Of a stretch of 64,000 nt of DNA, positions 1-64,000 are shown piece after piece. Positions within the stretch are counted from its first letter, which is position 1; every line of letters begins with the position of its first letter. The notes beneath the pieces are model-generated. The model saw only the letters and a list, made by a program, of their open reading frames with translations. It searched no databases and was not told where the DNA came from. The stretch comes from Escherichia phage ECML-123-2. The stretch lies in the sequence record OL631480. One strand, given 5' to 3'. The position numbers and the translations under genes are program-made.

Positions 1-2178
1 TTAGGCCGCAAGGGCCTTCATAGTTTTAGCGATTTGAGAAACTTCATCATCACTTAAAGAGTTGCGATATCCGATGAAGTCGGAAACAATACGGAATTTC
101 TTGGTAAACTCAGCAACCATTTTATCACTGTTTTTTGAAGCATTATTTGATAATACATCAAAAAGATTAGTTACTGTCCAGATGTCATGACCGATGGTAT
201 CTTTTCCACCATTAAAATATACACCGCGCAATGAACTAACTATATTAGCGAGTCGTGTATATTCTTCAGAAACTTCATCTGTACTGAAGTACTTCATCAT
301 AAAATCTAGTTCAGGATACTTGATAATTTTATCAATATATCGTTGAGCTGAACTTGAATAACCTACGTACTTATCATAATCTACATCATCAAAAGCATCT
401 ACATATAAATCACGCAGAGTTTCAAAAATACATTGGCACTGACCGAGTTCTTTTACCTTTTTCTGCAAAAGCGGACGAATAACATAAAACTCATTAATGC
501 CAATAAGATTAGCCATACGAATCAAAATATTCATAGATGGATGACAAAGAGATGTAGTACCATCCATAGAGAAAATATCAGAACGATGCATATACGCTAC
601 ATACCCAGTAATTTCATCTGCTTCTGATGTGAGCGTAAATAATTCCTCTTTTTCCCAGCGCCCGTCTTTAATTTCAAACTTAAATGCTGTAGCAGCTTTA
701 GGACGAGGAGCTTTACTTTTAACTACCTTTGGAATATAGCTTTTAACTAAAGCTTCAATTTCTGACAAATAATGAATGTTAACTTCATCACTTTCAAACA
801 TCGCCATAATATCAGGAAGCAAATCAATCTGCGATTCTACTTCTGGATTAATAAACAGAAGGCGTTCGTTGTGATGAATATTCAAAGTGTTATTAAATTC
901 ACTATCATCTAACGCATGTGCTAATCCACGGACAATATTAACACGATTTTTAATATTATCAATAACGATATTAATTTTTGTTGCATTAATACCAAACAGA
1001 CGATAACTTGATGCAACGGCTGAAGTTTCATGACTTTGCTTAATGCGCTTCAGTCGAGGGTCAAGATTTACTTCATACACAACTCCTGCATTGCATAACT
1101 TACTATCAGGTTCAAACATGCTTTGCATCTTCTTATATGACAGATTTTTAGTCGTAAATTTGACTGAATTACTAATCATATAATCTCGAGCAGAATACCC
1201 CATCTTCATCAATTCACGATATGTATGACGGGGAGATGTGGATTCTTTAAATCGTTTTACATCTTCATTAAATGCTTTCTCACTGAGTTCTTTAACTCGT
1301 TCAATAATATTTTTACGAGTACGATCATCCAGTGAAAGAGCCTCGCGAGATGGAGCAATATCAAGTGAACCCATTGGAAACTTAATGTAATTCACTTCAT
1401 TGCGAATGCTTAGCCAGTTACGGTCTCTAATAACACCATCGATAGGATAAACAATACCGCCATAGATAGCATATAATCCACCACGATCAGGCCAGTATCT
1501 TTCTGGATTTACACCGTAATAGTCATCAAAATCCGGAAAATAATCAATTTCGCGGTCAAGACCATTAATGATAGCCAAATCTTTGAATGGTCGCATGATA
1601 TAAGAAACTTCATAAGCAAAGTTTCTAAAGTCTTTTTCTTCAACTGGAACTACGATTTCAATACCAGTTTTATCATCTGGACCCATTTCTTTTACGAATG
1701 TAGGTTTAATCTGTGGGCCATCACCATCCATGTAAGCTACATAACCACGAATTTCACCTTTATGATACGAAGTAATACTAAACGTATCAGTATAACTAAA
1801 CGGAGATTTAGAACCTAAACCAAATCCGCCAATAAAGTCATTAGATTCAGCCTTAGATGAACTGAAGTATGAATTATATAACCCAGGAGAATTATCATCA
1901 CCCTGAATATCAAAATCACTCATACCCGGACCAAAATCTCGACAAACAAATCGCGGATCTAATCGTCCTGGAACTTGTATGATAAATTTTTCAGGATTTC
2001 CATTAAGTGCATGGGCATCAATCATATTAGTAATTAATTCACGGACTACTGCACGAATCTTGTTTGTATACAAATCAGATGACAGAATTTTAAATACTTT
2101 AGGAGATGCTGTGATGCTAAATGCTTTTGATTTAGAACCATTGCCAAGAATTGTTTCTTTTTCAGTGGTGATAATCAT
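1..2178 (-). CDS. rIIA: rIIA protein (membrane-associated lysis-inhibition/exclusion protein), complete 725 aa, stop codon at window edge
   Basis: 725-aa ORF; length and sequence match recalled T4 rIIA; sits next to topoisomerase gene 39 as in T4. Confidence 0.93.
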
Positions 2179-2188
2179 AATTTCCTCA

Positions 2189-2392
2189 TTAATTCATATT
2201 ACGTTTAATAACTTCGGCAACTTCTAGTAGTTCATCTTTAGTTGCGGTATCGGATTGAATTTTATCTCTAATATCCTTAAAGCGGTTTTTAAATTCTTCG
2301 GCTTCTCCCATATCGAAAAAGCGTTGAATGATTCTATATTCTCGATGAACTGCTTTATCAAAAAGTTCTAAATTTACTTTATATGATTTCAT
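2189..2392 (-). CDS. small hypothetical protein at the rIIA.1 position
   Basis: 67-aa ORF with ATG start, SD gaggat upstream, early promoter just upstream. Confidence 0.6.
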
Positions 2393-2417
2393 TTCAATAT
2401 CCTCATTTGCCCAATTA

Positions 2418-2447
2418 ATTATACCACATCCTTGTGGTAAAGTAAAC
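2418..2447 (-). promoter_or_regulatory. T4-type early promoter (minus strand: GTTTAC, 18 bp, TATAAT)
   Basis: minus-strand reading GTTTACtttaccacaaggatgtggTATAAT, about 25 bp upstream of the rIIA.1 start. Confidence 0.5.
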
Positions 2448-4264
2448 TACTGGCTCATCCATTCTTTACGAAGGTCAGCATTATCTCCCATGAGCATTTC
2501 AAAAAGCTCTTTCCAGTTCTCAGGAAGTTTAACAACATCATATACTGGGTTTTGAATCATCTCACGATATTCAGATTTTTCCAAAGAGCCAAGTCCTTTA
2601 ATATAACGGATGCTATGTTTAGGTAGAGCATCTTTGGCACTCTCATATTCAGCGACTGTATAAAACCATTCTTGTTTTTTACCGACCTGAGCGATGATTA
2701 CAGGAGTTTTGACAAAGCGAATTCGTCCTTGCTCAAACAATTCTGGCCAATTACTAAAAAACCCGAGCAGAGAAGGATAAATGCTTCCTAGACCATCATG
2801 GTCAGCATCGGTCATAATAGCAATATTATGATAATTCAAGTTTTCAGCTTTTTCACCAAGAACTAATCCAGTGATTGCGCAAATATCAAACAGTTCTTTG
2901 TTTTTAAGCATGTCAGCATATGACATACCCCAACTGTTGAGAACTTTACCACGTAATGGATAACCACCGTGAAGTTCTTTATCACGAACATCAATAAGAT
3001 ATCCGATAGCCGAATCACCCTCAGTCAAGAAAAGAGTAGTGTCAGCATCTTTACCACAAAGATTCGCTTTGATATGTTTATGAACCTTAGCTTTAGAAGC
3101 CTTTTTAGCTGCTTTAGTTTCTGCTGCTTTTTCTGCCGCCAATTTACGAGCCAAAGCAGCTTCAATAATCGGCATTAGAATTGCTTCATTATTTAGAATA
3201 GCACGTGAAATCTTTTTAGCATCAAGCTGAATATGACTACGGATTTCACCAAATGGAGAAGTCAAACGCTCTTTAGTTTGAGAATCAAATCGCATGTTTT
3301 TCATATCACGAACAAACATAACGATAGTCAAACATTCTTTAACACGTGCTTTAGTTACATCAATTTTGAACTTACGTTTGATTTGTGGAATAAGGTCTTC
3401 ACAAATATCATCCATAACACAGTCAATGTGATGGCCACCATTCTTAGTATGAATGTTATTAACGTATGTTAATTGACGAAAACCATCCGGTGAACGACCA
3501 ACCGCAATAGAACAATTTTCTTGTTCTTGAACAATAGCATGCTCATCATATTGGCGTGCATATTTCTTAAAATTGCCCTGAACCTTTTTACCATTAAAGG
3601 TAAATTGAATATCAGGATAAACTACTGCGAGTGTCTGGAGACGGTCCAGTGTAATGTCAAGATAAACCTGAGACAGCTCATTAGTTTCAAATGACATAAA
3701 ATCAGGAATGAAAGTAACACGAGTTCCTTTCCATTTTCCAGGAATATCTTCCCATGATTTATTTTCCATGCCATTTGAACAACGAACTACAATATTATTT
3801 TGACCATCACCAGTTTCACCGACAAACATCACAGAAAAAATGTTTGTCAAACTAGAACCAACACCATTCATACCGCCAGTGACACGTTCTTTATCATCAC
3901 CAAAGTTACCACCTGCTTTTGGAATAGTCCATGCAGCAACTGGACCAGGAATTTCTTCACCGGTAGGTGTTTTAACCATCGCTTGTGGAATACCGCGACC
4001 GTTATCTTCAACTGTTACCTGATTATTTTTAATGGTAACATTAATTTTATTTGCGAATTTAAACTTAGTACGAATACCTTCATCTACTGAGTTATCGATA
4101 ATTTCATCAATAAGCTTAACAAGACCAGGTACATACTGAACACTTTCCCATTTACCAAACAGAAAGCGCTCATGCATTTCATTAGCAGAAGAGCCAATAT
4201 ACATGCCGCTACGCTTTTTGATATGTTCAATATCGCTCAGAATTTTAATTTCATTCTTAATCAT
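2447..4264 (-). CDS. 39: DNA topoisomerase II large subunit, genes 39 and 60 fused in one ORF
   Basis: ORF starts MIKNEIKILSDIEHIKKRSGMYIGS (GHKL ATPase, GyrB-like); about 605 aa is roughly T4 gp39 plus gp60; track start is GTG, first ATG at 4264. Confidence 0.92.
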   Translation of the reverse strand: MIKNEIKILSDIEHIKKRSGMYIGSSANEMHERFLFGKWESVQYVPGLVKLIDEIIDNSVDEGIRTKFKFANKINVTIKNNQVTVEDNGRGIPQAMVKTPTGEEIPGPVAAWTIPKAGGNFGDDKERVTGGMNGVGSSLTNIFSVMFVGETGDGQNNIVVRCSNGMENKSWEDIPGKWKGTRVTFIPDFMSFETNELSQVYLDITLDRLQTLAVVYPDIQFTFNGKKVQGNFKKYARQYDEHAIVQEQENCSIAVGRSPDGFRQLTYVNNIHTKNGGHHIDCVMDDICEDLIPQIKRKFKIDVTKARVKECLTIVMFVRDMKNMRFDSQTKERLTSPFGEIRSHIQLDAKKISRAILNNEAILMPIIEAALARKLAAEKAAETKAAKKASKAKVHKHIKANLCGKDADTTLFLTEGDSAIGYLIDVRDKELHGGYPLRGKVLNSWGMSYADMLKNKELFDICAITGLVLGEKAENLNYHNIAIMTDADHDGLGSIYPSLLGFFSNWPELFEQGRIRFVKTPVIIAQVGKKQEWFYTVAEYESAKDALPKHSIRYIKGLGSLEKSEYREMIQNPVYDVVKLPENWKELFEMLMGDNADLRKEWMSQ

Positions 4265-4291
4265 CACTTATCCTCGTTTGGTTTCGGGAAT

Positions 4292-4317
4292 ATTATACTC
4301 CGGTAATCATAAAGCTA
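4292..4317 (-). promoter_or_regulatory. MotA-dependent middle promoter candidate for gene 39
   Basis: minus-strand aGCTTTA (MotA-box-like), 12 bp, TATAAT; about 30 bp upstream of start. Confidence 0.45.
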
Positions 4318-4336
4318 AAGGCCCGAAGGCCTTTTA
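4314..4336 (-). terminator. stem-loop with UUCG tetraloop after upstream lipoprotein gene
   Basis: aaaggcccgaaggccttt palindrome directly 3' of the stop at 4334. Confidence 0.5.
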
Positions 4337-4603
4337 TTTAAAACGAATAGTTGAATCCTTAAAGAACAGCCCAGAACATACTGTTCCTTCTACTTTCTGC
4401 CCAGTAGGTCCAATAGCACGAAATCCAGTATGTTGGAAATCATTTTCAGAACAACCGAACCAGTTATATCCAGTGATTTCAATATTAGTAAAACCGCTTG
4501 AAGACAAAACTTTGGTTGCATTATCAGCATCAGTACATCCTACTAAAGACACTGCTAATACTAATGCTGCGATAGAACGATTAATATATTTCATAATTTT
4601 CAC
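4334..4603 (-). CDS. small predicted lipoprotein
   Basis: 89-aa ORF; N-terminus MKIMKYINRSIAALVLAVSLVGC looks like a signal peptide with lipobox. Confidence 0.6.
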   Translation of the reverse strand: MKIMKYINRSIAALVLAVSLVGCTDADNATKVLSSSGFTNIEITGYNWFGCSENDFQHTGFRAIGPTGQKVEGTVCSGLFFKDSTIRFK

Positions 4604-4824
4604 TTAAATTTAATGGCTTGAAGAAGACTAATAACTCTCAAGCGGCTTCTTTCATCTTTAACTGTAAAAGAAAGAGGGTCACCAGATTTCATAGTGATAG
4701 TGCATTCAAAAGCAAAACCTTCGGGAACTTCTTCGAAGAAGTCAAATTCTTCATCATAAATTAGAACATTACTCTGCATACTGTGAAGAATTTTTCCGTC
4801 ATTTCCAGATGCTGTACTAATCAT
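4600..4824 (-). CDS. hypothetical protein
   Basis: 74-aa ORF, start overlaps upstream stop (ATGA coupling). Confidence 0.5.
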   Translation of the reverse strand: MISTASGNDGKILHSMQSNVLIYDEEFDFFEEVPEGFAFECTITMKSGDPLSFTVKDERSRLRVISLLQAIKFK

Positions 4825-4973
4825 TGTGTAACGTTATTACCTTTCATATCTTCAACGATAAATTCGCTTGTAGATATTACAACATTAATAGAACCATTCC
4901 TATAAATAGCAGAAAATAGATATTTCTTTTCTTCACCTTCGCGAATGCGATATTTCTTACCGATTTTAAACAT
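4821..4973 (-). CDS. small hypothetical protein (about 50 aa), not in ORF track
   Basis: ORF MFKIGKKYRIREGEEKKYLFSAIYRNGSINVVISTSEFIVEDMKGNNVTQ; stop overlaps downstream ATG. Confidence 0.35.
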   Translation of the reverse strand: MFKIGKKYRIREGEEKKYLFSAIYRNGSINVVISTSEFIVEDMKGNNVTQ

Positions 4974-4975
4974 AA

Positions 4976-5152
4976 TTACCCTTTAAGTAAGTCGTAAAAT
5001 CCGCCATTCACATGCTTAGGGGCAGAGACTAACCGAATAGCAATCCGATGACAATCAGGACATACATCAGTATCTCTTTCAGAAATTTTCTTGATTTTTT
5101 CGTATTCTTTTGCGCAGTCTTTTGATTGACATTTATAATCATAAAGCGGCAT
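4976..5152 (-). CDS. small zinc-ribbon protein (58 aa), not in ORF track
   Basis: MPLYDYKCQSKDCAKEYEKIKKISERDTDVCPDCHRIAIR... with two CxxC pairs, hand-translated from minus strand. Confidence 0.5.
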   Translation of the reverse strand: MPLYDYKCQSKDCAKEYEKIKKISERDTDVCPDCHRIAIRLVSAPKHVNGGFYDLLKG

Positions 5153-5154
5153 AA

Positions 5155-5568
5155 TTATTCCTTAAAGTGAGCTTTCAACATCTGATACAAGGACCATGCC
5201 TGTTCATCATTTTCAATAGTAACTTTCATTACAGGGAATTTAGATTGATCAGTTATCGGTGCAGATTCTTCCTGCTCTTCAGCTGCCTGGTATGGATTTT
5301 CAACTTCATTAAAGAATTCAGCTTCATTCGATGAAAGCCAAATAAAATCTTCATCCAAAATATCTTTACCAGAAGATAGTACTAAATTTCCAGCAAATGA
5401 CATAATTTTAATAGGACGCCCAAGAGCATCCACATCTAAAATTTTAAAAGGATGCATACCTAAACGGCGTGCATAGATTCCGTTATCAGTATGGTCTTTA
5501 ATAAAATTTTCTTGAGCTTGTTTATTTTTAAATTGATACCATTTATTAACTTCAAATTTAATAGCCAT
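5155..5568 (-). CDS. hypothetical protein
   Basis: 137-aa ORF, acidic C-terminal half, tightly packed with neighbours. Confidence 0.55.
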
Positions 5569-5786
5569 TAATAAATTTCCTTCCAGTAAGTTGTGCCATC
5601 TTCAGTGATTTCACGAAATACACCGTAAATTGGTTGTTTATCCCCAACCTTTTCATACACATAAACCGAAGTCAAGTGAGTAAACTTAGCAGTGTGTTCC
5701 TTTTGAACTACTACCAAATCTGGATCGAATAATACATCTTCAAATTCATCATTAGTGCAATTCTGAACAATTTTACGTTTCATCAT
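5568..5786 (-). CDS. hypothetical protein
   Basis: 72-aa ORF starting MMKRKIV with upstream SD gaggaaat. Confidence 0.5.
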
Positions 5787-5839
5787 AATTTCCTCATTAA
5801 TTGAACATTGGAGCGATGCGTTTCAGAAGAGTATCAGCG

Positions 5840-5849
5840 NNNNNNNNNN
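5840..5849. other. assembly gap (run of 10 N)
   Basis: literal nnnnnnnnnn in the sequence. Confidence 0.97.
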
Positions 5850-6358
5850 TGATAAAAATCTTTATGTGTAAAGAATGGACTGATATAAGCAGTGTTTTCT
5901 CCTGGGTCAACAGGTCTAATTTGCTTATTATCACCTATTCCAATTATAGTACACCACGGCGGGATAGTTGAAAGCAGAATTTTAAATAGCTTTCTATCAT
6001 ACATTGACACTTCATCGCAGATTAATACTCTGCATTTAGCTAAATCTGGTACTTCCTTCTGCTCAAAGAGGACATTTTCTTCATATGTTACCGGGTTAAT
6101 TTTGAGAATACTGTGAATAGTACTCGCTTCTTTCCCTGATAGTTTTGAAAGAATCTTTTTAGCTGCATGAGTAGGAGCTGCTAAAATAATGCCAGTTTCG
6201 CCCGTAGATATTAAGGCTTCAATGATGAACTTAGTAAGAGTAGTCTTACCAGTACCAGCAGGTCCATTAATAGTTACATGATGTTTCTTTTCTTTAATAG
6301 CCCTCATAACGATGTTAAAGGCATTTTTCTGGCCTTCAGTCAAATCATCAAATGTCAT
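5850..6358 (-). CDS. dda: Dda DNA helicase, N-terminal fragment cut off by the assembly gap
   Basis: MTFDDLTEGQKNAFNIVM...GPAGTGKTT (Walker A) matches recalled T4 Dda N-terminus; reading frame runs into the N-run after ...THKDFY. Confidence 0.85.
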
Positions 6359-6666
6359 CGTAAATTCCCTGCAATTGGTATACTAACAATACGCCCAGTA
6401 TCTAAAATTCGCCGATATAATCTTTGTGTGTCTACATCAGGCTTAACATGTTTAACTTCTATTTTATTAAACCAAAACTTGCGTGGAGTCTCAACTAATC
6501 TCGGAATTCCCATACCTAAAGCTAGTCGATACTGCTCTTTAAGAGTGGTAAATACTTTATCAGCAATCTCCCTTTCAAAAAATACAGCAGGACGATGTTC
6601 ATCAAGTGGAACTGGCGCCGTAAATCCGTCTTTGTCTCGGTAAACTATCGCATATACATAAACCAT
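6355..6666 (-). CDS. hypothetical protein at the dda.1 position
   Basis: 103-aa ORF, start overlaps upstream gene stop. Confidence 0.55.
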   Translation of the reverse strand: MVYVYAIVYRDKDGFTAPVPLDEHRPAVFFEREIADKVFTTLKEQYRLALGMGIPRLVETPRKFWFNKIEVKHVKPDVDTQRLYRRILDTGRIVSIPIAGNLR

Positions 6667-6667
6667 A

Positions 6668-7414
6668 TTATCCTCGGATAAGTTTAAAAATTGAACAATT
6701 TAACGGGTATCCTCTTTTCAGTTTAAGTTTATCAATAAAAGACAAGTTTTGATACCGCTCTACACCTTGAATAATTTTATCACACATATCATATTGCATT
6801 TCTGCTTCTGACAACTTTTTCACAGTTTTCCAATCAGAGCCTTTAAGAAGAACGTTCAATTTAACAACTTCAGCGCCTTCTGCTATACGAGAACCATCAA
6901 TACGAGCTTTGAGTGCTACAATCGTTAGCTTAACGTCAGAGGTTTGTTTTGATTTAGAAAGCCGAGAAATGTGTTCAATTCGGTTTTCACGTTTTTTCTG
7001 TATAGCTTTAATTTGATTATAAGTCTTTTTGATTTTAGCCCATTTCTTTTCATCTAAATTTAGTTTATGAACTTTTTTCGCAGATGAACGACCAATTCGC
7101 AAAGCAAATAAATCACGCTTTTCAATCAGCTCTTCTAAAGTATAATCAGAACGAAATGTATTATACTTTTTCTTTACTGCAATAACATTCCCTTTAATGT
7201 ATCCAACGTTATTATCAAAACGTTCTAATGATAATTTCTCTCCTTCAATACGATTATCAAAAGGTTCTCCCGAGTAAGCACAAACTTTTTGATCTAAAAT
7301 GTTCTTAATGTAATTGAAGTCTAAGTTAAAATCTTTAGAACGTCTTTTAGCAGATGCCTGAGTATGCTCTAGACGACGTTTAATTTTACGAATTTGATTA
7401 TTAGACAGCTTCAT
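6668..7414 (-). CDS. hypothetical early protein; position and size fit T4 srd, identity not verified
   Basis: 248-aa basic ORF between dda.1 and modA. Confidence 0.5.
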   Translation of the reverse strand: MKLSNNQIRKIKRRLEHTQASAKRRSKDFNLDFNYIKNILDQKVCAYSGEPFDNRIEGEKLSLERFDNNVGYIKGNVIAVKKKYNTFRSDYTLEELIEKRDLFALRIGRSSAKKVHKLNLDEKKWAKIKKTYNQIKAIQKKRENRIEHISRLSKSKQTSDVKLTIVALKARIDGSRIAEGAEVVKLNVLLKGSDWKTVKKLSEAEMQYDMCDKIIQGVERYQNLSFIDKLKLKRGYPLNCSIFKLIRG

Positions 7415-7450
7415 ATTTTTCTCACATCTTACGGACGGTTAACTACTTAT

Positions 7451-7480
7451 ACTATAACATTTTTACCTTAACTTGTAAAC
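7451..7480 (-). promoter_or_regulatory. T4-type early promoter
   Basis: minus GTTTACaagttaaggtaaaaatgtTATAGT upstream of 6668..7414. Confidence 0.5.
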
Positions 7481-7537
7481 AACTTTATGTAAAAATGCTT
7501 TAAAACTTTCATGGTATAATGAATCTAAGTCCTTCCA

Positions 7538-8140
7538 TTATAGATTAAATCCTTCAAAATCAAGAGTATAGATAGTGTATGTTGAATACTTTTTGTACTC
7601 ATATCTATCTGCAATTCTAAATACACTTCCAGCTGGTATCATTACTTCTTGTTCATCTGAAACTAATTCCATATTACGATAACGATGGCTATCTGGAAAC
7701 TTAAAGTTTGGATTGTATTCTTTACAGCGTAGAGCTTTTATAGCATACTCCTGGAAATTGAATACCATAGGAGCTTTGAATTCAAAAATAACTTGTGTGT
7801 TATACTCTAAACCAGAAGCAAAATGCAGAGCTATATTTTTATCATATGAAGCTGATACTACTTTATCAAATGTAATAATATCAATTCCTTGATTTAATAC
7901 TTGCTTAGTCTCAGCTGGAACACCTCTCCAAAGAGGTTTATCGTTTGGAACCAAACGAGATTTGATTATTTCATTTAACCAAGTATGGTCATCTGGTTTG
8001 TTGGTAATACAATGAATTAAAAGTTCAATTTCAGATAAATTAAATCCTTCAGAAAGTAATTCTTCACGAATAGAAGCACGCACCGATGCATCCATTGATT
8101 TTATTTTAAAATCTTTTAGTTGCATTACTGAGTATTTCAT
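7538..8140 (-). CDS. modA: ADP-ribosyltransferase ModA
   Basis: 200-aa ORF at the T4 modA position with R...S...ExE-like motifs (LWRGVP, SASYD, EQEVMIPAG). Confidence 0.8.
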   Translation of the reverse strand: MKYSVMQLKDFKIKSMDASVRASIREELLSEGFNLSEIELLIHCITNKPDDHTWLNEIIKSRLVPNDKPLWRGVPAETKQVLNQGIDIITFDKVVSASYDKNIALHFASGLEYNTQVIFEFKAPMVFNFQEYAIKALRCKEYNPNFKFPDSHRYRNMELVSDEQEVMIPAGSVFRIADRYEYKKYSTYTIYTLDFEGFNL

Positions 8141-8757
8141 TCAACTACCTCAATATCATAAACTTTAAATGTTCCAAATGAATCGTGTAATTTTTCTTTT
8201 GAAATAGAAGTTATTCTATACTTTCCAATTGGAATCATCCATTCTTGTTCACGCACAATCATCATTAAGTTATCAGTACGCTCTGAATCTAATCCATCAG
8301 TATCTTCATACGTGTACTTAAACTCAGTATTAGGAGAAGAAAGTATAATATCGCTGATATGGTCAGAATAATTAAAAGCTTTATCAGTTTTTAAGCGAAA
8401 TATTATTTCAGTGAAATACACATAAGAAAAACCACATGCTATGTGCAAACTAGTAGTAAATGAATCTACCCTGTTCGTTGAAAACACTTCTCCGACTTGT
8501 AAATCTTTAATGAGTTCTTTTGTCGATTTTGATATACCACGATATAGCTGATAAGGTGATTTAGTTAAATGCTTTTTAATGATTTTATTCAACTGCCTAT
8601 GAAGAGCTTCATTCTTTTTAGCTTCCATACATTGCCAAAGAATTGACTGCTCAAAGTCAGTAAATTTTTCACAGACTTTTTTATACATATCATATTGAAA
8701 ATCAACGCTTTCAGCTTTTATAGATAACTGTTCAACATCTGCAAGATTAATAATCAT
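8137..8757 (-). CDS. modB: ADP-ribosyltransferase ModB
   Basis: 206-aa paralog directly upstream of modA (LYRGIS, STNRVD, EQEWMIPIG). Confidence 0.8.
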   Translation of the reverse strand: MIINLADVEQLSIKAESVDFQYDMYKKVCEKFTDFEQSILWQCMEAKKNEALHRQLNKIIKKHLTKSPYQLYRGISKSTKELIKDLQVGEVFSTNRVDSFTTSLHIACGFSYVYFTEIIFRLKTDKAFNYSDHISDIILSSPNTEFKYTYEDTDGLDSERTDNLMMIVREQEWMIPIGKYRITSISKEKLHDSFGTFKVYDIEVVE

Positions 8758-8783
8758 GATAGCCTCCGTATACTTCAGAAGCT

Positions 8784-8813
8784 ATCATATCATCGTTAGA
8801 AAGGAAAGTAAAC
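8784..8813 (-). promoter_or_regulatory. T4-type early promoter for modB
   Basis: minus GTTTACtttcctttctaacgatgaTATGAT. Confidence 0.5.
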
Positions 8814-8824
8814 AACTTTTTGAA

Positions 8825-9007
8825 TTATTTTGCCCAGGGAGCCCAAGGCGGAGGGTCAAGATGGTATGAAGCTAGTTCTTCTAGAAGAGCATCTGGGGCT
8901 TCAATTCCATAATTCTGTAATACTATACGGTACTCTTTCTTATAATCACTAGAATCATTCTGGTTATTCGTAGAATGATTATCTTCTAACATCTCAAATA
9001 AATCCAT
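8825..9007 (-). CDS. hypothetical protein
   Basis: 60-aa ORF. Confidence 0.45.
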   Translation of the reverse strand: MDLFEMLEDNHSTNNQNDSSDYKKEYRIVLQNYGIEAPDALLEELASYHLDPPPWAPWAK

Positions 9008-9015
9008 ATTAATTC

Positions 9016-9486
9016 CTAGCGATAAAAACCAAATTGACGATTAGCTTCAATAATCTTTCTTTCTTCTTCGGACATTCTCCAACGTAGTCCAACATCAAAA
9101 TGAGCCCAGACCATCTTAACAAATGCATTTATATCTTTAATATCTTCAATAATGAATGTTTTACTTTTAGAAGGTTGACTCACTAATTTAACTTTATCAT
9201 CTTCAAACAGGTCAAAAAGACCATATTCATGAGCTCTTTTATAGCCTTTAATAGTTAAAGCTTCAGAAGAAGAAAACGGTGAATCTGTATTCTGCAAAAT
9301 ATCTTCAGTATGCTTTATAATTAGAATAACATTTTCTGGATATTTTCTTTCTTTTATATCTTTAATTAAAAGATCCGGATTTTCTGCTAAAGGAATAATT
9401 AATGAGCATTTTTTATCAAGTGCATTTACTGATTTACCTTCTTTAGACATAAATTCTATTGAATAATGTTTTGCTACTTCAATCAT
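9016..9486 (-). CDS. hypothetical protein
   Basis: 156-aa ORF. Confidence 0.6.
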
Positions 9487-9643
9487 GTGATTTCCTTTTG
9501 CCTACTAATGGACCATCGGGAATTTTGTTTTCCTGGATATATTTCTCATTTTCTTCCATCATTTTACTGCCAATTTTAAGAAGCAAATCCAGTGCTTCAT
9601 TTGCTTTTGCTTTAGCCTCTTCTAACGTTATATCTTTGTTCAT
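9479..9643 (-). CDS. small hypothetical protein (54 aa), not in ORF track
   Basis: [25 protein letters not shown]...; start overlaps upstream stop, stop overlaps downstream start. Confidence 0.35.
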
Positions 9644-9843
9644 GATTTATCACCATAGATGTCTCTCATCAATTTAAGCGCTGAGCGTTCTAATTTCTTT
9701 TCTTTCTCAGCACTAATCATTGATTTCATCCATTCTTCCGATTCGTTCTGCATTTCTTTATTTGCTTGTTCAACCCAACCATCGTCAATATACATTGAGT
9801 TTGGTCTATTGAACCATTCAAGAATCTTCTTGGGAGCTTTCAT
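9640..9843 (-). CDS. hypothetical protein
   Basis: 67-aa ORF. Confidence 0.5.
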
Positions 9844-10315
9844 TTATTTTACCTAAAACAATAGTAGGAGCATCGTCAAATTTATGAATTTTTAGTAAAT
9901 TTGGATTTAACTTATTCCATAAAGAGGTAATAAAATATGATAGCGCACTTTCGTCCGTAATTATAAATTTATTTCCTTTATCTATTTTCCAATCATATAT
10001 TGAATCATATGAATAGAAGGATAACGGTTTATTATTATAATATGCTTCACTAACATCAATATAGTTAGATTTAGTAAATGCTTGAATTGCCATAAATGGA
10101 GAATTTTGTACAGTTTCAATAATTCCGATCTTTTTAAGTTTTATTTCAACATCTTCTGGAATTGGCATTGAAATAAAATCTTCTACTAGATACATGTTAT
10201 TGTCATATCTTTTATCAATCATTACTGCTACGGTAATTGGAACATCCTTGACAAACGCCATACTAATACTATTGATAGACATTTCAAACAAAATTGCTTC
10301 CATAATTTTCCTCAA
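9818..10315 (-). CDS. hypothetical protein
   Basis: 165-aa ORF. Confidence 0.6.
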
Positions 10316-10653
10316 TCACAAGATGTAGATGAACAACTAGAATCACAAGAACTTCCACATGAATCACCTGCCCATACGTGAACAGGAACATTTGTATCAT
10401 ATGAATCAGAACTAGACTGTGTTTTCTGTGCATTAGATGATGTAGTAGGTGTTGACCAGCGCCAAGGATTTTTATAATATTCTTGGGCTTCTTCATAAGT
10501 CATAGTAACTGCTTCTACTGTTCCATCTCCCATATAAACATACTCAACTACAGTTAAAGGAAGGTAGTCATTTGAAATAGGAACTACACCTTCTCCGGGA
10601 GTTGTAGAGAAAAAATCTGTAAAGAAACTTTTAAACCAATTAAAGATAAACAT
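10312..10653 (-). CDS. hypothetical protein with hydrophobic N-terminus and Cys/Ser-rich C-terminal tail
   Basis: 113-aa ORF ending ...[18 protein letters not shown]. Confidence 0.55.
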
Positions 10654-10859
10654 TACAAAAAGCCTTTCTTGAATTCGACTTGCTTCTCACCATAATCATA
10701 TCGAATTTCTGCATTAAATTCGACAGAACCATCTGCGTACATCATAAATGAATGCACAACAACTTCTGTAGACCATGGTTGTAGTTCATATTTCTTCATT
10801 ACGTGTCGTGAAATGATAATATCTAAATCTTCATTCGGTTTAATCCAACGATTTAACAT
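10653..10859 (-). CDS. hypothetical protein
   Basis: 68-aa ORF with upstream SD and early promoter. Confidence 0.5.
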   Translation of the reverse strand: MLNRWIKPNEDLDIIISRHVMKKYELQPWSTEVVVHSFMMYADGSVEFNAEIRYDYGEKQVEFKKGFL

Positions 10860-10885
10860 AGCGCTCTCCTCTATAAGATAATTCT

Positions 10886-10915
10886 ATTATACCATACTCA
10901 TTTTGGAAAGTAAAC
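10886..10915 (-). promoter_or_regulatory. T4-type early promoter
   Basis: minus GTTTACtttccaaaatgagtatggTATAAT. Confidence 0.5.
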
Positions 10916-10924
10916 CATTTAAAT

Positions 10925-10950
10925 GAAAAAAGGACTCCCGAAGGAGTCCT
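10925..10950 (-). terminator. rho-independent terminator after soc
   Basis: minus ggactccUUCGggagtcc followed by a T-run. Confidence 0.6.
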
Positions 10951-10957
10951 TGAATTA

Positions 10958-11203
10958 TTAACCACCAGTTACTTTCCACAAATCTTCGTTTGCAGCAATC
11001 CATTCAGTACGCTGATTTTCTTCATATACAGTAGTATATGCTGCTTTTTCTGAAGGGAACGTCTGGTAATGAGCACCAGAAATTTTGTGAACGTCAGAAT
11101 AAAGAGGGAAAGCTACTGAAATTTCCTTTCCTTCAATTTTCTTATTTCCATCTAATTTCTGCTCAAATGTTTTGATATTAACATAACCGCGAGTACTAGC
11201 CAT
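10958..11203 (-). CDS. soc: small outer capsid protein Soc
   Basis: MASTRGYVNIKTFEQKLDGNKKIEGKEISVAFPLYSDVHK... matches recalled T4 Soc. Confidence 0.93.
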   Translation of the reverse strand: MASTRGYVNIKTFEQKLDGNKKIEGKEISVAFPLYSDVHKISGAHYQTFPSEKAAYTTVYEENQRTEWIAANEDLWKVTGG

Positions 11204-11271
11204 GTAATTCTCCTTTTATTTAAATTACATGATTATTTATAATAAATTCTCGCGGCTTTTAAGACGAGCTG

Positions 11272-11790
11272 TTAATAACCTCGGTCTTGACGAGCGAAAT
11301 TTTCAGCATTTTTCAGATAATAAAGTTTAAAGATTTCTTCTGCTGTAAGACCAAGACCTTGAAACATGTTCAGAACAAAATGGAGAATATCAATCATTTC
11401 GAATTTGATTTCTAACTGGTCCTGTGGAGACAAATCAGTAATCAGAGTTTCACGACGTTCACCATGCTGCGACTTCCAAGGCTTCCATACAGCAGATGCA
11501 TCTTTTTCACCATTGCTCATACCACCAAGAGAAGTCAGAAGTTCGCGGAATTCATCATCAATATAATCTTTCTGATTACGCAGCCAATCAACAACTTCAC
11601 CTGCAGTAGCCAAATCATCAGGATGACGGTTATATTCAGGTTTATCTTTAGCTAAACGAATCTGCAGAGATTTCTGCATGTCAAGCATTACCTGCAGCGG
11701 GTCTTTTTCATCACCGAGAATATCCCAATATTCATTTTGAGCTTTATCAGCGCCTTCGATCAGTTGACTACATTCGTTAAAGTAAGCCAT
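11272..11790 (-). CDS. 56: dCTP pyrophosphatase gp56 (MazG-like)
   Basis: MAYFNECSQLIEGADKAQNEYWDILGDEKDPLQ...; first ATG at 11790 has SD aaggaaa; track start is TTG. Confidence 0.85.
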   Translation of the reverse strand: MAYFNECSQLIEGADKAQNEYWDILGDEKDPLQVMLDMQKSLQIRLAKDKPEYNRHPDDLATAGEVVDWLRNQKDYIDDEFRELLTSLGGMSNGEKDASAVWKPWKSQHGERRETLITDLSPQDQLEIKFEMIDILHFVLNMFQGLGLTAEEIFKLYYLKNAENFARQDRGY

Positions 11791-11850
11791 TATTTTTCCT
11801 TTCAATTCATTAATAAGTTAAATAATTATACCATTTGAATATATAAGCAA

Positions 11851-12639
<789 letters not shown>

Positions 12640-12740
12640 TCATTTATTGCAGCAAAAATGAATTATACAATTCTTCATCATATGTATTTGATAGTAATAC
12701 TAACACGTTTTGCGATAAATATTAATTTAAAGGAGGACAT

Positions 12741-12941
12741 ATGGTACAAAAATTAATGGCACTTGTTAATGCCATAAAAGGTAATAAAAAACGTATAGCT
12801 TTTACTATTTCTGCTATGATAGGAATTTTACTTTGGAATTTTGTTTTATCGCCAGTTGCTATTGCTCATGGCGTTAGTATTCCAGTAGTTACTCTTGATA
12901 CATTCGTAGATTTAGCATTTGCTTTGGTTGGGTTAATTTAA
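12741..12941 (+). CDS. small hydrophobic protein on the plus strand
   Basis: 66-aa ORF with textbook SD aaaggaggacatATG; two predicted TM segments; convergent with gene 61. Confidence 0.5.
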   Translation: MVQKLMALVNAIKGNKKRIAFTISAMIGILLWNFVLSPVAIAHGVSIPVVTLDTFVDLAFALVGLI

Positions 12942-13966
12942 ATCTTGGCATATTTAGATAGCCTCATTTTAGCCATTAACCCCTGGGCAATATTATTTTT
13001 CATATATTCCATAATTTGTTCAGGGGTTGCACCTTCCTTTCTAATCATATCATTGACATCTTTTGATTTCCAGGGAGATTTATCCCAAAACATAACCCTT
13101 TCTCCTGCATCAACTAATTTAGTCATTCGCTTAATAGTGTCAGGGTGACGAGGTTCATTATCTAAAACCCACACTCGTCTATCTTTAAATGGAACAACTT
13201 CTAGGTCTAATTGACCACCTGTAATAGCTATACCATTTTCAATAAAAAGTGAATCTATAGGTCCTTCTAGAACATATACATCACCATCTTTAACTCGTTC
13301 AACACCGTAAATTTTTGTTGCCTCAGGATAAGCTTTAATGGTGATATATTTTTGAGGAGCATCTTTCTTTAATGCACGTCCTTGAAAAGACTCAGCTTTT
13401 CCGTTAGCATTATAAATTGGAATAACAAGACGAGGCTCAGGTGTTTCCTTTTTATATGTTCCTGGAGCTATACTATTAACTAATTTAGGCCATTCAGTTG
13501 TAAACCAAAGATATTTCCATTTATCCTTTGGAATACAACGAGCTTTTACATATTTTATAATTGGATGGTCTTCCGCCAATTTATCTAATCTGATGCATGA
13601 CGGAAGAGATTTAATTATTTTCTTCTCAGGTTGTTTAGGAAGTTCTTTAGGTTTTTCTACTGGACGACTTTTACCTTTTTCTTTTCTTATTTCAAAGATA
13701 TACTCACGATATAAATCAGGTTCAAACTCCTTTAAATATATTCCGATTGGTGCATGGTAGTTACAGTTATAACAATGAATATTTCCTTCATTATTATCGC
13801 CATAATACCATCCACGGGCTTTATTTTGATCGGTTTTTGAATCTCCACAAACGGGACATCTAAACCGTAATTTAAAAGTTGAACTATTATTTACTTGTGC
13901 GAATTTAGGTAAATGAGCCAATGCACGGTATGCAAACTCATTATCAATCCAAGGTATTGATGACAT
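12938..13966 (-). CDS. 61: DNA primase gp61
   Basis: 342 aa with zinc-binding CPVCGDS...CYNC and primase core; same size as T4 gp61. Confidence 0.92.
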   Translation of the reverse strand: MSSIPWIDNEFAYRALAHLPKFAQVNNSSTFKLRFRCPVCGDSKTDQNKARGWYYGDNNEGNIHCYNCNYHAPIGIYLKEFEPDLYREYIFEIRKEKGKSRPVEKPKELPKQPEKKIIKSLPSCIRLDKLAEDHPIIKYVKARCIPKDKWKYLWFTTEWPKLVNSIAPGTYKKETPEPRLVIPIYNANGKAESFQGRALKKDAPQKYITIKAYPEATKIYGVERVKDGDVYVLEGPIDSLFIENGIAITGGQLDLEVVPFKDRRVWVLDNEPRHPDTIKRMTKLVDAGERVMFWDKSPWKSKDVNDMIRKEGATPEQIMEYMKNNIAQGLMAKMRLSKYAKI

Positions 13967-13968
13967 TT

Positions 13969-14133
13969 TTACTCTTCTTTTTCTTTAGATTCCTCTTTTT
14001 TCTTTTTAGGAATCTGTTCAGGACCTTTATTTACTACAGCACCTGACGTTGTTCCAGTGGAGATATTTTCAGGATTACCACCTGAATCTCCAGCTACCAT
14101 ATCTTCTTTAATAAATTCTTTATATGTTTTCAT
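13969..14133 (-). CDS. small protein (54 aa) at the 61.1 position, not in ORF track
   Basis: MKTYKEFIKEDMVAGDSGG...KKKKEESKEKEE; start overlaps the gene 61 region. Confidence 0.4.
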   Translation of the reverse strand: MKTYKEFIKEDMVAGDSGGNPENISTGTTSGAVVNKGPEQIPKKKKEESKEKEE

Positions 14134-14134
14134 A

Positions 14135-14761
14135 TTAACCTCTATTCATAAAAGCATTAAAAATTTGGTCATCAATAGAAACATCTACTTTAGACTGTTT
14201 TTCTGATGGTAATTCATATCCACATATTACAATTTTGTGATCAATATCAAAATACACAGAAGCAATATGATTAATGATGTTTTCAGTAAAGTCTAAATCA
14301 ACATCAATATCTTTTTGACCACAGCCCAAAGGATAAATAATGCGAGTAATTCGATTATCTTTAACAAAGATTCCACCGACATACTCTGTGCTGCGTTTAA
14401 AGTCTACACGCCGACGAAATGAAAAATATTCAGGCTCTTTATGAGCTCGGCTCATAGGGCACAACGAATAACTAGAATAAGAGATGTCAAATCCTACGCC
14501 TTCAATATGAACTAAATTGTCATGATTAAACCAATTATAATCATATGCCAAGTCCATTAGATTGTCATATGTGAAAGGCACCGGATTAACATCATTGGTC
14601 ACAAGCATATAATTAGCAACTGCTATAATTTCATTATTTTTAACGAATACAAACCGTGATTGATGTGAATGACCTGGACCTGCGTTTTCACGATTAATGA
14701 TATAACACTGGGCACCTTTATATTTGTACGTGTCTTTACACTTGTGCATTTGATAAAGCAT
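14135..14761 (-). CDS. hypothetical protein at the 61.2 position (the T4 gene reported as anti-DarT factor AdfA, by position only)
   Basis: 208-aa ORF, second gene after 61 towards 41. Confidence 0.6.
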   Translation of the reverse strand: MLYQMHKCKDTYKYKGAQCYIINRENAGPGHSHQSRFVFVKNNEIIAVANYMLVTNDVNPVPFTYDNLMDLAYDYNWFNHDNLVHIEGVGFDISYSSYSLCPMSRAHKEPEYFSFRRRVDFKRSTEYVGGIFVKDNRITRIIYPLGCGQKDIDVDLDFTENIINHIASVYFDIDHKIVICGYELPSEKQSKVDVSIDDQIFNAFMNRG

Positions 14762-15054
14762 TATTCACCTACCACTTCAGCGATGATATTTTTATTATTA
14801 AAGTTTTTATCGCAATACAGAACATAATTATACTGCATTACACCACCAGACTTAAGCTGTTTTTGCACTTCAGCTTTCATTTCAGGACGATCACGCTCAA
14901 CGATATTCATAATATCCGCTTCAATTTGAATTTCAACTTCAGTCTGATCTGCAGTCATAGACCATTCGCACAAATCTTTGTCATAACCCGCCATAGCAGG
15001 CTGAGCAGCGCAAGAAGATAAAGCAAAAATTGCAGCAAAGATAAATTTTTTCAT
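14761..15054 (-). CDS. secreted 97-aa protein at the 61.3 position, Spackle-like by position and size
   Basis: MKKFIFAAIFALSSCAAQPAMA signal peptide; 97 aa equals recalled T4 Sp size. Confidence 0.6.
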   Translation of the reverse strand: MKKFIFAAIFALSSCAAQPAMAGYDKDLCEWSMTADQTEVEIQIEADIMNIVERDRPEMKAEVQKQLKSGGVMQYNYVLYCDKNFNNKNIIAEVVGE

Positions 15055-15114
15055 GATAATCTCCTCAGTAGTTTATGTTTATATAGTATCTCAATTTCCA
15101 ATAAAAGTAAACAG

Positions 15115-15372
15115 TTATTTTAAAACTTCTGCATAATCACATGTTACAAACTGTTTCTCTAACTTGGCGATTTTACGAAAGTATCTTTTGCATTGACGAA
15201 TCTGTCGCTTTGTAGGGCGCACAGCAAACTTAATAAATTCCACTCGACCAAATGGAGGGCTTTCTTCTGCCGGAATATCTAATACTAATTCCCACGTATC
15301 TGCAATAAGTGCTTTGAATTGAGTATTTTTCCTGACATTATACGGAGTAGGTTTAAATAAAACGATATGCAT
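15115..15372 (-). CDS. hypothetical 85-aa protein at the 61.4 position
   Basis: internal ATG at 15372 has SD gagga; longer track ORF overlaps dmd. Confidence 0.5.
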   Translation of the reverse strand: MHIVLFKPTPYNVRKNTQFKALIADTWELVLDIPAEESPPFGRVEFIKFAVRPTKRQIRQCKRYFRKIAKLEKQFVTCDYAEVLK

Positions 15373-15373
15373 A

Positions 15374-15556
15374 TTATCCTCGGCAATCCACTTCACATAC
15401 CTTCTTGTCATCAATGAAAGCTTTAACTAGTGCTTTATTAACTTCAGCATATTGAGTAGTAGCCCATTGAACGTCATCTTTCATCATTGTGATCTCTTTA
15501 GTAAACATGCTTTCATTCTTAAACCACCCCATAAAAACTACCTTTACCAATTCCAT
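15374..15556 (-). CDS. dmd: Dmd-like antitoxin (discriminator of mRNA degradation)
   Basis: 60-aa ORF MELVKVVFMGWFKNES... directly downstream of gene 41, as T4 dmd. Confidence 0.65.
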   Translation of the reverse strand: MELVKVVFMGWFKNESMFTKEITMMKDDVQWATTQYAEVNKALVKAFIDDKKVCEVDCRG

Positions 15557-15569
15557 AACAATCTCCTCA

Positions 15570-15599
15570 TTTAACCAACAAGACTACTATACCATAGTC
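15570..15599 (-). promoter_or_regulatory. T4-type early promoter
   Basis: minus GTTTACaagctgacaagactatggTATAGT, with inverted repeat caagacta/tagtcttg around the -10. Confidence 0.5.
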
Positions 15600-15614
15600 T
15601 TGTCAGCTTGTAAA

Positions 15615-17042
15615 CTAAAATTTTAATTCATTTGCCAAAGCATCTAACTGAGCTCGAGTCGATTCGTTTCTTTGATAGCGATTCTGCTCAGCTTGTATCT
15701 GTTGTGAACCTGCTACCTCACTCACTTCAGTTGGAGTAGAATCTTGTTCAATTTCTACCCATTTCTGATTTCCTTTTTGAACACCCATCAAAAACTTATT
15801 CCATTTATTCTTATCACCATATCGTGATTTGATTTGCTTAATAAGTTGTTGTTCAGCAGCTGCTAACTCCTCGGTTTCAATGACCGCAAGCATAAAATCA
15901 GCTGTTGCTGGAAGACCGGCAGATTCTGCAATATCGCTCATGTTAACATCAGAAGAATCCCAAGCTTGTTTACCAACCTGTGCTGCAGTCCAAAGAACAG
16001 TTTCGGTTTCAACAGCAAGAGCACGTAATTCCTCTGCAATGGCTTTAACAGTTGTGTAACTATTTTCTGAGTAAACTCTAATGCGGCAAGATTTACAAAT
16101 ACCCAGATAGTCGACAATAATGATTGTTGGAACAAAATTCTTCTTGAGCTTTAATTCGTTTAAAAGCGATCGAAATGTATTAGCATCTGCTCCACCAGTA
16201 GGATACTGTTTAACTATTAAACGACCGAGAGTAGATTTCTCGCGCCATTTTTCCATTTTTCCTTTATACTCAGCGTAAGAAATATGCCCGTCATCAATGT
16301 CATCAAGAGAAACATCAAGCATATTAGCATCAATACGTTTAGCACAGACTTCTTCTGCCATTTCCATGGAGATATAAAGAACGTTATGACCAAGCTGTAA
16401 ATAATCCGCTGCTAATGAACAAAGTCCTAATGATTTACCAACGTTAACACCAGCCATTAAAACGTTCAGTGTTCCTGTCTCAGCTCCGCCTTTAGTAATT
16501 TTGTTTAGAATTCTGAGTTTAAATGGAACTTTACGAGCTTTATTCATATAAGATAGCCAGCGTGCTTCGTAGTCATCCATCCAATCATGACCAACGTAGC
16601 TATCAAATGAAATTGATAATGCTTGACGCATGATATCAGGAATAGCACCTACATCTGGCATTTTCTTATTTCGTTTTTCCGGAGGAAGCTCAGCATTAGT
16701 TTGAATTTCGATTATTTTAGACGTAGCATTAAACATCGCCCTTTGCTGAACATATTTTTCTGTTTCTTTTACTAACCAACTGTGGTCTTCTGGAGAATCG
16801 GCTAGTTTTGAAATAAGTGTTTTTACACCAGAATATTCTGTTTCAGTAAATGAACTATTTTCTAATGCAACATTTAACGCATTAATAGATGGAACGCTAT
16901 GATACTCATTAACATGAGATTTAATTAATTTGAACGTATTTTTAGCTGGACCACTTTCAAAATATTCTGAATCCATATATGGCCAAACTTTTGAAAAATA
17001 AGCTTGATCAAATATGAGATGAGAAAGAATAATTTCTACCAC
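15615..17042 (-). CDS. 41: replicative DNA helicase gp41 (DnaB family)
   Basis: 475 aa, Walker A GVNVGKS; same size as T4 gp41. Confidence 0.95.
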   Translation of the reverse strand: MVEIILSHLIFDQAYFSKVWPYMDSEYFESGPAKNTFKLIKSHVNEYHSVPSINALNVALENSSFTETEYSGVKTLISKLADSPEDHSWLVKETEKYVQQRAMFNATSKIIEIQTNAELPPEKRNKKMPDVGAIPDIMRQALSISFDSYVGHDWMDDYEARWLSYMNKARKVPFKLRILNKITKGGAETGTLNVLMAGVNVGKSLGLCSLAADYLQLGHNVLYISMEMAEEVCAKRIDANMLDVSLDDIDDGHISYAEYKGKMEKWREKSTLGRLIVKQYPTGGADANTFRSLLNELKLKKNFVPTIIIVDYLGICKSCRIRVYSENSYTTVKAIAEELRALAVETETVLWTAAQVGKQAWDSSDVNMSDIAESAGLPATADFMLAVIETEELAAAEQQLIKQIKSRYGDKNKWNKFLMGVQKGNQKWVEIEQDSTPTEVSEVAGSQQIQAEQNRYQRNESTRAQLDALANELKF

Positions 17043-17051
17043 ACTTACTCC

Positions 17052-17414
17052 TTAAAAGAATTTAAACTTTTTCTTTGACCTTTTATTAAATGCATCTTGT
17101 AGTTGCATTGTAATACATTTTTCTACATGAGGAGCTAACTCAGCTTTTCTTTCTTGGTCAAGAACAGCAAAGTCCATTACGACTTTTCCATCAACCCAAT
17201 CTAATTTTGTCACATACACAATGTGTGTAGAACCATCTTCTAGTTTAATGACAATCTCCTGGATAACATTTTCCATGGCAGATTTAATTATCTTAAGAGA
17301 TTCATTAAAAAGACGTTCTTTTCTTTCTTCTTCCCCCTCCGAAGAGGGGGATTCATCGATAATTTCTAGATCTAAGTCTAAATCATCTTTATTCATTAAA
17401 TTCTTCCATATCAC
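17052..17414 (-). CDS. 40: gp40 head vertex assembly chaperone (by position)
   Basis: 120-aa ORF between 41 and uvsX. Confidence 0.6.
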   Translation of the reverse strand: MIWKNLMNKDDLDLDLEIIDESPSSEGEEERKERLFNESLKIIKSAMENVIQEIVIKLEDGSTHIVYVTKLDWVDGKVVMDFAVLDQERKAELAPHVEKCITMQLQDAFNKRSKKKFKFF

Positions 17415-18570
17415 TTAACTGTTCGAGGTCAGTTTCTAAATCAGCAGCTGATTTACTTTTACTTTCTGGAGATTTAAATTTTTCAACCTTTGAGTTAATC
17501 AATTCATCAACTTCAGCTTCAACAATTTCATTACTATCAATAGCACCTAACTGATAAGCACGTTTAATAGCATCTCGGAATGGTTGATGCTTAAATAAAG
17601 GACCCCAGAATGTAGTGCAGTTAGTATCTTTTGCACGCCAAGATTTTTCTTCGCGAATCATCTCGCCGGTTTCTTCGTCAAGAAATTCACGAGCATACCA
17701 ACCATTCTTAGGTTTTACTACAAATCCTAATTCTAGAGCCATATCTAACAATCCAGAATAAGGATCGATACCACCGTCAAATTTAACATCAATAAAGAAT
17801 TTACTTTTTTCTTTAACGGTACGAGATTTTTCTACATTTAGAACAAATTGATACCCCTGAAGATCAGAACCATCTTTAATCTGACGTTTACCGATAATGA
17901 ATACAGTATCAGCCGAATACATTACGCCTGTACCACCTGTCATCACGGTTTTACTAAACATTTCAATTGTTTCAATTGTATGGTTAACCGCAACACACGG
18001 AATATTTTTAATGCTAAAATAAGGAGTAACGATACGGAATAATGACTTCAGTGATTTAGCACGAGTCATATCTGCCACAGATTTTTCATTCAAGGCATCT
18101 TCCGTTTCTTTCTTAGAAGCCATATTACCAATTGAGTCGATGAATACTATAACCTTTTCACCACGCTCAATAGCTTCAAGCTGATTCACCATATCAATTT
18201 TCAGCTGTTCAACTGATTGAATTGGCGTATGAATTACACGTTCCGGGTCAACTCCCATGGATCGCAAATAAGCTGGAGTAATACCAAATTCGCTATCATA
18301 GAATAGACAAACCGCGTCAGGATATTTGTTCAAATATGCCGCAACCATAGTCAAAGACATATTTGATTTAAAGTGTTTAGAAGGCCCTGCGAAAATAGTT
18401 AAACCAGACTGCATACCGCCATCAATCGCACCAGAAATAGCAATATTCAGCATTGGAATTTTTGTACGGATTACATCCTTTTCATTAAAGAATTTAGATG
18501 TAGTCAGTTCAGCAGTCATTTTAGAAGTGGAAGCTTTAATCAAACGGGATTTTAAATCTGCAATAGACAT
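17389..18570 (-). CDS. uvsX: UvsX recombinase (RecA-like)
   Basis: 393 aa with GPSKHFKS P-loop; matches recalled T4 UvsX. Confidence 0.93.
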   Translation of the reverse strand: MSIADLKSRLIKASTSKMTAELTTSKFFNEKDVIRTKIPMLNIAISGAIDGGMQSGLTIFAGPSKHFKSNMSLTMVAAYLNKYPDAVCLFYDSEFGITPAYLRSMGVDPERVIHTPIQSVEQLKIDMVNQLEAIERGEKVIVFIDSIGNMASKKETEDALNEKSVADMTRAKSLKSLFRIVTPYFSIKNIPCVAVNHTIETIEMFSKTVMTGGTGVMYSADTVFIIGKRQIKDGSDLQGYQFVLNVEKSRTVKEKSKFFIDVKFDGGIDPYSGLLDMALELGFVVKPKNGWYAREFLDEETGEMIREEKSWRAKDTNCTTFWGPLFKHQPFRDAIKRAYQLGAIDSNEIVEAEVDELINSKVEKFKSPESKSKSAADLETDLEQLSDMEEFNE

Positions 18571-18647
18571 TCATTTTTTCCATAGGCATCATTATATTTT
18601 CCTCACTGGTTAAAGATAGAGTAATTATAACACAATAAATTTAGGCA

Positions 18648-19496
18648 TTAATCAACTGCTATTGGATGAATAGCATTAAACTTATGAAATGCTTCTGATT
18701 TTTCTTTACGTGAAACGCACATGCGAAGAACCTTTAATGGCTCGTCTTCTTCACCCAACGATTTTCGTTTTTCAATATTAGAAGTTTTCCAACGAGCTTG
18801 CTCTGGAAACTCTCTATTGATTTGCTCAAGCGCTCTATTATGTTTAGAATTACTACGAATTGAACTGCACCCGCCAGGAGCTTGTGCTTTTCCAGATACA
18901 ACCAGATATTTGAACAAGGCCAAATGCGGATAACCTTGATTAATTAAATTGAGAAATGCATACATATCTTCGCACAAATCAATTTTTCCATACCCAATTT
19001 GTTCTGTCGTAAGTTTTCCAAGGTCATACCATGTATTCGTGAATCCATATGAATTTTCACGATAATTACCCCAAGATGAAGTAATTTTAAAAATTGGTAG
19101 ACGAGCATGACCGTGATAATACCCGCAATCCATGGCATCTTCAACATATTGAATCAATTCATAGAACTGTTCACGAGTTAATTGATTAATTTTATCTACG
19201 CGCCGTTTATCGTCTCTCTTTCGTATTGAACTCATACGGATAGTAGTATCATCGTCAATCATCCAGATTCGTTGACCTGCATACATATCAGTAATTGCTT
19301 TACGAGTACCGGCAATTCCATTAACATCATCAGGAATAGTTACAATTTTAGCTCTAGACCCATAGGCATCATAATAAGCTTTTTCTTCGTGTTCACGCAC
19401 TACAATATGGGGTTCATAATCAGTCGGAAACATATCAAGGGCAGAAACTGCCCCTACACGTTGATAGCTTGGAATTACGAATTGAATCATTTCCAC
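18648..19496 (-). CDS. DNA glycosyltransferase at the beta-gt locus, probably T2/T6-type beta-glucosyl-HMC alpha-glucosyltransferase
   Basis: 282 aa, shorter than and unlike 351-aa T4 beta-gt; has DxD-like MIDDDT; lies between uvsX and 42. Confidence 0.55.
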   Translation of the reverse strand: MEMIQFVIPSYQRVGAVSALDMFPTDYEPHIVVREHEEKAYYDAYGSRAKIVTIPDDVNGIAGTRKAITDMYAGQRIWMIDDDTTIRMSSIRKRDDKRRVDKINQLTREQFYELIQYVEDAMDCGYYHGHARLPIFKITSSWGNYRENSYGFTNTWYDLGKLTTEQIGYGKIDLCEDMYAFLNLINQGYPHLALFKYLVVSGKAQAPGGCSSIRSNSKHNRALEQINREFPEQARWKTSNIEKRKSLGEEDEPLKVLRMCVSRKEKSEAFHKFNAIHPIAVD

Positions 19497-20227
19497 TCAC
19501 CGTTATAATCTTTTTTCACAATATGAGTTTCGCCAGTATTCCACCAATGATCAACCAAGTAAAAATGACGAGAATATACATGAAGACTTCCAACATTCCA
19601 TATAATAGAACCTGCTTTATACTGACGAGTTGAATCGCCTGCATTCAAATCAGATACTAATTTATCTAATACGTATTTTTGCCATGCATAATCATTACGG
19701 AATCCGAAGACCACGTCATTTGAGCGCATGCTTACTACTGCATTGACTTTCTTATCACGAATCAGGTACTGTACTGTATTAGTACACATGAAATCTGACA
19801 TACCATCTTTATTGTAGTCAAATTGCATGGATGGACGAGTATAAATCATGATACCACGCCGAGAATCAGGATTTTGACCAAGTTCAGCTAAACACATATC
19901 ATACTGGGCATAGTTATCTTCTGACCAAATAGCCCAACCATAATTCGAGTTAATTTCGCCTTTAGAAGATGCTACCTGCTGCCAAATCTTTGGTGTTTCA
20001 CCTGGAATATCTTTAACAAACAAGCTCTTAGATTTATACCATTCAAGTTCGCGCTGAATGTATTCATCATTAAGAGCGCCAAAAATAAACGGTTCATCTG
20101 CTACAAATGATGCGCCAATAATTTCAATAGTTTTAACACCGGTTTTATCAACTACGAAATCTTTTTCTTTTAATGCAAGCCCCAAATGAAGACGGATTTC
20201 TTCAACTGTCATAGAGTCACTAATCAT
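19487..20227 (-). CDS. 42: dCMP hydroxymethylase gp42
   Basis: 246 aa, thymidylate-synthase-like; same size as T4 gp42. Confidence 0.95.
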   Translation of the reverse strand: MISDSMTVEEIRLHLGLALKEKDFVVDKTGVKTIEIIGASFVADEPFIFGALNDEYIQRELEWYKSKSLFVKDIPGETPKIWQQVASSKGEINSNYGWAIWSEDNYAQYDMCLAELGQNPDSRRGIMIYTRPSMQFDYNKDGMSDFMCTNTVQYLIRDKKVNAVVSMRSNDVVFGFRNDYAWQKYVLDKLVSDLNAGDSTRQYKAGSIIWNVGSLHVYSRHFYLVDHWWNTGETHIVKKDYNGEWK

Positions 20228-20344
20228 TTAAACCTCAATTGATACATTCATATTTAACTTGTAACAGTAATAAACCCCACCCTATGATAAGAGTTGGAAT
20301 CATAGCAGGAACTGTTACGCTATAGTATATACTTATTATAATCA

Positions 20345-20370
20345 TCAAGATTAAAAGCAACACTGTTATA
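20345..20370 (-). promoter_or_regulatory. MotA-dependent middle promoter candidate for gene 42
   Basis: minus TTGCTTTTA, 11 bp, TATAAT. Confidence 0.4.
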
Positions 20371-20380
20371 ATTTTGCTTT

Positions 20381-20632
20381 TCATTCCTTCTCTCTGATGA
20401 TAATTACTTGATTTGGCTGTGCAGACTTTTTAGTTTCACCCGCAATTGACCAAATAAATGTAATAAACCAACCAATAATTGACCAGTTAAACAGTAAAGA
20501 TGTGAAAAAGATTCCTACTGTCGATTTTGACCCACGCATCAAGGCGATGAACCATGGAAGCATGTATATAATAATAGCCAACACACCTGAAACTAAAACC
20601 ATAAAAATTGAACCTGCTACTAAAGTTTCCAT
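20381..20632 (-). CDS. imm: Imm, membrane protein for immunity to superinfection
   Basis: 83-aa two-TM protein between 42 and 43, same size as T4 Imm. Confidence 0.8.
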   Translation of the reverse strand: METLVAGSIFMVLVSGVLAIIIYMLPWFIALMRGSKSTVGIFFTSLLFNWSIIGWFITFIWSIAGETKKSAQPNQVIIIREKE

Positions 20633-20639
20633 GTTTTCC

Positions 20640-21020
20640 TCACTTAGTCAAATTTTTTACACATGAATTATAAGAATTCACTACATACTCCATCGGAGCA
20701 TTTTTACCAGTACGCCATTGGTAATTATTAGCCCAATTAGCCCAAATTTCGGCGCAGTAGTTTTCAATTTTTTCTTCGCGTGTAATTACATCAGAATTAC
20801 GATATGCTTGAGCAGATTCATCTGGACGAATAGCTTCGTCAAAATTCGCCTGCATTTGTTCGACTGTTTGCTTTGGAGCTTCTTTATAACACTTGACATT
20901 AGGATTATAAAACTTGCTTGAACAGTTTACAATTTTTCCTGCATCAGACTGATTTACTACCGGTCCTTGAGCTACACAACCAGTAAGACCTAATGCAATA
21001 ACCAAAATAGCGATTTTCAT
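20640..21020 (-). CDS. predicted lipoprotein (imm.1 position)
   Basis: 126 aa with MKIAILVIALGLTGC lipobox signal. Confidence 0.6.
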   Translation of the reverse strand: MKIAILVIALGLTGCVAQGPVVNQSDAGKIVNCSSKFYNPNVKCYKEAPKQTVEQMQANFDEAIRPDESAQAYRNSDVITREEKIENYCAEIWANWANNYQWRTGKNAPMEYVVNSYNSCVKNLTK

Positions 21021-21030
21021 AATAATTTCC

Positions 21031-21279
21031 TCAAATGCAAGTAGTAATTACTCCAGTAGTGCTTATGCAGGTATTACCCATTTGCACACCTAAAGATCCA
21101 TTTGTATTCACATGAAGATTATCATCAATTTTAACTGATATTTTACCATTAGTGTGAATAACGGTGCTAGATTCAATCACAGGTTGAGTATCATTTTCAA
21201 CACTAACAAATGGAACTGCTGCTAATGCAACTAAACAAACTGCTAAGCATCCCATAACAATTTTCATTTCATTCTCCAA
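21031..21279 (-). CDS. small secreted/membrane hypothetical protein
   Basis: 82 aa with hydrophobic N-terminus; early promoter directly upstream. Confidence 0.55.
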   Translation of the reverse strand: MENEMKIVMGCLAVCLVALAAVPFVSVENDTQPVIESSTVIHTNGKISVKIDDNLHVNTNGSLGVQMGNTCISTTGVITTCI

Positions 21280-21304
21280 ATCCGTATCAGTAGTTGATAG
21301 TTGT

Positions 21305-21334
21305 ATAGTACCATAGAAGAACAGGGATGTAAAC
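21305..21334 (-). promoter_or_regulatory. T4-type early promoter (conserved family member)
   Basis: minus GTTTACatccctgttcttctatggTACTAT with conserved upstream ATTCCCTAAAAATTTTTTCACAAAACT. Confidence 0.5.
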
Positions 21335-21417
21335 AGTTTTGTGAAAAAATTTTTAGGGAATCCAAAGGGTCCAGAATCATCTCTTTTTCATAAGTATAGA
21401 TTTATATTACTTGTATG

Positions 21418-21442
21418 AAAAAGGGACCTGGAGGTCCCTAGA
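21418..21442 (-). terminator. terminator after gene 43
   Basis: minus agggaccUCCaggtccct followed by tttt. Confidence 0.55.
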
Positions 21443-21451
21443 TTTATTCTA

Positions 21452-24148
21452 TCAGCCAAACAGGAAGTCTAACGAAGCTTTTTCTTCATAGTCCATGCCA
21501 GCCGATTCACACATACCCGCAAGCGGTTTAACAAACGATTTTTGGAACAAAGTTGAGTGGTCAATCCAAGATAGCACATCAGAACGAATTTCTTTTGGAA
21601 GTTCTGTACCCGATGGCCAAGCAATGCACTTGTCACCAAATGGATTTCCTTCACGTAATGGAAGAACCATTACTTTATTTCCATCCAAAATTGGAGCTAC
21701 ACCCAGACCACTAACAGCTCGACGATAAGTTAGCACACCGCGAATATGGAACGGGCATTTAAATCCTGGCCAACCTTTATCATCATATTTCGCTATATCG
21801 TTCGCAGTTTTTACTTCAGCAATAACTTTATAGTCAAGTTGACGATATTCTTTCTCGAAGTTCTTGTAGTATTCTTGGACAGACTCTTCACCTTCTTGAA
21901 GAATACGACGAATACTTTCTTCGAGAGCTTCTTGCACTGCTTTTGGTGTTGAACTCTGCTGAGTTTCCATACCCATGATTTTTAGATGCGGTTCAGCAAA
22001 TCGTTTATCTTCCATATCATAAACGTTCAGAGCATAACGCTTTTTCGCTTTCCAAAATCCACCAACACCCTTTGAACCAAGTGGAGGGCAAGAAATAGCT
22101 TCACGGTCCATATGCATCAGATGCTCGCGGTTATTCATATAATCACATAACTCACGATATGCAACATCAATCATAGGTTCCATCTTTTTCTTACCGAACT
22201 GATTCATGAATTCAACTAAATCGTTCTGCTCTTTGAATCGGTCAAGACCAACTTTTTCAATAACTTTATCTACACAAACATATACCGAATCAGTATCACC
22301 TGCTGCGATGAAATCTTCGCCATTAGTTCCGCATACTTTATTCAGATATTCATTAATTTTACGAGCAATCCACTGAATACCAACTTGGCCGAAAATTGTG
22401 ATAGCAGTAGCATTTCGCAAATCATAGTAACGGAAATGAATATTACCAAGAGCACCATAAAGACTGTTAATAAGAATTTTACGGTTCAGCTGATTTGTGT
22501 TAGCAAGTGTAGCTGCTTTTTCACATTCTTCGATCAGACTATTAAGAACAGATTCAGTATAATTCGATAGTTCATTTAAGAAATCATCACTGAACTTAAC
22601 ATATCGTTCAACTTCTGGTTTAGTTGAACAAGACCCTGCGCCTTTCATAATAATCTTTTTAATAGCTTCGGCATTCATTTCTTCAGCGAACATTTTCTTT
22701 TTCCAGTCTTTACGCTGGAAAAATACTTTAGCGATTTCCTTTGGAATGATACCTTCTTGATGTTTATCATACATCCATCCATTCGGAGAACAAGAATATT
22801 CATCACTCGGTTTAGGAGCTGTTCCTGCGATATATTCATGAATTGGATGAACTTTAAATTGTCCACGAATAGTTTCAGGACTAATGTTAACCTGACGAAT
22901 AATGCTAGGATATAGAGACGTCAAGTCAAAACTCATAATATATCGACGAGCAATTGGTTTAGGTTCAAACACAAATGCACCCGGAAAACTTTGTTTAACG
23001 TGCGAACCTTGTTGAGGAATAACCTTATGTTCACCTTTCAATGAGTTAAAAATAATAGCATCCCAGGTTTTAATAGGACTCATTACACCAGAAAAAGGCA
23101 TTTTAGCATAATAAGACATACTTAAAACTAGATCGATAAACCCGCGAATTTTATCAATTGCTTGAACTGATTCTACGTCAATGATGTTATAACTAATGTA
23201 TCGTTGATGATTAGTCTCACGAAGTTTATTAATAGGACCATCATACGGTAATTTACCTTTTTTGGTTTCATGTTGAGCAACTGATTCCAAAGAGAATGAC
23301 GGCAAATTAGTAAAAGCGAATTTCTTGTACAAATCTAAATAATCAAGAATAGATACGCCATCAATAGAATAAATTTCTTTGCTACCGTACATATTTTGAA
23401 TTAGTTTAGATTTTACTCGACCGATTGGAGAGAAGCGTTTCATACTACGTTCACCGAGAACCATTTTAACACGATTCATGATATACGGAACGTCAAATCC
23501 CTCAATATTCCAACCAGTAAAAATAGCAGGTCGTTTCTGTTCCCAGAGATTGATATATTCCATGAGCATATCACGCTCATTATCGAATGGCATATAAATT
23601 ACTCGGTCAAGAATTTCTTGAGGAACTTCATCACCACCTTCACAGTCAAGCTTAGCAGCTAACTTTGCATCCCATTTTGATACTGAACCGTACATTGAAT
23701 TCAAAAGGTCGAAAACATAAAAACGATCATCAATTGAATCATAATGAGTGATAGCATCAATTTCATATTCTGCTTTCATTGGGTCAGGAAATTTATCACC
23801 AGTAACCTCAATGTCACAGTTAGCTACACGAACAAATTTTCGGTCATAAACAATTTCTGAACCATATGTATCACTGATATAAGCGAGTTTAAAATCGTTC
23901 ATACCGAGAGCTTCGAGACCGATGTCTTCCATTCGTTTCATCCAATCTCGAGCATCTTTCATTGATGGAAATTTTTGAGGAGCGCAGTTTTTACCATAGA
24001 TGTCTTTGTATTTTGACTCTTCCTTACAATGCCTAAACATAGTCGGAAGATATTCTACTTCACGAGTACGTTCCTTTCCGTTTTCATCAATATAACGTTC
24101 AACAATGTTATTTCCGACTGTTTCAATAGAGATATAAAATTCTTTCAT
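21452..24148 (-). CDS. 43: DNA polymerase gp43 (family B)
   Basis: 898 aa, exonuclease and polymerase motifs; same size as T4 gp43. Confidence 0.97.
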   Translation of the reverse strand: MKEFYISIETVGNNIVERYIDENGKERTREVEYLPTMFRHCKEESKYKDIYGKNCAPQKFPSMKDARDWMKRMEDIGLEALGMNDFKLAYISDTYGSEIVYDRKFVRVANCDIEVTGDKFPDPMKAEYEIDAITHYDSIDDRFYVFDLLNSMYGSVSKWDAKLAAKLDCEGGDEVPQEILDRVIYMPFDNERDMLMEYINLWEQKRPAIFTGWNIEGFDVPYIMNRVKMVLGERSMKRFSPIGRVKSKLIQNMYGSKEIYSIDGVSILDYLDLYKKFAFTNLPSFSLESVAQHETKKGKLPYDGPINKLRETNHQRYISYNIIDVESVQAIDKIRGFIDLVLSMSYYAKMPFSGVMSPIKTWDAIIFNSLKGEHKVIPQQGSHVKQSFPGAFVFEPKPIARRYIMSFDLTSLYPSIIRQVNISPETIRGQFKVHPIHEYIAGTAPKPSDEYSCSPNGWMYDKHQEGIIPKEIAKVFFQRKDWKKKMFAEEMNAEAIKKIIMKGAGSCSTKPEVERYVKFSDDFLNELSNYTESVLNSLIEECEKAATLANTNQLNRKILINSLYGALGNIHFRYYDLRNATAITIFGQVGIQWIARKINEYLNKVCGTNGEDFIAAGDTDSVYVCVDKVIEKVGLDRFKEQNDLVEFMNQFGKKKMEPMIDVAYRELCDYMNNREHLMHMDREAISCPPLGSKGVGGFWKAKKRYALNVYDMEDKRFAEPHLKIMGMETQQSSTPKAVQEALEESIRRILQEGEESVQEYYKNFEKEYRQLDYKVIAEVKTANDIAKYDDKGWPGFKCPFHIRGVLTYRRAVSGLGVAPILDGNKVMVLPLREGNPFGDKCIAWPSGTELPKEIRSDVLSWIDHSTLFQKSFVKPLAGMCESAGMDYEEKASLDFLFG

Positions 24149-24185
24149 AGATATTCCTTAGTTTATAGCCCGAGTTATTAGGCTC
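24149..24185 (-). promoter_or_regulatory. gene 43 translational operator (hairpin plus SD bound by gp43)
   Basis: minus GAGCCUAAUAACUCGGGCUAUAAACUAAGGAAUAUCUAUG matches recalled T4 gp43 operator hairpin. Confidence 0.55.
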
Positions 24186-24206
24186 TTGATATATTATACT
24201 CCAAAT

Positions 24207-24226
24207 AAGGGGCCGAAGCCCCTTGC
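24207..24226 (-). terminator. UUCG-tetraloop hairpin upstream of gene 43 leader
   Basis: aaggggccgaagcccctt palindrome. Confidence 0.5.
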
Positions 24227-24448
24227 TTAAATTAGTACTATTTGTCGGTGAAAAATTGTCATTCCATCTGCATTAATTGACTTAACGACTGCAGTAAAGT
24301 GTTTTTGTTCTGGGTGAATTAATTTTTGAAATTCTACCTGAAATTTTAGTTGAAGGTTTTCTGGTAAATCGAAAAGTGTTTCTGTTGCAGAAAGATTATA
24401 TTTTTCTTTAAGAGACGCCATGTATTCTTGCGGAGTTATAGCAGTCAT
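24227..24448 (-). CDS. hypothetical protein (73 aa from internal ATG)
   Basis: ORF between regA and 43; ATG one nt after the regA stop. Confidence 0.4.
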   Translation of the reverse strand: MTAITPQEYMASLKEKYNLSATETLFDLPENLQLKFQVEFQKLIHPEQKHFTAVVKSINADGMTIFHRQIVLI

Positions 24449-24449
24449 A

Positions 24450-24818
24450 TTAATTACCAATCGTATATTTAGGAACGAGTTTCCATTCATGTTTTTGTTT
24501 AAAAGAAATAACTCGGAAATTATTAGTTAAATCTTTCATAAAAGTTCTTTGACCAGGAACGATTTCAATCAGTCCCCAATCTTCTAACAGCCATGCAATC
24601 GAATCACGACGAACTTCATCTTCTTCTGTCATTTCAACTTGGCAACCATCCATACGAAGCATTTCTTTAAAATGAACGATATAGTATAGTCCTTTTTTCT
24701 GAAGAATATGACAGGACTGATACAGAACTTTATCTTTATTATTAGCAATTCCCATACGAGTCAAAGTTTCTTTTACTTTCAGAAAATCTTCAGGTTTTTT
24801 AAGAGTAATTTCAATCAT
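24450..24818 (-). CDS. regA: RegA translational repressor
   Basis: 122 aa MIEITLKKPEDFLKVKETLTRMGIANNKDKVLYQSCHILQKKGLYYIVHFKEM... matches recalled T4 RegA. Confidence 0.92.
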   Translation of the reverse strand: MIEITLKKPEDFLKVKETLTRMGIANNKDKVLYQSCHILQKKGLYYIVHFKEMLRMDGCQVEMTEEDEVRRDSIAWLLEDWGLIEIVPGQRTFMKDLTNNFRVISFKQKHEWKLVPKYTIGN

Positions 24819-24819
24819 T

Positions 24820-25383
24820 TTACCATTCCAATGCTAGTTTTTTGAGTTGTTTCTGTTCTTTTACGTTCTTAGTCACTTCTTTCAAAAAATCATCCGTGAC
24901 TAAACCTTTTAGTTCTTTTAATACTAAAGGAAGTTTTCCATTTTTAGTAAGAATTGATTTATAGTTAATTGCATCATTTGTATTAACTTGATACCGCTTA
25001 GCAAGTAACTTAATAATCAATACTTCGGTGGAATCTTCAACCAGTTTTGCCCATTTACCATATCTTTTACCACGAGGAACTGCAGCCATTAGATAATTAA
25101 AATGAGCTTCATCACTTAATCCAGAACCGATTAAATTCATAGCATATACAGCTGGCATGCACTCTGGAAATTGTGATAATGCATTTTCAACCATGAATTT
25201 TGAATAATCTTTTTGAGCAATAGAGCATTTAGTTTTATTATTAATAGCTCCAATTATTTCAAAAAATTCATTTTCAGCTTTTTCTTTAAAAGAATCAGCA
25301 GCGGATTGGACAGCTGTCCAATCTTTTGAATACCAAGCAACTTGATGCTCGTTTAATTGAATATCATCTTCAAATAAGCTCAT
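24820..25383 (-). CDS. 62: clamp loader small subunit gp62
   Basis: 187 aa at the T4 position and size. Confidence 0.9.
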
Positions 25384-25384
25384 A

Positions 25385-26344
25385 TCACTTCCACTGCATT
25401 TCGCATGCTAATTGAATGAAAAGATAAGCTAAATGCAATTCAGTATTAGCTGCAATACCATGATACTGATTATTTTCGCCTACAATTTCGTACATACGAA
25501 TAATACTCTGCGGAGTTACACGTGAATAGATTTCTTCGGCAAGTTTACCAACGAACCACGAATAATCAGCTGCATATTTTGGTGCTAAAGCTCTGAGTTG
25601 TTTAACATCTTTATTTTTGAGAGACTCAAGAACATCATCAATAGCACCACGATCGTTAGTAACCAGTGATAAAATACCAGCATCCAAAACACCTTTAGAT
25701 GAATAACTATCGAGCTCGCCAATAGTTTTACGAAAATCAGGAAAATTCTTTTTAACCAAAGCTGCTACAACTTTCATATCAGCTATAGCAATTCCTTCAT
25801 GCTTACAGATTTCAGTCAATCGACGAATCATCTGCTTCATCATTTCAATTTTATCTTCATCGGTCGGTTGACCGAATGTAATAACTCGGCAGCGTGACTG
25901 AAGCGGTTTAATAATACCATCAATATTGTTAGCAGTAATAATAATACTACAGTTTGAACTATAAGCTTCCATAAAGGAGCGAAGATGTCGCTGAGATTCT
26001 GCTAAACCTGAACGGTCAAATTCATCAATAACGATTACTTTTTGACGACCATCAAATGAAGCGGCGCTGGCAAAATTAGTCAAAGGACCACGAACGAAAT
26101 CAATTTTACAATCTGAACCATTCACAAACATCATATCAGCATTTACATCATGACACAATGCTTTTGCTACAGTTGTTTTACCTGTTCCTGGAGAAGGAGA
26201 ATGAAGAATAATATGTGGAATCTTACCTTTACTTGTAATAGATTTAAAGGTTTCTTTATCAAAGGCGGGAAGAATACATTCATCGATAGTAGATGGACGA
26301 TATTTCTGTTCAAGAATGTGTTCTTTTTCATTTACGGTAATCAT
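25385..26344 (-). CDS. 44: clamp loader large subunit gp44 (AAA+)
   Basis: Walker [11 protein letters not shown]; first ATG at 26344 gives 319 aa as in T4. Confidence 0.93.
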
Positions 26345-26376
26345 AATTTCCTCATTCAAGTTTTAGTGTAAATTAT

Positions 26377-26395
26377 AAAGGGCCGAAGCCCTCTA
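26377..26395 (-). terminator. UUCG-tetraloop hairpin between 45 and 44
   Basis: aagggccgaagccct palindrome. Confidence 0.5.
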
Positions 26396-27082
26396 TTAAA
26401 AATCATGGGTAGAATCAGCTTCAAGAGCTACTACATAATTCGCATGTTCACCTTCAAATTTAGCAGCGCCTTGTTTACCTTTTGCCCAAAGCAGAAGTTT
26501 ATAATTTCCTGGTTGCATTTTCATATTTGCCATATTGATAATGAAATTAAATGTGTTTTCACCATCATAATCACCAAGAGTCAAAGAATATTTAACACGA
26601 GTCAAAGCAGAATCTTCTACTTTATTAAAACCGTTAATTACGATTTTACCTTCTTTTACTGTGATAGCAATTGTATCAATCTGCAGACCGCGAGATACAC
26701 GCAACAGCTGTTGAAGGTCTTCAGCTTTAATTTCGGTAACAACAGATGCTACCGGGAATGGAATTGGTTTATTAGGAGCAACTACTGTACTCGGATCGGC
26801 TGCTGGCCAAAAAATTGTTGAACGGGCATCAGCAATTTTAATATTTCCATCTTCTGACTGGGAAATTTCTGCATCATCATTAACTAGCGACAGAATACCG
26901 AGAAAACCGTTCAAATCGTAAATTGCTACATCAAAATCAATAACGTCAGAAATATTTGCTTCCGCGTAAGTTGTACCATTAACTGCGCGAGTCATAATAA
27001 ATTGACCGGATTTAAGCATAATGCCAGAGTTAATAGTAGCGAAATTTTTAAGCAGAGCAGTAGTATCTTTAGACAGTTTCAT
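26396..27082 (-). CDS. 45: sliding clamp gp45
   Basis: 228 aa, same size and position as T4 gp45. Confidence 0.92.
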   Translation of the reverse strand: MKLSKDTTALLKNFATINSGIMLKSGQFIMTRAVNGTTYAEANISDVIDFDVAIYDLNGFLGILSLVNDDAEISQSEDGNIKIADARSTIFWPAADPSTVVAPNKPIPFPVASVVTEIKAEDLQQLLRVSRGLQIDTIAITVKEGKIVINGFNKVEDSALTRVKYSLTLGDYDGENTFNFIINMANMKMQPGNYKLLLWAKGKQGAAKFEGEHANYVVALEADSTHDF

Positions 27083-27137
27083 GTAATTTCCTTCAATTCA
27101 AATGAGATTTAATTTTATAACTAATTTAATAAAGCAA

Positions 27138-27527
27138 TTAACGATTAAAATCAGCCGCAATTGTTTCCGCAACAATTTGAGCAGCAACAATTAGACGTTC
27201 ATCTGCATTACCGCAATAATCATCTTCAAGACGTTCACCACATGAAGTCATAATAAATTTAGCACCGGCGTTTAGGGATTCTGTAGTATGTTTGCGCATT
27301 AGTTCAATCCATTTATTACTTACTTCACGATCGATAGCTTCATAATACGCATGACGAGCAGGTGCAGATTTAATTTTGTTCTGAATAACTTCCATTGCGT
27401 TATCAGAAAGAGACAAAACCCATGCTCGACGAATTTTATTTTGGTTTTGTGGATTTGATTCAGAACGCACGTGTTTTGGCTGAATATCTTTTACATCAAC
27501 AGTATAATTCACAGTAATTTTAGTCAT
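27138..27527 (-). CDS. rpbA: RNA polymerase binding protein RpbA
   Basis: 129 aa at the T4 rpbA position between 45 and 46. Confidence 0.75.
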
Positions 27528-27536
27528 AATACACCT

Positions 27537-27725
27537 TTAGTCATAATAATCAGTAACAGTCCAAGCTTCATTTCTATTGGACATTATTTTTGTATATTCT
27601 GCTTTAAATGCATTCCTAAGCATAGATTCAGTAACTATATGCTCTTCATTAGAAAAATTATTTCTCAGAATATATCGTTTTATTTCAGGAATAGTTAATA
27701 GATGCTGTCCGGTTGAATATTCCAT
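27537..27725 (-). CDS. hypothetical protein (45.2 position)
   Basis: 62-aa ORF. Confidence 0.5.
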   Translation of the reverse strand: MEYSTGQHLLTIPEIKRYILRNNFSNEEHIVTESMLRNAFKAEYTKIMSNRNEAWTVTDYYD

Positions 27726-27742
27726 GTTTTTCCTCCATAGAG

Positions 27743-27768
27743 ATTATACTCTAATAAATTAAAGCATA
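27743..27768 (-). promoter_or_regulatory. MotA-dependent middle promoter candidate
   Basis: minus aTGCTTTAa, 11 bp, TATAAT, upstream of 45.2. Confidence 0.45.
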
Positions 27769-27780
27769 ATCTCTTATAAA

Positions 27781-29463
27781 TTAAACCATTACAGTAAATC
27801 GACCAACTTTCTTCATTTGAAGATGCTGACCGTATGCTTGCGGGTCATGGTCTCTATGTGAAATAACAAAAACGTTAGTATTTTTTAAACTATCTAAAAT
27901 AGTTGAAATAGCTTTTACACCTTCAACGTCGGTCGCTGAATCAAAAACTTCGTCAAGAATTAACGTGTTTATTTTAACACCTGAAACTTTTTCAGCAATA
28001 TCACGCCAAGTAAATAAAAGAGCAATATCAATTCGTGCTTTTTCACCTTGACTGAATGAAGCATAACTAAAATCTTCGCGACCACGGGATTTAATTGTCT
28101 CATTAAATTCTTCATCTAATGTAAACACATAATCCGCTTCCATTATTTTAAGATAATGGTTAATCTGCTTATTAAATAATGGAATGTACTTTTTAATAAT
28201 AGCACCTTTAATACCAGAATCTTTGAGCATATCAGTCAAAATTCCTCGGTGGTATTTTTCCATTACTAAATTAGTTTTTGTCTTAACAATTTTATCAAGT
28301 TCTTCTTGAAGCAGTGCTATTTCATCAGCATGGTCAATAAACTCAGAAGATGCTTTTTCTATAGCCGCTTTAACCTTTTTAGCTTTATCTACTGCTGCGA
28401 TCAGAGATTGCTTTTTATTGCGAATATCATTTGCCAACGACTGTTGGGTTTTAATATTATCTCGGTATTCATCAACAAGAACTTTTAAATTATCACGATG
28501 TGTTGAAAGCTGTTCAAACGAATGCGTACATTCAGAAACTTTATCTTTAATTTTAGAAACAACTTTATCACCGGAACTCAATTGTGACAAACAGGTTGGA
28601 CATAATCCACCTTCGTGATACATATTAATGACTTTATTATACGAGTCAATTTTTGATTTAATTAAAACTGCTTCTTGACCGATTTTATTAAATGCATCAG
28701 TCGGGTCTTCATCTAAAACAATATTAACTAATCTTTCATTAGCTTCTTCTATTTCCGATTTTAGCGTTCTAGCTTCTTTTGCCAAATCATCATACATATT
28801 TTGCAGACGAGTAAGATTGTCACCCGTTAATTTTTTCTGGCGTTCAACGTTATCATTATATATTTTAATTTGTTGGATAATACTATCTTTTTTAACGTCA
28901 AGCACTTGGTTTTGTGAATTTAATTCACGTATTAGTGCTTTATTAAGCTTATCCATTTCAGCTAATGTTCCTACCTCAAGTAGGTCTTCCACAAGCTTTC
29001 TTCGCGCAGGGGTCGACAAACCCATGAAAGGGGTATACCCTGCTGTACCAAGGACAACAATCTGCTTGAAACTGGCATATGACATTCCGATAAGCTGTTC
29101 AAATTCTGCTTGGAAATCTTTACTGCTGGCAGATTCATTAAGACGTGTACCGTTAACGGTGATTTCAAAAACGTTCGGCTTTTGTCCTCTTTTGATATAG
29201 TACTTTTTCTCATCATATTCCATCCACAGTTCAACTAAAAGTTCTTTCTTATTTGTGCTGTTTATTAATTGGCCTTTCTTTACATCACGAAATGGCTTGC
29301 CAAAAAGCCCAAATGTGATGGCTTCTAACATAGTAGACTTACCACCGCCATTTCGTCCAGTAATAAGAGTTTTTTGAACCTTATCTAATTGAATGTCAAT
29401 AGGATTTCCACCTACTGACATTATATTTTGATACCTAACTCGGTTTAGTTTAAAATTCTTCAC
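27781..29463 (-). CDS. 46: recombination nuclease subunit gp46 (Rad50/SbcC-like ATPase)
   Basis: 560 aa, Walker A GRNGGGKST, long coiled coil, Walker B LILDEVFD. Confidence 0.93.
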   Translation of the reverse strand: MKNFKLNRVRYQNIMSVGGNPIDIQLDKVQKTLITGRNGGGKSTMLEAITFGLFGKPFRDVKKGQLINSTNKKELLVELWMEYDEKKYYIKRGQKPNVFEITVNGTRLNESASSKDFQAEFEQLIGMSYASFKQIVVLGTAGYTPFMGLSTPARRKLVEDLLEVGTLAEMDKLNKALIRELNSQNQVLDVKKDSIIQQIKIYNDNVERQKKLTGDNLTRLQNMYDDLAKEARTLKSEIEEANERLVNIVLDEDPTDAFNKIGQEAVLIKSKIDSYNKVINMYHEGGLCPTCLSQLSSGDKVVSKIKDKVSECTHSFEQLSTHRDNLKVLVDEYRDNIKTQQSLANDIRNKKQSLIAAVDKAKKVKAAIEKASSEFIDHADEIALLQEELDKIVKTKTNLVMEKYHRGILTDMLKDSGIKGAIIKKYIPLFNKQINHYLKIMEADYVFTLDEEFNETIKSRGREDFSYASFSQGEKARIDIALLFTWRDIAEKVSGVKINTLILDEVFDSATDVEGVKAISTILDSLKNTNVFVISHRDHDPQAYGQHLQMKKVGRFTVMV

Positions 29464-29723
29464 AAAAGATTCCTTTTAATGTATCTTTTAGACCATTCTA
29501 TCATATCATCATAATCTAAAAAGTATTCATCAAATTCAGCCATGCAAACAACGCCTTGTGCTGTTTTTGATGTAATATAAATTATTCCAACATATCTAGA
29601 ATCTTCTTCGGTATAATCAATGTTTGCTATGAATTCATCATTAATGTCAAATGTCGAAAACTTCACAGTATGCATCCTTAATACAAGATACGGCCATATC
29701 TCGTAATGATTTAGGTGTGTCAT
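29460..29723 (-). CDS. hypothetical protein (46.1 position)
   Basis: 87-aa ORF; start uncertain because of overlap. Confidence 0.5.
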   Translation of the reverse strand: MTHLNHYEIWPYLVLRMHTVKFSTFDINDEFIANIDYTEEDSRYVGIIYITSKTAQGVVCMAEFDEYFLDYDDMIEWSKRYIKRNLL

Positions 29724-29910
29724 TATCTAAAATGTTGAAGTTAAAGGATACAGCCCAGTCAGTGCAGACCGTAACCTTTTTAATACAATTATCTTCAACC
29801 TCTAGCGGTTCAAACCAATATTCAATAATTTCTTTATGCCCAATATCATCTTTTACTTCGCATTCAAAATGCTGACTCATCATAACATTTTTAAATTCAT
29901 CAAAAGTCAT
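29647..29910 (-). CDS. hypothetical protein (46.2 position)
   Basis: 87-aa ORF; start may be an internal Met. Confidence 0.5.
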   Translation of the reverse strand: MTFDEFKNVMMSQHFECEVKDDIGHKEIIEYWFEPLEVEDNCIKKVTVCTDWAVSFNFNILDNDTPKSLRDMAVSCIKDAYCEVFDI

Positions 29911-30926
29911 TGTGTTGCCTCTACATATAGCTGATTTGCATATTGAATAAGTGCTTCACGGTCAGAATCGGTGATGTCTGGAATTGCATTAATGTATTCT
30001 TCCATCAATGTCTGAAGCGATTGAACTTCAACTTCTTCACTGTCATCTGACTCGACAGAGTTATCAATCTTTGACACAACTCGTAATGAATGCACAACTT
30101 TCTCTAGTTCAGATTCGAACTTCGTCAGATTTTTGTCTACTTCAGTTACTATAACACGTACTGATAGATTTGTAAAATCTTTATAGTCAATTTTTCCTTT
30201 AAATGGATAATGAATTCTACGATGCCAGGTAGTATTATTTGGAATAAATTCCATTCGTTCTGTTTCTGTATCAAACATCCAGAACCCACGAGGGTCATTC
30301 TCGTCACCTGCTGTTAGTGTCCATGGTGTCCCAATATATCTGACGTTAGCAGCCTCAGAAATAGTATGGAAGTGACCAGACCACACTTCTTTATAAGTCT
30401 TAAGGAAATCAGGTTCAAGACCATGAGATTTCATTCCTTTATAAAAATAAAATCCATTCAGTTCCCAGTGACCAACACAAAAAGAAGCAGATGAAGTTTT
30501 GATATGCTCAAGAATTTCACCAGTATTTTCTTCACACATCCAAGGAATTAAATCAATTAAACATCCGTCAAAATCTACTGTAGTAGGCTTATCATATACT
30601 TTAACATTAGGATATTTAGCCAAAAGCTCAGTAGAGGCATTTGGATGCATTACATTTTTATAGTGGAGATCGTGATTTCCTACAATAGTATGTAATGTGA
30701 TTCCAGCACCATCAAGCATTTGAACTATTTCACGGGCAAACTCCATAGTTTTATGCGTGATTGCTTTTCGCACATCAAAAATATCACCATATTGAATCCA
30801 TACAGTAATTCCATTTTTCTTAGAATATTCTATCGCTTGCTTAATTCCATCAATTTGAATACCGCGAATCCACTCATCATCAGCTTTAACGCCTAAATGC
30901 CAATCACCTAAATTTAAAATTTTCAT
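29907..30926 (-). CDS. 47: recombination nuclease subunit gp47 (Mre11/SbcD-like)
   Basis: 339 aa calcineurin-like phosphoesterase (GDWHLG, GNHD). Confidence 0.93.
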   Translation of the reverse strand: MKILNLGDWHLGVKADDEWIRGIQIDGIKQAIEYSKKNGITVWIQYGDIFDVRKAITHKTMEFAREIVQMLDGAGITLHTIVGNHDLHYKNVMHPNASTELLAKYPNVKVYDKPTTVDFDGCLIDLIPWMCEENTGEILEHIKTSSASFCVGHWELNGFYFYKGMKSHGLEPDFLKTYKEVWSGHFHTISEAANVRYIGTPWTLTAGDENDPRGFWMFDTETERMEFIPNNTTWHRRIHYPFKGKIDYKDFTNLSVRVIVTEVDKNLTKFESELEKVVHSLRVVSKIDNSVESDDSEEVEVQSLQTLMEEYINAIPDITDSDREALIQYANQLYVEATQ

Positions 30927-31063
30927 ATATCAAGAACCGTCATTGAAATGCAAAATAAAATTATTGAAATAAACCCATCTGGTGTGCTAAAGAAACCAAT
31001 CCAGCATGCTCTAGTGAATAGATAAAATGCAAGAAAAAGTATCACATATCCAAGAAATATCAT
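30923..31063 (-). CDS. small hydrophobic protein (46 aa), not in ORF track
   Basis: MIFLGYVILFLAFYLFTRACWIGFF...; stop overlaps the gene 47 ATG; SD acggag. Confidence 0.4.
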   Translation of the reverse strand: MIFLGYVILFLAFYLFTRACWIGFFSTPDGFISIILFCISMTVLDI

Positions 31064-31084
31064 TATATCAAACTCCGTATAAAG

Positions 31085-31105
31085 CTAAAGGGCCGAAGCC
31101 CTTTA
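31085..31105 (-). terminator. UUCG-tetraloop terminator after alpha-gt
   Basis: aaagggccgaagcccttta then a T-run. Confidence 0.55.
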
Positions 31106-32305
31106 TTTTGTAATAATGTCAAACTGTTCTTTAAAGCAGAAGCTTGAATCTTGATGCTGATACAAAAATTCATATGCTTTTTCTCGCTCACGGTCATAAA
31201 GAGCTCGGTCAGATGACAGTTCTTTAATACGTTCAAACGTTGATTCCATATCATTTTCATCAAACCAAATGATACCGCTATCATGCGAGGTCAAAGGAGT
31301 ATTATCAACACGGAATTTTAAATTTTCGCCAGTAGATTTCCAAAATACCGGAATTGTTCCACATGCACCAAGCTCGAGATGAGTATATTCTAAAGAACGT
31401 TGCAGATATTTTTTATCCAACTTACTCAACTGATAACCAAATCCGGATTTACTCATGCGTTCAAGCATTTCGCTATTTACATAACGGTCAAGAATTTGCG
31501 TTGGCAAATTAGGAGCAATTTTAATTTGGTCTACTTGATGAAGACGATAATACTCGTATGGAATTCCTTTTTCTTTAATAGGAATGAACGCTGGAGAACG
31601 TTCCAGACCTTCCATAATAGTACTTAGTCCTGCAGGTTTAAGATGTTTTTCATGAAAATCAAACATCTGATAAAAACCTTTCCATGTAGTCGTACGACCA
31701 ATCCAACGGTTGATATTCATGTTAATTTCAGAAACATCTTTCCAGTAGGTTGACCGAACCTTCGCAATATCCATAGGAGGCTGAAAGTTATATACTGTCG
31801 GTGCTTCTTCAATATCATCAAACAGAGAAACAGTTTCTGGATACCATTCTTTCATCAGAACTTTATTAAAATCACCATTATCAGAATGGCTAAAAATAAC
31901 ATCAGCTCGACGAACAGTTTCTTCTAATCCCAAATTTCGACGCAAAGAAAGAGAAGAATGGTCATGTTGATAAACTACAACACGAACCGAAGGTTTAATG
32001 TTATCAATAATTTTTTTATAGTTATTAATAGTGTCTTCTTCAACTGAAGTAGCAGGAACTGAATTGATAATTAGAATATCACAATCATTTACCAGCTTAA
32101 GTGTTTTATCGTATTCTTTTGCCAATAAAACCGGAATTGAAAATGATTTATAATCATGCGCGCAATTACGAGTAAATGATTTATCTTTAGCATAAACCAA
32201 AGTTACTTCATGACCATTTTTAATAAACCAATCACGTTGCTCGAGTGAGAATTTTGTTACACCACAACCTTCAAGACCTCGAGCCATAAAAATACATGCT
32301 TTCAT
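31103..32305 (-). CDS. a-gt: DNA alpha-glucosyltransferase
   Basis: 400 aa, near-identical to recalled T4 alpha-gt (…CIFMARGLEGCGVTKFSLEQRDWFIKNGHEVTLVYAKDKSF…). Confidence 0.95.
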   Translation of the reverse strand: MKACIFMARGLEGCGVTKFSLEQRDWFIKNGHEVTLVYAKDKSFTRNCAHDYKSFSIPVLLAKEYDKTLKLVNDCDILIINSVPATSVEEDTINNYKKIIDNIKPSVRVVVYQHDHSSLSLRRNLGLEETVRRADVIFSHSDNGDFNKVLMKEWYPETVSLFDDIEEAPTVYNFQPPMDIAKVRSTYWKDVSEINMNINRWIGRTTTWKGFYQMFDFHEKHLKPAGLSTIMEGLERSPAFIPIKEKGIPYEYYRLHQVDQIKIAPNLPTQILDRYVNSEMLERMSKSGFGYQLSKLDKKYLQRSLEYTHLELGACGTIPVFWKSTGENLKFRVDNTPLTSHDSGIIWFDENDMESTFERIKELSSDRALYDREREKAYEFLYQHQDSSFCFKEQFDIITK

Positions 32306-32329
32306 TTAATATCCTCTTTGTTTTGGTTT

Positions 32330-32354
32330 ATTTTACCAAAAATTTATAAAGCAA
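32330..32354 (-). promoter_or_regulatory. MotA-dependent middle promoter candidate for alpha-gt
   Basis: minus atTGCTTTA, 11 bp, TAAAAT. Confidence 0.4.
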
Positions 32355-32371
32355 TATAGGAGCCGAAGCTC

Positions 32372-32563
32372 CTATCCACATAATACGCCATACAGAGGCT
32401 CGTTAGAACTTTTAAATTTTATGCGCTTATATTTTATAGTTCCTTCTGCTTTAGCTTTATCATGAGACTCTTTAAAGCGTCTCATCATTTCCTCTTGAGA
32501 GGAACGAATTTTATTATAATCTATTTCAGAAGTCTGGTGTTCATCTTTCATAACTGCCACCAT
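32372..32563 (-). CDS. hypothetical protein
   Basis: 63-aa ORF. Confidence 0.5.
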   Translation of the reverse strand: MVAVMKDEHQTSEIDYNKIRSSQEEMMRRFKESHDKAKAEGTIKYKRIKFKSSNEPLYGVLCG

Positions 32564-32754
32564 TTTTTGACTTGATAAGAATCAACCCACACTTTCATAT
32601 TGGGGTCTGCTCTTACAATAGGAGGATTAACTTCTTTAATTGAACTATCATGGTATTCTTTTTCAGAAATTTTCACACAAAGATGACCATTCAAAGATTC
32701 AGTAAATCCTGCATTAATTTTAAGACGCTTGAATTTTACGTGTGTAAGCATCAA
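32548..32754 (-). CDS. hypothetical protein
   Basis: 68-aa ORF. Confidence 0.5.
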   Translation of the reverse strand: MMLTHVKFKRLKINAGFTESLNGHLCVKISEKEYHDSSIKEVNPPIVRADPNMKVWVDSYQVKKWWQL

Positions 32755-33037
32755 TCATATCCTCAATCTGCGATCTAGTAGTCTTCCAAAGAATACTGAT
32801 GAGTTCATCGTTATATGGCTGTTTCAGAATATCCCGACTTTTCTTGATAGCATATTCGTATTGAGCAAAATTATTGTTTTCAGCTGCGATCTGAGCGTGC
32901 TTATAAAGACGATTCAGTTCGCGTTTGTTTTTAGACAATAACTTATTTGCTTTTCTTTCTGCTTCAAGACGGTTCTTTTCTTCAATAGAAGAAATAAGCT
33001 TTTCCACTTCATCATTAATTTCGGGTTTATCAGTCAT
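32720..33037 (-). CDS. hypothetical coiled-coil protein
   Basis: 105-aa ORF. Confidence 0.55.
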   Translation of the reverse strand: MTDKPEINDEVEKLISSIEEKNRLEAERKANKLLSKNKRELNRLYKHAQIAAENNNFAQYEYAIKKSRDILKQPYNDELISILWKTTRSQIEDMIDAYTRKIQAS

Positions 33038-33038
33038 A

Positions 33039-33257
33039 TTATTTCTCTAATATAAAATAAAAATCATCATCTGTTAAATGATACCTGTAATTTAATTCTA
33101 CACCATTAGATTTAAAAGCGGTATCATACGGATTTTCTGGATCAATATCAATGTCAAGAGCTAAAACTTCCCTGAGATACATTTTAAGTAAATAGGGAAT
33201 AGCTTCAACTTCAGGTATTTCTTCCAAGAATCCGGAGAGGTTAATCGTTAGCCTCAT
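33039..33257 (-). CDS. hypothetical protein
   Basis: 72-aa ORF. Confidence 0.5.
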
Positions 33258-33798
33258 ATAAAAAATCCAAACTAGGAGAATCGTCTACAACACTTTTCTT
33301 TTCAGCCCCCGGTGTTCTATAGGTTGATTCTTCGTAATGCGTCATTTTATCGTAGATGTCTTGAATAAAAGTTTCATCTACTAACGCAACCATATCGTCG
33401 TCACGACTGTCATAGACATTGTGAACGAAGTAACTGTATTTCTTTGCAACTTCCTTACGTTCTTTTTTAATACGTTGGACGAATGCATTAAAACAAGCTT
33501 GAGTTATATATGCATGCGGGTTTTTATATTTCGTTTCATCAAAATTGTGAAGCCCCTTAATAGAAGCTTCTATACCATCTGCAATCATTTCTTGTTTCCA
33601 AGACTGGGTGTATCCTGAAAAGTTGAAACGTTTAGATAAGCCTTCTGCAATAAGCATAATGGCTAATCCGATAGTATCATTCTGACGAACTACTTTATTT
33701 GGGTCTTTATTATTTGCTAATTCTGTTTTCCAATCAATAATAGCTTGTAAAAGCTCTTTATTGTTTACGTAATTATATTTAGGCTTAGTTTCTGACAT
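33241..33798 (-). CDS. 55: late sigma factor gp55
   Basis: [24 protein letters not shown]... matches recalled T4 gp55; 185 aa from the third codon. Confidence 0.92.
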
Positions 33799-33876
33799 TT
33801 TCACCTCTTAGCTCAATTCATAGATCTATTATATCATAATATTTGAAGATCTATCTTAAAGCATAGAGGATATCAG

Positions 33877-34146
33877 TTATCTAAGTAAACAGTATGCTTG
33901 GAACACTTTTTCCATCATCTTTTTAAATTCATGAATATCTATGTAATGACTAGTTAAATCAGCATGATATAAAAAGTCTAAAAACTTTTCATGTGTACTA
34001 ACATATTCACTTTCATTTAATTCAGAAACATGGCTTTCCCAATATCCAACACCAGTCTTATTTGGGAAAAATGAAATTTTCATGTATTTGTCAACATAGA
34101 AAATGCCATAATTTTCAATAGTAATAGAAATATTAATAAATTTCAT
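33877..34146 (-). CDS. hypothetical protein
   Basis: 89-aa ORF. Confidence 0.5.
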   Translation of the reverse strand: MKFINISITIENYGIFYVDKYMKISFFPNKTGVGYWESHVSELNESEYVSTHEKFLDFLYHADLTSHYIDIHEFKKMMEKVFQAYCLLR

Positions 34147-34358
34147 ACATTCATCAACTTAGCCGCTTCAAGAGCTGCATCTAGTGAATCAAATTGATCA
34201 ACATATTCAATCAATTCGCCGTAATTAGCATATAACCACCATTGGCTAAATTCATACTCAAGGATGAATCCGTTTCCTTCAATTTGAGTTAAACCAATGC
34301 CATTTGTATTTACTTCATACCCAGCAAGACGTAAATCGTTAATAAGAGCTTCGTTCAT
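34143..34358 (-). CDS. hypothetical protein
   Basis: 71-aa ORF. Confidence 0.5.
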   Translation of the reverse strand: MNEALINDLRLAGYEVNTNGIGLTQIEGNGFILEYEFSQWWLYANYGELIEYVDQFDSLDAALEAAKLMNV

Positions 34359-34360
34359 AA

Positions 34361-34687
34361 TTATACCTTAGTAATTTTCAGGTCTGCAAATTTTTTCTTG
34401 CGTTGATTTTTCATGCGACGAATAGTTTTATCGGAAATTTCATGCTTTTGATAAGCTTTAGATTCTACACCAAAAGCTTTAACATCAAATTCTGACAAGA
34501 TATATTGAACCAACAATTCACGGACAGTATTGCGTCCAATCTTCTGATCATTCTGTTTCATCATTTGATGAAGCTCTTTTTCCCATTTATCCAAAATTTG
34601 AGGAGTTACAATATCGCCTTTTTCTAGCAAAGAAACTACTTTATCATATGCGTAAGAATTGATGGCGTTTTTAATTTGAATAGTCAT
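34361..34687 (-). CDS. hypothetical protein
   Basis: 108-aa ORF. Confidence 0.55.
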   Translation of the reverse strand: MTIQIKNAINSYAYDKVVSLLEKGDIVTPQILDKWEKELHQMMKQNDQKIGRNTVRELLVQYILSEFDVKAFGVESKAYQKHEISDKTIRRMKNQRKKKFADLKITKV

Positions 34688-34739
34688 ACATTATCCTCAA
34701 TTGCGTTAAAATTTTATTATCCAAAAAGGGCCGAAGCCC

Positions 34740-34940
34740 TTAGCTAAACTTTTTGGCACCCTTCCAGCCTTCGTACATCATTGCGACTGACAATGACAAA
34801 GCTCCTTCGCATGCTGCATACTTATTATTCCAGAACCAATTTAGAAAAACTTCATCCTCAATACCATTGTGTTTCATGTTCTGGAAAAATTTGGCGCGTT
34901 CTTCAGCAATTCGCTGCGATAATTTAGATTCAGGATTCAT
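34740..34940 (-). CDS. hypothetical protein
   Basis: 66-aa ORF. Confidence 0.5.
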   Translation of the reverse strand: MNPESKLSQRIAEERAKFFQNMKHNGIEDEVFLNWFWNNKYAACEGALSLSVAMMYEGWKGAKKFS

Positions 34941-35072
34941 TTAAATTTCCCAATTGCCATTTTCATCAATAAATTTAATCCAGTCATTTACTGACCACTT
35001 AGTTGTATCGCCTTTTGGAGTAACATTTAAAGTATATAACCCCTGCTTAAAAAGCATTCGTTTGATATTCAT
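34941..35072 (-). CDS. small hypothetical protein (43 aa from internal ATG)
   Basis: ATG at 35072 preceded by SD gaggaaaat; longer track ORF overlaps upstream gene. Confidence 0.4.
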   Translation of the reverse strand: MNIKRMLFKQGLYTLNVTPKGDTTKWSVNDWIKFIDENGNWEI

Positions 35073-35079
35073 ATTTTCC

Positions 35080-35373
35080 TCAGCTATAACGATAACACTC
35101 GTTTGATTTACGTTTAGCAACTCGTTGAGAAGTATTATAATCAAAATCATCGTCAATGTAAACTGATTTTTTCAACTTTCTTACTTCACCGCGTAATTGA
35201 CGATTTAACTCATCTTTAACTTCTGAATCAATACCTTTCATTCTACGCCATTTATCTGAGCGAAAAATGTTTTCAACCATATCTTTATGACTTACACCAT
35301 CAGGAGCTTTACGCTTTCCGAAATAGTCATAATCACGAACTTTCAAGTCTTTACGACGATACGTTTTACCCAT
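35080..35373 (-). CDS. hypothetical basic protein (97 aa)
   Basis: ATG at 35373 with SD aaggaa; track start is GTG. Confidence 0.5.
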   Translation of the reverse strand: MGKTYRRKDLKVRDYDYFGKRKAPDGVSHKDMVENIFRSDKWRRMKGIDSEVKDELNRQLRGEVRKLKKSVYIDDDFDYNTSQRVAKRKSNECYRYS

Positions 35374-35548
35374 GGAGTTTAATTTCCTTAGCAACTGAAC
35401 TAAATGCAGCACGATCGCAAATCATGCGTTTATGTAACTTGAGTATAATATAGCAAACTTCAAAACTATTTACATGAGTAACACGAACAGCATTACCATT
35501 AATGAGATAATACTGTCCCTTTTTAATTTCTTTATCAACCATAACCAT
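35366..35548 (-). CDS. hypothetical protein
   Basis: 60-aa ORF with SD gagga and early promoter upstream. Confidence 0.5.
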   Translation of the reverse strand: MVMVDKEIKKGQYYLINGNAVRVTHVNSFEVCYIILKLHKRMICDRAAFSSVAKEIKLHG

Positions 35549-35578
35549 ATCAATTCCTCAAAGGCAATTCATATGTTA

Positions 35579-35608
35579 ATAATACCACAGTTTGAGCTCG
35601 TTGTAAAC
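35579..35608 (-). promoter_or_regulatory. T4-type early promoter (conserved family member)
   Basis: minus GTTTACaacgagctcaaactgtggTATTAT with conserved upstream ATTCCCTAAAATAATTTTCACAAAGTT. Confidence 0.5.
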
Positions 35609-35706
35609 AACTTTGTGAAAATTATTTTAGGGAATGATAAGAAGGGAACGATAGCTTAGAATGGTAATATACAGAATGTGAGAAAGAAGGACCCAGAGGG
35701 CCCGTC

Positions 35707-36030
35707 TTAGTCTTCTATGATATCTCTATCATATCCAAGTGAAATGAGAGTTTCTTTGAAGTGTTTAATGTTCTTTTGTCTAGAATCATTAATGAAAATG
35801 ACTGGATAACGAATGTTAAGAGATGTGAATCCAGCGCGTTTAGCAAGAGATACAATCAGCGGACGATCATACTCAATCTTACCGTTATTTGTAAGAACTT
35901 TATAGAAAGTAAAAGGAGCATTGAGCTCCTTTAGAAGTTTTGTAACTGATTGACATCCAGGACAACGACCTACTTCTTCGGGGATGCCATAGATTTCAAT
36001 CTTATTCTTTAAGTTCGAGTTTTGTTCCAC
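35707..36030 (-). CDS. nrdH: NrdH-like glutaredoxin
   Basis: ...KIEIYGIPEEVGRCPGCQSVTKLL... with CPGC motif; start uncertain (possible GTG at 36030). Confidence 0.65.
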   Translation of the reverse strand: MEQNSNLKNKIEIYGIPEEVGRCPGCQSVTKLLKELNAPFTFYKVLTNNGKIEYDRPLIVSLAKRAGFTSLNIRYPVIFINDSRQKNIKHFKETLISLGYDRDIIED

Positions 36031-36313
36031 GAGAAATAATTCCTTGATAAGCCCAGTATGGCGGGTTAACAGAATCCTCACCAGAGTTTTCTTCAGGAAA
36101 ATAAACCTGGATAACGAAGCCGGATTCATCAAAGGTGAAATAAGTAGTAGGCAGTTCACCTAACAAATCGGCACGAGCGTTGATTTCTTCGAGGTCTTGT
36201 TCACGTCCAGTCCAGAAGCTTGGGTTCAGACTACATTCATAGAAATAATAGTCATTACCGAACATATCAAAACCATTCCAACTCTCTACTACATACCGCT
36301 CAAAACTAATCAT
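36002..36313 (-). CDS. hypothetical protein
   Basis: 103-aa ORF. Confidence 0.5.
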   Translation of the reverse strand: MISFERYVVESWNGFDMFGNDYYFYECSLNPSFWTGREQDLEEINARADLLGELPTTYFTFDESGFVIQVYFPEENSGEDSVNPPYWAYQGIISRGTKLELKE

Positions 36314-36315
36314 AA

Positions 36316-36531
36316 TTAAGCCTTTTTATCAAGAACAGCATTCAGCTTGTTAGTAATTTTATCCAGACGCTCATTAAACTCACTAGAAGATAAGCCCTTT
36401 TCTGGAGAAATTAAACTAATCACGAAAAATATAGCAATAAAAGGAATAAGAAAAATAGCACCAACTGCCATAAACAAAAAGAACGTTACAGTTGTAAGAA
36501 AATCAGCTAAACCTTTACGAAATTTATACAT
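36316..36531 (-). CDS. small membrane protein
   Basis: 71 aa with one long hydrophobic segment. Confidence 0.5.
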   Translation of the reverse strand: MYKFRKGLADFLTTVTFFLFMAVGAIFLIPFIAIFFVISLISPEKGLSSSEFNERLDKITNKLNAVLDKKA

Positions 36532-36646
36532 ATTTTACCCTTAATTGATTAACCAAGCATTGATAAGCACTAAACTATATTGCGAATAAAATTCTGGACC
36601 AAAATGAAAAATCATATCATTTATAGTATCCATAATGTAATTCAAT

Positions 36647-37117
36647 TTAATCATGTGTCCACACCCCATCGATATTTGACCAAAGTCGCTGATTATCTGA
36701 TCCTCGCCACAGCTTTTTGGTCGGAAGATTTTTCTCATACTTCCCATCAATAATAACATCAACATATTTAAGCATTTCTAGTTGTTTAATATCTTCAAAC
36801 TTATATCCTGTCCACAACCAAATGCTTTTATTGGGATAAAGATTTTTTACTGTTTGAACGATGCAATGAATAACATCTCGGTTATCAGGATAGAGAGGGT
36901 CTCCTCCAGTTATAGTTAATCCTTCTATATAATCATTATTCAAACATTCAATTAATTGTTCTAGTGTTTCACCAGTGAATGGAATACCATTTCTAGCATT
37001 CCATGTTGATTTATTATAACACCCTTCACATTTATGCAAACAACCTGTAACGAAAAGAACTACCCTGCAACCAGGGCCATTCACAAAATCGCAAGGATAA
37101 AATCTATCATAATTCAT
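36647..37117 (-). CDS. nrdG: anaerobic ribonucleotide reductase activating protein NrdG (radical SAM)
   Basis: 156 aa with CPGCRVV...CLHKCEGCYN cysteine cluster. Confidence 0.92.
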   Translation of the reverse strand: MNYDRFYPCDFVNGPGCRVVLFVTGCLHKCEGCYNKSTWNARNGIPFTGETLEQLIECLNNDYIEGLTITGGDPLYPDNRDVIHCIVQTVKNLYPNKSIWLWTGYKFEDIKQLEMLKYVDVIIDGKYEKNLPTKKLWRGSDNQRLWSNIDGVWTHD

Positions 37118-38931
37118 TGATGCTTAACCCTATGCATGATTTCTTTATTTTTGCCGAGATTAAATCCGCGTTCGTTCGGATTTCCCAAATAACCACATGT
37201 TCTTCTTATTGTATTCATCTTTTTAGGATCAGTTTCTCCACAAATAGAACAAACAAATCCGTTTTCAGTAGGAGTCATTTCATGGGTACTTCCGCATGTA
37301 AAACATTTATCTACCGGCATGTTAACACCAAAATAATCTAAATGTTGTGCAGCATAATCCCATACGGCCTCAAGACCTTTCAAGTTATTTTTCATATCAG
37401 GAAGTTCAACATAAGAAATGTGACCACCTGTCGCAATGAAATGATATGGCGCTTCACGAGAAATCTTTTCAAACGGAGTAATATTTTCTTCTACTGAGAC
37501 ATGGAAACTGTTAGTGTACCAGCCTTTATCGGTAACATCTTTTACGCTTCCATATTTTTCTGTATCGAGTTTACAGAAGCGATAACAAAGGTTTTCAGCA
37601 GGAGTCGAATATAAACTAAAAGCAAATCCGGTTCTTTCAGTCCACTGTTTAAGATGAGCATTCATTTTAGTTAAAATTTCTCGTCCAATATCACGACCGA
37701 CAAGAATATTCAATTCGTGAATACCAATGTATCCTAAAGACACTGAACTTCTGCCGTTTTTAAATAACTCAATTATATCGTCATCAGGTTTAAGACGAAC
37801 CCCGAATGCACCTTCTTGATAAAGAATAGGAGCAACAGTAGCTTTAACTCCTTTTAAGGAACTAATTCTACACATCAAAGCTTCAAAACATAAATCCATT
37901 CGCTCATTGAACAATTCGATAAATTTCTGTTCATTGAACTGTGTTCCAATATAAGAATCTAATGCGATACGAGGAAGATTCAGTGTTACAACACCAAGAT
38001 TATTACGTCCATCAAGAATTTCATTACCGGTTGAATCTTTCCACGCACTCAAGAAACTGCGGCAACCCATTGGAGAAACAGGAATAGATGAGCCGGTGAT
38101 AGCTTTATTGTTCTTAGCTGAAATAATATCAGGATACATTCTTTTGCTTGCGCACTCTAGAGCAAGCTGCTTAATATCATAGTTCGGATCGTCTTTATAA
38201 AGATTAACACCTTCTTCAACAAACATAACAAGCTTAGGGAAAATAGGAGTTATTCCATCACGACCAAGACCTTTAATACGATTTTTCAGAATTGCTTTCT
38301 GAATCATTCGTTCAGTCCAGTCAGTTCCTGTACCAAATGTAATTGTTACAAAAGGTGTTTGTCCGTTTGAACTAAAGAGAGTATTTACTTCATATTCATA
38401 AGCTTGGAATGCATCGTATACATCTTTTTCTGTTTTAGATTGAGCATAATTCAACGCATCAGCGATTTGCCATTTTTCTGCATCCTCAATATGTTTTGCA
38501 TAGGTGCGTTTAACATAAGGAGAAAGTACTTTATCGACATTAGCAAATGTAGTTCCGCCATATTGGTGAGAAGCAACCTGTGCAGTAATTTGTGCCATAA
38601 TTGCAGTAGCAACACCGATTGATTTAGGAGTTTCAATCTGTGCATTACCAAGCTTAAATCCGTTCTCAAGCATTCCTTTTAAATCTACTAAACAACAATT
38701 AGTAAATGGAAGAGCAGGGGAATAATCAATATCGTGGAAATGGATAATTCCGCTTTCATGCGCTTTCATAATAAAAGACGGGACCATATTTTTGGCAATG
38801 TGTTTAGACACAATACCAGCCATAAGGTCCCGTTGAGTTGGAAAAACACGAGAATCTTTATTAGCATTCTCGTTTAAAAGGTCTTTATTAGTTTTATGAA
38901 TCAATCCTTCAATTTCTTTTTCAATTGTCAT
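37114..38931 (-). CDS. nrdD: anaerobic ribonucleoside-triphosphate reductase NrdD, uninterrupted
   Basis: 605 aa ending with glycyl-radical motif RTCGYLG and zinc ribbon CFTCGSTHEMTPTENGFVCSICG. Confidence 0.95.
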   Translation of the reverse strand: MTIEKEIEGLIHKTNKDLLNENANKDSRVFPTQRDLMAGIVSKHIAKNMVPSFIMKAHESGIIHFHDIDYSPALPFTNCCLVDLKGMLENGFKLGNAQIETPKSIGVATAIMAQITAQVASHQYGGTTFANVDKVLSPYVKRTYAKHIEDAEKWQIADALNYAQSKTEKDVYDAFQAYEYEVNTLFSSNGQTPFVTITFGTGTDWTERMIQKAILKNRIKGLGRDGITPIFPKLVMFVEEGVNLYKDDPNYDIKQLALECASKRMYPDIISAKNNKAITGSSIPVSPMGCRSFLSAWKDSTGNEILDGRNNLGVVTLNLPRIALDSYIGTQFNEQKFIELFNERMDLCFEALMCRISSLKGVKATVAPILYQEGAFGVRLKPDDDIIELFKNGRSSVSLGYIGIHELNILVGRDIGREILTKMNAHLKQWTERTGFAFSLYSTPAENLCYRFCKLDTEKYGSVKDVTDKGWYTNSFHVSVEENITPFEKISREAPYHFIATGGHISYVELPDMKNNLKGLEAVWDYAAQHLDYFGVNMPVDKCFTCGSTHEMTPTENGFVCSICGETDPKKMNTIRRTCGYLGNPNERGFNLGKNKEIMHRVKHQ

Positions 38932-39401
38932 TTTAAACTCTTTCTAAGCTGCTTCTTAAATGAAGCTATTAACTGTGTTTTGGTGTCAGATTCATTATAT
39001 TCAAATCCTCTTTGAAGCATCTCGGCCATCATTTCCTCTTTTCCTAAACGAGAAAATTCCTTTGATTTATCTCCAACAAAGTTAGGGTGAATATTATTTT
39101 GGGTGTAATCGGATTTTAAATAAGTAAGTAAATTTTCTAACCATTCAAGATAATCAACACCTTGTCCCTTTAAGCCAGAACGATTAAATTTATGCTTCAT
39201 TTGACCTTCTGTAGCATTGCAGAGATTACAAAGCAATCCACGTATCTTTCCTGCTTTTGGTCCATTTAATTCATGGTCATGGTCGAGGTGATTAGCTTGA
39301 ACATCAGGATTTAGTTCTCGTTGGCAAATTAAGCATTTACCGTTTTGTGCATTATAAAATTTTTGTTTTTCTTCTTTGTATAATTTGCCAGTCAATAACA
39401 T
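38928..39401 (-). CDS. 49: endonuclease VII gp49 (Holliday junction resolvase)
   Basis: 157 aa with CLICQRE...HLDHDHE...CNLCN zinc/HNH-like motif; same size as T4 gp49. Confidence 0.93.
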   Translation of the reverse strand: MLLTGKLYKEEKQKFYNAQNGKCLICQRELNPDVQANHLDHDHELNGPKAGKIRGLLCNLCNATEGQMKHKFNRSGLKGQGVDYLEWLENLLTYLKSDYTQNNIHPNFVGDKSKEFSRLGKEEMMAEMLQRGFEYNESDTKTQLIASFKKQLRKSLK

Positions 39402-39443
39402 AATAAAACCCTTACCTTAAATAGATAAGGGTATTTATTATTT

Positions 39444-39489
39444 TTAAGTATTGTAAAACATTCGATGCAATCGTTTATACTGTCGAATC
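39444..39489. repeat. direct repeat copy 1 (46 bp), encodes the C-terminal tail of the 58-aa ORF
   Basis: ttaagtattgtaaaacattcgatgcaatcgtttatactgtcgaatc. Confidence 0.8.
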
Positions 39490-39620
39490 ATCTTTTTAGT
39501 AGGACGAGAATAGGTTCCTACGCAAGTGGTCATATGAGGGTCCGTAGAATGTCCTTTAATAAAAAGTTTCCAAACCTTACCGCCATTTAACTTTTCAGTA
39601 TAAACCAATTCGGTTTTCAT
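39444..39620 (-). CDS. small hypothetical protein (58 aa), not in ORF track
   Basis: MKTELVYTEKLNGGKVWKLFIKGHSTDPHMTTCVGTYSRPTKKMIRQYKRLHRMFYNT; C-terminal 16 aa shared with the next gene. Confidence 0.45.
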   Translation of the reverse strand: MKTELVYTEKLNGGKVWKLFIKGHSTDPHMTTCVGTYSRPTKKMIRQYKRLHRMFYNT

Positions 39621-39656
39621 TAAAATGTCCTGTCAGAAAAAGAATTTTGAGTTTTT

Positions 39657-39702
39657 TCAAGTATTGTAAAACATTTGATGCAATCGCTTATATTGCCGAA
39701 TC
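39657..39702. repeat. direct repeat copy 2 (46 bp, about 5 mismatches), encodes the C-terminal tail of the 167-aa ORF
   Basis: tcaagtattgtaaaacatttgatgcaatcgcttatattgccgaatc; a second short repeat gtcagaaaaagaaWtttgagttt lies at 39632 and 39707. Confidence 0.8.
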
Positions 39703-40160
39703 TTTTGGTCAGAAAAAGAAATTTGAGTTTCAAGCCATTCAATGTACTCTGCGGCAGCTTGCATCAGGTTACCTTCATAGCCATCGTTATTTTCTTGCGC
39801 AGCTAATTTAGCTAATGCGTATGAAATACGTTCACCTTGAAAAGCGGCTTTAGGCTTCTGAACATCTTGGCTAGTTCTCTCTACAACTTCTTCAATTTCG
39901 CCATTTTCAACGGATTCAGTATTCCATAAACACCAGTATGTAATTGGCTTATCATAGATGTTAATAATCTTTCCGTCGGAAAGTTCAATTTCAATAATTC
40001 CAGTATCAGGTTCTATATCATCTTCGCATTCTTTTGCAAGTTCACGAACTTTAAAGACAGTACCTGCACTAAGTTCCGGCCAGTAATTACATAGCCCTGT
40101 ATCAACACGATTAATTCTAAACCACTTATCTACTGTAATCATGTCCCATCTCCATATCAA
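39657..40160 (-). CDS. hypothetical protein at the pin-locus position (Pin-like by position only)
   Basis: 167-aa ORF ending ...QKIRQYKRLHQMFYNT. Confidence 0.55.
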   Translation of the reverse strand: MIWRWDMITVDKWFRINRVDTGLCNYWPELSAGTVFKVRELAKECEDDIEPDTGIIEIELSDGKIINIYDKPITYWCLWNTESVENGEIEEVVERTSQDVQKPKAAFQGERISYALAKLAAQENNDGYEGNLMQAAAEYIEWLETQISFSDQKIRQYKRLHQMFYNT

Positions 40161-40264
40161 TTAAGTCATTTATCGTTGGTTCATTATATACTGTTTCTTC
40201 ATCAGTGTAAACCGGTTCTTCCGGCTCTGGCTCTACAGTTTCCCATCTAGCCGCCCACCAAGGT

Positions 40265-40435
40265 TTAACCCCGAAGCTTATTAAGTTCTTCATAATCAAT
40301 CCAGGATTCTAATCCTGATGGCAAATCAGATTCAATTTCCCAAAGAAGCTCTTCAATTTTCTGAAGACGATCTAGTTCTTCGGCTGGAATAGTAACCATT
40401 GACGGAGCTCGTGATACATTAATATCGTAAATCAT
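40265..40435 (-). CDS. small hypothetical protein (56 aa), possibly part of a frameshifted longer gene
   Basis: MIYDINVSRAPSMVTIPAEELDRLQKIEELLWEIESDL...; an open frame without ATG continues downstream in another frame. Confidence 0.35.
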   Translation of the reverse strand: MIYDINVSRAPSMVTIPAEELDRLQKIEELLWEIESDLPSGLESWIDYEELNKLRG

Positions 40436-40437
40436 AT

Positions 40438-40653
40438 TTACCCCAATTTAACCATACAATCGCCGTATTTCCACTTAGAAATAGACTTTTCACCATTAGA
40501 ATAATAAACTTCGAGTTTAGCACGATTATTTTTAATTTGAATAACCTTGGCTGTCATCAAAGTTCCATACCCATAATAAACTGCAACTTCATCACCTACA
40601 TATACCGCGCTTCCGCGGTAATCATGAATATAGTCAGTTCCTTCAAGCATCAT
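40438..40653 (-). CDS. hypothetical protein
   Basis: 71-aa ORF. Confidence 0.5.
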   Translation of the reverse strand: MMLEGTDYIHDYRGSAVYVGDEVAVYYGYGTLMTAKVIQIKNNRAKLEVYYSNGEKSISKWKYGDCMVKLG

Positions 40654-40913
40654 TTAAAATATTCTCGCAGTTGGTCAAATCCACCAATATGACTTCCATC
40701 AGGAGCAAATACCTGGGGCATTGTCAAGCCGATTTGAGTATCACGACCTAGTTTAGTCAGAAGCTCAGCAATTTTCTCATCATCAAAAACACCTTTTTCC
40801 GGCATAATGTTGATAAATTCAAACGGCTGTTTCTTCACGGTCAAAAGACGTTTTGCATTATCGCAATACACACATTTATGAATGTTGCTATCATAACCAT
40901 ATACTTTAAACAT
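40650..40913 (-). CDS. nrdC: thioredoxin/glutaredoxin NrdC
   Basis: 87 aa MFKVYGYDSNIHKCVYCDNAKRLL... with CVYC; matches recalled T4 NrdC. Confidence 0.92.
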   Translation of the reverse strand: MFKVYGYDSNIHKCVYCDNAKRLLTVKKQPFEFINIMPEKGVFDDEKIAELLTKLGRDTQIGLTMPQVFAPDGSHIGGFDQLREYFK

Positions 40914-40914
40914 A

Positions 40915-41157
40915 TTATTCCTTAATTCCTAGTACTTGTTTAAAAGTCTCGTCGTAATCAAGACTTTGGCCCGTTTGTTCTTTATGTTTGTATATAATAT
41001 CACTTACTTCTGATAGCATATTTTTATATGAACGAGTTAAAGCAGATTTAAGCACGCTGTATCTATCAGGAAATTTACCGTGTTCATTATAATAAGCTAT
41101 TGCTAATTCACGGACTGCCTTTTCAGCAGCCTCCATATATTCTTTACGCTTGGTCAT
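40915..41157 (-). CDS. hypothetical protein (nrdC.1 position)
   Basis: 80-aa ORF. Confidence 0.55.
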
Positions 41158-41159
41158 TT

Positions 41160-41549
41160 TTAATCCAAAATATTATTAGGCATTGGTTGAACACTCACAA
41201 GTTCTTTAAAGAACTCAGTAGAGTCAGGCAATTTAACCATTTCCGGAGCATGCTTACTGAATTTATGTTTACATTGACGGCATTTATATTCAAGCTCTGG
41301 TTTACGCCAGTTAATCAACTGAACTTGTTCAGTACCGCATTCAGGGCAATTAGGAACGTTTTTAGAAGCTCTTTCACGTCGTTCAACCATAGCCATAATA
41401 GCATCCCATGCTGGAGGTTTAAAATCTAAATCGTCGCAGCCGTGAATCTTTCCACGCATTTCCATATCATCTTCCTCACCAGCCATAATAATTTTAATTA
41501 AACTGGAATTACTTGAAGCTGCAATGTCTTCTAATAAACGCTTTTTCAT
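41160..41549 (-). CDS. hypothetical zinc-ribbon protein (nrdC.2 position)
   Basis: 129 aa with CPECGTEQ...CRQCKHKF. Confidence 0.55.
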
Positions 41550-42475
41550 TTCAATACCTCAATAGCATTACGTAAACCATTTGCTTTTGCATTAAGAGCT
41601 TTTAACAATTTGGTGTGTTCTGCAATTTGGGCTTCAACTTCAATCAAACGGGCATTGAGATATTCACGTTCTTCACTCAGATTATCAACCTTTTCTACTT
41701 TAGGCTCTTTTACAACTGTCTTATATGTATTAGGGTTCTTCAATTTAATTAGAATGCGTGAACTGTATAACATTGAACCATTATCTTCGGTTTCGTCATA
41801 CATTTCCACTACGTCCATAATTTTTAACATCATGCGGAGTTTATAAGACAACGAACGAATAGTTTTGTTGTGCTTATTAATTTCTTTAGCTGTCATGGTG
41901 CCAAGATTACGTGAGTAATAATAAGGAACCTGGATATTAATTAATACTGATGAACCACCTGGCTTGTGTGTTACTTCATCAGCAATAACCCAGTCCTTAA
42001 CATGAACTGTATTTGTACGGTCATCGCCCGCGGTAAATAGTTTGCGAGCATGCTTAAAAAGCATATTCACTTGGTCATTTAATTGACAAGCAAATTTATC
42101 AGCAAATTTAGTTTCAGGAATGGTAGAAAACCAATCAGCCAAATGAGTCTTTTTAACATCATTAACAATAGTAAATTCAACCAAATCGGTTATAGATGTC
42201 TCAGATTTAATGAAGCTCGGCTTCATAAAGTTTTTAATGTTCTCATGAGCTACAGTAGAAGATAACATACGAGAACGTTTAAACCATTCAAGCAAATTGC
42301 CTAACGAATGAGAATAAGCGTTTTGAGTATCTTTACAGATATGATTTTCCTGACCAACATATTGAAGGAAATCACGAAGAATATTATTGATTACTGCTCT
42401 GTGCCCGATCTGATAATTACGGTGTTTAGTAATAAGACTGTCAAAATAATCAATATAATGTTTACGAGTTTTCAT
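41546..42475 (-). CDS. hypothetical protein with C-terminal coiled coil (paralog family member 1)
   Basis: 309 aa; C-terminus [42 protein letters not shown]. Confidence 0.6.
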   Translation of the reverse strand: MKTRKHYIDYFDSLITKHRNYQIGHRAVINNILRDFLQYVGQENHICKDTQNAYSHSLGNLLEWFKRSRMLSSTVAHENIKNFMKPSFIKSETSITDLVEFTIVNDVKKTHLADWFSTIPETKFADKFACQLNDQVNMLFKHARKLFTAGDDRTNTVHVKDWVIADEVTHKPGGSSVLINIQVPYYYSRNLGTMTAKEINKHNKTIRSLSYKLRMMLKIMDVVEMYDETEDNGSMLYSSRILIKLKNPNTYKTVVKEPKVEKVDNLSEEREYLNARLIEVEAQIAEHTKLLKALNAKANGLRNAIEVLK

Positions 42476-42527
42476 ATTCTTCTCACTTGGTTAATGGTTT
42501 ATACTCCGAGCCATCCTTGGCTTTAAA

Positions 42528-43529
42528 TTACTTAATTAACTGTAAAGCTTGTTCAAGACGATCAAGACGATTAACGGATTCTTCCCAAATCTTTTTAGCC
42601 TGCTCATATTCTTTCTGCGCTTTATTAGAAATTTCTAGAACTTCTTTATAAGCTTTTTCTAGTGCAATAACTTCTGGACGAATTTCTACTGGTTCAGGCG
42701 AATCGTCAAGACATTCCATTAGTTCCTCAAGGGTAGTTTCTTCTTTAGGAGTATTCACAATTTCATCACATTTTTGTTGGTAAATTTCTTTATCAGTCGG
42801 TGAGTACGCACACTTTACTTCACGGAGACTAACTACAATTTTATATCCTTCCCAACCGCATATATTCTTAAAAGGATAAGTATGAATATTTTCTACTGTT
42901 TCCATACAAAGTAATGCGGTCTCTAACTGACGAGTTATATCGCTAGCAATTGAGAAAAATTTATTAATGTTCTTTTGATTAGCTTCTGGTGTAAAAAATT
43001 CATAATTCACAAAAATAGCTGCTTTATTTTTATCAAGCTCATATTCTTTTATGATAATCATATCAGAAGCCCAAGGATGGATTTGACGATAATCACCATA
43101 GCATAATTTAGAAGCTGATTTTAGAATTTGCTTCTTGAAAAGTCTAAAATTACTAATCCAACGACGAGTAAAAATATTCTCAGGGTCTTCTTTATTATTA
43201 AGATGATAAGAATTAACATCACCGAACCAACTGTATCCTACTACATCTTTAGTTCGTTTAATTTCTTTCCCAAATTTACCAAGAATATCTTGATTAACTA
43301 AATATGAAAGAAGACGAGAACCTTTAAAAGTTTCCTTAATATCATCTTTATATTCGCGACTAGAAATTTTATGAACTTCATGAATAAATTTGCTTGAAGA
43401 AACAATACTTGCATCAATATTATTGAGCCATTGATTGATAATGGAAATAACACTATTCTGACTAAACACAGGTTTAACTTTATCATCAATAACGCTATTG
43501 AATGATTTGATATATTCGTTACGAGTCAT
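42528..43529 (-). CDS. hypothetical protein with C-terminal coiled coil (paralog family member 2)
   Basis: 333 aa from ATG at 43529 (SD ggagattaat); motif FKKQILKSASKLCYG. Confidence 0.6.
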   Translation of the reverse strand: MTRNEYIKSFNSVIDDKVKPVFSQNSVISIINQWLNNIDASIVSSSKFIHEVHKISSREYKDDIKETFKGSRLLSYLVNQDILGKFGKEIKRTKDVVGYSWFGDVNSYHLNNKEDPENIFTRRWISNFRLFKKQILKSASKLCYGDYRQIHPWASDMIIIKEYELDKNKAAIFVNYEFFTPEANQKNINKFFSIASDITRQLETALLCMETVENIHTYPFKNICGWEGYKIVVSLREVKCAYSPTDKEIYQQKCDEIVNTPKEETTLEELMECLDDSPEPVEIRPEVIALEKAYKEVLEISNKAQKEYEQAKKIWEESVNRLDRLEQALQLIK

Positions 43530-43557
43530 ATTAATCTCCTCAGTAGAAAGTAAGAAC

Positions 43558-43587
43558 ATTATACCACATCCTTGTGGCAAAGTAAAC
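43558..43587 (-). promoter_or_regulatory. T4-type early promoter, near-identical to the rIIA.1 promoter
   Basis: minus GTTTACtttgccacaaggatgtggTATAAT. Confidence 0.5.
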
Positions 43588-44606
43588 TAGTTTAGTGCAT
43601 TTAGTGCATTGTTCAGTTTAGAACGTTGCTTCGTAAGATTTTTGACTTTTTCTTGAGCTTTTTCTAGCATCTTTTCAGCTTCTAACACTTCATTAGTTGC
43701 TTTAACGAGTTCATCATCTACTGCCTTGATAGACTTCTCAATCGCATCCGCGTGCCATTTTTCAACAGGTTTAAGACTCGGATTTTCAACAGGAAGAAAA
43801 TTCACTTTATTGAATTTCCATGTATCTTTATTACCTGAACTATACATCCAAAATTTAGGATCGTTTGATGAGTAATTGGATAAATTTAAGATATCTTGCA
43901 CTTCCTGCTTTTTCTCTTGCGGGACTTCGTCCTTTCTCAAAAAATCGTATTTAAATGAAACGATCATATCAAGTTCATACGTTGTTGTATGTTCCCAATT
44001 TCGCTCAAAACGAGGTAAAATCTTAGACTGAACCGCGGCAACTACATCCATATACTTAAATGCTTCTGTCAACTGTGATTTAAGGCATTCACAAATTGAA
44101 AGAGAATTTTTTGTATTAGGTTTAAAGCTAATTCGTGCAGTTCTGTTATTTTCTTTTAATGGTCTTACTTCCATCTGAAGAGTATAACCATCAAATTTCA
44201 GATTCTTTAAGTTAATATCAGAACCTTTTAATCGACTAGCCGTCGACAAAATTTGCTTTAATTGTTTACGGAATAGAGCAATAAATCTCCACTCAATACG
44301 ATAATGATTTGGATTGAAAAATCCAGATGATAAATCGACCTTACTCTGACCAACACCTTGAACAAATAGAGGATTTTTATAATCAATAGTTTTACAGAAA
44401 TCAGTGAGCTGCTCACGAGCAGTCATTTGTGTAATATACCCCGCTTTACTAAAATGACGTAATAATTCACTGCTATTTAGATATTTAAAGTGAATAGCAC
44501 GATTAACTTTATCAGGGTCTAAATTATTTTCACACAAAAATGTCATAACATTACGAGTATCGCTGCCAGTACGAACCATATCTTCAATTTGAGAACGAGT
44601 TTTCAT
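43587..44606 (-). CDS. hypothetical protein with C-terminal coiled coil (paralog family member 3)
   Basis: 339 aa; motif FRKQLKQILSTASRLKG. Confidence 0.6.
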   Translation of the reverse strand: MKTRSQIEDMVRTGSDTRNVMTFLCENNLDPDKVNRAIHFKYLNSSELLRHFSKAGYITQMTAREQLTDFCKTIDYKNPLFVQGVGQSKVDLSSGFFNPNHYRIEWRFIALFRKQLKQILSTASRLKGSDINLKNLKFDGYTLQMEVRPLKENNRTARISFKPNTKNSLSICECLKSQLTEAFKYMDVVAAVQSKILPRFERNWEHTTTYELDMIVSFKYDFLRKDEVPQEKKQEVQDILNLSNYSSNDPKFWMYSSGNKDTWKFNKVNFLPVENPSLKPVEKWHADAIEKSIKAVDDELVKATNEVLEAEKMLEKAQEKVKNLTKQRSKLNNALNALN

Positions 44607-44614
44607 GGTGTTCC

Positions 44615-45526
44615 TTAAGATTTAAGTAAATCAACAATTTTAATTAACTTTTCACGCTCAGATTTAGCTTTACTACTCAGTCCAGATAGTCTGAAAATTT
44701 CATCATCATATTGTTGAATAGAAATATTCAGCTCTTCAATCTGTTTATTAAAATAATCAATTTGTTCAGAATGTTTTTCGTTACTACGAACTGGTACAGG
44801 TTTTGTAGGCAATTTAGTTGAACTGGATTCATCCGGGCGATAAATTAAAACACAACTTGAACCAATAGGGCATTTTGCACCAGATGAATATTCTAATGTT
44901 CCAGCTTCTTTTAAAACTTCAAAAGCTAAACAGAGATGATGCCCCATATTAACATAATCTGTAGAGCGAGCTCTGATGTAATAATCATCGCCGCGAATAC
45001 TAAATTTAAAGCATTTAAGGTCTTCTGTATTATTGGTCTTAAAAATCATTTGTTTATCTAGACCTTTAGCTAATCGAGCGCCTAATGCTAATAATCGTCT
45101 TTGATTTTCCCACAAATCCGCAATCATTTGATCGAATGATAATTTTGGCATTAGTCGACCATAAAGGTCATATCCTTTATTATAATTACGAAGGATTTCA
45201 CTCGCATTAATACGAGACAATGCTCCAATTTTATTAAGGGCTTTCATAATGCGATTAGATAAACTCATTCCAGATCCGTTTGTTCGCTGCAAATGTTTTT
45301 CTAATCCAAATCCAATATCAACTTTAAACTTATCTAAAATTTCTGCATGAACATCTCTGTCAATAACATTCAAATCCAAAGTTGAGTTAAATCTATGAAA
45401 AAATTTATCTGGCTCTGCACTGCGAAATACAGTCCATTCATTCATCATTTTTTTATTAACTAAAGATTTAATTACTGCATTGACATTATTAATTACTACT
45501 GACATATTTTCCTCACTCAATTTCAA
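44615..45526 (-). CDS. hypothetical protein with C-terminal coiled coil (paralog family member 4)
   Basis: 303 aa; motif NQRRLLALGARLAKG. Confidence 0.6.
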   Translation of the reverse strand: MKLSEENMSVVINNVNAVIKSLVNKKMMNEWTVFRSAEPDKFFHRFNSTLDLNVIDRDVHAEILDKFKVDIGFGLEKHLQRTNGSGMSLSNRIMKALNKIGALSRINASEILRNYNKGYDLYGRLMPKLSFDQMIADLWENQRRLLALGARLAKGLDKQMIFKTNNTEDLKCFKFSIRGDDYYIRARSTDYVNMGHHLCLAFEVLKEAGTLEYSSGAKCPIGSSCVLIYRPDESSSTKLPTKPVPVRSNEKHSEQIDYFNKQIEELNISIQQYDDEIFRLSGLSSKAKSEREKLIKIVDLLKS

Positions 45527-45920
45527 TTTTACTAAATATACAGAATAAGATGGAACAGACTATATAAGCACCACACACAGATTGAACTAATACCATTCCA
45601 AAGAACCAAACAATATTATCAAACAATGTCTGTTTTACGTCGAAAGGACGTAAACTTACAGTAATATTATCACCTTTTTCTATTGAAGAATACATCTCTG
45701 GGGAAATATATTCACTAAATCTATAACCATCTTTGAGTTCATATACGGCAATAAACGATAAACTAGACCCTTTTCCTTGTGTTCCTGTAATGGTATTAAC
45801 TACAGTAACATCATAATCTTTATAATGCATATAATCATTAATTGCGTAATAACCATATGCAATTACTACACATAAACAACATATCAATAAATTCAATCTT
45901 TTAATTATCAACTGTTTCAT
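45513..45920 (-). CDS. membrane protein
   Basis: 135 aa with hydrophobic segments at both ends. Confidence 0.55.
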   Translation of the reverse strand: MKQLIIKRLNLLICCLCVVIAYGYYAINDYMHYKDYDVTVVNTITGTQGKGSSLSFIAVYELKDGYRFSEYISPEMYSSIEKGDNITVSLRPFDVKQTLFDNIVWFFGMVLVQSVCGAYIVCSILFCIFSKIEIE

Positions 45921-45975
45921 AATAATCTCAATTAAAAGGGCTTAGAACCATTATACCATCCTTGGTATAAAGCGG

Positions 45976-46503
45976 TTATGCGAGTACCGTCTTTAACCGT
46001 TCTTCAAACTTCCGAAGAGTATTTTGGCGTTCAGCTCTTTGCTTTTTGTAAGTTTCAATACGCTCTGAAATGAGAGTGTATCGTTCATTTACTGATTCTT
46101 TCATAAAATCAGGAATTTCACGAGAAGCTTTAATCTCGTCAAATTTATCAATAACAGCTTGCTCTTCAGCAATTAAGTTATCATACATTAAAATATCTTT
46201 CTTGATAAACTCAATATCTTCTTGAGTTACACGAGATAATTTAGATGCTTTATCCTTTTTGTACTGTTCGTTAGTATCACGAGACCAGTGTAATGTACGA
46301 TTTTTATTCGTATTTTTGTAAATTTCTACAATACCGATCTCATCGATAATAACGATCCAATTCCAACGGGATTTGTAAATTTGTCCTCCATCAACAGTGA
46401 TTTCACCTCCGATTGAGATGTCATTAAAGAACTTGCTTTGCGCTTCAGATTTAAATTTACCATCGTTGTAATTTACTAAGTTGAAAATATCTTTAGCGTT
46501 CAT
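45976..46503 (-). CDS. hypothetical protein
   Basis: 175-aa ORF with SD ggagga and early promoter. Confidence 0.6.
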   Translation of the reverse strand: MNAKDIFNLVNYNDGKFKSEAQSKFFNDISIGGEITVDGGQIYKSRWNWIVIIDEIGIVEIYKNTNKNRTLHWSRDTNEQYKKDKASKLSRVTQEDIEFIKKDILMYDNLIAEEQAVIDKFDEIKASREIPDFMKESVNERYTLISERIETYKKQRAERQNTLRKFEERLKTVLA

Positions 46504-46531
46504 TTTCTGTTCCTCCGTAGTTGATAGTTGT

Positions 46532-46561
46532 ATAGTACCACAGAGGAACAGTCTTGTAAAC
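46532..46561 (-). promoter_or_regulatory. T4-type early promoter
   Basis: minus GTTTACaagactgttcctctgtggTACTAT. Confidence 0.5.
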
Positions 46562-46563
46562 CA

Positions 46564-46878
46564 CTAAAAGAAACTTCTTTCACAATTTTTTCCACTGAAC
46601 CATGCGCTTACCGCTTTCTTAGTCTCAGGAGCAGTGTTATCCATAAACCATTCAAAGGCAGCCTTTTTATGATTCTGGAGGGCTTCTCGGGCTTTAATCT
46701 GCTCACGGTCTATTAACACTAACATATGAGCCTTTCTTGTCACCATGGGCTTCTTATGATTTTTTGAATACTCCCAGTCATTTGTCCATCGCATTGTCGT
46801 TGCGAACTTAAATACTGCTTCTTTAATTTTAGTTTCGTAAATTTCACGAGCCTTTGAGTATAACATCATTACCTCCAT
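46564..46878 (-). CDS. hypothetical protein
   Basis: 104-aa ORF. Confidence 0.55.
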   Translation of the reverse strand: MEVMMLYSKAREIYETKIKEAVFKFATTMRWTNDWEYSKNHKKPMVTRKAHMLVLIDREQIKAREALQNHKKAAFEWFMDNTAPETKKAVSAWFSGKNCERSFF

Positions 46879-46967
46879 TCACCAGTTTAATTCTAGTCAT
46901 CTTTTTAATGGCAGTCCATATAATCTATTTCTGAACTGCCTTTTTGTCATAGAAGTCCTCTTATGAA

Positions 46968-47936
46968 TTATTTCAGAAGAGTAACCTCAGCAATTTCTTC
47001 CCAACCGTTTTTGTCGGTCATAATAAAGTCAGCAAGATAAAGAGCAGTACGCAGTGAAACATTGCGTAAACGATTAACATTAACTTTCATCCATGATAAT
47101 GCTTTATAAGTTTCTTCATCAGAAAGACCGCGCTTTTGCATCATGTCAGTTGAAAGAATAACATCTTCAACCCTGACCATAATTTCTTCATTAGTGTGAA
47201 CACCCAAATCCAAATAAACCGAGCGGGACACTAATGCTTGTAAATGTGGAGCAAGTTTAGTACCACGGTCTAATTCGCGGTCAATGTCAACGTTTGTGAT
47301 AAAAACAATCGTTCCTTTAAATTCAAACTCACGCTCAATGCCTTTTTCTTCTAAGTAAGAAGACGCAGTGCTCCAGCAGACTTTACGGGTCTCTCCGGTG
47401 TCCAGAGCAGCTTTCAGAAGATTAAGAATGTCCATATCAGAGAAAACATCCACATCATCAATCAAAAGGACAGAATTCTCTTCACGATTATTCCAAAGCT
47501 GTTCATAAAGACCAATACCAGAGATTTTACCATTAATGCTTTTATATTCAATGTATCCAATATCATTTGCTTTATTTAAAGCTTTATCTAAAGAATACGT
47601 TTTACCAATGCCTGCCGCACCAGAGATAATTAATGAACGAATGTTTCCGTTAATAATACCATTCGTCATCATTCCCATAACATTAAATCTTTTATTAATG
47701 CGGGTTTTCATATCTTCATACGATTCTTTAACTTCTTCAACTTTTACACCATCATATGAAATGTCTGATTTGTAAACCCAAACACCGCGACGTTTACCGT
47801 CAATTTCAACAAAAACTTTACCATCTCCTTGTGCATCTACTGGAGCATTATCTGGGAACCATTCGCCTAAGAGCTCAAAAGTTCCAGAGATTTCTTTACC
47901 GAAGTAGATACCCTTATTGATAGTTACAGTTTTCAT
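46968..47936 (-). CDS. P-loop NTPase (AAA-like), nrdC.10 position
   Basis: 322 aa from ATG at 47936; Walker A GAAGIGKT, Walker B VLLIDDVD; own early promoter. Confidence 0.65.
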   Translation of the reverse strand: MKTVTINKGIYFGKEISGTFELLGEWFPDNAPVDAQGDGKVFVEIDGKRRGVWVYKSDISYDGVKVEEVKESYEDMKTRINKRFNVMGMMTNGIINGNIRSLIISGAAGIGKTYSLDKALNKANDIGYIEYKSINGKISGIGLYEQLWNNREENSVLLIDDVDVFSDMDILNLLKAALDTGETRKVCWSTASSYLEEKGIEREFEFKGTIVFITNVDIDRELDRGTKLAPHLQALVSRSVYLDLGVHTNEEIMVRVEDVILSTDMMQKRGLSDEETYKALSWMKVNVNRLRNVSLRTALYLADFIMTDKNGWEEIAEVTLLK

Positions 47937-47970
47937 TTTATTCTCCAAATCCGTATCAGTTGATAGTTGT

Positions 47971-48000
47971 ATAGTACCATAAAGCTTTATGCTTGTAAAC
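47971..48000 (-). promoter_or_regulatory. T4-type early promoter (conserved family member)
   Basis: minus GTTTACaagcataaagctttatggTACTAT, inside the longer track ORF. Confidence 0.5.
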
Positions 48001-48028
48001 AATTTTGTGAAAAAATTTTTGAAATAAA

Positions 48029-48052
48029 AAAAGGGAGCCCGAAGGCTCCCTA
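48029..48052 (-). terminator. UUCG-tetraloop terminator after the NTase-like gene
   Basis: gggagcccgaaggctccc followed by a T-run on the minus strand. Confidence 0.55.
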
Positions 48053-49066
48053 TCATTTATAATAACTTCGGTGGTTTTCAAGATAAACCCTCTCAAGGAA
48101 GTCATCCCAAAAACCCATGTCTACTTTTTGCTGCATACCGTTCTTAGAAGCTTCAGTAGATGCTGCTTCTACTTGATCGACCACATCTTCCAAAAACTCT
48201 TGAACCGTTTTAAATGGATGTTTACCCAACTTCACGTCGAGAATAAATGGAGCATCTTGGAGTGGATAAACCAAGTCACCAGTTTTGTAAATTTCCAATA
48301 GTTGGAGTCCACCACGGCAAGCATGACTCATAGCTTTCCAGTCAATACCTTCATTGGCTTCGGCCTTACGAGCACGTTCACCGTATTCAGCATCTAATTT
48401 GTTCAGTGACTGCTTAAGCTCAATAAGAGAAAGCGTTGTCTGATATTTACGACCCAACACTGTGTAGAACGTCTGTGGGCCTGTTTTCTCATGATTATGG
48501 AACACCCATTCACAGAATTCGTTTTCTGGAAGACGATGCTTAATATCTTCAACTTTAGTACGACGCTGCTTAATAGAACCATCTTCTTGGTAATCAACCC
48601 ATTGCTCAGGGATTTGATTAACTACTTTCAATACATCACGTAATGCAGCCAAACGAGAACCCTTAACGCCGTATTTAGAAGCTTGCTTACGGACATATCC
48701 TAAATAGGATTTCATGTTAGTCGTATAAAAACGAGAACGGTTGTCTTGAATAAACTTCCACACATCAGGCAAATCAGATTTAACCACTAGTTCAGGTGGA
48801 GTGTGAAGCATATCTAACGCTACAGTTTCACCATCTGCTGCTAATTTAAAGAAATATTTAAGACTGTATAGTTCATGGTCAATATCATCTTTAGTGTTTT
48901 TAGATGATGTGTTGTTAGTGTTTTTACTCATGTGCTCTTTAACATTTCCGATAAGAATATCACGAGCAGGAGGAACAAAGATTTCTTTAAAATCTACATC
49001 AGATTCTGGGGTAGAAGTTCCATAAAGATGACTACCAAAATAGCTTTTCATTACTGTTTTCATCAT
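48053..49066 (-). CDS. predicted nucleotidyltransferase (Pol-beta-like fold), nrdC.11 position
   Basis: 337 aa; N-terminal FGSHLYGTSTPESDVDF fits the GS-x(9-13)-DxD NTase signature. Confidence 0.6.
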   Translation of the reverse strand: MMKTVMKSYFGSHLYGTSTPESDVDFKEIFVPPARDILIGNVKEHMSKNTNNTSSKNTKDDIDHELYSLKYFFKLAADGETVALDMLHTPPELVVKSDLPDVWKFIQDNRSRFYTTNMKSYLGYVRKQASKYGVKGSRLAALRDVLKVVNQIPEQWVDYQEDGSIKQRRTKVEDIKHRLPENEFCEWVFHNHEKTGPQTFYTVLGRKYQTTLSLIELKQSLNKLDAEYGERARKAEANEGIDWKAMSHACRGGLQLLEIYKTGDLVYPLQDAPFILDVKLGKHPFKTVQEFLEDVVDQVEAASTEASKNGMQQKVDMGFWDDFLERVYLENHRSYYK

Positions 49067-49524
49067 TCAGCCTTATATTCAATAACAGGACATACTTTAG
49101 CTTTACGAGCTTTTAAAAATTCAACGATAATCGATTTCTTGGGTTGAATAGGAGGTAAACCTTTATACGCCCTATCAATATTTTCTACGTGTAAAGCATA
49201 ATCCTTTTTCCATTTATAATCTTTATATTTTTCACGCAGTTGTGCAGGAATAACAAATGAACCGATAATAAGTAAAACAAGCAAAATGGCAAGTATAAAT
49301 GCTGATGGAATAAGAGTCCATAAACTACCAAAAATAAGCCATTTCTGTATGATTTCTGCGCAGATGATAGTTAGACCTACGAGTATAGTACATCCGAAAA
49401 AAGAAACGAAAAATGTAGGGATAACAATAGACCAAAAGTATGCGCACAGCGTCTTAGGTCGTTGCCATTCATCGTTAAACAATTTGAATAATTTATAGTG
49501 CCAAGAGTTTTCATTAATAATCAT
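49063..49524 (-). CDS. membrane protein
   Basis: 153 aa with two to three predicted TM helices. Confidence 0.55.
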   Translation of the reverse strand: MIINENSWHYKLFKLFNDEWQRPKTLCAYFWSIVIPTFFVSFFGCTILVGLTIICAEIIQKWLIFGSLWTLIPSAFILAILLVLLIIGSFVIPAQLREKYKDYKWKKDYALHVENIDRAYKGLPPIQPKKSIIVEFLKARKAKVCPVIEYKAE

Positions 49525-49526
49525 AA

Positions 49527-50048
49527 TTATCCTTTCATTGAAGGTGTAACAGTTGTTAAATACTTAATCATAGCTTCAGCTTCTGATTTTGATAATGAAA
49601 TTTCTTCATTGTTTTGACGAATAGAAATAAAATCCGGATGACGGTCACCACCAGCTTTTAAAACACACATATAAGTATCAGTTTCATCTTCAATATCTGA
49701 AATGATTGAAGCAGTTCCACATGAATGTGGTTTTTGATAAATCAATACAGCTTTTCTTCCACCGTTTGACTGTTCATAAACTTTTAACACATCAAACAAA
49801 TCGCTTCTTTTATCAATAGCTAAGATGTTGTTTTCATCTTCAATATTAAATCCTTCGGATACTTCATAAAGTGTCACCCATAAATCACCAATATCAATAA
49901 CAGCGTTCACTTTTCCATGACTTTCAAGAGCATTACAAATTTTCTTAATTTCATCATAACTCATTTTAATAATATCATCTCCTTGAATAAGGAAGATGTC
50001 ATTTTTAAATTCAACACGAATTAAACCACTTCCACTTGAAATAAACAT
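49527..50048 (-). CDS. hypothetical protein (paralog pair member A)
   Basis: 173 aa, C-terminus SKSEAEAMIKYLTTVTPSMKG. Confidence 0.55.
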   Translation of the reverse strand: MFISSGSGLIRVEFKNDIFLIQGDDIIKMSYDEIKKICNALESHGKVNAVIDIGDLWVTLYEVSEGFNIEDENNILAIDKRSDLFDVLKVYEQSNGGRKAVLIYQKPHSCGTASIISDIEDETDTYMCVLKAGGDRHPDFISIRQNNEEISLSKSEAEAMIKYLTTVTPSMKG

Positions 50049-50054
50049 ATTTCC

Positions 50055-50612
50055 TCACTTTGAAATCATAGTTGGAATGACAGAATCGAGATAAGTCTTT
50101 AGCGCAATAGCTTCGTCTTTGGTAAATGTGACAATATACGATCGAAAATCATCAATTTGACGAATAGTTAAGACATCACCATCTTCATAGCATTTTGATA
50201 CGTTTAAAACAGTTTCATCATTCTGATTGCAAGCGTTAGTAATAATAGCATTGCAATTTTTGAGCCATTTTAAACTATGTTTTCTTTCATTAGAATAATA
50301 AAAATATTTAATCTTATCTATAAAACTATCCCAATGGATAACTGATAAACACATTGACTCACTTTTAATATTAAATCCTGGGCATGAAGAATAAAAATGA
50401 ATTTTGTGCTCATCATTGATGCTTACTATTTTATCAGTATAAGGATATTCAATTTGGGTTAAATGAATGATTTCACTAGGCGTAAAATATAGCATATCGT
50501 CTTCTTGTGTCAAACGATACATATTATTTACTTTTTCTATAGCTAATTCACCAAAAAGCGGACTAACTTCTAATACTAATCGTTTCATATTGATTCTCTT
50601 CGACTCACCCAC
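50055..50612 (-). CDS. hypothetical protein (paralog pair member B)
   Basis: 185 aa, C-terminus TKDEAIALKTYLDSVIPTMISK. Confidence 0.55.
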   Translation of the reverse strand: MGESKRINMKRLVLEVSPLFGELAIEKVNNMYRLTQEDDMLYFTPSEIIHLTQIEYPYTDKIVSINDEHKIHFYSSCPGFNIKSESMCLSVIHWDSFIDKIKYFYYSNERKHSLKWLKNCNAIITNACNQNDETVLNVSKCYEDGDVLTIRQIDDFRSYIVTFTKDEAIALKTYLDSVIPTMISK

Positions 50613-50747
50613 AATTACATACTCCTTTGAATAATATCAATAATGTTGTTCACCAGATTATAAGTAAACATTGGATAATTATATTGAATCATCACATACA
50701 CAACAAACAAAACTTTCATTCTCTTCTCCTTGGCAGTTGACAAGATT

Positions 50748-50777
50748 ACTATATCATAATCTTGTCAACTTGTAAAC
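50748..50777 (-). promoter_or_regulatory. T4-type early promoter with palindrome
   Basis: minus GTTTACaagttgacaagattatgaTATAGT inside inverted repeat gttgacaagatta/taatcttgtcaac. Confidence 0.45.
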
Positions 50778-50779
50778 CA

Positions 50780-50953
50780 TTAAATGACGTTTTCAATAAA
50801 ATTCTGAAGCTTTGTGTGAGCATCAACCATGATTTTCATTTCTTCTTTGGCGAAAGCTGTACCTCTTTCCCGAGAAGAACACTCATAGTCAGAAACTGCA
50901 TTAGCATATTCTTCAATTAGTTTCATTAAAAACATCTGCTTTTCAGTTTTCAT
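50780..50953 (-). CDS. small hypothetical protein (57 aa), not in ORF track
   Basis: MKTEKQMFLMKLIEEYANAVSDYECSSRERG...; start overlaps upstream stop. Confidence 0.4.
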   Translation of the reverse strand: MKTEKQMFLMKLIEEYANAVSDYECSSRERGTAFAKEEMKIMVDAHTKLQNFIENVI

Positions 50954-51137
50954 TGTTCCACCTAATCATTTCAAGATATTGAACTAACTTAGCTTTAGAT
51001 TTATCCAAATCCTTTTTAGCTGCTTCTATACCATCGTATGAATATCCTTCACAATGCTCAACTGCTAATTGATATGAATCTATTTCAATATCACGTGCTA
51101 ATTTAATGATTTTTTCAAACTGTTCGCGTGTTAGCAT
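50943..51137 (-). CDS. hypothetical protein
   Basis: 64-aa ORF. Confidence 0.5.
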   Translation of the reverse strand: MLTREQFEKIIKLARDIEIDSYQLAVEHCEGYSYDGIEAAKKDLDKSKAKLVQYLEMIRWNNEN

Positions 51138-51139
51138 AC

Positions 51140-51379
51140 TTACACTCTCGTATTATGATCGATAATTTCATCAAGAAACATATCTAACGCTTCTATAGCA
51201 TTATCAACTTTAGCTTCAAGTTCTTCAGCGCCTTTATTTGCAATGCCTGCCGAAAACCAAGCAAAGTCACTAAGTTCCTCATCTGCTTTGCGAATTAAAG
51301 CTACCAATTCTTTAATTTTATCTGCTTGTTCAATGCTAGTCATTATTCCACCACATATGAAAGAGAGAATATTGCACAC
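51140..51379 (-). CDS. hypothetical protein
   Basis: 79-aa ORF. Confidence 0.5.
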
Positions 51380-51531
51380 GCCATATGAGTTGCAGCTTCA
51401 TCACACATATCATAACGTTTCTTAAGAAGTTCTACAAGTTCTTCACTAGTAACTTCATCCATGTCGACGAAAAAATCACCATTAATGATGACGTAGATAT
51501 TTCCTTCTTGATTGAGTGCTTCAATTTTCAT
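51343..51531 (-). CDS. hypothetical protein (62 aa from internal ATG)
   Basis: ATG at 51531 preceded by SD gaggagaacatc. Confidence 0.45.
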
Positions 51532-51559
51532 GATGTTCTCCTCTTTATCCGACGGTTGT

Positions 51560-51589
51560 ATAGTATCACAGCTCAAATTGAAAGTAAAC
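51560..51589 (-). promoter_or_regulatory. T4-type early promoter
   Basis: minus GTTTACtttcaatttgagctgtgaTACTAT. Confidence 0.5.
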
Positions 51590-51602
51590 TGGTAAAATGA
51601 AA

Positions 51603-51625
51603 AAAGTCTCCCGAAGGAGACTAAT
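51603..51625 (-). terminator. UUCG-tetraloop terminator
   Basis: agtctcccgaaggagact. Confidence 0.55.
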
Positions 51626-51626
51626 G

Positions 51627-52013
51627 TTATTCGAGGGAAAGAAGATATTTGCTCTGGTAAAACATCCCAGTAATATCATCTATCGTGCTTTGAATGGCTG
51701 GAGGCATTTCTTTATAAATGCTGTTAGATTGGTCTAGTATGCGATCAATCATTTTAATTGTGTCGGTAGGAAGTTTACTGGCATCTGGAATAGAAGGCGT
51801 GTATTTTCTACCAGAATACCCCAAATATTGCTCACCAAATTTATCAATCAAATCTGGCAACTCAGAGAAAATAAAATCGTATGCTTTGTGTCTAGCATAA
51901 CTTTTAGTTTCAAAATGCGCAGAATGAAAATAAGCTTGTGCAGCCATTAATAAACCTAAGTATTCATCTGCCTTTGAAGGTTTTCCACTTTGTGAAAAGT
52001 CGCTGAATTTCAT
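51627..52013 (-). CDS. hypothetical protein (rI.-1 position)
   Basis: 128-aa ORF directly downstream of rI. Confidence 0.55.
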
Positions 52014-52303
52014 TCAGTCTCCAATTTAATGTTCATAATTCTAGCGTATGATTGTGCCATCTCCGCGCCTCGCTCTATACATTCAAAATCGGAAGAGCAC
52101 GGGTCATTTTTATAAGTCGTTCGCATAAAACTATAGAACTGTTCAGATGATTCTACGCTTTTGTTTTCAAAAAGCATATAAACGTGTCTAATACCAGATT
52201 CCATAAATTTATCAAAATGAGGATCGACATTCGCTTCAATTGGTGGAGATAAAGCAAACGCTAATCCTAGCATGGCAAATAGTGCCGTTGCTTTTAAGGC
52301 CAT
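52010..52303 (-). CDS. rI: RI lysis-inhibition regulator (antiholin)
   Basis: 97 aa MALKATALFAMLGLAFALSPPIEANVDPHFDKFMESGIRHVYMLFENKSVESSEQFY... matches recalled T4 RI. Confidence 0.85.
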   Translation of the reverse strand: MALKATALFAMLGLAFALSPPIEANVDPHFDKFMESGIRHVYMLFENKSVESSEQFYSFMRTTYKNDPCSSDFECIERGAEMAQSYARIMNIKLETE

Positions 52304-52315
52304 AAAGGCCTCCTA

Positions 52316-52528
52316 TCATTTTTGTCCTGTATTTACTTTATGCCGATGCACGGCCTTAACTTTATCAAGGTATTTTTCAAAATTTCGCAATCTAGTATAG
52401 TCTGCCGGAGATTGGTTGAGTGATACTTCTCGACGCAAAGCTGAAATGATATTTCCAACTTCCCTACGAATTTCATCTAATTGAAGAACAGTAAGATTGC
52501 GAAGTTGCTTTTCAGTTAATTGTAGCAT
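52316..52528 (-). CDS. hypothetical protein (rI.1 position)
   Basis: 70-aa ORF. Confidence 0.5.
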
Positions 52529-52570
52529 ATATACCCCTTTAGTTAGATAAACCTATTTATAACTTTTGCA

Positions 52571-53152
52571 CTAACCGAGCTTTTTAGTTAATTCATTCCA
52601 ATGTTTTCTACACAAAGAAACATAAATTTCATCACCAATACAGATTTGATTACCTTCTTTAACTGGTGTTCCATCTTCCATTAATCGAGCTGTCATAATA
52701 GCTTTTTTACCACAATGACAAACTGCCTTTAGTTCAATAAGTTTATCTGCAATCGCCAAAAGTTCTTTAGAACCTTCAAATAATTTTCCAGCGAAATCAG
52801 TCCTTAGCCCATAAGCCATAACAGGAACATTATATGTATCAACAATTCGACTTAATTGATGCACCTGTTCAGTTTTTAAAAACTGAGCTTCATCTACAAA
52901 TACACAATGAATATCTTTTTGTGCTTCAGCCCATTTATAGAACTCAAAAATATCCATATCATCCGTAATAATATTCGCTTCCTGCTTAATTCCAATGCGA
53001 GAAACGACTTCACAGACAGAATCGCGAGTATCAATAGCAGGCTTAAGAACTAATACACCCATTCCGCGTTCTTTATAATTATGTGCAGCAGTCAAAAGAG
53101 AAGCAGATTTTCCAGCATTCATTGCTGCGTAAGTAAAAATTAAACTCGCCAT
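52571..53152 (-). CDS. tk: thymidine kinase
   Basis: 193 aa, P-loop MNAGKS, zinc-binding CHCGKKA...; same size as T4 Tk. Confidence 0.93.
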   Translation of the reverse strand: MASLIFTYAAMNAGKSASLLTAAHNYKERGMGVLVLKPAIDTRDSVCEVVSRIGIKQEANIITDDMDIFEFYKWAEAQKDIHCVFVDEAQFLKTEQVHQLSRIVDTYNVPVMAYGLRTDFAGKLFEGSKELLAIADKLIELKAVCHCGKKAIMTARLMEDGTPVKEGNQICIGDEIYVSLCRKHWNELTKKLG

Positions 53153-53161
53153 ATCACCTTC

Positions 53162-53347
53162 TTAAAGCATATTCACATAAGCTATTAATTCGTTTTCTTT
53201 CTTATCAAACCGATCAGCAAATTCTTCTTGCTGTTCGGGAGATAGCGGGCCGTATTCATCATAAAAGGTGTTTGCTTCTGTATGCTCATCTAGAAGTTCA
53301 TGGATAAGCTCAAACAATTTATCTTTTTGTTCTTTACTCAGACTCAT
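53162..53347 (-). CDS. hypothetical acidic protein
   Basis: 61-aa ORF. Confidence 0.5.
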   Translation of the reverse strand: MSLSKEQKDKLFELIHELLDEHTEANTFYDEYGPLSPEQQEEFADRFDKKENELIAYVNML

Positions 53348-53513
53348 ATATTAATTTCCAGGAGTTTTAAAATAATTCGCTTTTGCTTAAATATTTCCAT
53401 AGTTAAATGACCAGTATCTTTTTGACCGATTCCAATGGCAAAACCTTTATTGACAGCGAGTTCAATTAAATTATCAAGCTCACGTAACACTTCATACTGT
53501 AACTCAAAACTAT

Positions 53514-53726
53514 TCATTTCGGTTTACCTTCTTTAACGAAATCTGGATAAGGATAAAATCCCGAATAAAATCCTTCACCTTTATGATTGATGCATCCTTT
53601 ATTAGAACAATAGCACCAATAATCGAAATCACAAGCCATTTCATCGTTGCATAAAGCAAAAACAACTGGCCATTTACACTTTTCACAATGGGCATTTTTA
53701 AGAATACTAGTTTGGCTCATAACCAT
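53514..53726 (-). CDS. small Cys-rich protein (putative zinc-binding)
   Basis: 70 aa with HCEKCKW...CNDEMACDFDYWCYCSNKGCINH. Confidence 0.5.
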   Translation of the reverse strand: MVMSQTSILKNAHCEKCKWPVVFALCNDEMACDFDYWCYCSNKGCINHKGEGFYSGFYPYPDFVKEGKPK

Positions 53727-53944
53727 GTAACCTTTAAGCAGTATTCTTCTACATGCTGTTTACGACCTTTCTTATCAATAAAGGTATATTCAACGAATGT
53801 TCCAATGTAGTCTTTATCTACATCATGCGGACTATTAATTGGACATTTAGTACGGCAAATGCGTTCCCATTGACGAATAATTACTGCCTTATTCTTTGGG
53901 TCATATGGATGTGGATAATGTATATTCATAATAACGGTTCCCAA
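53717..53944 (-). CDS. hypothetical protein
   Basis: 75-aa ORF. Confidence 0.5.
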   Translation of the reverse strand: MGTVIMNIHYPHPYDPKNKAVIIRQWERICRTKCPINSPHDVDKDYIGTFVEYTFIDKKGRKQHVEEYCLKVTWL

Positions 53945-54393
53945 TCAACAATCACAATTTCTAATTTAGAGGAATATGTATCTAAAATCCCCTCAATAAT
54001 ATCCCAGTTCCCTTTACCTATGCCTGCACCAATCCTAGGCATATAGATTGTAGGTTTAATCAGTTTATTTTCACCAAACTCATTTAATTCTAACATACAA
54101 TTCATTAAAGCGGAATACTCAAAATTTGGCCCTGGTTGAAATTGAGTATAAAGGTTGAAGCAATACGCTTTATGAGTCCTAAAGTATTTTTCATAGACTG
54201 AGTAAGAACCGAGTTTAGTTACATCACCCCATTCAGTCTGTAATTTATCAGCTTCCAAAATTTTAGGGAAAGCTTTGGTTAATTGACCCGCTACGCCTGA
54301 ACCCATAGTATGAAAACAATTGCATCCATGCGCAATATTTTTACCTTCAGCGAAAAGGGCGACAATATCGCCCTTGATATATTTTACAATCAT
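53926..54393 (-). CDS. macro-domain protein (ADP-ribose binding or hydrolysing), tk.4 position
   Basis: 155 aa; AHGCNCFHTMGSGVAGQL and IGAGIGKGNW resemble macro-domain N-x6-GG[VLI] and G-x-G motifs. Confidence 0.55.
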   Translation of the reverse strand: MIVKYIKGDIVALFAEGKNIAHGCNCFHTMGSGVAGQLTKAFPKILEADKLQTEWGDVTKLGSYSVYEKYFRTHKAYCFNLYTQFQPGPNFEYSALMNCMLELNEFGENKLIKPTIYMPRIGAGIGKGNWDIIEGILDTYSSKLEIVIVDWEPLL

Positions 54394-54731
54394 CTAGTAC
54401 TCAATCCTCGATTATAAGAATCTACCAAACGGTCAACCATTGAATGACAAGCGGCTTTATCTTTCTCCTCCGCAACTGAACATTCTAAGGTATTCCACTT
54501 TTTAGCATATCGTTTTAATAATGTATCGTTTTTGTATCTGCTTGATTTATCTCTTTCTCCGTCTTTATATGCATATATTAATTTCTGCGCAAATTCAGCT
54601 TGGCATGCTTTATTTTTCCCACAATAATCCGCGGCAGTACGGTTTACATACTCTCTAATTTCAGTATATGATGTATCTGCTAACGCAGAAAATGAAATTA
54701 ATCCTATACATAAAACCAAAATTTTAGTCAT
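54390..54731 (-). CDS. secreted hypothetical protein (vs position)
   Basis: 113 aa with MTKILVLCIGLISFSALA signal peptide. Confidence 0.5.
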   Translation of the reverse strand: MTKILVLCIGLISFSALADTSYTEIREYVNRTAADYCGKNKACQAEFAQKLIYAYKDGERDKSSRYKNDTLLKRYAKKWNTLECSVAEEKDKAACHSMVDRLVDSYNRGLSTR

Positions 54732-55269
54732 TTACTATTTCCAAAAGTTTATTATTTTTAAGGTAATTAGCCTTTTCTAGGACTTCAGAAGCATATTTAG
54801 AACCAGCTTTAACATTCCATCCCGAATTATAAGAGGATATTGCTTTTCTTATATCGCCCTTATGTATATTTAACCAATAAGAAAGTTCAATGTACGCCCA
54901 GGAAGCTGAATTGGACCGTTTATTCAACATTCTTTTTATTTCAGCATCGGTCATATTATAACCAAGTTCCTTGACTCTCGCTCGCATAGTAGGCAAATAA
55001 TTTTGGAACATTCCATAAGCGTGATGCTTTGGTTTAGATTTTAAATTAACTCCGCCAGAGCTTTCTTGCCATAAAATGGCTGCCATTATATGGCCTAATC
55101 CGCTCTTGTGGATGTTTTTGTGTGTTTTATATTTTCCATCCTTAGAAAATTGTTCCCCGAATTGATACGCGTAACGCATGTTATCGAGTTGGACATTACT
55201 GAAAGTATGCTCGGAGCTATGTGCCATCATTGAAATGGCCAATAGACCAGCGAGTAGTGCTTTTCTCAT
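54724..55269 (-). CDS. secreted lytic-transglycosylase-like protein (SLT domain), vs.1 position
   Basis: 181 aa with signal peptide; ILWQESSGG ... GMFQ resembles the SLT catalytic region. Confidence 0.55.
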   Translation of the reverse strand: MRKALLAGLLAISMMAHSSEHTFSNVQLDNMRYAYQFGEQFSKDGKYKTHKNIHKSGLGHIMAAILWQESSGGVNLKSKPKHHAYGMFQNYLPTMRARVKELGYNMTDAEIKRMLNKRSNSASWAYIELSYWLNIHKGDIRKAISSYNSGWNVKAGSKYASEVLEKANYLKNNKLLEIVND

Positions 55270-55276
55270 GCTTACC

Positions 55277-55738
55277 TCATTGAGTTTTAATTACTGCTTT
55301 AGAAGCCTTTCCTGGTAAACGACGACTATTGATAATTGCCATCCTGCATTGAAGCGACGGGTCTTTGAACTTCGCATTAGGTTTACAAACTGTAAATCCA
55401 AGCCAAAGATTTCCATCTGTGATTTCTAAACGTCCAGGACGGTATTCAACCCCATCAATAAAATCCTCATCAATGTCAGGACGCGGAGGCATACTCAGGA
55501 ATTCATTAACTTCTAAAACATGGTCTTTTATTTTGTGGAATAATTCAAAAACATATGTCTCATCAATCTCCCGTTGAATTGCACGATCAAGAAGATGCTG
55601 AGAATATTTTAGATGAAACGATGAGACCCCTGCTGCTTTTGATGCCTCACGAATCTCATTGTTAATTTGACGAAACTCCGACTCAAAGTGACGACGAAGC
55701 TTATTTCGACGGATAAAAACTTCTGTGTTGATAGTCAT
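55277..55738 (-). CDS. regB: RegB site-specific endoribonuclease
   Basis: 153-aa basic ORF at the T4 regB position and size. Confidence 0.7.
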   Translation of the reverse strand: MTINTEVFIRRNKLRRHFESEFRQINNEIREASKAAGVSSFHLKYSQHLLDRAIQREIDETYVFELFHKIKDHVLEVNEFLSMPPRPDIDEDFIDGVEYRPGRLEITDGNLWLGFTVCKPNAKFKDPSLQCRMAIINSRRLPGKASKAVIKTQ

Positions 55739-55765
55739 GTTATTCTCCTCTTAACTGATAGAAAA

Positions 55766-55795
55766 ATTATACCACAGTCAAGAGGAAAAGTAAAC
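55766..55795 (-). promoter_or_regulatory. T4-type early promoter for regB
   Basis: minus GTTTACttttcctcttgactgtggTATAAT. Confidence 0.5.
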
Positions 55796-55797
55796 AG

Positions 55798-56022
55798 TTA
55801 TTCTTTAAATCTAATCAATTTATTCATAGACTTTGAAACTTCGGCACGAACCTCATGTAGATTTTTGAGCTGTTCAAGACGCTGCGTATAGTAAGCAATT
55901 TCATCTTCTTCGAGACAGTCCTGTGAATCTTCTTTAAGATACCGTGCATAGTCCTGGAAAGCGTTACGGACTACTTCCTGGAAGTCATCAAGACTTTGAA
56001 TTTTCTTAGGAGCAGCAGACAC
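55798..56022 (-). CDS. hypothetical protein (vs.3 position)
   Basis: 74-aa ORF. Confidence 0.5.
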
Positions 56023-56074
56023 ACGACGAGGGCAGTATAATACTCATAACCAAACCCTGCGCTTAATTGAGCCA

Positions 56075-56341
56075 TTAGTATTTTTCCTCTGGTTGGAACA
56101 CAGCACGACAAGCCCACATACTGGCTTCTTTGAGTTTCGTTTTAGCAATAGCTAACTGATCGAGGCTTTCAGCATAATTCTTCGCGAGTTCAAAGTCTTC
56201 GCAATTATCTAGTGCTTCCCAGAATTCATCATATAAAGCATCAAAGATAAGTCCTAAACGAACTTCAGCGTCTTTAATAGCATTTACTTTACCGATTTTT
56301 TCGTCGGTATGTGGCTTATAACCTTTAATATCTTCAATCAT
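56075..56341 (-). CDS. hypothetical protein at the vs.4 position (T4 Vs.4 is reported as the cyclic-oligonucleotide sponge Acb2; assigned by position only)
   Basis: 88 to 100-aa ORF, second gene after regB; start either 56377 or internal ATG 56341. Confidence 0.45.
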   Translation of the reverse strand: MIEDIKGYKPHTDEKIGKVNAIKDAEVRLGLIFDALYDEFWEALDNCEDFELAKNYAESLDQLAIAKTKLKEASMWACRAVFQPEEKY

Positions 56342-56555
56342 ATTTGACTTCCTCACCAGTACATAAATCGTATTCAACTAAACGAATAGGTTCATGAATG
56401 CCATATCCTTGAACAGAAATTTCTGTCGTAGGATAAATTCCATTAATATCACCCATGTTCCATGCTTCGTTAAATTGCTGTTCGCCTGAATTACTAAACC
56501 ACTCGGCGAAAGCATTTAGCACATCTTCAGAACCTTCAATAATTATCTTTGCCAT
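56334..56555 (-). CDS. hypothetical protein (vs.5 position)
   Basis: 73-aa ORF. Confidence 0.5.
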   Translation of the reverse strand: MAKIIIEGSEDVLNAFAEWFSNSGEQQFNEAWNMGDINGIYPTTEISVQGYGIHEPIRLVEYDLCTGEEVKYD

Positions 56556-56917
56556 TACAAACTCTCGGTGAAGGTACGAGCGATAACGTCGCGCTGCTGT
56601 TCCGGAGTCAGAGAGTTAAAGCGAACTGCATAACCGGATACACGGATGGTCAGCTGCGGATATTTTTCCGGATGCTTAACTGCATCTTCCAGAGTTTCAC
56701 GACGCAGAACGTTAACGTTCAGGTGTTGACCACCTTCAATTTTAACTGTAGGCTGTTGCTCAATTTCAATTTCACGGGCATGCAAACCATAGAAAATTTC
56801 TGGGTCTACAAAAGAGTCCTCTTTAAAGGTTTTAGAGACAATAATTCGTGCTTGAATACCATCTTCAAAATAAATAGTACCTTTATGTGTGCCTTCAAGA
56901 ATTTGATATGCTTTCAT
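56555..56917 (-). CDS. autonomous glycyl-radical cofactor (YfiD/GrcA-like; T4 Y06I-like)
   Basis: 120 aa with C-terminal glycyl-radical motif RVSGYAV. Confidence 0.75.
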
Positions 56918-56923
56918 ATAACC

Positions 56924-57253
56924 TCAATTAGAAAATAAATTTATCCAAGATTGTTCTTTAATTAAAAATGGCTCAGAATCATATGCCATTAAACTCTGTG
57001 TGATTAGTCCTTTAAAAGGCCCATCAATAAATTCCATGGTAAAATATGGAATTTTATTCATTAGCCGTGCATTAGGAGCCGTGCACAAAACTCTGCATCC
57101 TTTGAATACGCCTTTTTGTAATTTGTATTGCTTGGGATAAAATTCGCTCAAAATGTTATTTTTTGCCAAAATTTCAAAATGATTCACCAATTTATTTTTA
57201 ATAGTTTTTGGCGAAAAATAAAGATATTCGAAAAGCTGAGTGTCTGTCATCAT
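56924..57253 (-). CDS. hypothetical protein
   Basis: about 110-aa ORF; start uncertain. Confidence 0.45.
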   Translation of the reverse strand: MMTDTQLFEYLYFSPKTIKNKLVNHFEILAKNNILSEFYPKQYKLQKGVFKGCRVLCTAPNARLMNKIPYFTMEFIDGPFKGLITQSLMAYDSEPFLIKEQSWINLFSN

Positions 57254-57837
57254 TGCATTCCGATTACGAAAAACTGTGGACGAGTAATACCACCAATGCA
57301 ACATTTAATATTACAGCAGCAGTGTACAGTGTCAATATGGACACTATAAATCTTATCCATATCAGGAGATTTGACAGGCTCATCAATTATATACAAAATT
57401 CGCGAAAGCGATAAACCTCTGAACTTGCTTCCTTTATTACCAATAAAACTGCGCACAGAATCAGTAAATAAACGAAAACGTATATCATCATTAGAATAAC
57501 GCGAAAATTCCTTTTTAATATTATCTGCGGAAATTTTAGCGTAAGCTGAAGTATTAGAAAGAACAATAACTGTTCCACCGTCATACAACCAATTAGCGGC
57601 AAAATTAGTTACTGCAGTTGATTTACCAGATTGACGCCCACCATCTAGTCGAAGTGTACAATACTGTTTAAGTAAGTCTTCAAATGGCGGGATATATTCG
57701 TTTTTACAAATTTCTTCTACTCTAGCATCAGAATGGTGTGTAAAAGCATTCATCAGGGATAGATAAGGACCAGTTAAAAATGTTCTCATTTTGTTCTCTC
57801 TAGGTTTGGGCCATTCCATGGCGCATGAATTGTCCAT
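57250..57837 (-). CDS. P-loop NTPase-like hypothetical protein
   Basis: 195 aa with GGRQSGKST Walker-A-like motif. Confidence 0.55.
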   Translation of the reverse strand: MDNSCAMEWPKPRENKMRTFLTGPYLSLMNAFTHHSDARVEEICKNEYIPPFEDLLKQYCTLRLDGGRQSGKSTAVTNFAANWLYDGGTVIVLSNTSAYAKISADNIKKEFSRYSNDDIRFRLFTDSVRSFIGNKGSKFRGLSLSRILYIIDEPVKSPDMDKIYSVHIDTVHCCCNIKCCIGGITRPQFFVIGMQ

Positions 57838-57934
57838 TTCTGTATTTACCCATTACCGCACTTGGGCTCGACCTTATTACAGGTTGGCGGGAATCCCTCA
57901 CAGAATCATGAGGTCCAGGTTATTCCCATGTTAT

Positions 57935-58351
57935 TTAAATGTAAATATTTTTGCCGTAATACTTATACCAGTGTGGCTTCATTAAAATTTTTTCATCGAG
58001 TCGTTGTTGACTCAACTTAATAGCTGATTTGCATGGATTATAATCATTTTTCCATTCTACTGGAATATCGCTGATGTCAGGAACTTCAGTATCTTTTATA
58101 CTGAACCCGCGTTTTAAGCATTCCGTTATAATGTCCGATTGACGCTTTCGCAAAAATTCTAACTTATCGTAAAAGAAAGTAACATGACCAGAACCTAAAA
58201 TAAATTTAGAAGATATTTTAAAATCTTTAACGCGCTTACCGTTTGCCACATGCTTACGAACTATACCAAAAACACGCGGCAATTCACGGTATTCTGCGAT
58301 TAAATGTTGATCAGCAAGTTCAGATACTAAAGTCAAATTAATACGAGTCAT
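57935..58351 (-). CDS. denV: endonuclease V (pyrimidine dimer DNA glycosylase) DenV
   Basis: 138 aa [29 protein letters not shown]... matches recalled T4 DenV. Confidence 0.93.
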
Positions 58352-58374
58352 TTTATCCCTCCAAGTAACTGTGA

Positions 58375-58404
58375 ATATACTATCACAATTCTAGGAGAAA
58401 GTAA
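58375..58404 (-). promoter_or_regulatory. T4-type early promoter for denV
   Basis: minus GTTTACtttctcctagaattgtgaTAGTAT. Confidence 0.5.
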
Positions 58405-58410
58405 ACAACT

Positions 58411-58941
<531 letters not shown>

Positions 58942-59397
58942 TTAAAAGAGGCTGTTCATTATTCGGTAAAGTGAAGGACCCATCACATATTGCCACTGAG
59001 TACGAGGAATAAGAGCAAAAGCATCCATCTCTGGAATCATAACGCCATCTTTATTTTCAAAATAAGACTCGCAATGGCAATTTCTAAACATCTCATGCTC
59101 TACTGGAATCGTATAATAAAATAACTGTAAGTCTTTATTACTAGAATATTTAAATACACCTAGGTCTTCTAGAAGGTCTGGATTATAATTGCTAAAACCG
59201 GTCTCTTCTAAGCATTCTCTTTTTGCAGCTTCCAGTGCATTCAAATCAGAACTTTCTACACGTCCCTTTGGAATATCCCAGCGATGTGCCATCATTCCAG
59301 GCTTACGAGAACCAGTAACCCGACCCATAAATAAATCTTTATCTTCTGTCATGAAGATAATACCAGCTGATAATGTTTTCATTTTAATTTCCTGCAT
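58942..59397 (-). CDS. nudE: Nudix hydrolase NudE
   Basis: 151 aa with Nudix box GRVESSDLNALEAAKRECLEETGF. Confidence 0.88.
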   Translation of the reverse strand: MQEIKMKTLSAGIIFMTEDKDLFMGRVTGSRKPGMMAHRWDIPKGRVESSDLNALEAAKRECLEETGFSNYNPDLLEDLGVFKYSSNKDLQLFYYTIPVEHEMFRNCHCESYFENKDGVMIPEMDAFALIPRTQWQYVMGPSLYRIMNSLF

Positions 59398-59867
59398 TCA
59401 GTGATAAAGTTATTTAAATTTTGAGCATATTTCTTTTCATCAAAAATCTTTTGTTGTCTGCGTAAACGCCATGGCATTTCAATGAACATACGCCATATTC
59501 CTGATAATACTGCTGCTGTAAAAATATTAACAAGTATAGTTAAAAGAACCCAATCTCCTATTCTGTCCATTGGATTTTTTATAAAAAAGTAAAATACGAA
59601 CGATGATATAGGAAGACTAATGATATACCACAGAAGAACCTTCTTATCTGTGAACCAATCAGCATTCGTTAACTTAGCGCGACCGTTTTGAATACATACG
59701 AACTTATCATCTGTTACAGTAAATGGCTTAGCTGCTTGATATCCCATTCTAAACTCCCTAATCAACAAATTTTTCATATCTTCGGAACAACCATTCCAGT
59801 CAACTCTATCAACTGAAATGCCATCATCCCCATCATCTAAATCATACCAGCGAGTTTTTAAAATCAT
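59379..59867 (-). CDS. membrane protein (e.2 position)
   Basis: 162 aa with two TM helices. Confidence 0.55.
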   Translation of the reverse strand: MILKTRWYDLDDGDDGISVDRVDWNGCSEDMKNLLIREFRMGYQAAKPFTVTDDKFVCIQNGRAKLTNADWFTDKKVLLWYIISLPISSFVFYFFIKNPMDRIGDWVLLTILVNIFTAAVLSGIWRMFIEMPWRLRRQQKIFDEKKYAQNLNNFITECRKLK

Positions 59868-60226
59868 TTAATTTTCCTACAATCACTCACAAACTCTTTC
59901 ATTGACTCATTTTCAATATAAGACATGTAGCTATTATATTCTTTTAATTGTATTTTGTAATCTTTTTTTCTTTGCCAATTTATTTTAAAATTATCATAAT
60001 GAAAATATAAAATGATACCAAAGAATGAAAACAATGAAATAATTTTAGTATAACAAAGCTCACTCCAAACTTCTGTTATATTTACTGTGCCGTCGATGTT
60101 TAAAATAAGACAGTCAATTAACAATCCAAAAAGACTACCTGCAAGAGCTGCAGCCAACGCCACAGCAAAAATTAAAAATGACTCAGAAAACGAATATTTG
60201 ACTTTATTTAGTTTTGGCTTTTGCAT
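59864..60226 (-). CDS. membrane protein
   Basis: 120 aa with hydrophobic segments. Confidence 0.55.
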   Translation of the reverse strand: MQKPKLNKVKYSFSESFLIFAVALAAALAGSLFGLLIDCLILNIDGTVNITEVWSELCYTKIISLFSFFGIILYFHYDNFKINWQRKKDYKIQLKEYNSYMSYIENESMKEFVSDCRKIK

Positions 60227-60621
60227 CGTGATTCCTTAACAAATTTCATAATTTCATCAAATTCATACGCAGCAAGTTTAAGCTGATGTTCCTTTTTAAT
60301 CTTTTTACACTGTGCTTTCCAATCACGTACGCGTTTACGATAATGCCTTCCTTGATACCAGTATCCTACCCAATTTACGGGTACTAATAAAAGTGGAACT
60401 ATTAATGGAAGAATTAGCATTAACACAAGTATTTCGCCAGAATCAATATCAGTCATAACATCTAAAACACCTCCAATAATCAATAGAATTACAAATGATA
60501 TGAGTATAACAGGACCTATTAACACATCAGTAGAAATTATCTGACGCTTTAATTCATACTTCAACGGTTTACTTGGAAGGTATAGTGATGGCTTTGACAT
60601 ATTCTCTACATTCCTTAACAA
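60208..60621 (-). CDS. membrane protein
   Basis: 137 aa with two TM helices. Confidence 0.5.
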   Translation of the reverse strand: MLRNVENMSKPSLYLPSKPLKYELKRQIISTDVLIGPVILISFVILLIIGGVLDVMTDIDSGEILVLMLILPLIVPLLLVPVNWVGYWYQGRHYRKRVRDWKAQCKKIKKEHQLKLAAYEFDEIMKFVKESRCKSQN

Positions 60622-61183
60622 ATTTTTCTAGTAATAAATCACTTTCAAAATTGGGATTTTCTACAAATTTATCAAAAAGATCATCAACAATAGTTAAGAT
60701 ATTCTTTTTACTAAGAATACGTTTATTTTCATGCTTCGTTTCAGAATCAACTATAAGAGTAAAGAAATATTTCTTGCCCTGAAATTTTACAGTAGTATCA
60801 ATATAAAATAAATTTGACTTTTGTAAATTACGTTTAAACCATGCGTCACTTAAACTATAAACACCGAGATAATCAAAATCGTCGTTTAAATAACAAACCG
60901 TCCATTCAGGAGAAATGAAATCAGTAAATTCAACATCAAAATCACACGTCAATGAATGAATTGATTCAATACTGTTAATGAGTATTCCAGGACGTATTAA
61001 AGACTTTTTACCTCTAGAAAATCTTCCGGAAAGGCTTTCATCAGTTTCATATGAAGACCCCCAATAGTAATTACGTCCTTCTGCCATGCGTTTAAGAGCA
61101 TTTAGTAATTGGTCTGGAACATCAACCTGTCTTTGGAACTCTTCAAACATTGAATTGAAATCACTTTGCATTTTCATTTTCAT
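60569..61183 (-). CDS. hypothetical protein
   Basis: 204-aa ORF. Confidence 0.6.
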   Translation of the reverse strand: MKMKMQSDFNSMFEEFQRQVDVPDQLLNALKRMAEGRNYYWGSSYETDESLSGRFSRGKKSLIRPGILINSIESIHSLTCDFDVEFTDFISPEWTVCYLNDDFDYLGVYSLSDAWFKRNLQKSNLFYIDTTVKFQGKKYFFTLIVDSETKHENKRILSKKNILTIVDDLFDKFVENPNFESDLLLEKFVKECREYVKAITIPSK

Positions 61184-61198
61184 TCCTATTTACTCCAA

Positions 61199-61223
61199 GT
61201 ATAAGGGGCCGAAGCCCCTTATC
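61199..61223 (-). terminator. UUCG-tetraloop terminator
   Basis: taaggggccgaagcccctta. Confidence 0.55.
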
Positions 61224-61224
61224 A

Positions 61225-61818
61225 TTATTTCAGAGAATTAATGTATTCCTGAACATCGGCAGAGGTAGTTTCAACCCCAGAAATATTACCGTTAAAGGTT
61301 TCAACTCGAGCAAGGGTATCTTCAATATCAACCTTAGTCAGTGCTGCAATTTCAACTACATCATCAGCAGTACTAATTCCAAGGGCATTCGCTGCACGAG
61401 TTTCACGGATATATTCCAATTTAACCGCAAGTTCTTGACGAGCATCATCTAACTCAACTACTTTCTTGGCGATTTCAATTCGCATTTCAGCATAACCGTC
61501 AGCCTTAGTAGTCAACTGCTCAGCTGTTCGACGATATAGTAAACCGAGTTTAGCATGCATTGTTACATCTTGGCCTTCGGAAAGAAGTTTACGAATTTCA
61601 CGCTCTTTTGATTCGGCCTGTCGATTCTTTTCGATAACAAGTTCACGAATACGTTTTTCTTCGTTAATAGATTTAACAGAAGCAGTTTTTAGATCTTTAA
61701 TTTTATCAAGTAGTTTTGCTGCTGCAGCAGTATACTGTTCTTCGACAGATAGATTTTTAGCCATAGCAGAACCAAGTTTAGTGCGAATAAACTCAACAAT
61801 TTTCTTCAGTGTGTTCAT
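61225..61818 (-). CDS. coiled-coil hypothetical protein
   Basis: 197-aa ORF, largely helical coiled coil. Confidence 0.6.
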
Positions 61819-61865
61819 AGTATTTCCTTAGGTTAATTGAGATTTAAAATCCATGAGAGTATTAT

Positions 61866-62039
61866 ACTCCGGATAGTTTGTAAACTATTTCAACATCGCC
61901 TTTTGCTGCTTTATAACCTTCAGCCCAAGATACAACCGAGTTTTTATCCGAAGATTCAAATTCTGGCATTGGGCTTTCGCCAATGTTCACGCAGTATGTT
62001 TCTTCATTTTCGTCGAACCAAATAATTAAAGTAGTCATT
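61866..62039 (-). CDS. small hypothetical protein (57 aa), not in ORF track
   Basis: MTTLIIWFDENEETYCVNIGESPMPEFESSDKNS... with SD ggagaaataa. Confidence 0.4.
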
Positions 62040-62107
62040 TATTTCTCCGTTTTCTGTATTTGTTTTGATAAGTCTATAATAACACCGTCCTTGGCGTTTG
62101 TACACAA

Positions 62108-62383
62108 TTATTTCATATTATTGAAATATTCTTCTGCGATTTCATCGTTATCATGGTAAACTTTAGAAGACAGTTTAACATAACCTTCAGCAGTGAACAT
62201 GTTAATCACAACCTTTACAGTATACCACTGACCATCTTCATTACCCATTACTGCATAGGTTTCAAACATCGGATGGTCAGGACCGATAACTTTAATATCA
62301 TTCACTGTACGACCGAAATCTTCTGAAACACATTTCATAAAGAAGTTGAACAGTTCGCCGTAATTATCCATTTCATTCTCCAA
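62108..62383 (-). CDS. hypothetical protein
   Basis: 91-aa ORF with SD ggagaatga and early promoter. Confidence 0.6.
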   Translation of the reverse strand: MENEMDNYGELFNFFMKCVSEDFGRTVNDIKVIGPDHPMFETYAVMGNEDGQWYTVKVVINMFTAEGYVKLSSKVYHDNDEIAEEYFNNMK

Positions 62384-62413
62384 GTTGTTTTTGTATCAGT
62401 AGTTGATAGTTGT

Positions 62414-62443
62414 ATAGTACCATGGAAGAACAGGGATGTAAAC
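62414..62443 (-). promoter_or_regulatory. T4-type early promoter (conserved family member)
   Basis: minus GTTTACatccctgttcttccatggTACTAT with the same upstream element as 21305..21334. Confidence 0.5.
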
Positions 62444-62576
62444 AGTTTTGTGAAAAAATTTTTTAAAAAGTTTTAGGGAATTCTAGGGCAGGGAGGGGCA
62501 ATTAAAAGATAGGATAATATATTATAAAGGGTAGAAACTAAATGATGTCTAGAGAGGCCCGGAAAGGCCTAGATAC

Positions 62577-62606
62577 CAAAAAGCCCCAACCTTTTGGTCG
62601 GGGCTA
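62577..62606 (-). terminator. rho-independent terminator after the internal-protein-like gene
   Basis: minus agccccgaccAAAAggttggggct followed by ttttgg. Confidence 0.6.
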
Positions 62607-62612
62607 AGAATG

Positions 62613-63086
62613 TTATTTGATTTGTTTAGCAGACCAAATGCGGTCTTTAATAATTTTTTGGATGTCTTCAACATACTCAAGAGAGTGAACATGTGGGTTA
62701 TCTTTGAAACTATAAGCACGAGCTAGCTTTTGGCCTTCAGTTTTGATTACTAAAAGCTCTTTAAGGATAGCTTCATATTTGGAGATAATTCCTTTAACAA
62801 TATTTTTCTCTTGTGTGACTTTAGGATCTGCTTTAGGAGCAGGTTTACCTGAAGCCTTTGCAAAAGCAGCTCCAGTAGCAACTAAACTTTTCCAAGCCAT
62901 ACTAACTGCATTCCCTGTAAATCCTTCGGCTTTCATATCACGAGCAAATTGGAATCGTGATTCATCGGAAGCATCTTTATAGGAATATTTACCCGCGGCA
63001 ATGGCAGCTTTTGCAACAGCTTGAATTTCAGTGCTAGATGCTTCATTTAACACCGCTTCATTTAAAAATTGAGTATATGATTTCAT
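62613..63086 (-). CDS. internal-protein-like protein with capsid targeting sequence
   Basis: 157 aa from ATG at 63086; N-terminus MKSYTQFLNEAVLNEA resembles T4 internal-protein CTS (MKTYQEFIAEA, cleavage after L-x-E). Confidence 0.55.
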   Translation of the reverse strand: MKSYTQFLNEAVLNEASSTEIQAVAKAAIAAGKYSYKDASDESRFQFARDMKAEGFTGNAVSMAWKSLVATGAAFAKASGKPAPKADPKVTQEKNIVKGIISKYEAILKELLVIKTEGQKLARAYSFKDNPHVHSLEYVEDIQKIIKDRIWSAKQIK

Positions 63087-63130
63087 CTTATTTCCTGTTT
63101 TAATTTGTAGATTTAATATACTAATATTTA

Positions 63131-63162
63131 TACCAAAAAGCCCCAACCTTTCGGTCGGGGCT
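63131..63162 (-). terminator. second copy of the same terminator hairpin, upstream of the internal-protein-like gene
   Basis: agccccaacctttcggtcggggct, near-identical to 62581..62604. Confidence 0.55.
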
Positions 63163-63164
63163 AA

Positions 63165-63469
63165 GCCTTGCGGCAACCTTGTCGGGGTTCCACCTGCTAA
63201 GGCAAGTGTTTGTACGAAACGCCGGGATTCGAACCCGGTTATTAAGTAGTTGACGCTACTCAATATTTTTAAAAGGCCATATCTCGACCATATCCGAACG
63301 TTCCGTCAAAAACGCTACTCGGCTTACGGCAAAGATATTTCCTCGAATCGATAATTCGGTGCGCCGTTTCTGCTGTGATAGTAAAGAGCCAGAACACAGT
63401 AAAACTGTGGGAGGAAACTATACTCCAGGGAACATCAGTCCGACGACTTACCGGTAGCGACCCGGTTTC
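63165..63469 (-). ncRNA. structured non-coding RNA region next to the tRNA genes (possible T4 stable RNA C/D-like)
   Basis: about 300 bp without a credible ORF; minus-strand tRNA-like T-arm ccgggTTCGAATcccgg; GC content above neighbours. Confidence 0.4.
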
Positions 63470-63820
63470 TTAATATTCTTTTAAAGAATCAATATATTCA
63501 CGGCGTTTACGCCACAAATCAATTGCTTCATACGCGGATTCAGCATTTCGAATTAGCCGGCATTTATGTAAAGACTTATGATTTTGATATTGTGTAGATA
63601 ACGGAATTGTATCTAAAAGGTCTTTACGATCAAAATATTCGTAACCATCTAAACCAAATGAACGATTTTTGAGAAATTGCCAATGACCATATTCGTTTTC
63701 GACATAAACATAATCTGCATGCTGATAAAGCAAATTAATTACACGTTCAGAAATAACAGTATCATTATGATTAAAATAGAATGTTAAATCATGAACTACT
63801 AAATAAACATTACCTTTCAT
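63470..63820 (-). CDS. hypothetical protein within the tRNA region
   Basis: 116-aa ORF. Confidence 0.5.
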   Translation of the reverse strand: MKGNVYLVVHDLTFYFNHNDTVISERVINLLYQHADYVYVENEYGHWQFLKNRSFGLDGYEYFDRKDLLDTIPLSTQYQNHKSLHKCRLIRNAESAYEAIDLWRKRREYIDSLKEY

Positions 63821-63838
63821 ATTTTCCTCACTTATAAT

Positions 63839-63914
63839 TGGTCGAGGCAGTAGGGATCGAACCTACGACCTAGGACTTAGAAGGTCCTTGCTCTTCCTTC
63901 TGAGCTATGCCCCG
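63839..63914 (-). tRNA. tRNA-Arg (anticodon TCT)
   Basis: 76 nt cloverleaf folded by hand: 7-bp acceptor stem, D/anticodon/T stems all pair, anticodon loop CUUCUAA, T-loop TTCGATC, encoded CCA. Confidence 0.85.
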
Positions 63915-63918
63915 TAAT

Positions 63919-63994
63919 TGGGGTGACCGATGGGAGTCGAACCCATGACTACGAGAATCACAATCTCGAGTTCTACCAACTGAACTACGGCCAC
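63919..63994 (-). tRNA. tRNA-His (anticodon GTG)
   Basis: 76 nt cloverleaf; anticodon loop UUGUGAU, C73 discriminator, ends ...CACCCCA like bacterial tRNA-His; encoded CCA. Confidence 0.75.
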
Positions 63995-64000
63995 ATTAAT

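Follow-up and report, generated by a model that had tools for sequence, protein, structure and literature searches.

Gene 61.1 of the T4-type phages encodes a protein of 54 residues beside the primase gene, and its first ten codons raise the question of whether the product is destined for the phage head. T4 head assembly is among the best-studied morphogenetic pathways, and the capsid targeting sequence (CTS) is an engineering tool for loading foreign proteins into capsids. We analyzed the gene in a stretch of 64,000 nucleotides from Escherichia phage ECML-123-2 (sequence record OL631480), referred to at its whole length as the window. A first-pass annotation of this DNA had proposed that a small lysine-rich protein, with an N-terminus like that of the T4 internal proteins, could be packaged into the capsid and injected. 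The most informative feature of gp61.1, which that annotation missed, is its relationship to the major capsid protein gp23. With this relationship taken into account, we tentatively read gp61.1 as a protein that would be recruited to the prohead and cut there by gp21.

The 61.1 Locus

The flagged reading frame was recovered exactly where it had been reported (Table 1), with 54 residues and an ATG start, and its product is MKTYKEFIKEDMVAGDSGGNPENISTGTTSGAVVNKGPEQIPKKKKEESKEKEE. The gene had been described as lying after gene 61; this placement is wrong, as 61.1 lies upstream of gene 61 in the order of transcription. Its reading frame cannot be extended upstream, because the stop codon of 61.2 ends 1 nt ahead of the 61.1 ATG. 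The two genes are tightly coupled, since the Shine-Dalgarno sequence of 61.1 falls inside the final codons of 61.2.

The window belongs to a Tequatrovirus. Over region 12900-14800 the identity to Escherichia phage EC101 is 99.6%, and many T4-like phages reach about 98%. The T4 orthologue (NP_049649, "gp61.1 hypothetical protein") starts with MKTFKEFIKED and is identical at 52 of 54 residues, and proteins with 96-100% identity are found in hundreds of T4-like phages. The location of 61.1 within the 61.1-dmd early cluster, which also holds the genes for Dmd, TifA and AdfA, was confirmed. The description of the product as lysine-rich applies to its composition (10 lysines among 54 residues) but not to its charge: the protein is not basic, with a net charge of -1 overall, and residues 11-54 have a net charge of -2 and a pI of about 5.0.

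Table 1. Features of the 61.1 locus in the window (a slash within a sequence marks the known or predicted cut)
Feature	Position	Strand	Remarks
61.1 ORF	13969..14133	-	54 codons plus stop at 13969-13971; Tequatrovirus short form of the 61.1 family (phrog_1823)
Codons 1-10, MKTYKEFIKE	14104..14133	-	CTS-like propeptide; aromatic residue at 4, Phe at 7, Ile8-x-Glu10; predicted cut after Glu10
Codons 8-38, IKE/DMVAGDSGGNPENISTGTTSGAVVNKGP	14020..14112	-	Conserved module; by alignment paralogous to gp23 residues 63-93 (LTE/AEIGGDHGYNATNIAAGQTSGAVTQIGP), which hold the maturation site and N-fist
Codons 39-54, EQIPKKKKEESKEKEE	13972..14019	-	Tail with conserved basic cluster KK[KR]K (all lineages), then acidic residues in T4-type phages
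GAGG, Shine-Dalgarno	14139..14142	-	-9 to -6 relative to the 61.1 ATG; within the last codons of 61.2 (adfA)
TATGAATA	14143..14150	-	One mismatch to the late-promoter box TATAAATA; at -17 from 61.1
Gene 61.2 (adfA, anti-DarT factor)	14135..14761	-	Directly upstream of 61.1, same early transcription unit; name adfA from PMC9391042
Gene 61 (DNA primase)	12938..13966	-	Directly downstream of 61.1

The N-Terminus Resembles a Capsid Targeting Sequence

The resemblance to a CTS noticed in the first pass is real. The decapeptide MKTYKEFIKE is identical to the MKTYQEFIAE of T4 IPII and IPIII at 8 of 10 positions, and positions 4, 7, 8 and 10 are kept. According to a review of Black's work (PMC9026906), mutagenesis of the CTS identified positions 4 and 7 as needed for targeting, and positions 8 and 10 as needed for processing. 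The cleavage preference of gp21 is I/L-x-E (PMC12991175). In gp61.1, Tyr4 and Phe7 match the targeting residues of the internal proteins, and Ile8-Lys9-Glu10 fits the gp21 motif at the end of a putative propeptide.

For comparison, the CTS-bearing genes of T4 were read directly, and start with MKTYQEFIAE (IPII and IPIII), MKTFKEFTST...ITE (IPI) and MELITELFDE (Alt). T4 gp61.1 and ipI have MKTFKEF and the first 22 nt in common. Lysine at position 5 of the CTS occurs in genuine internal proteins, since the IPIII-like gene of phage phiR1-RT starts with MKTYKEFL. In phage dhabil, the N-terminus of 61.1 (MKSFKEVMNE) differs from the CTSs of this phage's own internal proteins (MKTYQEF, MKTYNEFLNE). 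Gene conversion with the ip genes, or a cassette shared with them, is unsupported beyond the first codons, and the upstream DNA is unrelated.

Two scans addressed specificity. In the window, 2317 possible starts of ORFs of at least 20 aa were scored by decapeptide identity. The runner-up to 61.1 was an internal-protein-like gene at 63086 on the minus strand with 5/10 identities, and every other start scored 4 or less. We estimate that an 8/10 match would be expected by chance in roughly 0.002 of the window starts. In 152 kb of T4, the loose pattern M[KE]x[YFIL]xx[FLVIM][ILVMF]xE was run on 1420 ATG frames of at least 40 aa and selected only Alt, IPII, IPIII and gp61.1. As judged by these scans, the CTS likeness of gp61.1 is specific and far beyond chance. 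AF2 models residues 4-13 of gp61.1 as a helix and the remainder mostly as coil of low confidence (pTM 0.18).

The Conserved Module Is Related to the Cleavage-Site Region of gp23

BLASTP aligns residues 2-38 of gp61.1 with residues 57-93 of T4 gp23 (43% identity, E = 1e-8). A family HMM of 31 positions, built from 42 members and run against 3070 six-frame ORFs of T4 and the window, matches gp23 residues 63-93 end to end with an E-value of 6e-9, the next ORF being at E = 1.2. A profile search against every PDB sequence retrieves gp23 chains and nothing else (E = 2.3e-5), and the best PDB match of a distant member of the family from an Acinetobacter phage is likewise gp23. A tblastn search over 2.3 Gb of phage DNA reaches a genuine gp23 gene (residues 56-96). 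Going by these alignments, residues 8-38 of gp61.1 are an ancient paralogue of gp23 residues 63-93, a stretch that comprises the cut site and roughly the first 28 residues of mature gp23*. A recent duplication from gene 23 was rejected on the basis of a nucleotide identity of 49.5% and of third positions that are identical in only 10 of 37 cases, with synonymous sites saturated. The 61.1 module and the gp23 segment are each strongly conserved within their own lineage and under strong purifying selection.

In the alignment, Glu10/Asp11 of gp61.1 falls on the maturation cleavage site of gp23, Glu65/Ala66. The key CTS positions 4, 7, 8 and 10 correspond to F59, F62, L63 and E65 of gp23, which are conserved in the gp23 of five genera. 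Downstream of the site, the residues common to the 61.1 module and the gp23 N-fist are G-D-x-G-x-N-x-x-N-I-A-x-G-x-T/S-x-G-A-V/I-x-x-x-G-P. In two studies of the T4 head (PMC9958956, PMC9546572), the N-fist is described as residues 66 to about 90 of gp23*, which are disordered in the prohead, fold on the outer surface after expansion, touch four subunits and help to build the binding site for Soc. The latter study also has the N-terminal region of gp23 facing the prohead interior, where it is thought to contact the scaffolding core, and maps the head-length mutations A66D, A94V and G97S to this region.

Covariation of the 61.1 module with the gp23 N-fist of the same phage was considered and rejected, as the N-fist hardly varies and has no counterparts to the indels of 61.1 (in phiR1-RT, an insertion in 61.1 is missing from gp23). 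The A and P domains of the HK97 fold are absent from gp61.1, with its 54 residues. Several databases label homologues of gp61.1 as "major capsid (domain-containing) protein", and others as "hypothetical". The first label has a real basis in the similarity to gp23, which covers only residues 57-93. It is misleading nonetheless, because a protein of this length has no HK97-fold body.

The 61.1 Family in Straboviridae

The 61.1 module was found by tblastn in 1485 phage records, with Escherichia, Klebsiella, Acinetobacter, Aeromonas, Vibrio and others as hosts. The family spans the Straboviridae, and in every genome examined the gene lies directly upstream of primase gene 61, and on the same strand: in the window and in T4, RB69, RB16, Aeromonas phage 65, KARL-1, VH7D, phiR1-RT and dhabil. 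gp61.1 matches two family profiles, phrog_1823 for the short form (E = 7e-34) and phrog_2086 for the long form (E = 2.6e-16). It contains the C-terminal module of the family, [LIMV]-x-E-x-MVAGD...NIA-x-G-T-T-x-G-A-V-x-N-x-GP, followed by the basic tail. Searches of Pfam and NCBIfam gave no match for either form, and a literature search on gp61.1 and gene 61.1 returned genome tables only, with no paper in the library searched that gives a function, a head role, a CTS or a relationship to gp23.

The putative cleavage site is among the constant features of the family. All 42 aligned members have Glu at P1, with L, I, M or V at P3. This [L/I/M/V]-x-E is the gp21 motif, in the register that it has in gp23, and it persists at distances of 10, 12 and about 110 residues from the N-terminus, as well as in members with two-residue insertions (KLNE, KLTE). 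P1' is Asp, Glu, Ser, Ala or Asn, as against the usual Ala or Ser.

Most genera have a form of 120-166 aa, with the module at the C-terminal end behind an N-domain of about 110 residues. This N-domain is predicted to be helical (AF2, pLDDT in the 80s for residues 20-70), and the putative cleavage site is inside a predicted helix of the long-form model. A Foldseek search of this model against the PDB found nothing at E <= 0.001. At least 1742 sequence clusters contain the N-domain, joined to a variety of C-termini, and the genome context of distant N-domain proteins consists of T4-like replication modules, with no head genes. Tequatrovirus and several sister genera have the short form only, and a search for a remnant of the N-domain in T4 and the window found no trace. 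In the RB69 reference, 61.1 is split by a frameshift; it is intact in near-identical contigs. Short forms begin with M[KL][TS][YF][KN][ED][FV]... (for example MKTYKEFIKE, MKTFKDFINE, MKSFKEVMNE, MKTYKEFVKLNE and MLTYNEFIRLKE), the sole exception among those seen being P0016 (MTILQQYLDSLNE). The T4-type phages have lost the helical N-domain, and have kept or gained a minimal CTS-like decapeptide.

Late Promoters and Expression

No perfect TATAAATA late promoter is present on the coding strand between 11241 and 52554 of the window, and there is none upstream of 61.1 in T4. The soc gene of the window and the internal-protein-like gene at 63086 have one each. On the 61.1 strand of the window, a one-mismatch variant of the box turns up roughly every 1.2 kb. 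The variant at -17 from 61.1 (Table 1), near the place of the perfect box in sister genera, is probably non-functional or a chance match.

Other lineages do have the box. At least five of them have a perfect copy at -21 to -35 from 61.1: Dhakavirus-type phages, the MKTFKDFINE group, the MKTYKEFVKLNE group, Tegunavirus (long form) and the 245-aa form. Among the long forms, phiR1-RT and the 245-aa form have a perfect box and several others a one-mismatch variant; Acinetobacter phages are among those with a one-off variant upstream of 61.1. Since the surrounding upstream sequences differ between the groups that bear it, the box itself seems to have been conserved.

For T4, the 61.1 transcript has been classed as early, and gp61.1 was not detected in a time-resolved whole-cell proteome (PMC9697503, Table S2). 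The same table classes the ipII and ipIII transcripts as early. Non-detection is weak evidence, because gp61.1 yields only one good tryptic peptide. Early transcription is compatible with a head role, given that ipII and ipIII are also early and that head-assembly gene 40 is located in the same early gene cluster as 61.1.

Evidence from Virions and Head Structures

An LC-MS/MS study of purified phiR1-RT particles (PMC6893735, Table S3) lists Gp036, the gp61.1 of this phage (160 aa), with 9 unique peptides that cover 61.9% of it and a score of 44. Many baseplate and neck proteins fall below Gp036 in this list, and carry-over enzymes fall well below it. Gp036 may nevertheless be carry-over or contamination, because gp57B, gp32 and lysozyme are listed at similar levels. 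Of the other phages considered, fPS-2 and fHyAci03 have papers that contain no virion proteome, and fHy-Eco03 is not T4-like. In the solved T4 head structures in the PDB, a profile search found no chain matching gp61.1, and the accessible part of a T4 head structure paper (PMC9546572) reports no unassigned density.

A Possible Route into the Prohead

Our preferred reading, to which we would give a little less than an even chance, is that gp61.1 is a prohead-targeted substrate of gp21, both recruited and cleaved. Recruitment to the prohead core and cleavage by gp21 are proposed because the family keeps a gp21-type site before a gp23-like segment, and because the corresponding segment of gp23 faces the scaffolding core and carries head-length mutations. 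The replacement of the N-domain by a minimal CTS in the T4-type phages fits a delivery role for whatever precedes the cut. We infer the targeting, the cleavage and the fate of the peptide from sequence.

On this reading, gp61.1 would be present when the scaffolding core assembles, and its N-terminal decapeptide would serve as the CTS. The gp23-like segment may contribute by binding the gp22 core, a role proposed for its counterpart in gp23, and both would bring gp61.1 into the prohead. There, gp21 would cut after Glu10 (IKE/D), in the way that it cuts gp23 after Glu65 (LTE/A) and IPIII after Glu10 (IAE/A). The predicted product, with its new N-terminus at Asp11, would begin with DMVAGDSGGNPENIS(T/I)GTTSGAVVNK, compared with the stretch EDMVAGDSGGNPENIS(T/I)GTTSGAVVNK in the uncut protein. 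In other genera, the helical N-domain of about 110 residues takes the place of the decapeptide, and for Gp036 of phiR1-RT the gp21 cut is predicted at LE/SMVAGN.

Cleavage in the T4-type phages would free a largely disordered peptide of 44 residues and 4.6 kDa, net-acidic but with the conserved KK[KR]K patch. This peptide may exit the head, stay on the DNA, bind to the lattice or be injected; we regard retention in the virion followed by injection as unlikely. The capsid-targeting interpretation offered at first is partly supported. The CTS resemblance speaks for it, and independent evidence points the same way: the homology to gp23 after the putative cut, the family-wide protease motif, the late-promoter motif in sister genera and the phiR1-RT orthologue in the virion proteome. 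A picture of a basic, lysine-rich cargo, injected like an internal protein, is unsupported.

Several observations were counted against packaging. The gene is in a counter-defense cluster and not at an internal-protein locus. In the T4-type phages there is no late promoter, the transcript is early, the protein has gone undetected and the product is net-acidic. In addition, P1' is unusual, the site of the long form is in a predicted helix, the 61.1 of dhabil is unlike that phage's own CTSs, and the solved T4 capsid structures have no matching chain.

Alternative Explanations

Some of these observations would suit a protein that never enters the head. gp61.1 could be a cytoplasmic mimic of the gp23 N-terminus, an early and unpackaged decoy or competitor, with a CTS likeness that is a by-product of descent from the cleavage-site region of gp23. 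Such a mimic could blunt a host defense that detects either the major capsid protein or the prohead protease; alternatively, it could occupy a partner of the gp23 N-terminus (scaffold, chaperone) before gp23 appears, or gp61.1 could have another function in counter-defense. Consistent with this are the early transcription in T4, the missing late promoter and the company of adfA (61.2, anti-DarT), sp, tifA (61.4, anti-ToxN) and dmd (anti-RnlA), in a region that the authors of PMC9391042 name an anti-TA island and whose remaining genes they see as attractive candidates. The residues of gp23 just before the cut already have the key positions of a CTS, and there is precedent for host systems that respond to gp23 (Gol/Lit, PMC3014915) or to gp21 activity (CBASS, PMC12991175). 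Against a mimic, RB16, KARL-1, VH7D and Aeromonas phage 65 have 61.1 by the primase gene without dmd, tifA or sp annotated adjacent to it, a late promoter is directly upstream in several genera, the phiR1-RT orthologue was found in particles, and the invariant [L/I/M/V]-x-E is not obviously required by a decoy. On balance we consider a mimic, or another counter-defense function, somewhat improbable. As to Lit specifically, a Gol decoy was rated unlikely, because the Lit-activating Gol peptide, which is absent from gp61.1, presumably lies just C-terminal to, and so downstream of, the gp23 stretch that is homologous to gp61.1.

If gp61.1 does enter the prohead, its peptide could have a use there and not be injected. 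We think it quite unlikely, though conceivable, that gp61.1 is an accessory of head assembly whose gp21-cut peptide binds the expanded gp23 lattice at places without an N-fist (beside the gp24 vertices, at the portal) or, in a variant, that gp61.1 tunes the contacts between gp23 and the scaffold that set head length. The conserved residues of the 61.1 module are those in common with the gp23 N-fist, and both copies have remained under strong purifying selection despite saturated synonymous sites. The multiple contacts of the N-fist, including its part in the Soc site, and the head-length mutations in the corresponding gp23 segment, both as given in the studies cited above, point in the same direction. 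Against this, near-atomic T4 heads contain no gp61.1-like chain, the accessible report mentions no unassigned density, and the 61.1 module does not covary with the phage's own N-fist. The broader proposal that the whole 61.1 family belongs, unrecognized, to the head pathway of every T4-like phage is in our view similarly doubtful. On this proposal, the protein would be a free-standing gp23 cleavage site and N-fist, brought to the prohead by an N-domain or, in T4-type phages, by a CTS of 10 residues, and cut by gp21 to give a peptide acting in trans. Such a peptide might fill N-fist sites of gp23 type at the vertices of gp24 or of the portal, use its basic patch to tether DNA, or be a capsid-derived decoy after injection. 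The broader proposal would also make the classical CTS of the internal proteins an evolutionary copy of the end of the gp23 propeptide, with F/Y at P7, F at P4, L/I at P3 and E at P1. Finally, the T4-type gene could be a decaying remnant, the functionless 3' end of a long gene with a start that is CTS-like by chance. The N-domain was lost in Tequatrovirus, RB69 offers a frameshift-split intermediate, and part of KEFIKE may be inherited, because long forms already have KEIFKE in the helix that precedes the cut. A remnant is nonetheless highly improbable. About 500 Tequatrovirus-type records contain the 54-aa ORF intact, with 95-100% conservation, and the ORF has a Shine-Dalgarno sequence and tight coupling to 61.2. 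The module scarcely changes between genera whose identity is otherwise 50-60%, and so close a CTS match would be rare among starts, as estimated above.

Implications

If gp61.1 is a CTS-bearing substrate of gp21, an overlooked, family-wide player derived from the capsid protein would join the T4 head pathway, and a gene found in essentially every T4-like genome would gain a testable function. The CTS would then be linked to the propeptide junction of gp23 through the same four key positions, which suggests how a CTS is recognized. If instead gp61.1 is a decoy, mimicry of the capsid protein would be a new kind of counter-defense.

Comparison with Known Systems

Like IPI, IPII and IPIII of T4, gp61.1 has a decapeptide of the MKT[YF]xEF[IL]xE type that ends in an I/L-x-E gp21 motif, and like the internal proteins in general it is small, non-essential-looking and of variable length. 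It differs from them in several respects. The gene is outside the hypervariable internal-protein loci (next to e/denV or 57B), between 61.2 and 61, and its upstream DNA has no similarity to that of the ip genes. The protein is net acidic, with 44 aa once processed, and in T4-type phages the gene lacks a late promoter. The bodies of the internal proteins are hypervariable, whereas that of gp61.1 is homologous to gp23 and conserved throughout the family.

The likeness to gp23 residues 57-93 or so comprises F/Y-x-x-F-L/I-x-E before the cut and G-D..N-I-A-x-G..S/T-G-A-V/I..G-P after it; in place of the N-arm and the remainder of gp23, including the HK97-fold body, gp61.1 has a short basic tail. 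Other small proteins with I/L-x-E sites, gp67, gp68 and the scaffold protein gp22, are cut to short peptides in the prohead, and some of these peptides are retained in the head. Their genes are in the late head-gene cluster 20-67-68-21-22-23 and they have no sequence similarity to gp61.1, whose gene is in the early replication and counter-defense region.

Within that region, dmd, tifA (61.4) and adfA (61.2) are from the same early cluster and also encode small accessory proteins. They have no sequence relationship to 61.1, which stays with the primase gene and is conserved far beyond the examined phages that carry them. The true orthologues are the long forms (phrog_2086; phiR1-RT Gp036, RB16 61.1 and the 159-aa KVP40 type), with the same position upstream of the primase gene, the same module and motif and the same basic tail, but with a helical N-domain of about 110 aa in place of the CTS-like decapeptide. 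As far as profiles and alignments can define it, gp61.1 is a clear member of the 61.1 family and a homologue of gp23, yet it is not a capsid protein.

The N-domain of long-form 61.1 and the late-promoter box upstream of 61.1

The N-domain of long-form 61.1 (phrog_2086 / phrog_18642), which is predicted to be helical, is present in 1742 or more sequence clusters when these are formed at 50% identity, and its genes were found in T4-like replication modules wherever the context was visible. The C-termini joined to it are very different and include Lys/Arg-rich tails as well as a region that matches phrog_2859 and phrog_11358, in proteins that reach 490 aa. The N-domain itself has no match in Pfam or in a fold search of the PDB.

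Gene 61.1 is split in the RB69 reference (L004, NC_004928, 2199-2665), where it is represented by ORF032c, consisting of the N-domain half and a frameshifted tail, and by a 92-aa "61.1". A single intact 155-aa ORF is present in two IMG/VR contigs (L025 and L026) that are nearly identical to RB69. Either RB69 truly carries a pseudogene here, or NC_004928 contains a sequencing error.

In several genera, a perfect late-promoter box TATAAATA was located 21-35 nt upstream of 61.1, within a replication gene cluster that is otherwise early or middle. From such a box, the primase gene downstream would be transcribed late as well. Upstream of 61.1, Tequatrovirus has no perfect TATAAATA, only TATGAATA (window 14143-14150).

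Positions of the features in the window and in the phage DNA records (L) and proteins (P) compared
Feature	Location	Strand	Remark
Hydrophobic ORF, 66 aa	12741-12941	+	Gap between dam and gene 61
tifA/61.4 orthologue	15115-15414	-	99 aa in ORF list, TTG start, overlaps dmd end
Internal-protein-like ORF	62613-63086	-	157 aa; N-terminus MKSYTQFLNE|AVLNE
Perfect TATAAATA	63125-63132	-	~40 nt upstream of 157-aa ORF
Long-form 61.1 N-domain, examples	P0047-P0196; L015 8001-8909; L016 8001-9413		
Perfect TATAAATA upstream of 61.1	L018 (dhabil) 1480-1487		
Perfect TATAAATA upstream of 61.1	L010 (phiR1-RT), upstream of 6965		
Perfect TATAAATA upstream of 61.1	L030, L033, L050, L056-L058, L060-L063, L066, L067, L070-L072		

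Other reading frames in the window

The 66-aa ORF lies on the strand opposite to every neighbour; it is labelled "putative transmembrane protein" in one related record, and the T4 RefSeq entry has no gene at this position. The tifA/61.4 product is 85 aa long in the T4 annotation versus 99 aa in the window's ORF list, and its true start in the window is probably an internal ATG rather than the TTG.

Capsid targeting sequences and the gp23 propeptide

The 157-aa ORF matches phrog_2280 (unknown function), has no sequence relationship to T4 IPII or IPIII, and begins with a divergent capsid targeting sequence (CTS) containing an L-x-E motif. It is probably the ECML-123-2 internal protein of the ipII/ipIII locus.

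Residues 56-65 of the T4 major capsid protein gp23 (L003 35110-35139), directly before the maturation cut, read AQAFGSFLTE, in which F, F, L and E are spaced as the critical CTS positions 4, 7, 8 and 10. This spacing before the cut is kept in all five gp23 sequences read (T4, RB69, phiR1-RT, KARL-1 and a Pseudotevenvirus). The CTS of internal proteins may be a copy of the end of the gp23 propeptide.

Follow-up and report, generated by a model that had tools for sequence, protein, structure and literature searches.

Which glycosyltransferase lies between uvsX and gene 42 of Escherichia phage ECML-123-2 (OL631480), and what sugars would it place on the 5-hydroxymethylcytosine (hmC) of the phage DNA? 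A preliminary description of the stretch analysed here (64 kb in all, hereafter the window) raised the question by setting this slot against that of T4. It was correct that T4 encodes the 351-aa beta-glucosyltransferase (beta-gt) there, although it left out segA, which lies in the same T4 interval. [quoted passage not shown]

Identity of the gene

The listed open reading frame occupies 18648..19496 on the minus strand, flanked by uvsX and gene 42, and would encode 282 aa if translation began at the GTG at 19496. The frame is real, as described earlier, but its length is probably not: the most likely start is the ATG at 19490, two codons downstream of the GTG, which gives 280 aa. This ATG is preferred because it forms an ATGA overlap with the stop codon of gene 42, because the same start is annotated in phages U115 and T2, and because the family alignment opens at M-I-Q-F. 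The identical overlap is annotated in U115, T2, EL, Geo, Solly and TB37; on account of it, ba-gt and gene 42 are probably co-transcribed and may be translationally coupled, so that the two would be co-expressed. The base composition of the ba-gt locus is ordinary for the surrounding region, and a promoter and terminator scan of the locus returned counts equal to the shuffled expectation. The spacer between uvsX and ba-gt (18571..18647) is only 77 bp long; it contains AATGCCTAAA, then 11 nt, then TATAAT, an arrangement that by eye resembles a MotA-type middle promoter, putatively for uvsX. Coordinates are collected in Table 1.

Table 1. Positions in the window of the ba-gt gene, its main sequence features, its neighbours and the genes of the modification pathway
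Feature	Position	Strand	Basis or remark
Gene 56 homolog, dCTPase/dUTPase, keeps unmodified dC out of DNA	11275..11790	-	tblastn
dam methyltransferase homolog	11854..12630	-	98.8% identical to BGP dam
uvsX, downstream flank of the slot	17389..18570	-	ORF; U115 annotation
ba-gt (ggt / TAGT), beta-glucosyl-HMC-alpha-glucosyltransferase	18648..19490	-	280 aa plus stop; homology, Pfam, PHROG, predicted fold
D79-D80-D81 codons (GAC GAT GAT), DxD-type metal / nucleotide-sugar binding motif	19248..19256	-	role inferred from GT-A mechanism
R11 codon (CGT)	19458..19460	-	family-invariant; His in both T2 records
ATGA overlap, ba-gt start / gene 42 stop	19487..19490	-	sequence
Gene 42, dCMP hydroxymethylase, makes hm-dCMP, the modified-base precursor	19487..20227	-	tblastn; 97.1% identical to T4 gp42
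alpha-gt, DNA alpha-glucosyltransferase, first glucose	31103..32305	-	400 aa; PF11440, E=1.8e-237

At the nucleotide level, the locus matches Escherichia phages U115 and EC101 with 100% identity across 1301 bases. More than 440 further Tequatrovirus records match the 1.3-kb locus at 95-99% nucleotide identity, and in many of them the gene is annotated as beta-glucosyl-HMC-alpha-glucosyltransferase. The protein aligns without gaps to the ba-gt of T2 (273/280 residues identical, 97.5%) and of T6 (271/280, 96.8%), and is 99.3% identical to the enzyme of EL, Geo and BGP and 98.2% identical to that of Solly and TB37. It matches PHROG 842, 'beta-glucosyl-HMC-alpha-glucosyltransferase', at 2.5e-89. 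Pfam family PF20691 (TET-associated glycosyltransferase, TAGT) is matched with 39.9 bits, which passes the gathering cut-off of 27.5 bits, and the match extends over residues 5-209, equivalent to profile positions 2-205 of 205. NCBIfam holds no model for either ba-gt or alpha-gt. The protein is therefore homologous along its full length to the characterised enzymes of T2 and T6, and it stands in their context, with gene 42 adjoining and with alpha-gt and the hmC pathway genes present in the window. The shared features comprise the length of 280 aa, the position between gene 42 and uvsX, the ATGA overlap, the invariant motifs, the alpha-gt partner and the lack of a beta-gt. The differences amount to 7 residues from T2 and 9 from T6: the window enzyme does not have the T2-specific H11 and S251 or the T6-specific N40, G55 and H106, and its V50, I89, K95, R97 and I101 are common to U115, EL, Geo and BGP.

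The identity of the gene, the absence of beta-gt from the window, the partner genes, the predicted fold class and the conserved motifs are established in this analysis. The finding is correct yet ordinary: the enzyme is a known one, near-identical relatives of it have been studied by experiment, and hundreds of genomes already carry the annotation.

Predicted fold and reaction

A word-indexed protein search gave 11 family members, and an alignment of 10 sequences was built. Its invariant positions are P7-S8-Y9, R11, D79-D80-D81, D175, G206-G207, S209 and R212, all of which are intact in the window protein. The DxD-like motif reported earlier is present as D79-D80-D81, and its invariance extends to a member with only 31% identity.

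The AlphaFold2 model of the protein has a pLDDT of 73.7 and a pTM of 0.75, with residues 126-138 and 202-211 weak (pLDDT <50); the prediction is only moderately confident because the alignment is shallow. In Foldseek, the model matches TarP, WrtF, AvpGT, RmlT, TarS and K4CP with a probability of 0.99-1.0, with TM-scores to the PDB matches of 0.3-0.44. A sequence search of the PDB with E up to 1 returned no relative of ba-gt. The model points to a GT-A/GT2-like fold carrying an acidic DxD-type motif, in keeping with a published AF3 model of the T6 enzyme, which has a GT-A fold placed as a sister group to GT2 and TarP (6H1J) as its closest cellular structure (PMC13216743, 2026). The cellular GT2-family enzymes TarP, TarS, RmlT and K4CP, which are inverting GT-A transferases, share only 7-18% identity with ba-gt; they act on teichoic acid or polysaccharide, whereas the acceptor of ba-gt is a sugar on DNA, and ba-gt differs further in being a small single domain.

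As a small GT-A (GT2-like) inverting transferase, ba-gt would most likely work by a metal-dependent inverting transfer, in which O6 of the alpha-linked glucose on hmC accepts the glucose of UDP-glucose. By analogy with the general GT-A mechanism, roles can be proposed for individual residues. D79-D80-D81 presumably grips the divalent metal together with the diphosphate of UDP-glucose, and the N-terminal strand and loop P7-S8-Y9-x-R11 presumably helps to bind the nucleotide. E174/D175 or the loop G206-G207-x-S209-x-x-R212 are candidates for the catalytic base or the acceptor site.

Partner genes and the extent of gentiobiosylation

The gene 56 homolog has 71.5% identity over 172 aa to the BGP dCTP pyrophosphatase (tblastn, E=1.4e-82). 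Judged by homology, gp42, gp56, dam and alpha-gt, alongside ba-gt, form the complete T2/T6-type set. Together, gp56 and gp42 would ensure that the DNA is replicated with hmC in place of cytosine. The alpha-gt product would then move glucose from UDP-glucose onto the hydroxymethyl group in alpha linkage, and ba-gt would add a second glucose, again from UDP-glucose, to the first by a beta-1,6 bond, yielding gentiobiosyl-hmC. Since there is no beta-gt, hmC sites missed by alpha-gt would remain unglucosylated; in characterised relatives such sites amount to about 25-33%.

Measurements on close relatives agree with this scheme. HPLC-MS of virion nucleosides from the Durham collection gave hmC, alpha-glucosyl and alpha-gentiobiosyl forms at about 1:2:2 in EL, BGP and Geo, and about one-third hmC and two-thirds gentiobiosyl in Solly, TB37 and others; beta-glucosyl-hmdC occurred in none of these phages, and the authors credited the second glucose to TAGT, the gene in synteny with T4 beta-gt (PMC13390438). 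In T6 delta-ba-gt, alpha-glucosyl-hmC alone is left (PMC11078745). The gentiobiosyl product has thus been shown in the literature for near-identical enzymes, and for the window protein it is predicted; by analogy with the 98.2-99.3%-identical relatives and with T6 delta-ba-gt, the protein would carry out UDP-glucose-dependent beta-1,6 glucosylation of alpha-glucosyl-hmC. The suggestion of a T2/T6-type glucosylation pattern made in the preliminary description is supported by the identities to T2 and T6, by the PHROG 842 match and by the gentiobiosyl-hmdC in the DNA of the 99.3%-identical relatives.

The alpha-gt gene had been called T4-like. This holds at the family level (PF11440), but the allele is that of T2, with 99.2% identity as against just 91.5% to T4 and T6, whose own alpha-gt proteins agree at 98.8%. 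Two alleles with about 91% identity between them can be recognized: one in T2, Solly, TB37 and the window, the other in T4, T6, EL and Geo. The differences are clustered at residues 47-52 and 254-276, a pattern that resembles recombinational mosaicism.

How much gentiobiosyl-hmC a phage makes varies widely among those with near-identical ba-gt: about 5% in T2, 40% in EL/Geo, two-thirds in Solly/TB37 and 72% in T6. Both transferases were compared across phages of measured DNA composition. The alpha-gt allele was considered as the cause of this variation and rejected, as the two do not track each other; the T2-type allele spans T2 (5%) and Solly/TB37 (about 67%), and the T4/T6-type allele spans T6 (72%) and EL/Geo (about 40%). 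In ba-gt itself, R11H together with P251S is confined to T2 among the compared phages, and A202S together with Q203H to EL, Geo and BGP, whose enzyme, at the same locus, differs from that of the window at these two residues only. R11H/P251S is a candidate cause of the low fraction in T2, going by the alignment. H11 is found in two independent T2 records, and all other aligned members have Arg, the one at 31% identity included; S251, where the others have Pro, likewise occurs in both T2 records.

The gentiobiosyl fraction of the window phage cannot be read from its sequence. Nevertheless, since its ba-gt has neither the T2-specific pair nor that of the EL group, the comparison suggests that the phage perhaps does not share the low fraction of T2. 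The strongest alternative to a fully working gene is that it is intact but, like that of T2, almost unexpressed or of low activity, leaving a few per cent of gentiobiosyl-hmC and otherwise alpha-glucosyl-hmC and hmC. We consider this unlikely, even though T2 offers a direct precedent, with a full-length, 97.5%-identical ba-gt and only about 5% gentiobiosyl-hmC (PMC13390438, PMC11078745), and even though the window alpha-gt is the T2 allele. R11H, at an otherwise invariant position, and P251S are both absent from the window enzyme, and the T2-type allele of alpha-gt is no sign of a low level, since Solly and TB37 reach about two-thirds gentiobiosyl-hmC with the same allele. It is conceivable, though we hold the idea only tentatively, that the ratio of mono- to di-glucosylated hmC is set by a few ba-gt substitutions (R11H with P251S; A202S/Q203H) and not by the alpha-gt allele. 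The window phage, like U115, combines an EL-type core without S202/H203 with a T2-type alpha-gt, and its ratio would discriminate among these candidate substitutions.

Other specificities, relatives and host defence

A gentiobiosylating ba-gt being the preferred reading, there is little room for a TAGT enzyme that uses another donor or acceptor here (hmC directly, or a different sugar) and leaves the DNA without gentiobiose. The family is functionally heterogeneous, with homologs that pair with alpha-GT, pair with beta-GT or stand alone (PMC13216743), and homologs of 65% identity adjoin beta-gt homologs in CC31, Merlin and S16-type phages. Against such a switch, which we regard as very improbable, the window protein is 97-99% identical to enzymes of phages with measured gentiobiosyl-hmC, keeps every invariant family position and has alpha-gt as its partner.

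As for the T4 enzyme, a BLASTP comparison of the window protein with T4 beta-gt (NC_000866) yielded chance fragments only, with a best E of 4.1, and when the whole window was searched with T4 beta-gt by tblastn, nothing better than E=1.4 came up. The Pfam scan of the window protein returned TAGT alone and no PF09198, and the protein shows neither the homology nor the GT-B fold of two Rossmann domains that mark the T4 beta-glucosyltransferase family. The earlier statement that the slot is not occupied by the T4 enzyme is borne out, as the full-length homology that had been named as counter-evidence is missing. What the two have in common is the genomic slot and the general purpose of hypermodifying hmC DNA; both use UDP-glucose as donor, and both are inverting. 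They differ in acceptor, which is hmC itself for T4 beta-gt and alpha-glucosyl-hmC for ba-gt, in length (351 aa versus 280 aa), and in sequence and fold class, which are unrelated. That the frame is a highly diverged T4 beta-gt homolog producing beta-glucosyl-hmC, as the shared slot might lead one to suppose, is refuted by BLASTP and by a predicted fold that is GT-A-like as opposed to the GT-B fold of both T4 alpha-GT and T4 beta-GT (PMC13216743), and with the DNA of relatives free of beta-glucosyl-hmdC (PMC13390438) it retains practically no probability.

The usual combination in phages is alpha-GT with TAGT, and it is unlikely that a beta-gt lies elsewhere in the genome, outside the window, since alpha-GT and beta-GT occur together in just 6/753 phage genomes (2026 NAR survey, PMC13216743). 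A ba-gt homolog is present in 688 phage records, reaching >=90% identity in 472; for T4 beta-gt the corresponding counts are 126 and 29. The arrangement in the window is the majority state of the genus, and the alpha plus beta pair of T4 is the exception. A third pairing, of beta-gt with TAGT and not of alpha-gt with TAGT, is seen in CC31, Merlin, S16, Melville and other T4-like phages of Enterobacter, Citrobacter and Salmonella. There, a TAGT homolog sharing about 65% identity with the window protein directly adjoins a beta-gt homolog that shares about 49% with the T4 enzyme.

The preliminary description also anticipated a changed sensitivity to host defence, and for T6 this has been published: in vitro, the Brig1 glycosylase leaves wild-type T6 DNA undegraded, and loss of ba-gt makes T6 more sensitive to Brig1 (PMC11078745). 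The alpha, beta and gentiobiosyl forms are all reported targets of GmrSD (PMC13216743), and free hmC is the target of Brig3 (bioRxiv 10.64898/2026.02.25.707755). The DNA of the window phage is predicted to contain hmC, alpha-glucosyl-hmC and gentiobiosyl-hmC, with no beta-glucosyl-hmC and with a substantial unglucosylated fraction. GmrSD/BrxU-type enzymes would be expected to cut all three forms, Brig1 to attack the alpha-glucosyl intermediate and spare gentiobiosyl DNA in vitro, and Brig3-type glycosylases to attack free hmC. The glucosylation pattern is of help in phage choice and restriction mapping, and is already established for the genus.

Several smaller observations concern the records and the neighbourhood. 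The two public T6 records each carry a different ba-gt lesion, and the window gene is intact at both sites (19461..19463, 19248..19256). In MH550421.1, codon 10 is an amber TAG, which is why the CDS is annotated from Met20, and in AP018814.1 one Asp of D79-D80-D81 is lost in frame, leaving 279 aa; either lesion may be a loss-of-function mutation peculiar to the stock, or a mistake in sequencing. Two homing-endonuclease genes of T4 are missing from the window, namely segA, which T4 has between uvsX and beta-gt, and mobB, which lies beside its alpha-gt (corresponding intervals 18571..18647 and 30927..31102), and tblastn with T4 segA found no match in the 64-kb window, the interval between uvsX and ba-gt included. 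The window differs from EL, Geo and BGP in its T2-type alpha-gt and in having, at 12653..12715 on the minus strand, a 21-aa remnant of the 'restriction-enzyme-like' gene, which the Durham study reported as exclusive to those three phages (PMC13390438). In the gap between gene 42 and imm lies a predicted 49-aa membrane ORF (20235..20384, minus strand) that is annotated in U115, EL, Geo, Solly and TB37; in the T4, T2 and T6 records, the corresponding stretch of about 150 bp bears no annotation. Finally, no single database record matches 8001..33000 of the window throughout, the best being Shigella phage ESh29 at 99.1% over 25 kb; set beside the 100% identity of the ba-gt locus to U115 and EC101, this fits the mosaic recombination that is usual among Tequatroviruses.

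Follow-up and report, generated by a model that had tools for sequence, protein, structure and literature searches.

The stretch at 21281-21360 raises two questions: whether it belongs to a family of dispersed early promoters and, if so, why the copies resemble one another over more DNA than promoter elements need. We analyzed a 64,000-nucleotide stretch of Escherichia phage ECML-123-2 (record OL631480), referred to here as the window. It is the early-gene arm of a Tequatrovirus, running from rIIA to the tRNA cluster; over this range it is collinear with T4, and it is 98–99% identical to sequenced T4-like coliphages. A motif search of the window for GTTTAC-N18-TAnnnT gave 19 exact matches, all of them on the minus (coding) strand; the plus strand had none. 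Thus, the minus-strand family described in an earlier note on this DNA is real, but its count of 15 was too low. The number is far beyond chance, as 100 dinucleotide shuffles gave a mean of 0.75 matches and a maximum of 5, and the spacing is specific (0, 0, 1 and 3 minus-strand matches for N16, N17, N19 and N20, respectively). All 19 sites have a sigma-70 type -10 (TAnnnT) 17 bp from TTTACA, TG precedes the -10 at 14, and a ribosome-binding site and ATG follow 25–60 nt downstream of 17. The consensus over the 19 sites contains A- and T-runs from about -62 to -38. T4 has orthologs at the corresponding positions for every site, and the same motif occurs 26 times in T4 1–80 kb, always on the minus strand and at orthologous positions.

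Statistical support for the promoters comes only from this T4-specific pattern, because a generic sigma-70 consensus scan of the whole window showed no enrichment in such A+T-rich DNA (87, 84, 91 and 19 matches versus 90, 86, 85 and 14 expected). Being no better than shuffles, the generic scan can neither support nor refute promoters, and its terminator part alone was useful. An Rfam scan of the window detected only two tRNAs and no known RNA family overlapping the cassettes described below. The T4 GenBank record has no annotated promoter features, and a literature search for genome-wide T4 start-site mapping found nothing usable. Two sites, 35163 and 40212 (sites are named by the first base of GTTTAC), are intragenic and lack TG, and therefore may not be promoters; judged by sequence, the former is doubtful, and the latter is a possible pin promoter.

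The early promoters (Pe) of T4 were reportedly catalogued by Wilkens & Rueger and by Miller et al. in 2003. They have been reviewed (Hinton 2010, PMC2988021) and have GTTTAC at -36 to -31 and an A-rich region at -40 to -44 that resembles an UP element (PMC1524935); regB, for example, is transcribed from an early promoter (PMC3014915). The sites in the window share with T4 Pe the GTTTAC at -36 to -31, the 17-bp spacer, the TG-extended -10, the A/T-rich UP-like region and the location upstream of early genes on the counter-clockwise strand, and the orthology is site by site. Nothing essential differs. There are small variants, such as an e.8-type spacer in the imm.1 promoter, and, as a result of indels, some promoters drive genes other than in T4: imm.1 is preceded by an additional ORF, and, in the absence of ipII and ipIII, the leader of the ipIII-type promoter runs into denV, which takes the place of ipIII. 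The interpretation as early promoters, already offered in the earlier note, is well founded: the phage is T4-like, all 19 sites are orthologous in T4, and a public record (MZ726795.1) labels the 21334 ortholog a T4 early promoter. Its depositors placed a terminator there, followed by a promoter described as similar to the phage T4 early promoter. It is highly probable that the sites are T4-type early promoters located in ~100-bp terminator-promoter-leader cassettes (PeSL, see below) whose copies exchange sequence. The promoter consensus, the UP element and the recombination-cassette idea are all already published, and the finding is real but ordinary.

Five sites form a sub-family (cassettes A–E, Table 1): the four cited previously (21334, 35608, 48000 and 62443) and 46561, which had been overlooked. 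They have in common the UP-element-like A/T tract, the -35, the TG-extended -10 and the transcript start (ACAACTATCAAC), and four of the five share a GGAG ribosome-binding site. The cassettes span 90–113 bp and comprise an A/T-rich region, -35, -10, ribosome-binding site and ATG; at the four cited sites, AAAAATTTTTTCACAAAAC or close variants occur in the A/T-rich region upstream of the -35. The cited sites are all present where they had been placed, but the full ATTCCCTAAAA-TTTTTTCACAAAACT-GTTTAC-N18-TACTAT arrangement attributed to them runs without a break only at 21334. At 62443, an insertion of 11 nt separates ATTCCCTAAAA from the T-run, 35608 has ATTCCCTAAAATAATTTTCACAAAGTT upstream and TATTAT as the -10, and 48000 lacks ATTCCCTAAAA. 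What had been called a 60-bp upstream element is actually 24–38 nt upstream of GTTTAC, extending to about -63 from the predicted start. Conservation past the -10 had been missed. ACAACTATCAAC follows the -10 at 21334, 62443, 48000 and 46561, and the first three continue alike, TTGGAGAAT(G/A)AAATG, to the start codon, with GGAGGAACAGAAAATG at 46561. In the window ATTCCCTAAAA occurs three times and TTTTCACAAA five times, on the minus strand every time. The closest pair, 21284-21354 and 62393-62463, is identical at 70 of 71 positions; when the motif is set aside, 21334 and 62443 have 60 of 70 positions in common, compared with a median of 25 for all promoter pairs. Terminator hairpins were found upstream of 21334, 35608, 48000, 62443, 10915 and 51589, and the terminator scan of the window detected none upstream of the remaining promoters of the 19. 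The counterpart of the hairpin at 21422..21439 is annotated as a rho-independent terminator in MZ726795.1, and the hairpin at 62582-62605 is duplicated at 63139-63162, the two copies flanking a 522-bp insertion missing from T4.

Table 1. Positions in the window of the sub-family cassettes, neighboring hairpins and other core-motif sites
Feature	Position	Strand	Remarks
Cassette A	21265..21361	-	Site of the earlier note; orthologous to T4 27051-27080, upstream of imm.1
A, upstream element ATTCCCTAAAAATTTTTTCACAAAACT	21361-21335	-	
A, -35 GTTTAC	21334-21329	-	17-bp spacer counted from TTTACA
A, TG-extended -10 TGGTACTAT	hexamer 21310-21305	-	Predicted start near 21298
A, leader ACAACTATCAACTACTGATACGGATTT; GGAG	21277-21274	-	
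A, ATG	21267-21265	-	Start of 78-aa ORF
Rest of 78-aa ORF, PHROG 4189 (unknown function)	21031..21264	-	Between cassette A and imm.1; missing from T4
Intrinsic terminator AGGGACCTCCAGGTCCCT + TTTTT	21422..21439	-	Just past gene 43 (DNA polymerase) stop, 60 nt upstream of cassette A
Cassette B	62369..62481	-	Orthologous to T4 70667-70696; 70/71 match with 21284-21354
B, ATTCCCTAAAA, 11-nt insertion, then TTTTTTCACAAAACT	62481-62471 (ATTCCCTAAAA)	-	
B, GTTTAC; -10 TACTAT	62443-62438; 62419-62414	-	
B, leader ACAACTATCAACTACTGATAC...; GGAG; ATG	GGAG 62381-62378; ATG 62371-62369	-	ATG of e.8 homologue
Strong terminator hairpin AGCCCCGACCAAAAGGTTGGGGCT + TTTT	62582..62605	-	100 nt upstream of cassette B
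Cassette C	47934..48024	-	Orthologous to T4 55355-55384; upstream TTTCAAAAATTTTTTCACAAAATT
C, GTTTAC; -10 TACTAT	48000-47995; 47976-47971	-	
C, leader ACAACTATCAACTGATACGGATTT; GGAG; ATG	GGAG 47946-47943; ATG 47936-47934	-	ATG of nrdC.10 homologue
Terminator hairpin AGGGAGCCTTCGGGCTCCCT + TTTTTTT	48032..48051	-	Abuts cassette C; tight terminator-plus-promoter (PeSL-type)
Cassette D	35546..35635	-	ATTCCCTAAAATAATTTTCACAAAGTT; orthologous to T4 41677-41706
D, GTTTAC; -10 TATTAT	35608-35603; 35584-35579	-	
D, leader; GAGG; ATG	ATG 35548-35546	-	Leader unlike other cassettes; ATG of 55.6 homologue
Terminator-like hairpin	35689-35703		Upstream of cassette D
Cassette E	46501..46561	-	GTTTAC 46561-46556; -10 TACTAT 46537-46532
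E, ACAACTATCAACTAC, GGAGGAACAG; ATG	ATG 46503-46501	-	ATG of nrdC.8 homologue
Core, upstream of rIIA.1	2418..2447	-	Within 3' end of topoisomerase gene; 31/32 versus 43558-43589
Core, upstream of srd	7451..7480	-	T4 11822-11851
Core, upstream of modB	8784..8813	-	T4 13157-13186
Core, upstream of mrh.2	10886..10915	-	T4 15259-15288; terminator hairpin 10930-10951 adjoining upstream (PeSL-type)
Core, upstream of sp	15083..15112	-	T4 20080-20109
Core, upstream of dmd	15586..15615	-	T4 20583-20612
Core motif within 55.5 homologue	35134..35163	-	No TG; next start codon ~60 nt off
Core motif within 49.1 homologue	40183..40212	-	41 nt upstream of pin; no TG
Core, upstream of nrdC.4	43558..43587	-	T4 50944-50973
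Core, upstream of mobD.2	50748..50777	-	T4 57961-57990; 13-bp inverted repeat around -10
Core, upstream of mobD.5	51560..51589	-	T4 58751-58780; terminator hairpin 51605-51622 adjoining upstream (PeSL-type)
regB early promoter	55766..55795	-	T4 62768-62797; spacer pairs with regB ribosome-binding region
ipIII-type early promoter	58377..58406	-	T4 66469-66498; leader fused to denV
Diverged ortholog of T4 e.6-upstream promoter	61856..61885	-	T4 69938-69967; poor -10 TACTCT

Promoter activity, start sites and early timing are assigned to ECML-123-2 by homology to T4, and for transcription start and timing, alpha-CTD contact, RegB cleavage and recombination itself we draw on the literature. In T4, early promoters in general (PMC2988021), and that of regB (PMC3014915), are active straight after infection, even in chloramphenicol and hence with no need for newly made phage proteins. 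On this basis, unmodified E. coli sigma-70 RNA polymerase would read each Pe once phage DNA enters the cell. The A/T tract at about -56 to -38 (AAAAATTTTTT..ACAAAAC) would serve the alpha C-terminal domains as an UP element close to consensus, GTTTAC(A/T) at -36 to -30 would be the T4 version of the -35 element, followed by the optimal 17-bp spacer, and TGnTA(C/T)(T/A)AT would serve as an extended -10, with the start predicted ~7 nt further on, inside ACAACTATCAAC. The leader, 30–45 nt, would end in GGAG, a likely target of the RegB nuclease, and the start codon. The dispersed copies would exchange sequence through homologous recombination or gene conversion, and small genes would be gained, lost or swapped at the cassette edges. 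The likeness of the sub-family beyond the general consensus would then result from constraint over ~100 bp, not 12 bp, together with exchange among copies.

The UP consensus of Estrem et al. (1998/1999) is said to extend from -59 to -38 and to consist of an A-tract, a T-tract and a proximal A-tract. As in UP elements of the rrnB P1 type, an A-tract and then a T-tract occupy ~-57 to -47 in the phage cassettes, followed by an A-rich proximal subsite at ~-46 to -38; by inspection, AAAAATTTTTTCACAAAAC fits most positions of the consensus, at the right distance from the -35. The binding site for a host factor that had been suggested earlier is plausible: the A/T tract agrees with the UP element to which the alpha C-terminal domains of host RNA polymerase bind. 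Unlike the rrnB P1 type, these are phage promoters, some of them further stimulated by Alt: injected Alt ADP-ribosylates alpha Arg265 and thereby stimulates some T4 early promoters (PMC2988021). This modification would be expected to weaken ordinary UP-dependent promoters.

Cassettes of ~100 bp that join promoter, leader and start codon have already been described as recombination hot-spots (PMC2839356; PMC4122927). PeSL stands for promoter-early stem-loop, an arrangement through which genes were proposed to be shuffled (Arbiol et al. 2010, PMC2839356; Comeau et al. 2014, PMC4122927); its consensus for the T4/PST pair is TTTACW-N17-TAYWAT (PMC4122927). The cassettes in the window resemble PeSL in that conservation is spread over ~100 bp, from the A/T-rich region through the -35, -10 and ribosome-binding site to the ATG. 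A stem-loop or terminator precedes some of them, they appear to lie among small variable ORFs, and individual indels end at them. They differ from PeSL as follows. A hairpin with a T-run abuts the promoter only at 48000, 10915 and 51589 (the gap is 53–100 nt at 21334, 35608 and 62443), indels show no statistical enrichment at cassettes relative to T4, and recombination, seen directly in RB49 and phi1, is suggested here by spacers and leaders that are mosaic between loci and genomes. Promoter-plus-leader repeats were also reported at the IP loci of T-even phages (Repoila et al. 1994, via PMC2839356). As far as that account goes, these too are early-promoter-based repeats beside genes that vary in presence (the window lacks ipII and ipIII); however, the four cited sites are outside the IP loci, and, unlike those in the window, which end at the ATG, the IP repeats extend into the first codons of the capsid-targeting sequence.

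The proposal that the long repeats serve as recombination substrates thus coincides with the published PeSL hypothesis, and both mosaic spacers and cassette-bounded indels are compatible with it. At the imm.1 locus the spacer has AAGAC or AAGAA in T4 and some relatives and ATCCC, the e.8-locus type, in the window and others. The switch consists of four clustered differences in otherwise near-identical orthologs, and the paralogs within the window (70/71) are more similar than the imm.1 orthologs of the window and T4 (66/71). Such mosaic spacers could also come from divergent alleles swapped between co-infecting phages rather than between paralogous copies. The indel carrying the extra ORF (21031-21267) is bounded by a common octamer, ATGAAAAT, at the cassette A start codon, and this 78-aa ORF is present in some IMG/VR relatives and absent from others. 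Also cassette-bounded are the loss of ipII and ipIII, with fusion of the ipIII promoter to denV, and the e.7 replacement, which lies between two cassettes and has the 61856..61885 site as its left edge. The 49.2/49.3 replacement starts 19 bp from the 40183..40212 site. In one IMG/VR locus (L052), ACAACTATCAA precedes an inserted module of 722 bp, behind which comes another promoter-like cassette. Among the indels relative to T4 other than homing endonucleases, 3 of 13 end in a cassette (5 of 13 leniently); in this single comparison with T4, enrichment at cassettes was not significant against a gene-junction null, in which ~18% of T4 gene junctions have the motif and a two-junction version predicts about one third.

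The strongest alternative, though considerably less likely, is pure functional constraint from ~-60 to the ATG (promoter strength, escape and translation) on copies that never recombine. TTTTCACAAA, the -35, the TG -10 and the CTATCAA past it are kept even in distant T4-like phages: TTTTCACAAAnnnGTTTAC-N18-TAnnAT, with CTATCAA just past the -10, was found in ~25 IMG/VR contigs, including T4-like phages outside Tequatrovirus. Extra consensus regions were noted in published alignments (PMC2988021), and the lack of statistical indel enrichment at cassettes also agrees with constraint. However, the 18-nt spacer is identical at 17 of 18 positions between 21334 and 62443, yet free to differ among the other 17 promoters; ATTCCCTAAAA, which lies outside the UP element, occurs in three copies only; and the imm.1 spacer switches to the e.8 type as a four-base block in some relatives. 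In addition, one promoter core is joined to differing leaders and genes, with the breakpoint directly after ACAACTATCAA, and mini-circles arising when such cassettes recombine were demonstrated in RB49 and phi1 (PMC2839356). The 97-nt cassette itself was found at 1315 places in 530 phage records.

It is improbable that the extended element is a site for a dedicated regulator other than RNA polymerase, such as a phage factor for early shut-off or a nucleoid protein. Early-promoter shut-off is still not understood (PMC2988021; PMC3014915) and conservation reaches past the canonical hexamers, but the conserved upstream part has no dyad and fits the UP-element pattern and position, and the conserved parts coincide with regions known to contact RNA polymerase, with nothing found for a second protein. 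Inverted repeats do surround some -10 elements, as at the dmd site (ACAAGACT and AGTCTTGT on both sides of the -10) and at its paralogue upstream of mobD.2, which differs by a compensatory change in the stem; these repeats vary in sequence among promoters and therefore cannot be a common operator. Remnants of segmental duplication, in which paralogous genes kept their promoters, would account for five dispersed copies in the same orientation, but we regard this as very improbable: the copies cease to be similar at the ATG or no more than two codons from it, the upstream flanks are unrelated, and the four downstream proteins tested belong to different PHROG families or to none. An all-against-all comparison of the five downstream proteins found no mutual similarity, which ruled out gene duplication. 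Finally, chance matches in A+T-rich DNA, with which the shuffled-level result of the generic scan would agree, can be dismissed, as none of the 100 shuffles reached 19 and the matches share one strand, one spacing, a 70/71 pair and orthologous T4 positions.

With the sites read as T4-type early promoters in exchanging cassettes, the motif is a reliable annotation map of about 17–19 early transcription units in the window, and the cassettes mark where small accessory genes swap between T4-like phages. They are also natural landing pads for homologous-recombination engineering of these phages. Otherwise little is added, the 21334 ortholog being already annotated in the public record. Repeats of 70–110 bp that lie 41 kb apart and are as much as 99% identical can cause breaks or false joins in short-read assemblies, and a 10-N gap in the window is located where T4 has a degenerate cassette copy. 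An apparent 3.7-kb deletion by this copy coincides with the 10-N run and was discarded as a probable assembly gap.

A separate observation is that some promoters lie in conserved hairpins in which the spacer pairs with the gene's own ribosome-binding site. For nrdC.8 (46561), the spacer CTGTTCCTC pairs with the ribosome-binding region GAGGAACAG (MFE -23.8 kcal/mol, z = -6.5). The regB hairpin (MFE about -22 kcal/mol, z about -5 to -6) occurs in three clades with differing distal stems, and the RNA predicted from regB's own promoter is unstructured. A self-versus-cross duplex test gave p = 0.003 and 0.0007, and the ribosome-binding-site hairpin structure is kept through compensatory change across clades. 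No regB-like hairpin was detected at the four cited promoters (z -0.2 to +1.1), 46561 alone of the sub-family forming one. We tentatively suggest, while considering it the less probable outcome, that a subset of T4-type early promoters (regB, nrdC.8 and the ipIII/denV type; in T4 also dexA and denV) is built into hairpins that mask the ribosome-binding site. The -35/-10 spacer would be the 5' arm, the -10 and start site the loop, and the leader with GGAG the 3' arm. Because the 5' arm lies upstream of the start of the internal promoter, RNA reading through from a promoter further upstream would conceal the ribosome-binding site and the RegB cleavage site, whereas both would be accessible in RNA from the gene's own promoter.

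In T4, hairpins with an internal late promoter are known to conceal the ribosome-binding sites of e, soc, 49 and I-TevI (PMC3014915). There too the 5' arm is upstream of the start of the internal promoter, but those promoters are late; here the promoter is early, and its own -35/-10 spacer would form the 5' arm. The early-promoter hairpins may be less well described than the promoters themselves. If true, the e/soc/49/I-TevI logic would extend from late to early promoters, and this would explain why some promoter spacers are conserved or co-vary though RNA polymerase does not read them.

A search of the whole window for GTTTAC-N18-TAnnnT yielded 19 matches (numbered here by the first base of GTTTAC), all on the minus strand and none on the plus strand; the expected number is 0.75, and none of 100 shuffles gave more than 5. 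An earlier note had reported fifteen sites sharing this core: the phenomenon was confirmed, but the count was too low. On the minus strand, spacings of N16 and N17 gave no match, N19 one and N20 three. A ribosome-binding site and a same-strand ATG follow 25-60 nt downstream of 17 of the 19 sites, and TG occupies the extended -10 position in 14; the two sites outside the 17, 35163 and 40212, are located within small genes and have no TG. In the first 80 kb of T4 (AF158101) there are 26 such sites, again all on the minus strand, with a counterpart at the orthologous place for every window site. A generic TTGACA/TATAAT scan of the window revealed no enrichment in this A+T-rich DNA; the case for promoters is therefore built on the T4-specific pattern together with orthology.

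T4 early promoters carry GTTTAC at -36 to -31, an A-rich UP-like region at -40 to -44 and a sigma-70 -10 element (PMC1524935), and have been called 'uber UP/-35/TGn/-10 promoters' whose alignments 'reveal additional regions of consensus' (PMC2988021). Judged by sequence, the window sites share every testable defining feature of this class. Site 55795 is the early promoter from which regB is transcribed (PMC3014915). In record MZ726795.1, the ortholog of 21334 is labeled 'promoter, similar to phage T4 early promoter GTTTAC(N14)gtggTAttaT (Miller et al. 2003)', and a rho-independent terminator is annotated just upstream of it, past the DNA polymerase gene. Pattern, orthology, published definition and annotation all support the proposed early promoters. 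The earlier note was right on this point and also on recombination substrates and factor binding, each of which is already in the literature; the 97-nt cassette occurs in 530 phage records at 1315 places, and the promoter-cassette finding as a whole is already known.

A 4-kb piece around a cited site matched 669 phage records (~500 at 95-99% identity), all from T4-like coliphages and relatives (Tequatrovirus), with annotated DNA polymerase, imm and dCMP hydroxymethylase. BLAST aligned the window with T4 in 21 collinear blocks of 85-98% identity, which run from rIIA (T4 position 12) as far as the tRNA region (~71.2 kb). Its genes are all on the minus strand, G+C is 31-38%, and it is the classical early/prereplicative arm of the T4 genome.

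The four sites named in the earlier note, 21334, 62443, 48000 and 35608 (cassettes A-D, preceding imm.1, e.8, nrdC.10 and 55.6), were located where it had placed them; 46561 (cassette E, nrdC.8) is a fifth member. The four had been described as sharing one full string ending in TACTAT. Uninterrupted ATTCCCTAAAAATTTTTTCACAAAACT-GTTTAC-N18-TACTAT occurs among the four only at 21334; the description fails at 62443, which has an 11-nt insertion following ATTCCCTAAAA, at 35608, which has TAATTTTCACAAAGTT and TATTAT as the -10, and at 48000, which lacks ATTCCCTAAAA. It also missed a downstream similarity: ACAACTATCAAC directly follows the -10 at 21334, 62443, 48000 and 46561, and the first three run on into TTGGAGAAT(G/A)AAATG, which comprises ribosome-binding site and start codon, where 46561 has GGAGGAACAGAAAATG. 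The closest pair, 21284-21354 and 62393-62463, is identical at 70 of 71 positions. Outside the search pattern, promoters 21334 and 62443 agree at 60 of 70 positions, versus a median of 25 and a 95th percentile of 35.5 over 171 promoter pairs. A second near-identical pair (31/32), 41 kb apart at 2418-2449 and 43558-43589 before rIIA.1 and nrdC.4, has the palindromic spacer CCACAAGGATGTGG in common and is also present in T4 (2429-2458, 50944-50973).

With the -10 hexamer set at -12 to -7, GTTTAC falls at -36 to -31, TTTACA-N17-TACTAT has the optimal 17-bp spacer, and the upstream block spans -63 to -37. Within this block, AAAAATTTTTT (~-56 to -46) and ACAAAAC (~-44 to -38) correspond to the distal and proximal subsites of a UP element, for which the consensus is reportedly that of Estrem et al. 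1998. The idea of factor binding is, by analogy, consistent with this fit and has been published for T4 early promoters (PMC1524935). The outermost ATTCCC, present in only three copies, goes beyond what an UP element requires. Transcription is predicted to start within ACAACT-A-TCAAC, and the leader of 30-45 nt closes with GGAG, the RegB target motif (PMC3014915), followed by an A-rich stretch and ATG. The repeat stops at the start codon, the upstream flanks of the copies are unrelated, and the five downstream proteins showed no similarity when compared with one another. These unrelated proteins and flanks rule out duplicated genes; the copies are regulatory cassettes.

An exact-pattern scan of IMG/VR for TTTTCACAAAnnnGTTTAC-N18-TAnnAT returned 63 copies on ~25 contigs, including T4-like genomes with flanks wholly unlike the window. 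The upstream TTTTCACAAA and CTATCAA(C) right behind the -10 recur in these flank-unrelated genomes, and both positions are weakly conserved in the 19-site window consensus, which argues that much of the ~100 bp is constrained in all T-even-type early promoters. The likeness of the copies, which exceeds what a promoter needs, has two separable contributions, an extended functional consensus and probable exchange between copies. The spacers of 21334 and 62443 are identical at 17 of 18 positions, though outside any consensus. The e.8-locus spacer reads ATC(C/T)(C/T)TGTTCTTCC in every genome compared, and the imm.1-locus spacer is either AAGACTG or AAGAATG (T4 and three IMG/VR genomes) or the e.8 form, ATCCCTG or ATCCCCG (the window and two IMG/VR genomes), within flanks 93-99% identical in genomes of both forms. 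Because of this four-change block, the window paralogs (70/71) are closer to each other than the window's imm.1 copy is to its T4 ortholog (66/71). The leaders, too, form a mosaic: at the imm.1 locus, one genome has an nrdC.10-type leader (ACAACTATCAACTGATACGG...AATAAAATG). Patterns of this kind are expected from gene conversion or from recombination between dispersed copies, in line with the proposed recombination substrates and with the published idea of promoter-early stem-loops (PeSL). It is possible that exchange of divergent alleles between co-infecting phages gave the same pattern.

PeSL cassettes (Arbiol et al. 2010; Comeau et al. 2014) consist of a hairpin, A/T-rich region, -35, -10, ribosome-binding site and ATG (PMC2839356, PMC4122927), with a T4/PST-pair consensus of TTTACW-N17-TAYWAT (PMC4122927). 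The window sites have the compositional features of PeSL, but only partly the hairpin adjacency: the hairpin adjoins the promoter at 48000, 10915 and 51589, and elsewhere the gap is 53-100 nt. Upstream of cassette B, a strong terminator hairpin is present as 36-bp direct repeats (62573-62608 and 63130-63165, 97% identical) around a 522-bp insertion (62608-63129) absent in T4; an ORF at this place (62613-63263) has hits to PHROGs 2280 and 28391, neither with a known function. This insertion looks like a module brought in by recombination at the terminator hairpin.

Collinearity with T4 breaks at 20 places. Six or seven reflect homing endonucleases or an intron gained or lost, and another falls at a run of 10 N (5840-5849), where ~3.7 kb of T4 (6536-10220: motB, motB.1, motB.2, dexA, dexA.1, dexA.2 and the 5' part of dda) is missing and dda is truncated. 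A scaffold or assembly gap is more probable here than a deletion. A degenerate copy of the cited cassette lies exactly there in T4 (6548-6647, upstream of cef), which suggests that the cassette repeat broke the assembly.

Of the 13 remaining breaks, three end within a cassette (table). At one of them, T4 has its own denV promoter with N17 spacing, whereas the window has an ipIII-type promoter in its place; polymorphism of the IP locus was first noted by Repoila et al. 1994 (PMC2839356). There were two near misses, a 49.2/49.3 replacement beginning 19 bp from the intragenic motif 40212 and the 522-bp insertion upstream of cassette B. The motif is found at ~18% of T4 gene junctions (24 sites, roughly 130 genes), so that chance alone would bring roughly a third of two-junction events to a cassette; in this single comparison with T4, 3-5 of 13 indels represent no enrichment at cassettes. 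The association is thus anecdotal here, and the general claim rests on published work, including mini-circles detected experimentally in RB49 and phi1 (PMC2839356). The mini-circle model predicts a cassette-gene-cassette layout, which is found in L052, an IMG/VR relative: a 722-bp module lies directly behind ACAACTATCAA of the nrdC.10 cassette, and between this module and nrdC.10 there is a second, weaker promoter-like cassette (GTATAC-N18-TATAGT). Small ORFs absent from T4 (PHROGs of unknown function) lie between conserved genes at four junctions with no GTTTAC promoter; not all gene gain in the window proceeds through cassettes. Between the pin and gene 49 homologues, 63-bp direct repeats (39427-39489 and 39640-39702, 83% identical; one copy in T4) flank a 58-aa ORF (39444-39620).

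Features associated with early promoters and with differences from T4
Feature	Position	Detail
Targets of the 19 sites (T4 annotation)		rIIA.1, srd, modB, mrh.2, sp, dmd, imm.1; 55.4 (site inside 55.5), 55.6, pin (site inside 49.1), nrdC.4, nrdC.8, nrdC.10; mobD.2, mobD.5, regB, ipIII, e.6, e.8
Promoter hairpins (minus strand)	55736-55800; 46501-46561; 58350-58406; 50715-50777; 15550-15615; 8755-8813	Loci L071-L089
regB distal stems by clade		CTTGACTG/CAGTTAAG; CTAGTTG/CAACTAG; TGTAAG/CTTACA
Terminator-like hairpins and T-runs upstream of cited sites	21422-21439; 35689-35703; 48032-48051; 62582-62605
Hairpins upstream of two further promoters	10930-10951; 51605-51622
Homing-endonuclease/intron breaks		mobA/60.1, segF, mobB, mobC, I-TevII intron, mobD, segA with glucosyltransferase swap
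Further coordinates of these differences	11242-11271; 32297-32320; 37097-37117; 38394-38395
78-aa ORF (PHROG 4189) between cassette A and imm.1		Bounded by shared ATGAAAAT
ipII and ipIII missing	58356-58406	ipIII-type promoter joined within leader to denV ribosome-binding site
e.7 region		Replaced between two cassettes
Non-cassette ORF insertions	24227-24490; 33877-34146; 36002-36313; 4600-4973	43/regA; 55/55.1; nrdH/55.8; 39.1/39.2

From the sequence features, positions, orthology and mosaicism observed, we infer a course of transcription and recombination. Most likely, host sigma-70 RNA polymerase would bind the cassette promoters straight after DNA injection, with probable contacts of alpha-CTD to the UP tract, region 4 to GTTTAC, region 3 to TG and region 2 to the -10; the injected Alt enzyme stimulates some T4 early promoters further (PMC2988021). 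Transcripts would have short leaders, whose GGAG ribosome-binding sites would later be cut by RegB. Since the copies are near-identical over 30-70 bp, the very active T4 recombination system could use them; T4 recombination needs <50 bp of homology (Arbiol et al., PMC2839356). The outcome would be copy-by-copy conversion, with small genes between cassettes gained, lost or swapped, each moved gene retaining its promoter and ribosome-binding site.

When the segment starting at GTTTAC and ending at the start codon was folded for each promoter, six gave strong hairpins (z = -3.5 to -6.5), namely 55795 (regB), 46561 (nrdC.8), 58406, 50777, 15615 and 8813; the four cited sites gave none. In the folds of 55795, 46561 and 58406, the promoter spacer makes up the 5' arm, GGAG is covered by the 3' arm, and the -10 and start site sit in the loop; in those of 50777 and 15615, GGAG is unpaired and the 3' arm is found shortly past the start site; at 8813, the 5' arm begins in the -10 hexamer, not the spacer. 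The regB stem is kept in three clades (100%, 77% and 68% protein identity) with differing distal sequences, and in the nrdC.8 stem a distant clade pairs TCTCCAGTAG/CTACTGGAGG in place of CTGTTCCTC/GAGGAACAG; both stems are kept by compensatory changes across clades. Promoters 15615 and 50777, which are paralogous, have stems distinguished by a compensatory C>T/G>A pair. Spacers pair better with their own leaders than with those belonging to other promoters (permutation p = 0.003 for the window, 0.0007 for T4), an effect that comes from a few promoters. RNA from regB's own promoter is predicted to be unstructured. In these folding models, read-through RNA would hide the ribosome-binding site and own-promoter RNA would leave it free. 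The e, soc, 49 and I-TevI hairpins contain late promoters (PMC3014915); the window hairpins resemble these, but their internal promoters are early.

Several other differences from T4 were noted. The topoisomerase large subunit (2447-4267) is a single unsplit 606-aa ORF, with no gene 60 bypass region, 60.1 or mobA. The segF, mobB and mobC homing-endonuclease genes and the nrdD intron with I-TevII are missing from the window, and other sequence replaces the mobD and segA regions. A beta-glucosyl-HMC-alpha-glucosyltransferase homologue (18648-19496; PHROG 842, E = 2.5e-89) is present where T4 has beta-glucosyltransferase, so DNA glucosylation is expected to follow a pattern unlike that of T4. Finally, tRNA-Arg(tct) is followed by tRNA-His(gtg) at 63839-63994, whereas the annotated set of eight T4 tRNAs lacks tRNA-His.

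Follow-up and report, generated by a model that had tools for sequence, protein, structure and literature searches.

The near-identical C-terminal tails of two neighbouring genes in Escherichia phage ECML-123-2 are very probably the scar of short-homology rearrangements in the variable slot between pin and gene 49, rather than a module shared by two proteins. The window, the whole stretch of DNA that was analysed, comprises 64,000 nucleotides (sequence record OL631480) and comes from a Tequatrovirus of the RB32 type, the closest match being phage fFiEco06 (99.8%). In the region concerned, nrdD is followed by 49, pin and 49.1, with nrdC further along, all on the minus strand (Table 1). From an upstream TTG the pin reading frame extends over 39657-40160 (minus strand), encoding 167 aa and ending in QKIRQYKRLHQMFYNT before the stop codon; the ATG at 40142 is the annotated start of pin in T4 and near-identical phages, and gives a protein of 161 aa. 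The terminator-like hairpin directly upstream of gene 49 is kept in every class of the locus described below; it lies 3' of the 58-aa ORF in the window and directly 3' of pin in T4.

Table 1. Features of the pin locus and of the tifA ortholog (positions in the window)
Feature	Position	Strand	Remarks
nrdD	37114-38931	minus	from the list of open reading frames
gene 49 (endonuclease VII)	38928-39401	minus	downstream neighbour; anchor of the pin locus
terminator-like hairpin	39408-39432	minus	10-pair stem, then a T-run
58-aa ORF, apparent short TifA paralog	39444-39620	minus	Pfam DUF7279; ends in KMIRQYKRLHRMFYNT, then stop
tail copy 1	39444-39491	minus	last 15 codons of the ORF and stop (MIRQYKRLHRMFYNT); distal part of a Pro-Thr-capped basic helix
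relic of the original pin 3' end	39620-39654	minus	made up of R2' (39632-39654), AGGACA and, last, the TTTTAATG overlap of stop and start; visible in the sequence itself
AGGA Shine-Dalgarno of the 58-aa gene	39628-39631	minus	inside the relic of the pin 3' end
tail copy 2	39657-39704	minus	last 15 codons of pin and stop (KIRQYKRLHQMFYNT); apparently captured from the neighbouring gene
R2 within pin	39708-39730	minus	encodes ETQISFSD; where the pin core truly ends, directly ahead of the fusion junction
76-bp unit	39655-39730	minus	in form P only, relative to class A; alternative, equal placement 39632-39707
pin (PinA, host Lon protease inhibitor)	39657-40142	minus	161 aa: PinA domain and an apparently captured 16-aa tail
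tifA (T4 gene 61.4) ortholog	15115-15372	minus	85 aa; between dmd and sp; Pfam PF23945 (E 2e-20, 72.7 bits); phrog_2375 (E 4e-38)

An earlier note on this DNA had described the shared tail as the product of a 46-bp direct repeat, 213 bp apart, and this description holds. The two copies (39444-39489 and 39657-39702) are identical at 41 of 46 positions, with a start-to-start spacing of 213 nt; across 16 codons and the stop the identity is 43/51, and the two tail peptides have 13 of 16 residues in common. A repeat finder stretches the match to 63 nt at 83%, the added ~19 nt being weak. The second short repeat that had been described, GTCAGAAAAAGAAWTTTGAGTTT, also exists (39632-39654 and 39708-39730, 22/23 identical, 76 nt apart); the position 39707 and the spacing of 75 bp given for it were each off by a one-base slip. 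When the region 39300-39900 was compared with itself, the best ungapped local self-match scored 34; the scores of 100 Markov-1 shuffles averaged 9.7 and did not exceed 14. A 33-nt tail pattern allowing up to three mismatches occurs in the 64 kb at the two tail sites only, the expected number of occurrences being 0. A third small repeat (D3, 22 nt, 82%) and three inverted repeats apart from the terminator hairpin were treated as chance.

It is extremely improbable that the repeat arose through faulty assembly or, as the earlier note had allowed, through sequencing error, or that it is a chance similarity. Nothing favours either beyond the general possibility that attaches to short repeats; chance is ruled out by the shuffle tests, and the arrangement of the window recurs at 94-100% identity in ~110-120 phage genome records that were sequenced independently, and therefore is no sequencing artefact.

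The origin of the tail is best approached through TifA. T4 gene 61.4 is tifA, which encodes an inhibitor of the ToxN endoribonuclease of the toxIN defence system (bioRxiv 10.1101/2022.04.14.488369; PMC10853763). TifA consists of a three-stranded sheet and a C-terminal basic helix, which is capped by a conserved Pro-Thr and binds RNA (PMC10853763). The substitutions P53A/T54A and K55A/R56A/R59A lead to loss of both RNA binding and ToxN inhibition, and TifA homologs from outside T2, T4, T6 and RB69 did not neutralise the toxins tested (PMC10853763).

The 58-aa ORF falls into the same family. It matches Pfam PF23945 (DUF7279) over profile positions 1-53 of 53 (E 3e-17, 62.7 bits, cutoff 24.5) and phrog_3272 with an E value of 3e-34, and is homologous to RB32ORF078c and RB69ORF087c. 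Full-length copies are present in 352 phage records. Pairwise dN/dS among the Tequatro-, Dhaka-, Gapriver- and Mosigvirus copies is ~0.10-0.35, the synonymous sites in the tail being saturated between genera. An AF2 model places strands at residues 2-9, 15-22 and 31-37 and a helix at 42-56, giving a three-stranded sheet with a C-terminal basic helix, at moderate confidence (pLDDT 82 for the best model and 52-67 for the other four). Conservation is highest in the helix, with I45, R46, K49, R50, H52, R53 and F55 invariant among ten cluster representatives; it is capped by Pro-Thr, immediately after which comes a basic cluster.

The relationship to TifA was recognised by scanning the six-frame translation of the window for motifs, and then by Pfam; the R-P-T-K-basic motif turned up in the 85-aa gene that lies between dmd and sp as well. 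ORF residues R39 P40 T41 K42 K43 M44 I45 R46 Q47 Y48 K49 R50 align with R52 P53 T54 K55 R56 Q57 I58 R59 ... K62 R63 of TifA, so that in the alignment with the window's own TifA ortholog P40, T41, K42, K43 and R46 stand opposite P53, T54, K55, R56 and R59. The ORF thus resembles TifA in its Pfam family, in the motif R-P-T-K-[KR]-x-I-R-Q-x-K-R and in the predicted fold of sheet and basic helix. It differs in length (58 aa as against 85 aa, with parts of the N-terminal half and the C-terminal extension of TifA unaligned) and in the body of the protein, which is weakly similar (23 columns aligned by hhalign). It also differs in position. The place beside dmd, under the dmd early promoter, is taken by the gene at 15115-15372; since the ORF lies between pin and gene 49, beside neither dmd nor its promoter, it is to be regarded as a paralog rather than as the tifA ortholog.

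Taken together, the Pfam match, the predicted fold, the conserved helix and the dN/dS values argue that the 58-aa ORF is a real, constrained gene and, as judged from its sequence, a short TifA paralog. By analogy with TifA, its product is probably a small nucleic-acid-binding counter-defence protein. A phmmer search with the ORF against 1.84 billion representatives returned only four true relatives; the long, multi-stretch matches in this search were low-complexity noise, no single stretch of which passed Pfam. Foldseek with the ORF model against the PDB gave nothing significant (best E 0.27), PDB sequence searches with Pin and with the ORF gave no match, and neither did NCBIfam.

Pin matches Pfam PF10465 (Inhibitor_I24) over residues 4-141 (E 2e-47, profile positions 2-135 of 136), which leaves its tail, residues 146-161, outside the PinA domain. 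Residues 147-161 correspond instead to positions 44-58 of the ORF's own family, phrog_3272. The shared tail is the distal two-thirds of the ORF's conserved basic C-terminal helix. The window Pin is 96% identical to the cluster that contains T4-type Pin and has the same 161-aa architecture as T4 PinA, tail included. PinA inhibits the Lon protease, according to the literature cited in PMC8835725, and on this basis, together with the 96% identity, the window Pin may be expected to do the same. Readthrough or frameshifting that would join pin to the ORF was considered and rejected, as the frame past the pin stop meets another stop within nine codons.

The comparison of the locus across T-even genomes that the earlier note had called for distinguishes four forms. 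Class A, found in SholemSchwarzbard and ECML-363, has no repeats; pin encodes 148 aa ending in ETQISFSDRAF, and its TAA overlaps the ATG of the ORF (TAATG). Class B, which includes T4 and T2, corresponds to class A minus 137 bp, has no ORF and encodes a 161-aa Pin ending in SFSDRMIQQYKRLHQMFYNT. Class D (ime09, SH-2, R5505, JoYop and sutha) is class A minus 169 bp: pin again encodes 148 aa and the ORF has been cleanly deleted, with GCGTTTTAAT joined to ACTTGAAA at the AAT within TTTTA(C)AAT, a junction that is identical in all five genomes fetched. Class P, represented by the window, RB32 and fFiEco06, is class A plus 76 bp (a segment of 365 nt as against 289 nt) and consists of a fused pin, AAA, a second pin end (R2') and the ORF. 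In the window, R2' read in the old pin frame gives KTQNSFSDRTF before the stop, with the TAATG overlap kept. Among ~506 Tequatrovirus records there are ~116 of class P, ~62-78 of class A, ~250 of class B and ~67 of class D, these numbers being estimated from tblastn identity bands and from 60 BLAST rows taken at even intervals. IMG/VR yielded 6 pin loci only.

Pins without the tail are not confined to classes A and D. In Dhakavirus VR5 a pin-like gene ending in RFSDKAF has the same TAATG overlap onto the ORF, and in RB69 a tail-less pin of 137 aa is followed by ORF087c, which ends in KKMIRQYKRFHRDFYNVY. The tail is likewise absent from Pin in Mosigvirus and in three clusters at a greater distance, which end in FSSKSF, FSDRGF and FNAKSF. 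Pins of 148 aa, which make up 13 clusters, also lack it. Further afield among T4-like phages, pin and gene 49 are separated by unrelated small ORFs or have nothing between them. The tail-less Pins of the outgroups (Dhakavirus VR5, RB69 and the distant Pins) argue that a tail-less pin with a separate, tailed ORF is the ancestral arrangement, and that the tail would have moved from the ORF to pin.

A short series of rearrangements would account for these forms. The ancestor would have had a tail-less pin ending in SFSDRAF, its stop overlapping the start of the small TifA-family gene in TAATG. One deletion of 137 bp would then have brought pin codon 146 into frame with the last 15-16 codons of the small gene, giving the 161-aa Pin of the T4/T2 type. 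Two routes could lead from here to class P. In one, class B arises by the 137-bp deletion and then undergoes an unequal join with class A at or near CTTGAAA; in the other, 213 bp are first duplicated in tandem at CTTGAAA, and the first copy then undergoes the 137-bp deletion. We infer that the routes, one with the fusion first and the other with the duplication first, are equally short, at two steps each. By either route, the second short repeat would be the stranded old 3' end of pin, which now would serve as leader and Shine-Dalgarno of the small gene, and the tail copies would still be substrates for homologous recombination, through which the forms interconvert.

The junctions bear on the details of this scheme. 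CTTGAAA occurs at the pin end (GGCTTGAAACTCAAA) and just past the ORF or tail stop (ACTTGAAAATAAT), flanking the duplicated unit. An in-register crossover at CTTGAAA should leave three A's at the P junction (ACTTGAAAAAACTC), whereas the A-run there has 5-6 (six in the window, five in U115); either the join was out of register, therefore, or slippage later altered the run. At the 137-bp fusion deletion, comparison of the loci revealed no clear microhomology. No class A genome with the AGGACA variant of the relic was found, and there was no exact match to it in IMG/VR. The earlier note was right in placing a duplication or recombination junction at pin, beside gene 49, as borne out by the presence/absence variants, the shared junctions and the relic of the pin 3' end. 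What it missed was the relationship to TifA and the direction of capture.

The fusion in Tequatrovirus appears to have happened once and to have been spread by recombination. The codons at the junction are CGA ATG ATT CAG in T4, CAA ATG ATT CGG in RB32 and CAA AAG ATT CGG in the window; the three junctions have the same position and length and differ by point substitutions alone. With the exception of Shinka, the fused pins examined carry the derived CAT CAA, as against CAT CGA in the ORFs. The window-type junction is found in genomes of both class P and class B (phiD1, e11/2), and the forms therefore interconvert. Shinka itself, a T4-type phage of class B, has a chimeric pin tail, in which the 5' half has the T4-type junction and the 3' half is identical to the tail of the class P ORF, down to its AAA and CGA codons and its TAA stop. 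This is the product that would be expected of a crossover between the tail copies.

Capture of the tail seems to have occurred a second time outside Tequatrovirus. In one Mosigvirus-type contig (L019) pin is fused, at the microhomology ACGTTT, to the last 8 codons of the ORF, so that YLERR is joined to FHRDFYNVY; this pin-tail fusion appears to be independent of that in Tequatrovirus. It is present in one contig from one sequencing run. Another Mosigvirus-type contig (L020) has the ORF cleanly deleted. In two metagenomic contigs a DUF7279 paralog is fused to the N-terminus of Pin.

These rearrangements are reminiscent of those seen in experiments with T4, which makes segmental amplifications and deletions at microhomologies of 6-10 bp (Srikant et al. 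2022, bioRxiv 10.1101/2022.04.14.488369, and older studies of T4 that it cites). Here, too, there are short homologies at junctions (ACGTTT, AAT within TTTTA(C)AAT, and CTTGAAA), and, as with the dmd-tifA amplifications obtained by experiment, one small locus coexists in duplicated and deleted versions. However, the variants described here are natural and fixed, and one of them made an in-frame chimeric protein; moreover, no clear microhomology is seen at the fusion deletion, and the register of the P junction is shifted by 2-3 A's. The process is an ordinary one, of which the locus is a well-documented example, and no new kind of mechanism is involved.

The presence/absence polymorphism of the locus, and the direct repeats flanking the gene, could also be explained if the 58-aa gene were a mobile cassette inserted beside pin, the repeats being terminal or target-site duplications left by PeSL-like shuffling or by a homing-type insertion. 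PeSL-mediated, repeat-flanked modular shuffling is documented in T4-type phages (PMC2839356), and both systems have in common the gain and loss, between repeats, of small non-essential ORFs in a variable region; the unrelated small ORFs that occupy this slot in the T4-like phages further afield would fit such a picture. However, class A and three other genera have the gene in the same place, translationally coupled to pin and with no flanking repeat, and the repeats are the coding sequence of the ends of the two genes themselves. There is no adjacent endonuclease gene. Nor was any sigma-70-like promoter found within 39440-39760, and the sole stem-loop (39408-39432) lies outside the repeats, beside one copy only. 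Because the repeats hold no unit of a strong sigma-70-like promoter and a terminator stem-loop, of which PeSL cassettes consist, the rearrangements are not PeSL cassettes. An origin of the gene as a mobile cassette is contradicted by the repeat-free class A, and is very unlikely.

A selected function of the tail, as a basic helix that takes Pin and the small protein to a common partner (RNA, the ribosome, Lon or a toxin), deserves more weight but is still unlikely. The earlier note had proposed such a common interaction or localisation tag, a proposal that fits poorly with a tail that is native to the DUF7279/TifA-family ORF only and is absent from most Pin lineages, natural Pins without a tail being numerous and varied (class A, class D, Mosigvirus and the three distant clusters). 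Although the homologous helix of TifA binds RNA (PMC10853763), the tail on Pin, besides lying outside the PinA domain, lacks the Pro-Thr cap and the equivalents of K55 and R56, whose mutation ends RNA binding by TifA, and T4 Pin lacks the equivalent of R59 as well. Pin tails also depart from the ORF family at positions where the latter is invariant: R53 has become Q in all but Shinka, R46 has become Q in T4, and H52 has become N in several. Substitutions in the Pin tail amount to ~5 nonsynonymous as against 2-3 synonymous, with an omega of ~0.4 compared with ~0.1-0.2 for the ORF tail, a difference that is not statistically significant. The AF2 model of Pin is poor (pLDDT 65), and shows the tail (residues 143-159, pLDDT <50) as a low-confidence extension of the C-terminal helix. 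On the other side, part of the same helix has been captured in frame twice, as 16 aa in Tequatrovirus and as 8 aa in the Mosigvirus-type contig, even if the second case is that of a lone contig from one sequencing run. All 14 fused pins examined have kept the tail intact, and the fused forms (B and P), estimated at 370 records, are the majority. Two independent in-frame fusions and intact tails could thus also mean that the tail is useful to Pin. The translational coupling of pin and the small gene in the ancestral form, their synteny in four genera and the DUF7279 paralog on the N-terminus of Pin in two contigs point the same way.

In its widest form this idea would make pin and the mini-TifA a coupled counter-defence module against toxin-antitoxin systems, in which the fused helix is functional, taking PinA to RNA or ribosomes or contributing to Lon binding. 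Lon degrades antitoxins. If the module were real, Pin would act by blocking Lon, and the small protein with the basic helix by binding RNA or by neutralising an RNase toxin; this would explain the double in-frame capture and the DUF7279 paralogs that flank pin or are fused to it across lineages. We consider it improbable. The tail on Pin is most likely a tolerated passenger that extends the C-terminal helix, in keeping with the scar of short-homology rearrangements preferred here.

The GenBank note for RB32 ORF078c reads "similar to RB69ORF087c, JS98orf087clike, pin"; the similarity between the ORF and pin itself had therefore been noticed before. A literature search found no paper that explains this similarity, nor one that links the ORF or the Pin C-terminus to TifA. 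What is new is that T4 PinA appears to end in a borrowed fragment of a TifA helix, and that pin has an uncharacterised, TifA-like neighbour.

For Pin, the consequence is a practical one. To our knowledge, the PinA in all Lon-inhibition biochemistry has been the T4 form. The last 16 residues of T4 PinA would be a captured fragment of a neighbouring gene, outside the Pin family domain, and there are natural Pins of 136-148 aa without it. Since these residues are foreign to the Pin family, the natural 148-aa Pins are ready-made controls for the mapping of Lon binding. The ORF, which is widespread, under purifying selection and a short paralog of the anti-ToxIN protein TifA, is a candidate inhibitor of another defence system. 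The locus as a whole may be read as a compact natural record of the gain, loss and fusion of small genes in T-even phages, preserving an ancestral form, two independent deletions, two apparently independent fusions, one duplication and one recombinant, a record that matches the laboratory evolution of the dmd-tifA locus.

Besides the 58-aa ORF that separates pin from gene 49, the window carries a full-size relative, the orthologue of T4 gene 61.4 (tifA), which has dmd and sp as neighbours. The product of gene 61.4 in T4 is an inhibitor of the toxin ToxN. Since the tifA orthologue and the 58-aa ORF both belong to Pfam DUF7279, the window has two complete members of this family, together with the fragment carried on Pin.

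A further DUF7279 paralogue, 56 aa in length (MQVKLLYRLLKNGKHDWY…RPTKRQLRKAKRSHRNFYREY), is found directly upstream of pin in Mosigvirus-type phages. It is variously intact, degraded or joined to pin, the last of these giving a 191-aa protein (P0045).

At the other end of pin, phage Shinka (L022, MZ502379), which is of T4 type and lacks the 58-aa ORF, has a chimeric tail. The 5' half of this tail corresponds to the T4 junction, while the 3' half matches exactly, down to the TAA stop, the ORF tail of phages that, like ECML-123-2, have both the fused pin and the intact ORF. The chimera is the trace left by recombination between the two tail repeats.

Features of the window and of the compared phage loci
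Feature	Locus	Position	Strand	Remark
tifA orthologue	window	15115-15372	(-)
dmd	window	15374-15556
sp	window	14761-15054
nrdD	window	37114-38931	(-)	605 aa
nrdD	L002 (T4)	1536-4386
TAATAAATA	window	about 39433-39443	(-)	just past 58-aa ORF stop
Genes upstream of pin	window	40126-40653	(-)
49.1 homologue	window	within 40126-40653	(-)
56-aa ORF	window	within 40126-40653	(-)	RB32 counterpart annotated as toxin-antitoxin antitoxin
71-aa ORF	window	within 40126-40653	(-)	counterpart in related contig L020 recorded as Pfam DUF7205
Genes upstream of pin	L002 (T4)	5367-6132		49.2, 49.3
Upstream DUF7279 paralogue	L019 (one contig)	1329-1499		intact
Upstream DUF7279 paralogue	L020/L021 (two metagenomic contigs)	1501-2076		fused in frame to Pin N-terminus
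Upstream DUF7279 paralogue	L004 (RB69)	about 2141-2330	(-)	frameshifted pseudogene
Unrelated ORF between pin and gene 49	L032 (distant T4-like phage)	1646-1930		94 aa
Unrelated ORF between pin and gene 49	L035 (distant T4-like phage)	466-672		at least 69 aa, overlaps pin stop
No ORF between pin and gene 49	L034 (distant T4-like phage)
90-100-aa ORF between shortened pin homologue and DUF7279 gene	L006 (VR7)	1109-1381
90-100-aa ORF between shortened pin homologue and DUF7279 gene	L007 (MX01)	1055-1357

Between the stop codon of the tail and the hairpin that covers the ribosome-binding site of gene 49 lies TAATAAATA, whose counterpart in RB69-type loci is TATAAATA. TAATAAATA resembles the T4 late-promoter consensus. 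Late transcripts of gene 49 presumably begin within the hairpin, so that the ribosome-binding site becomes free.

The surrounding genes differ between the window and T4. In the window nrdD is a single uninterrupted ORF, whereas in T4 it is split by a group I intron carrying I-TevII. The T4 genome further carries mobC, located between nrdG and nrdD. The genes upstream of pin likewise differ between the two, this stretch being one more variable patch of the region.

More distant T4-like phages have unrelated small ORFs, or none at all, in the space that lies between pin and gene 49; this space is a general hot spot of insertion and deletion. The pin homologue of Gaprivervirus VR7 and of Dhakavirus MX01 is shortened to a 57-aa C-terminal fragment, followed by an extra ORF ahead of the DUF7279 gene.
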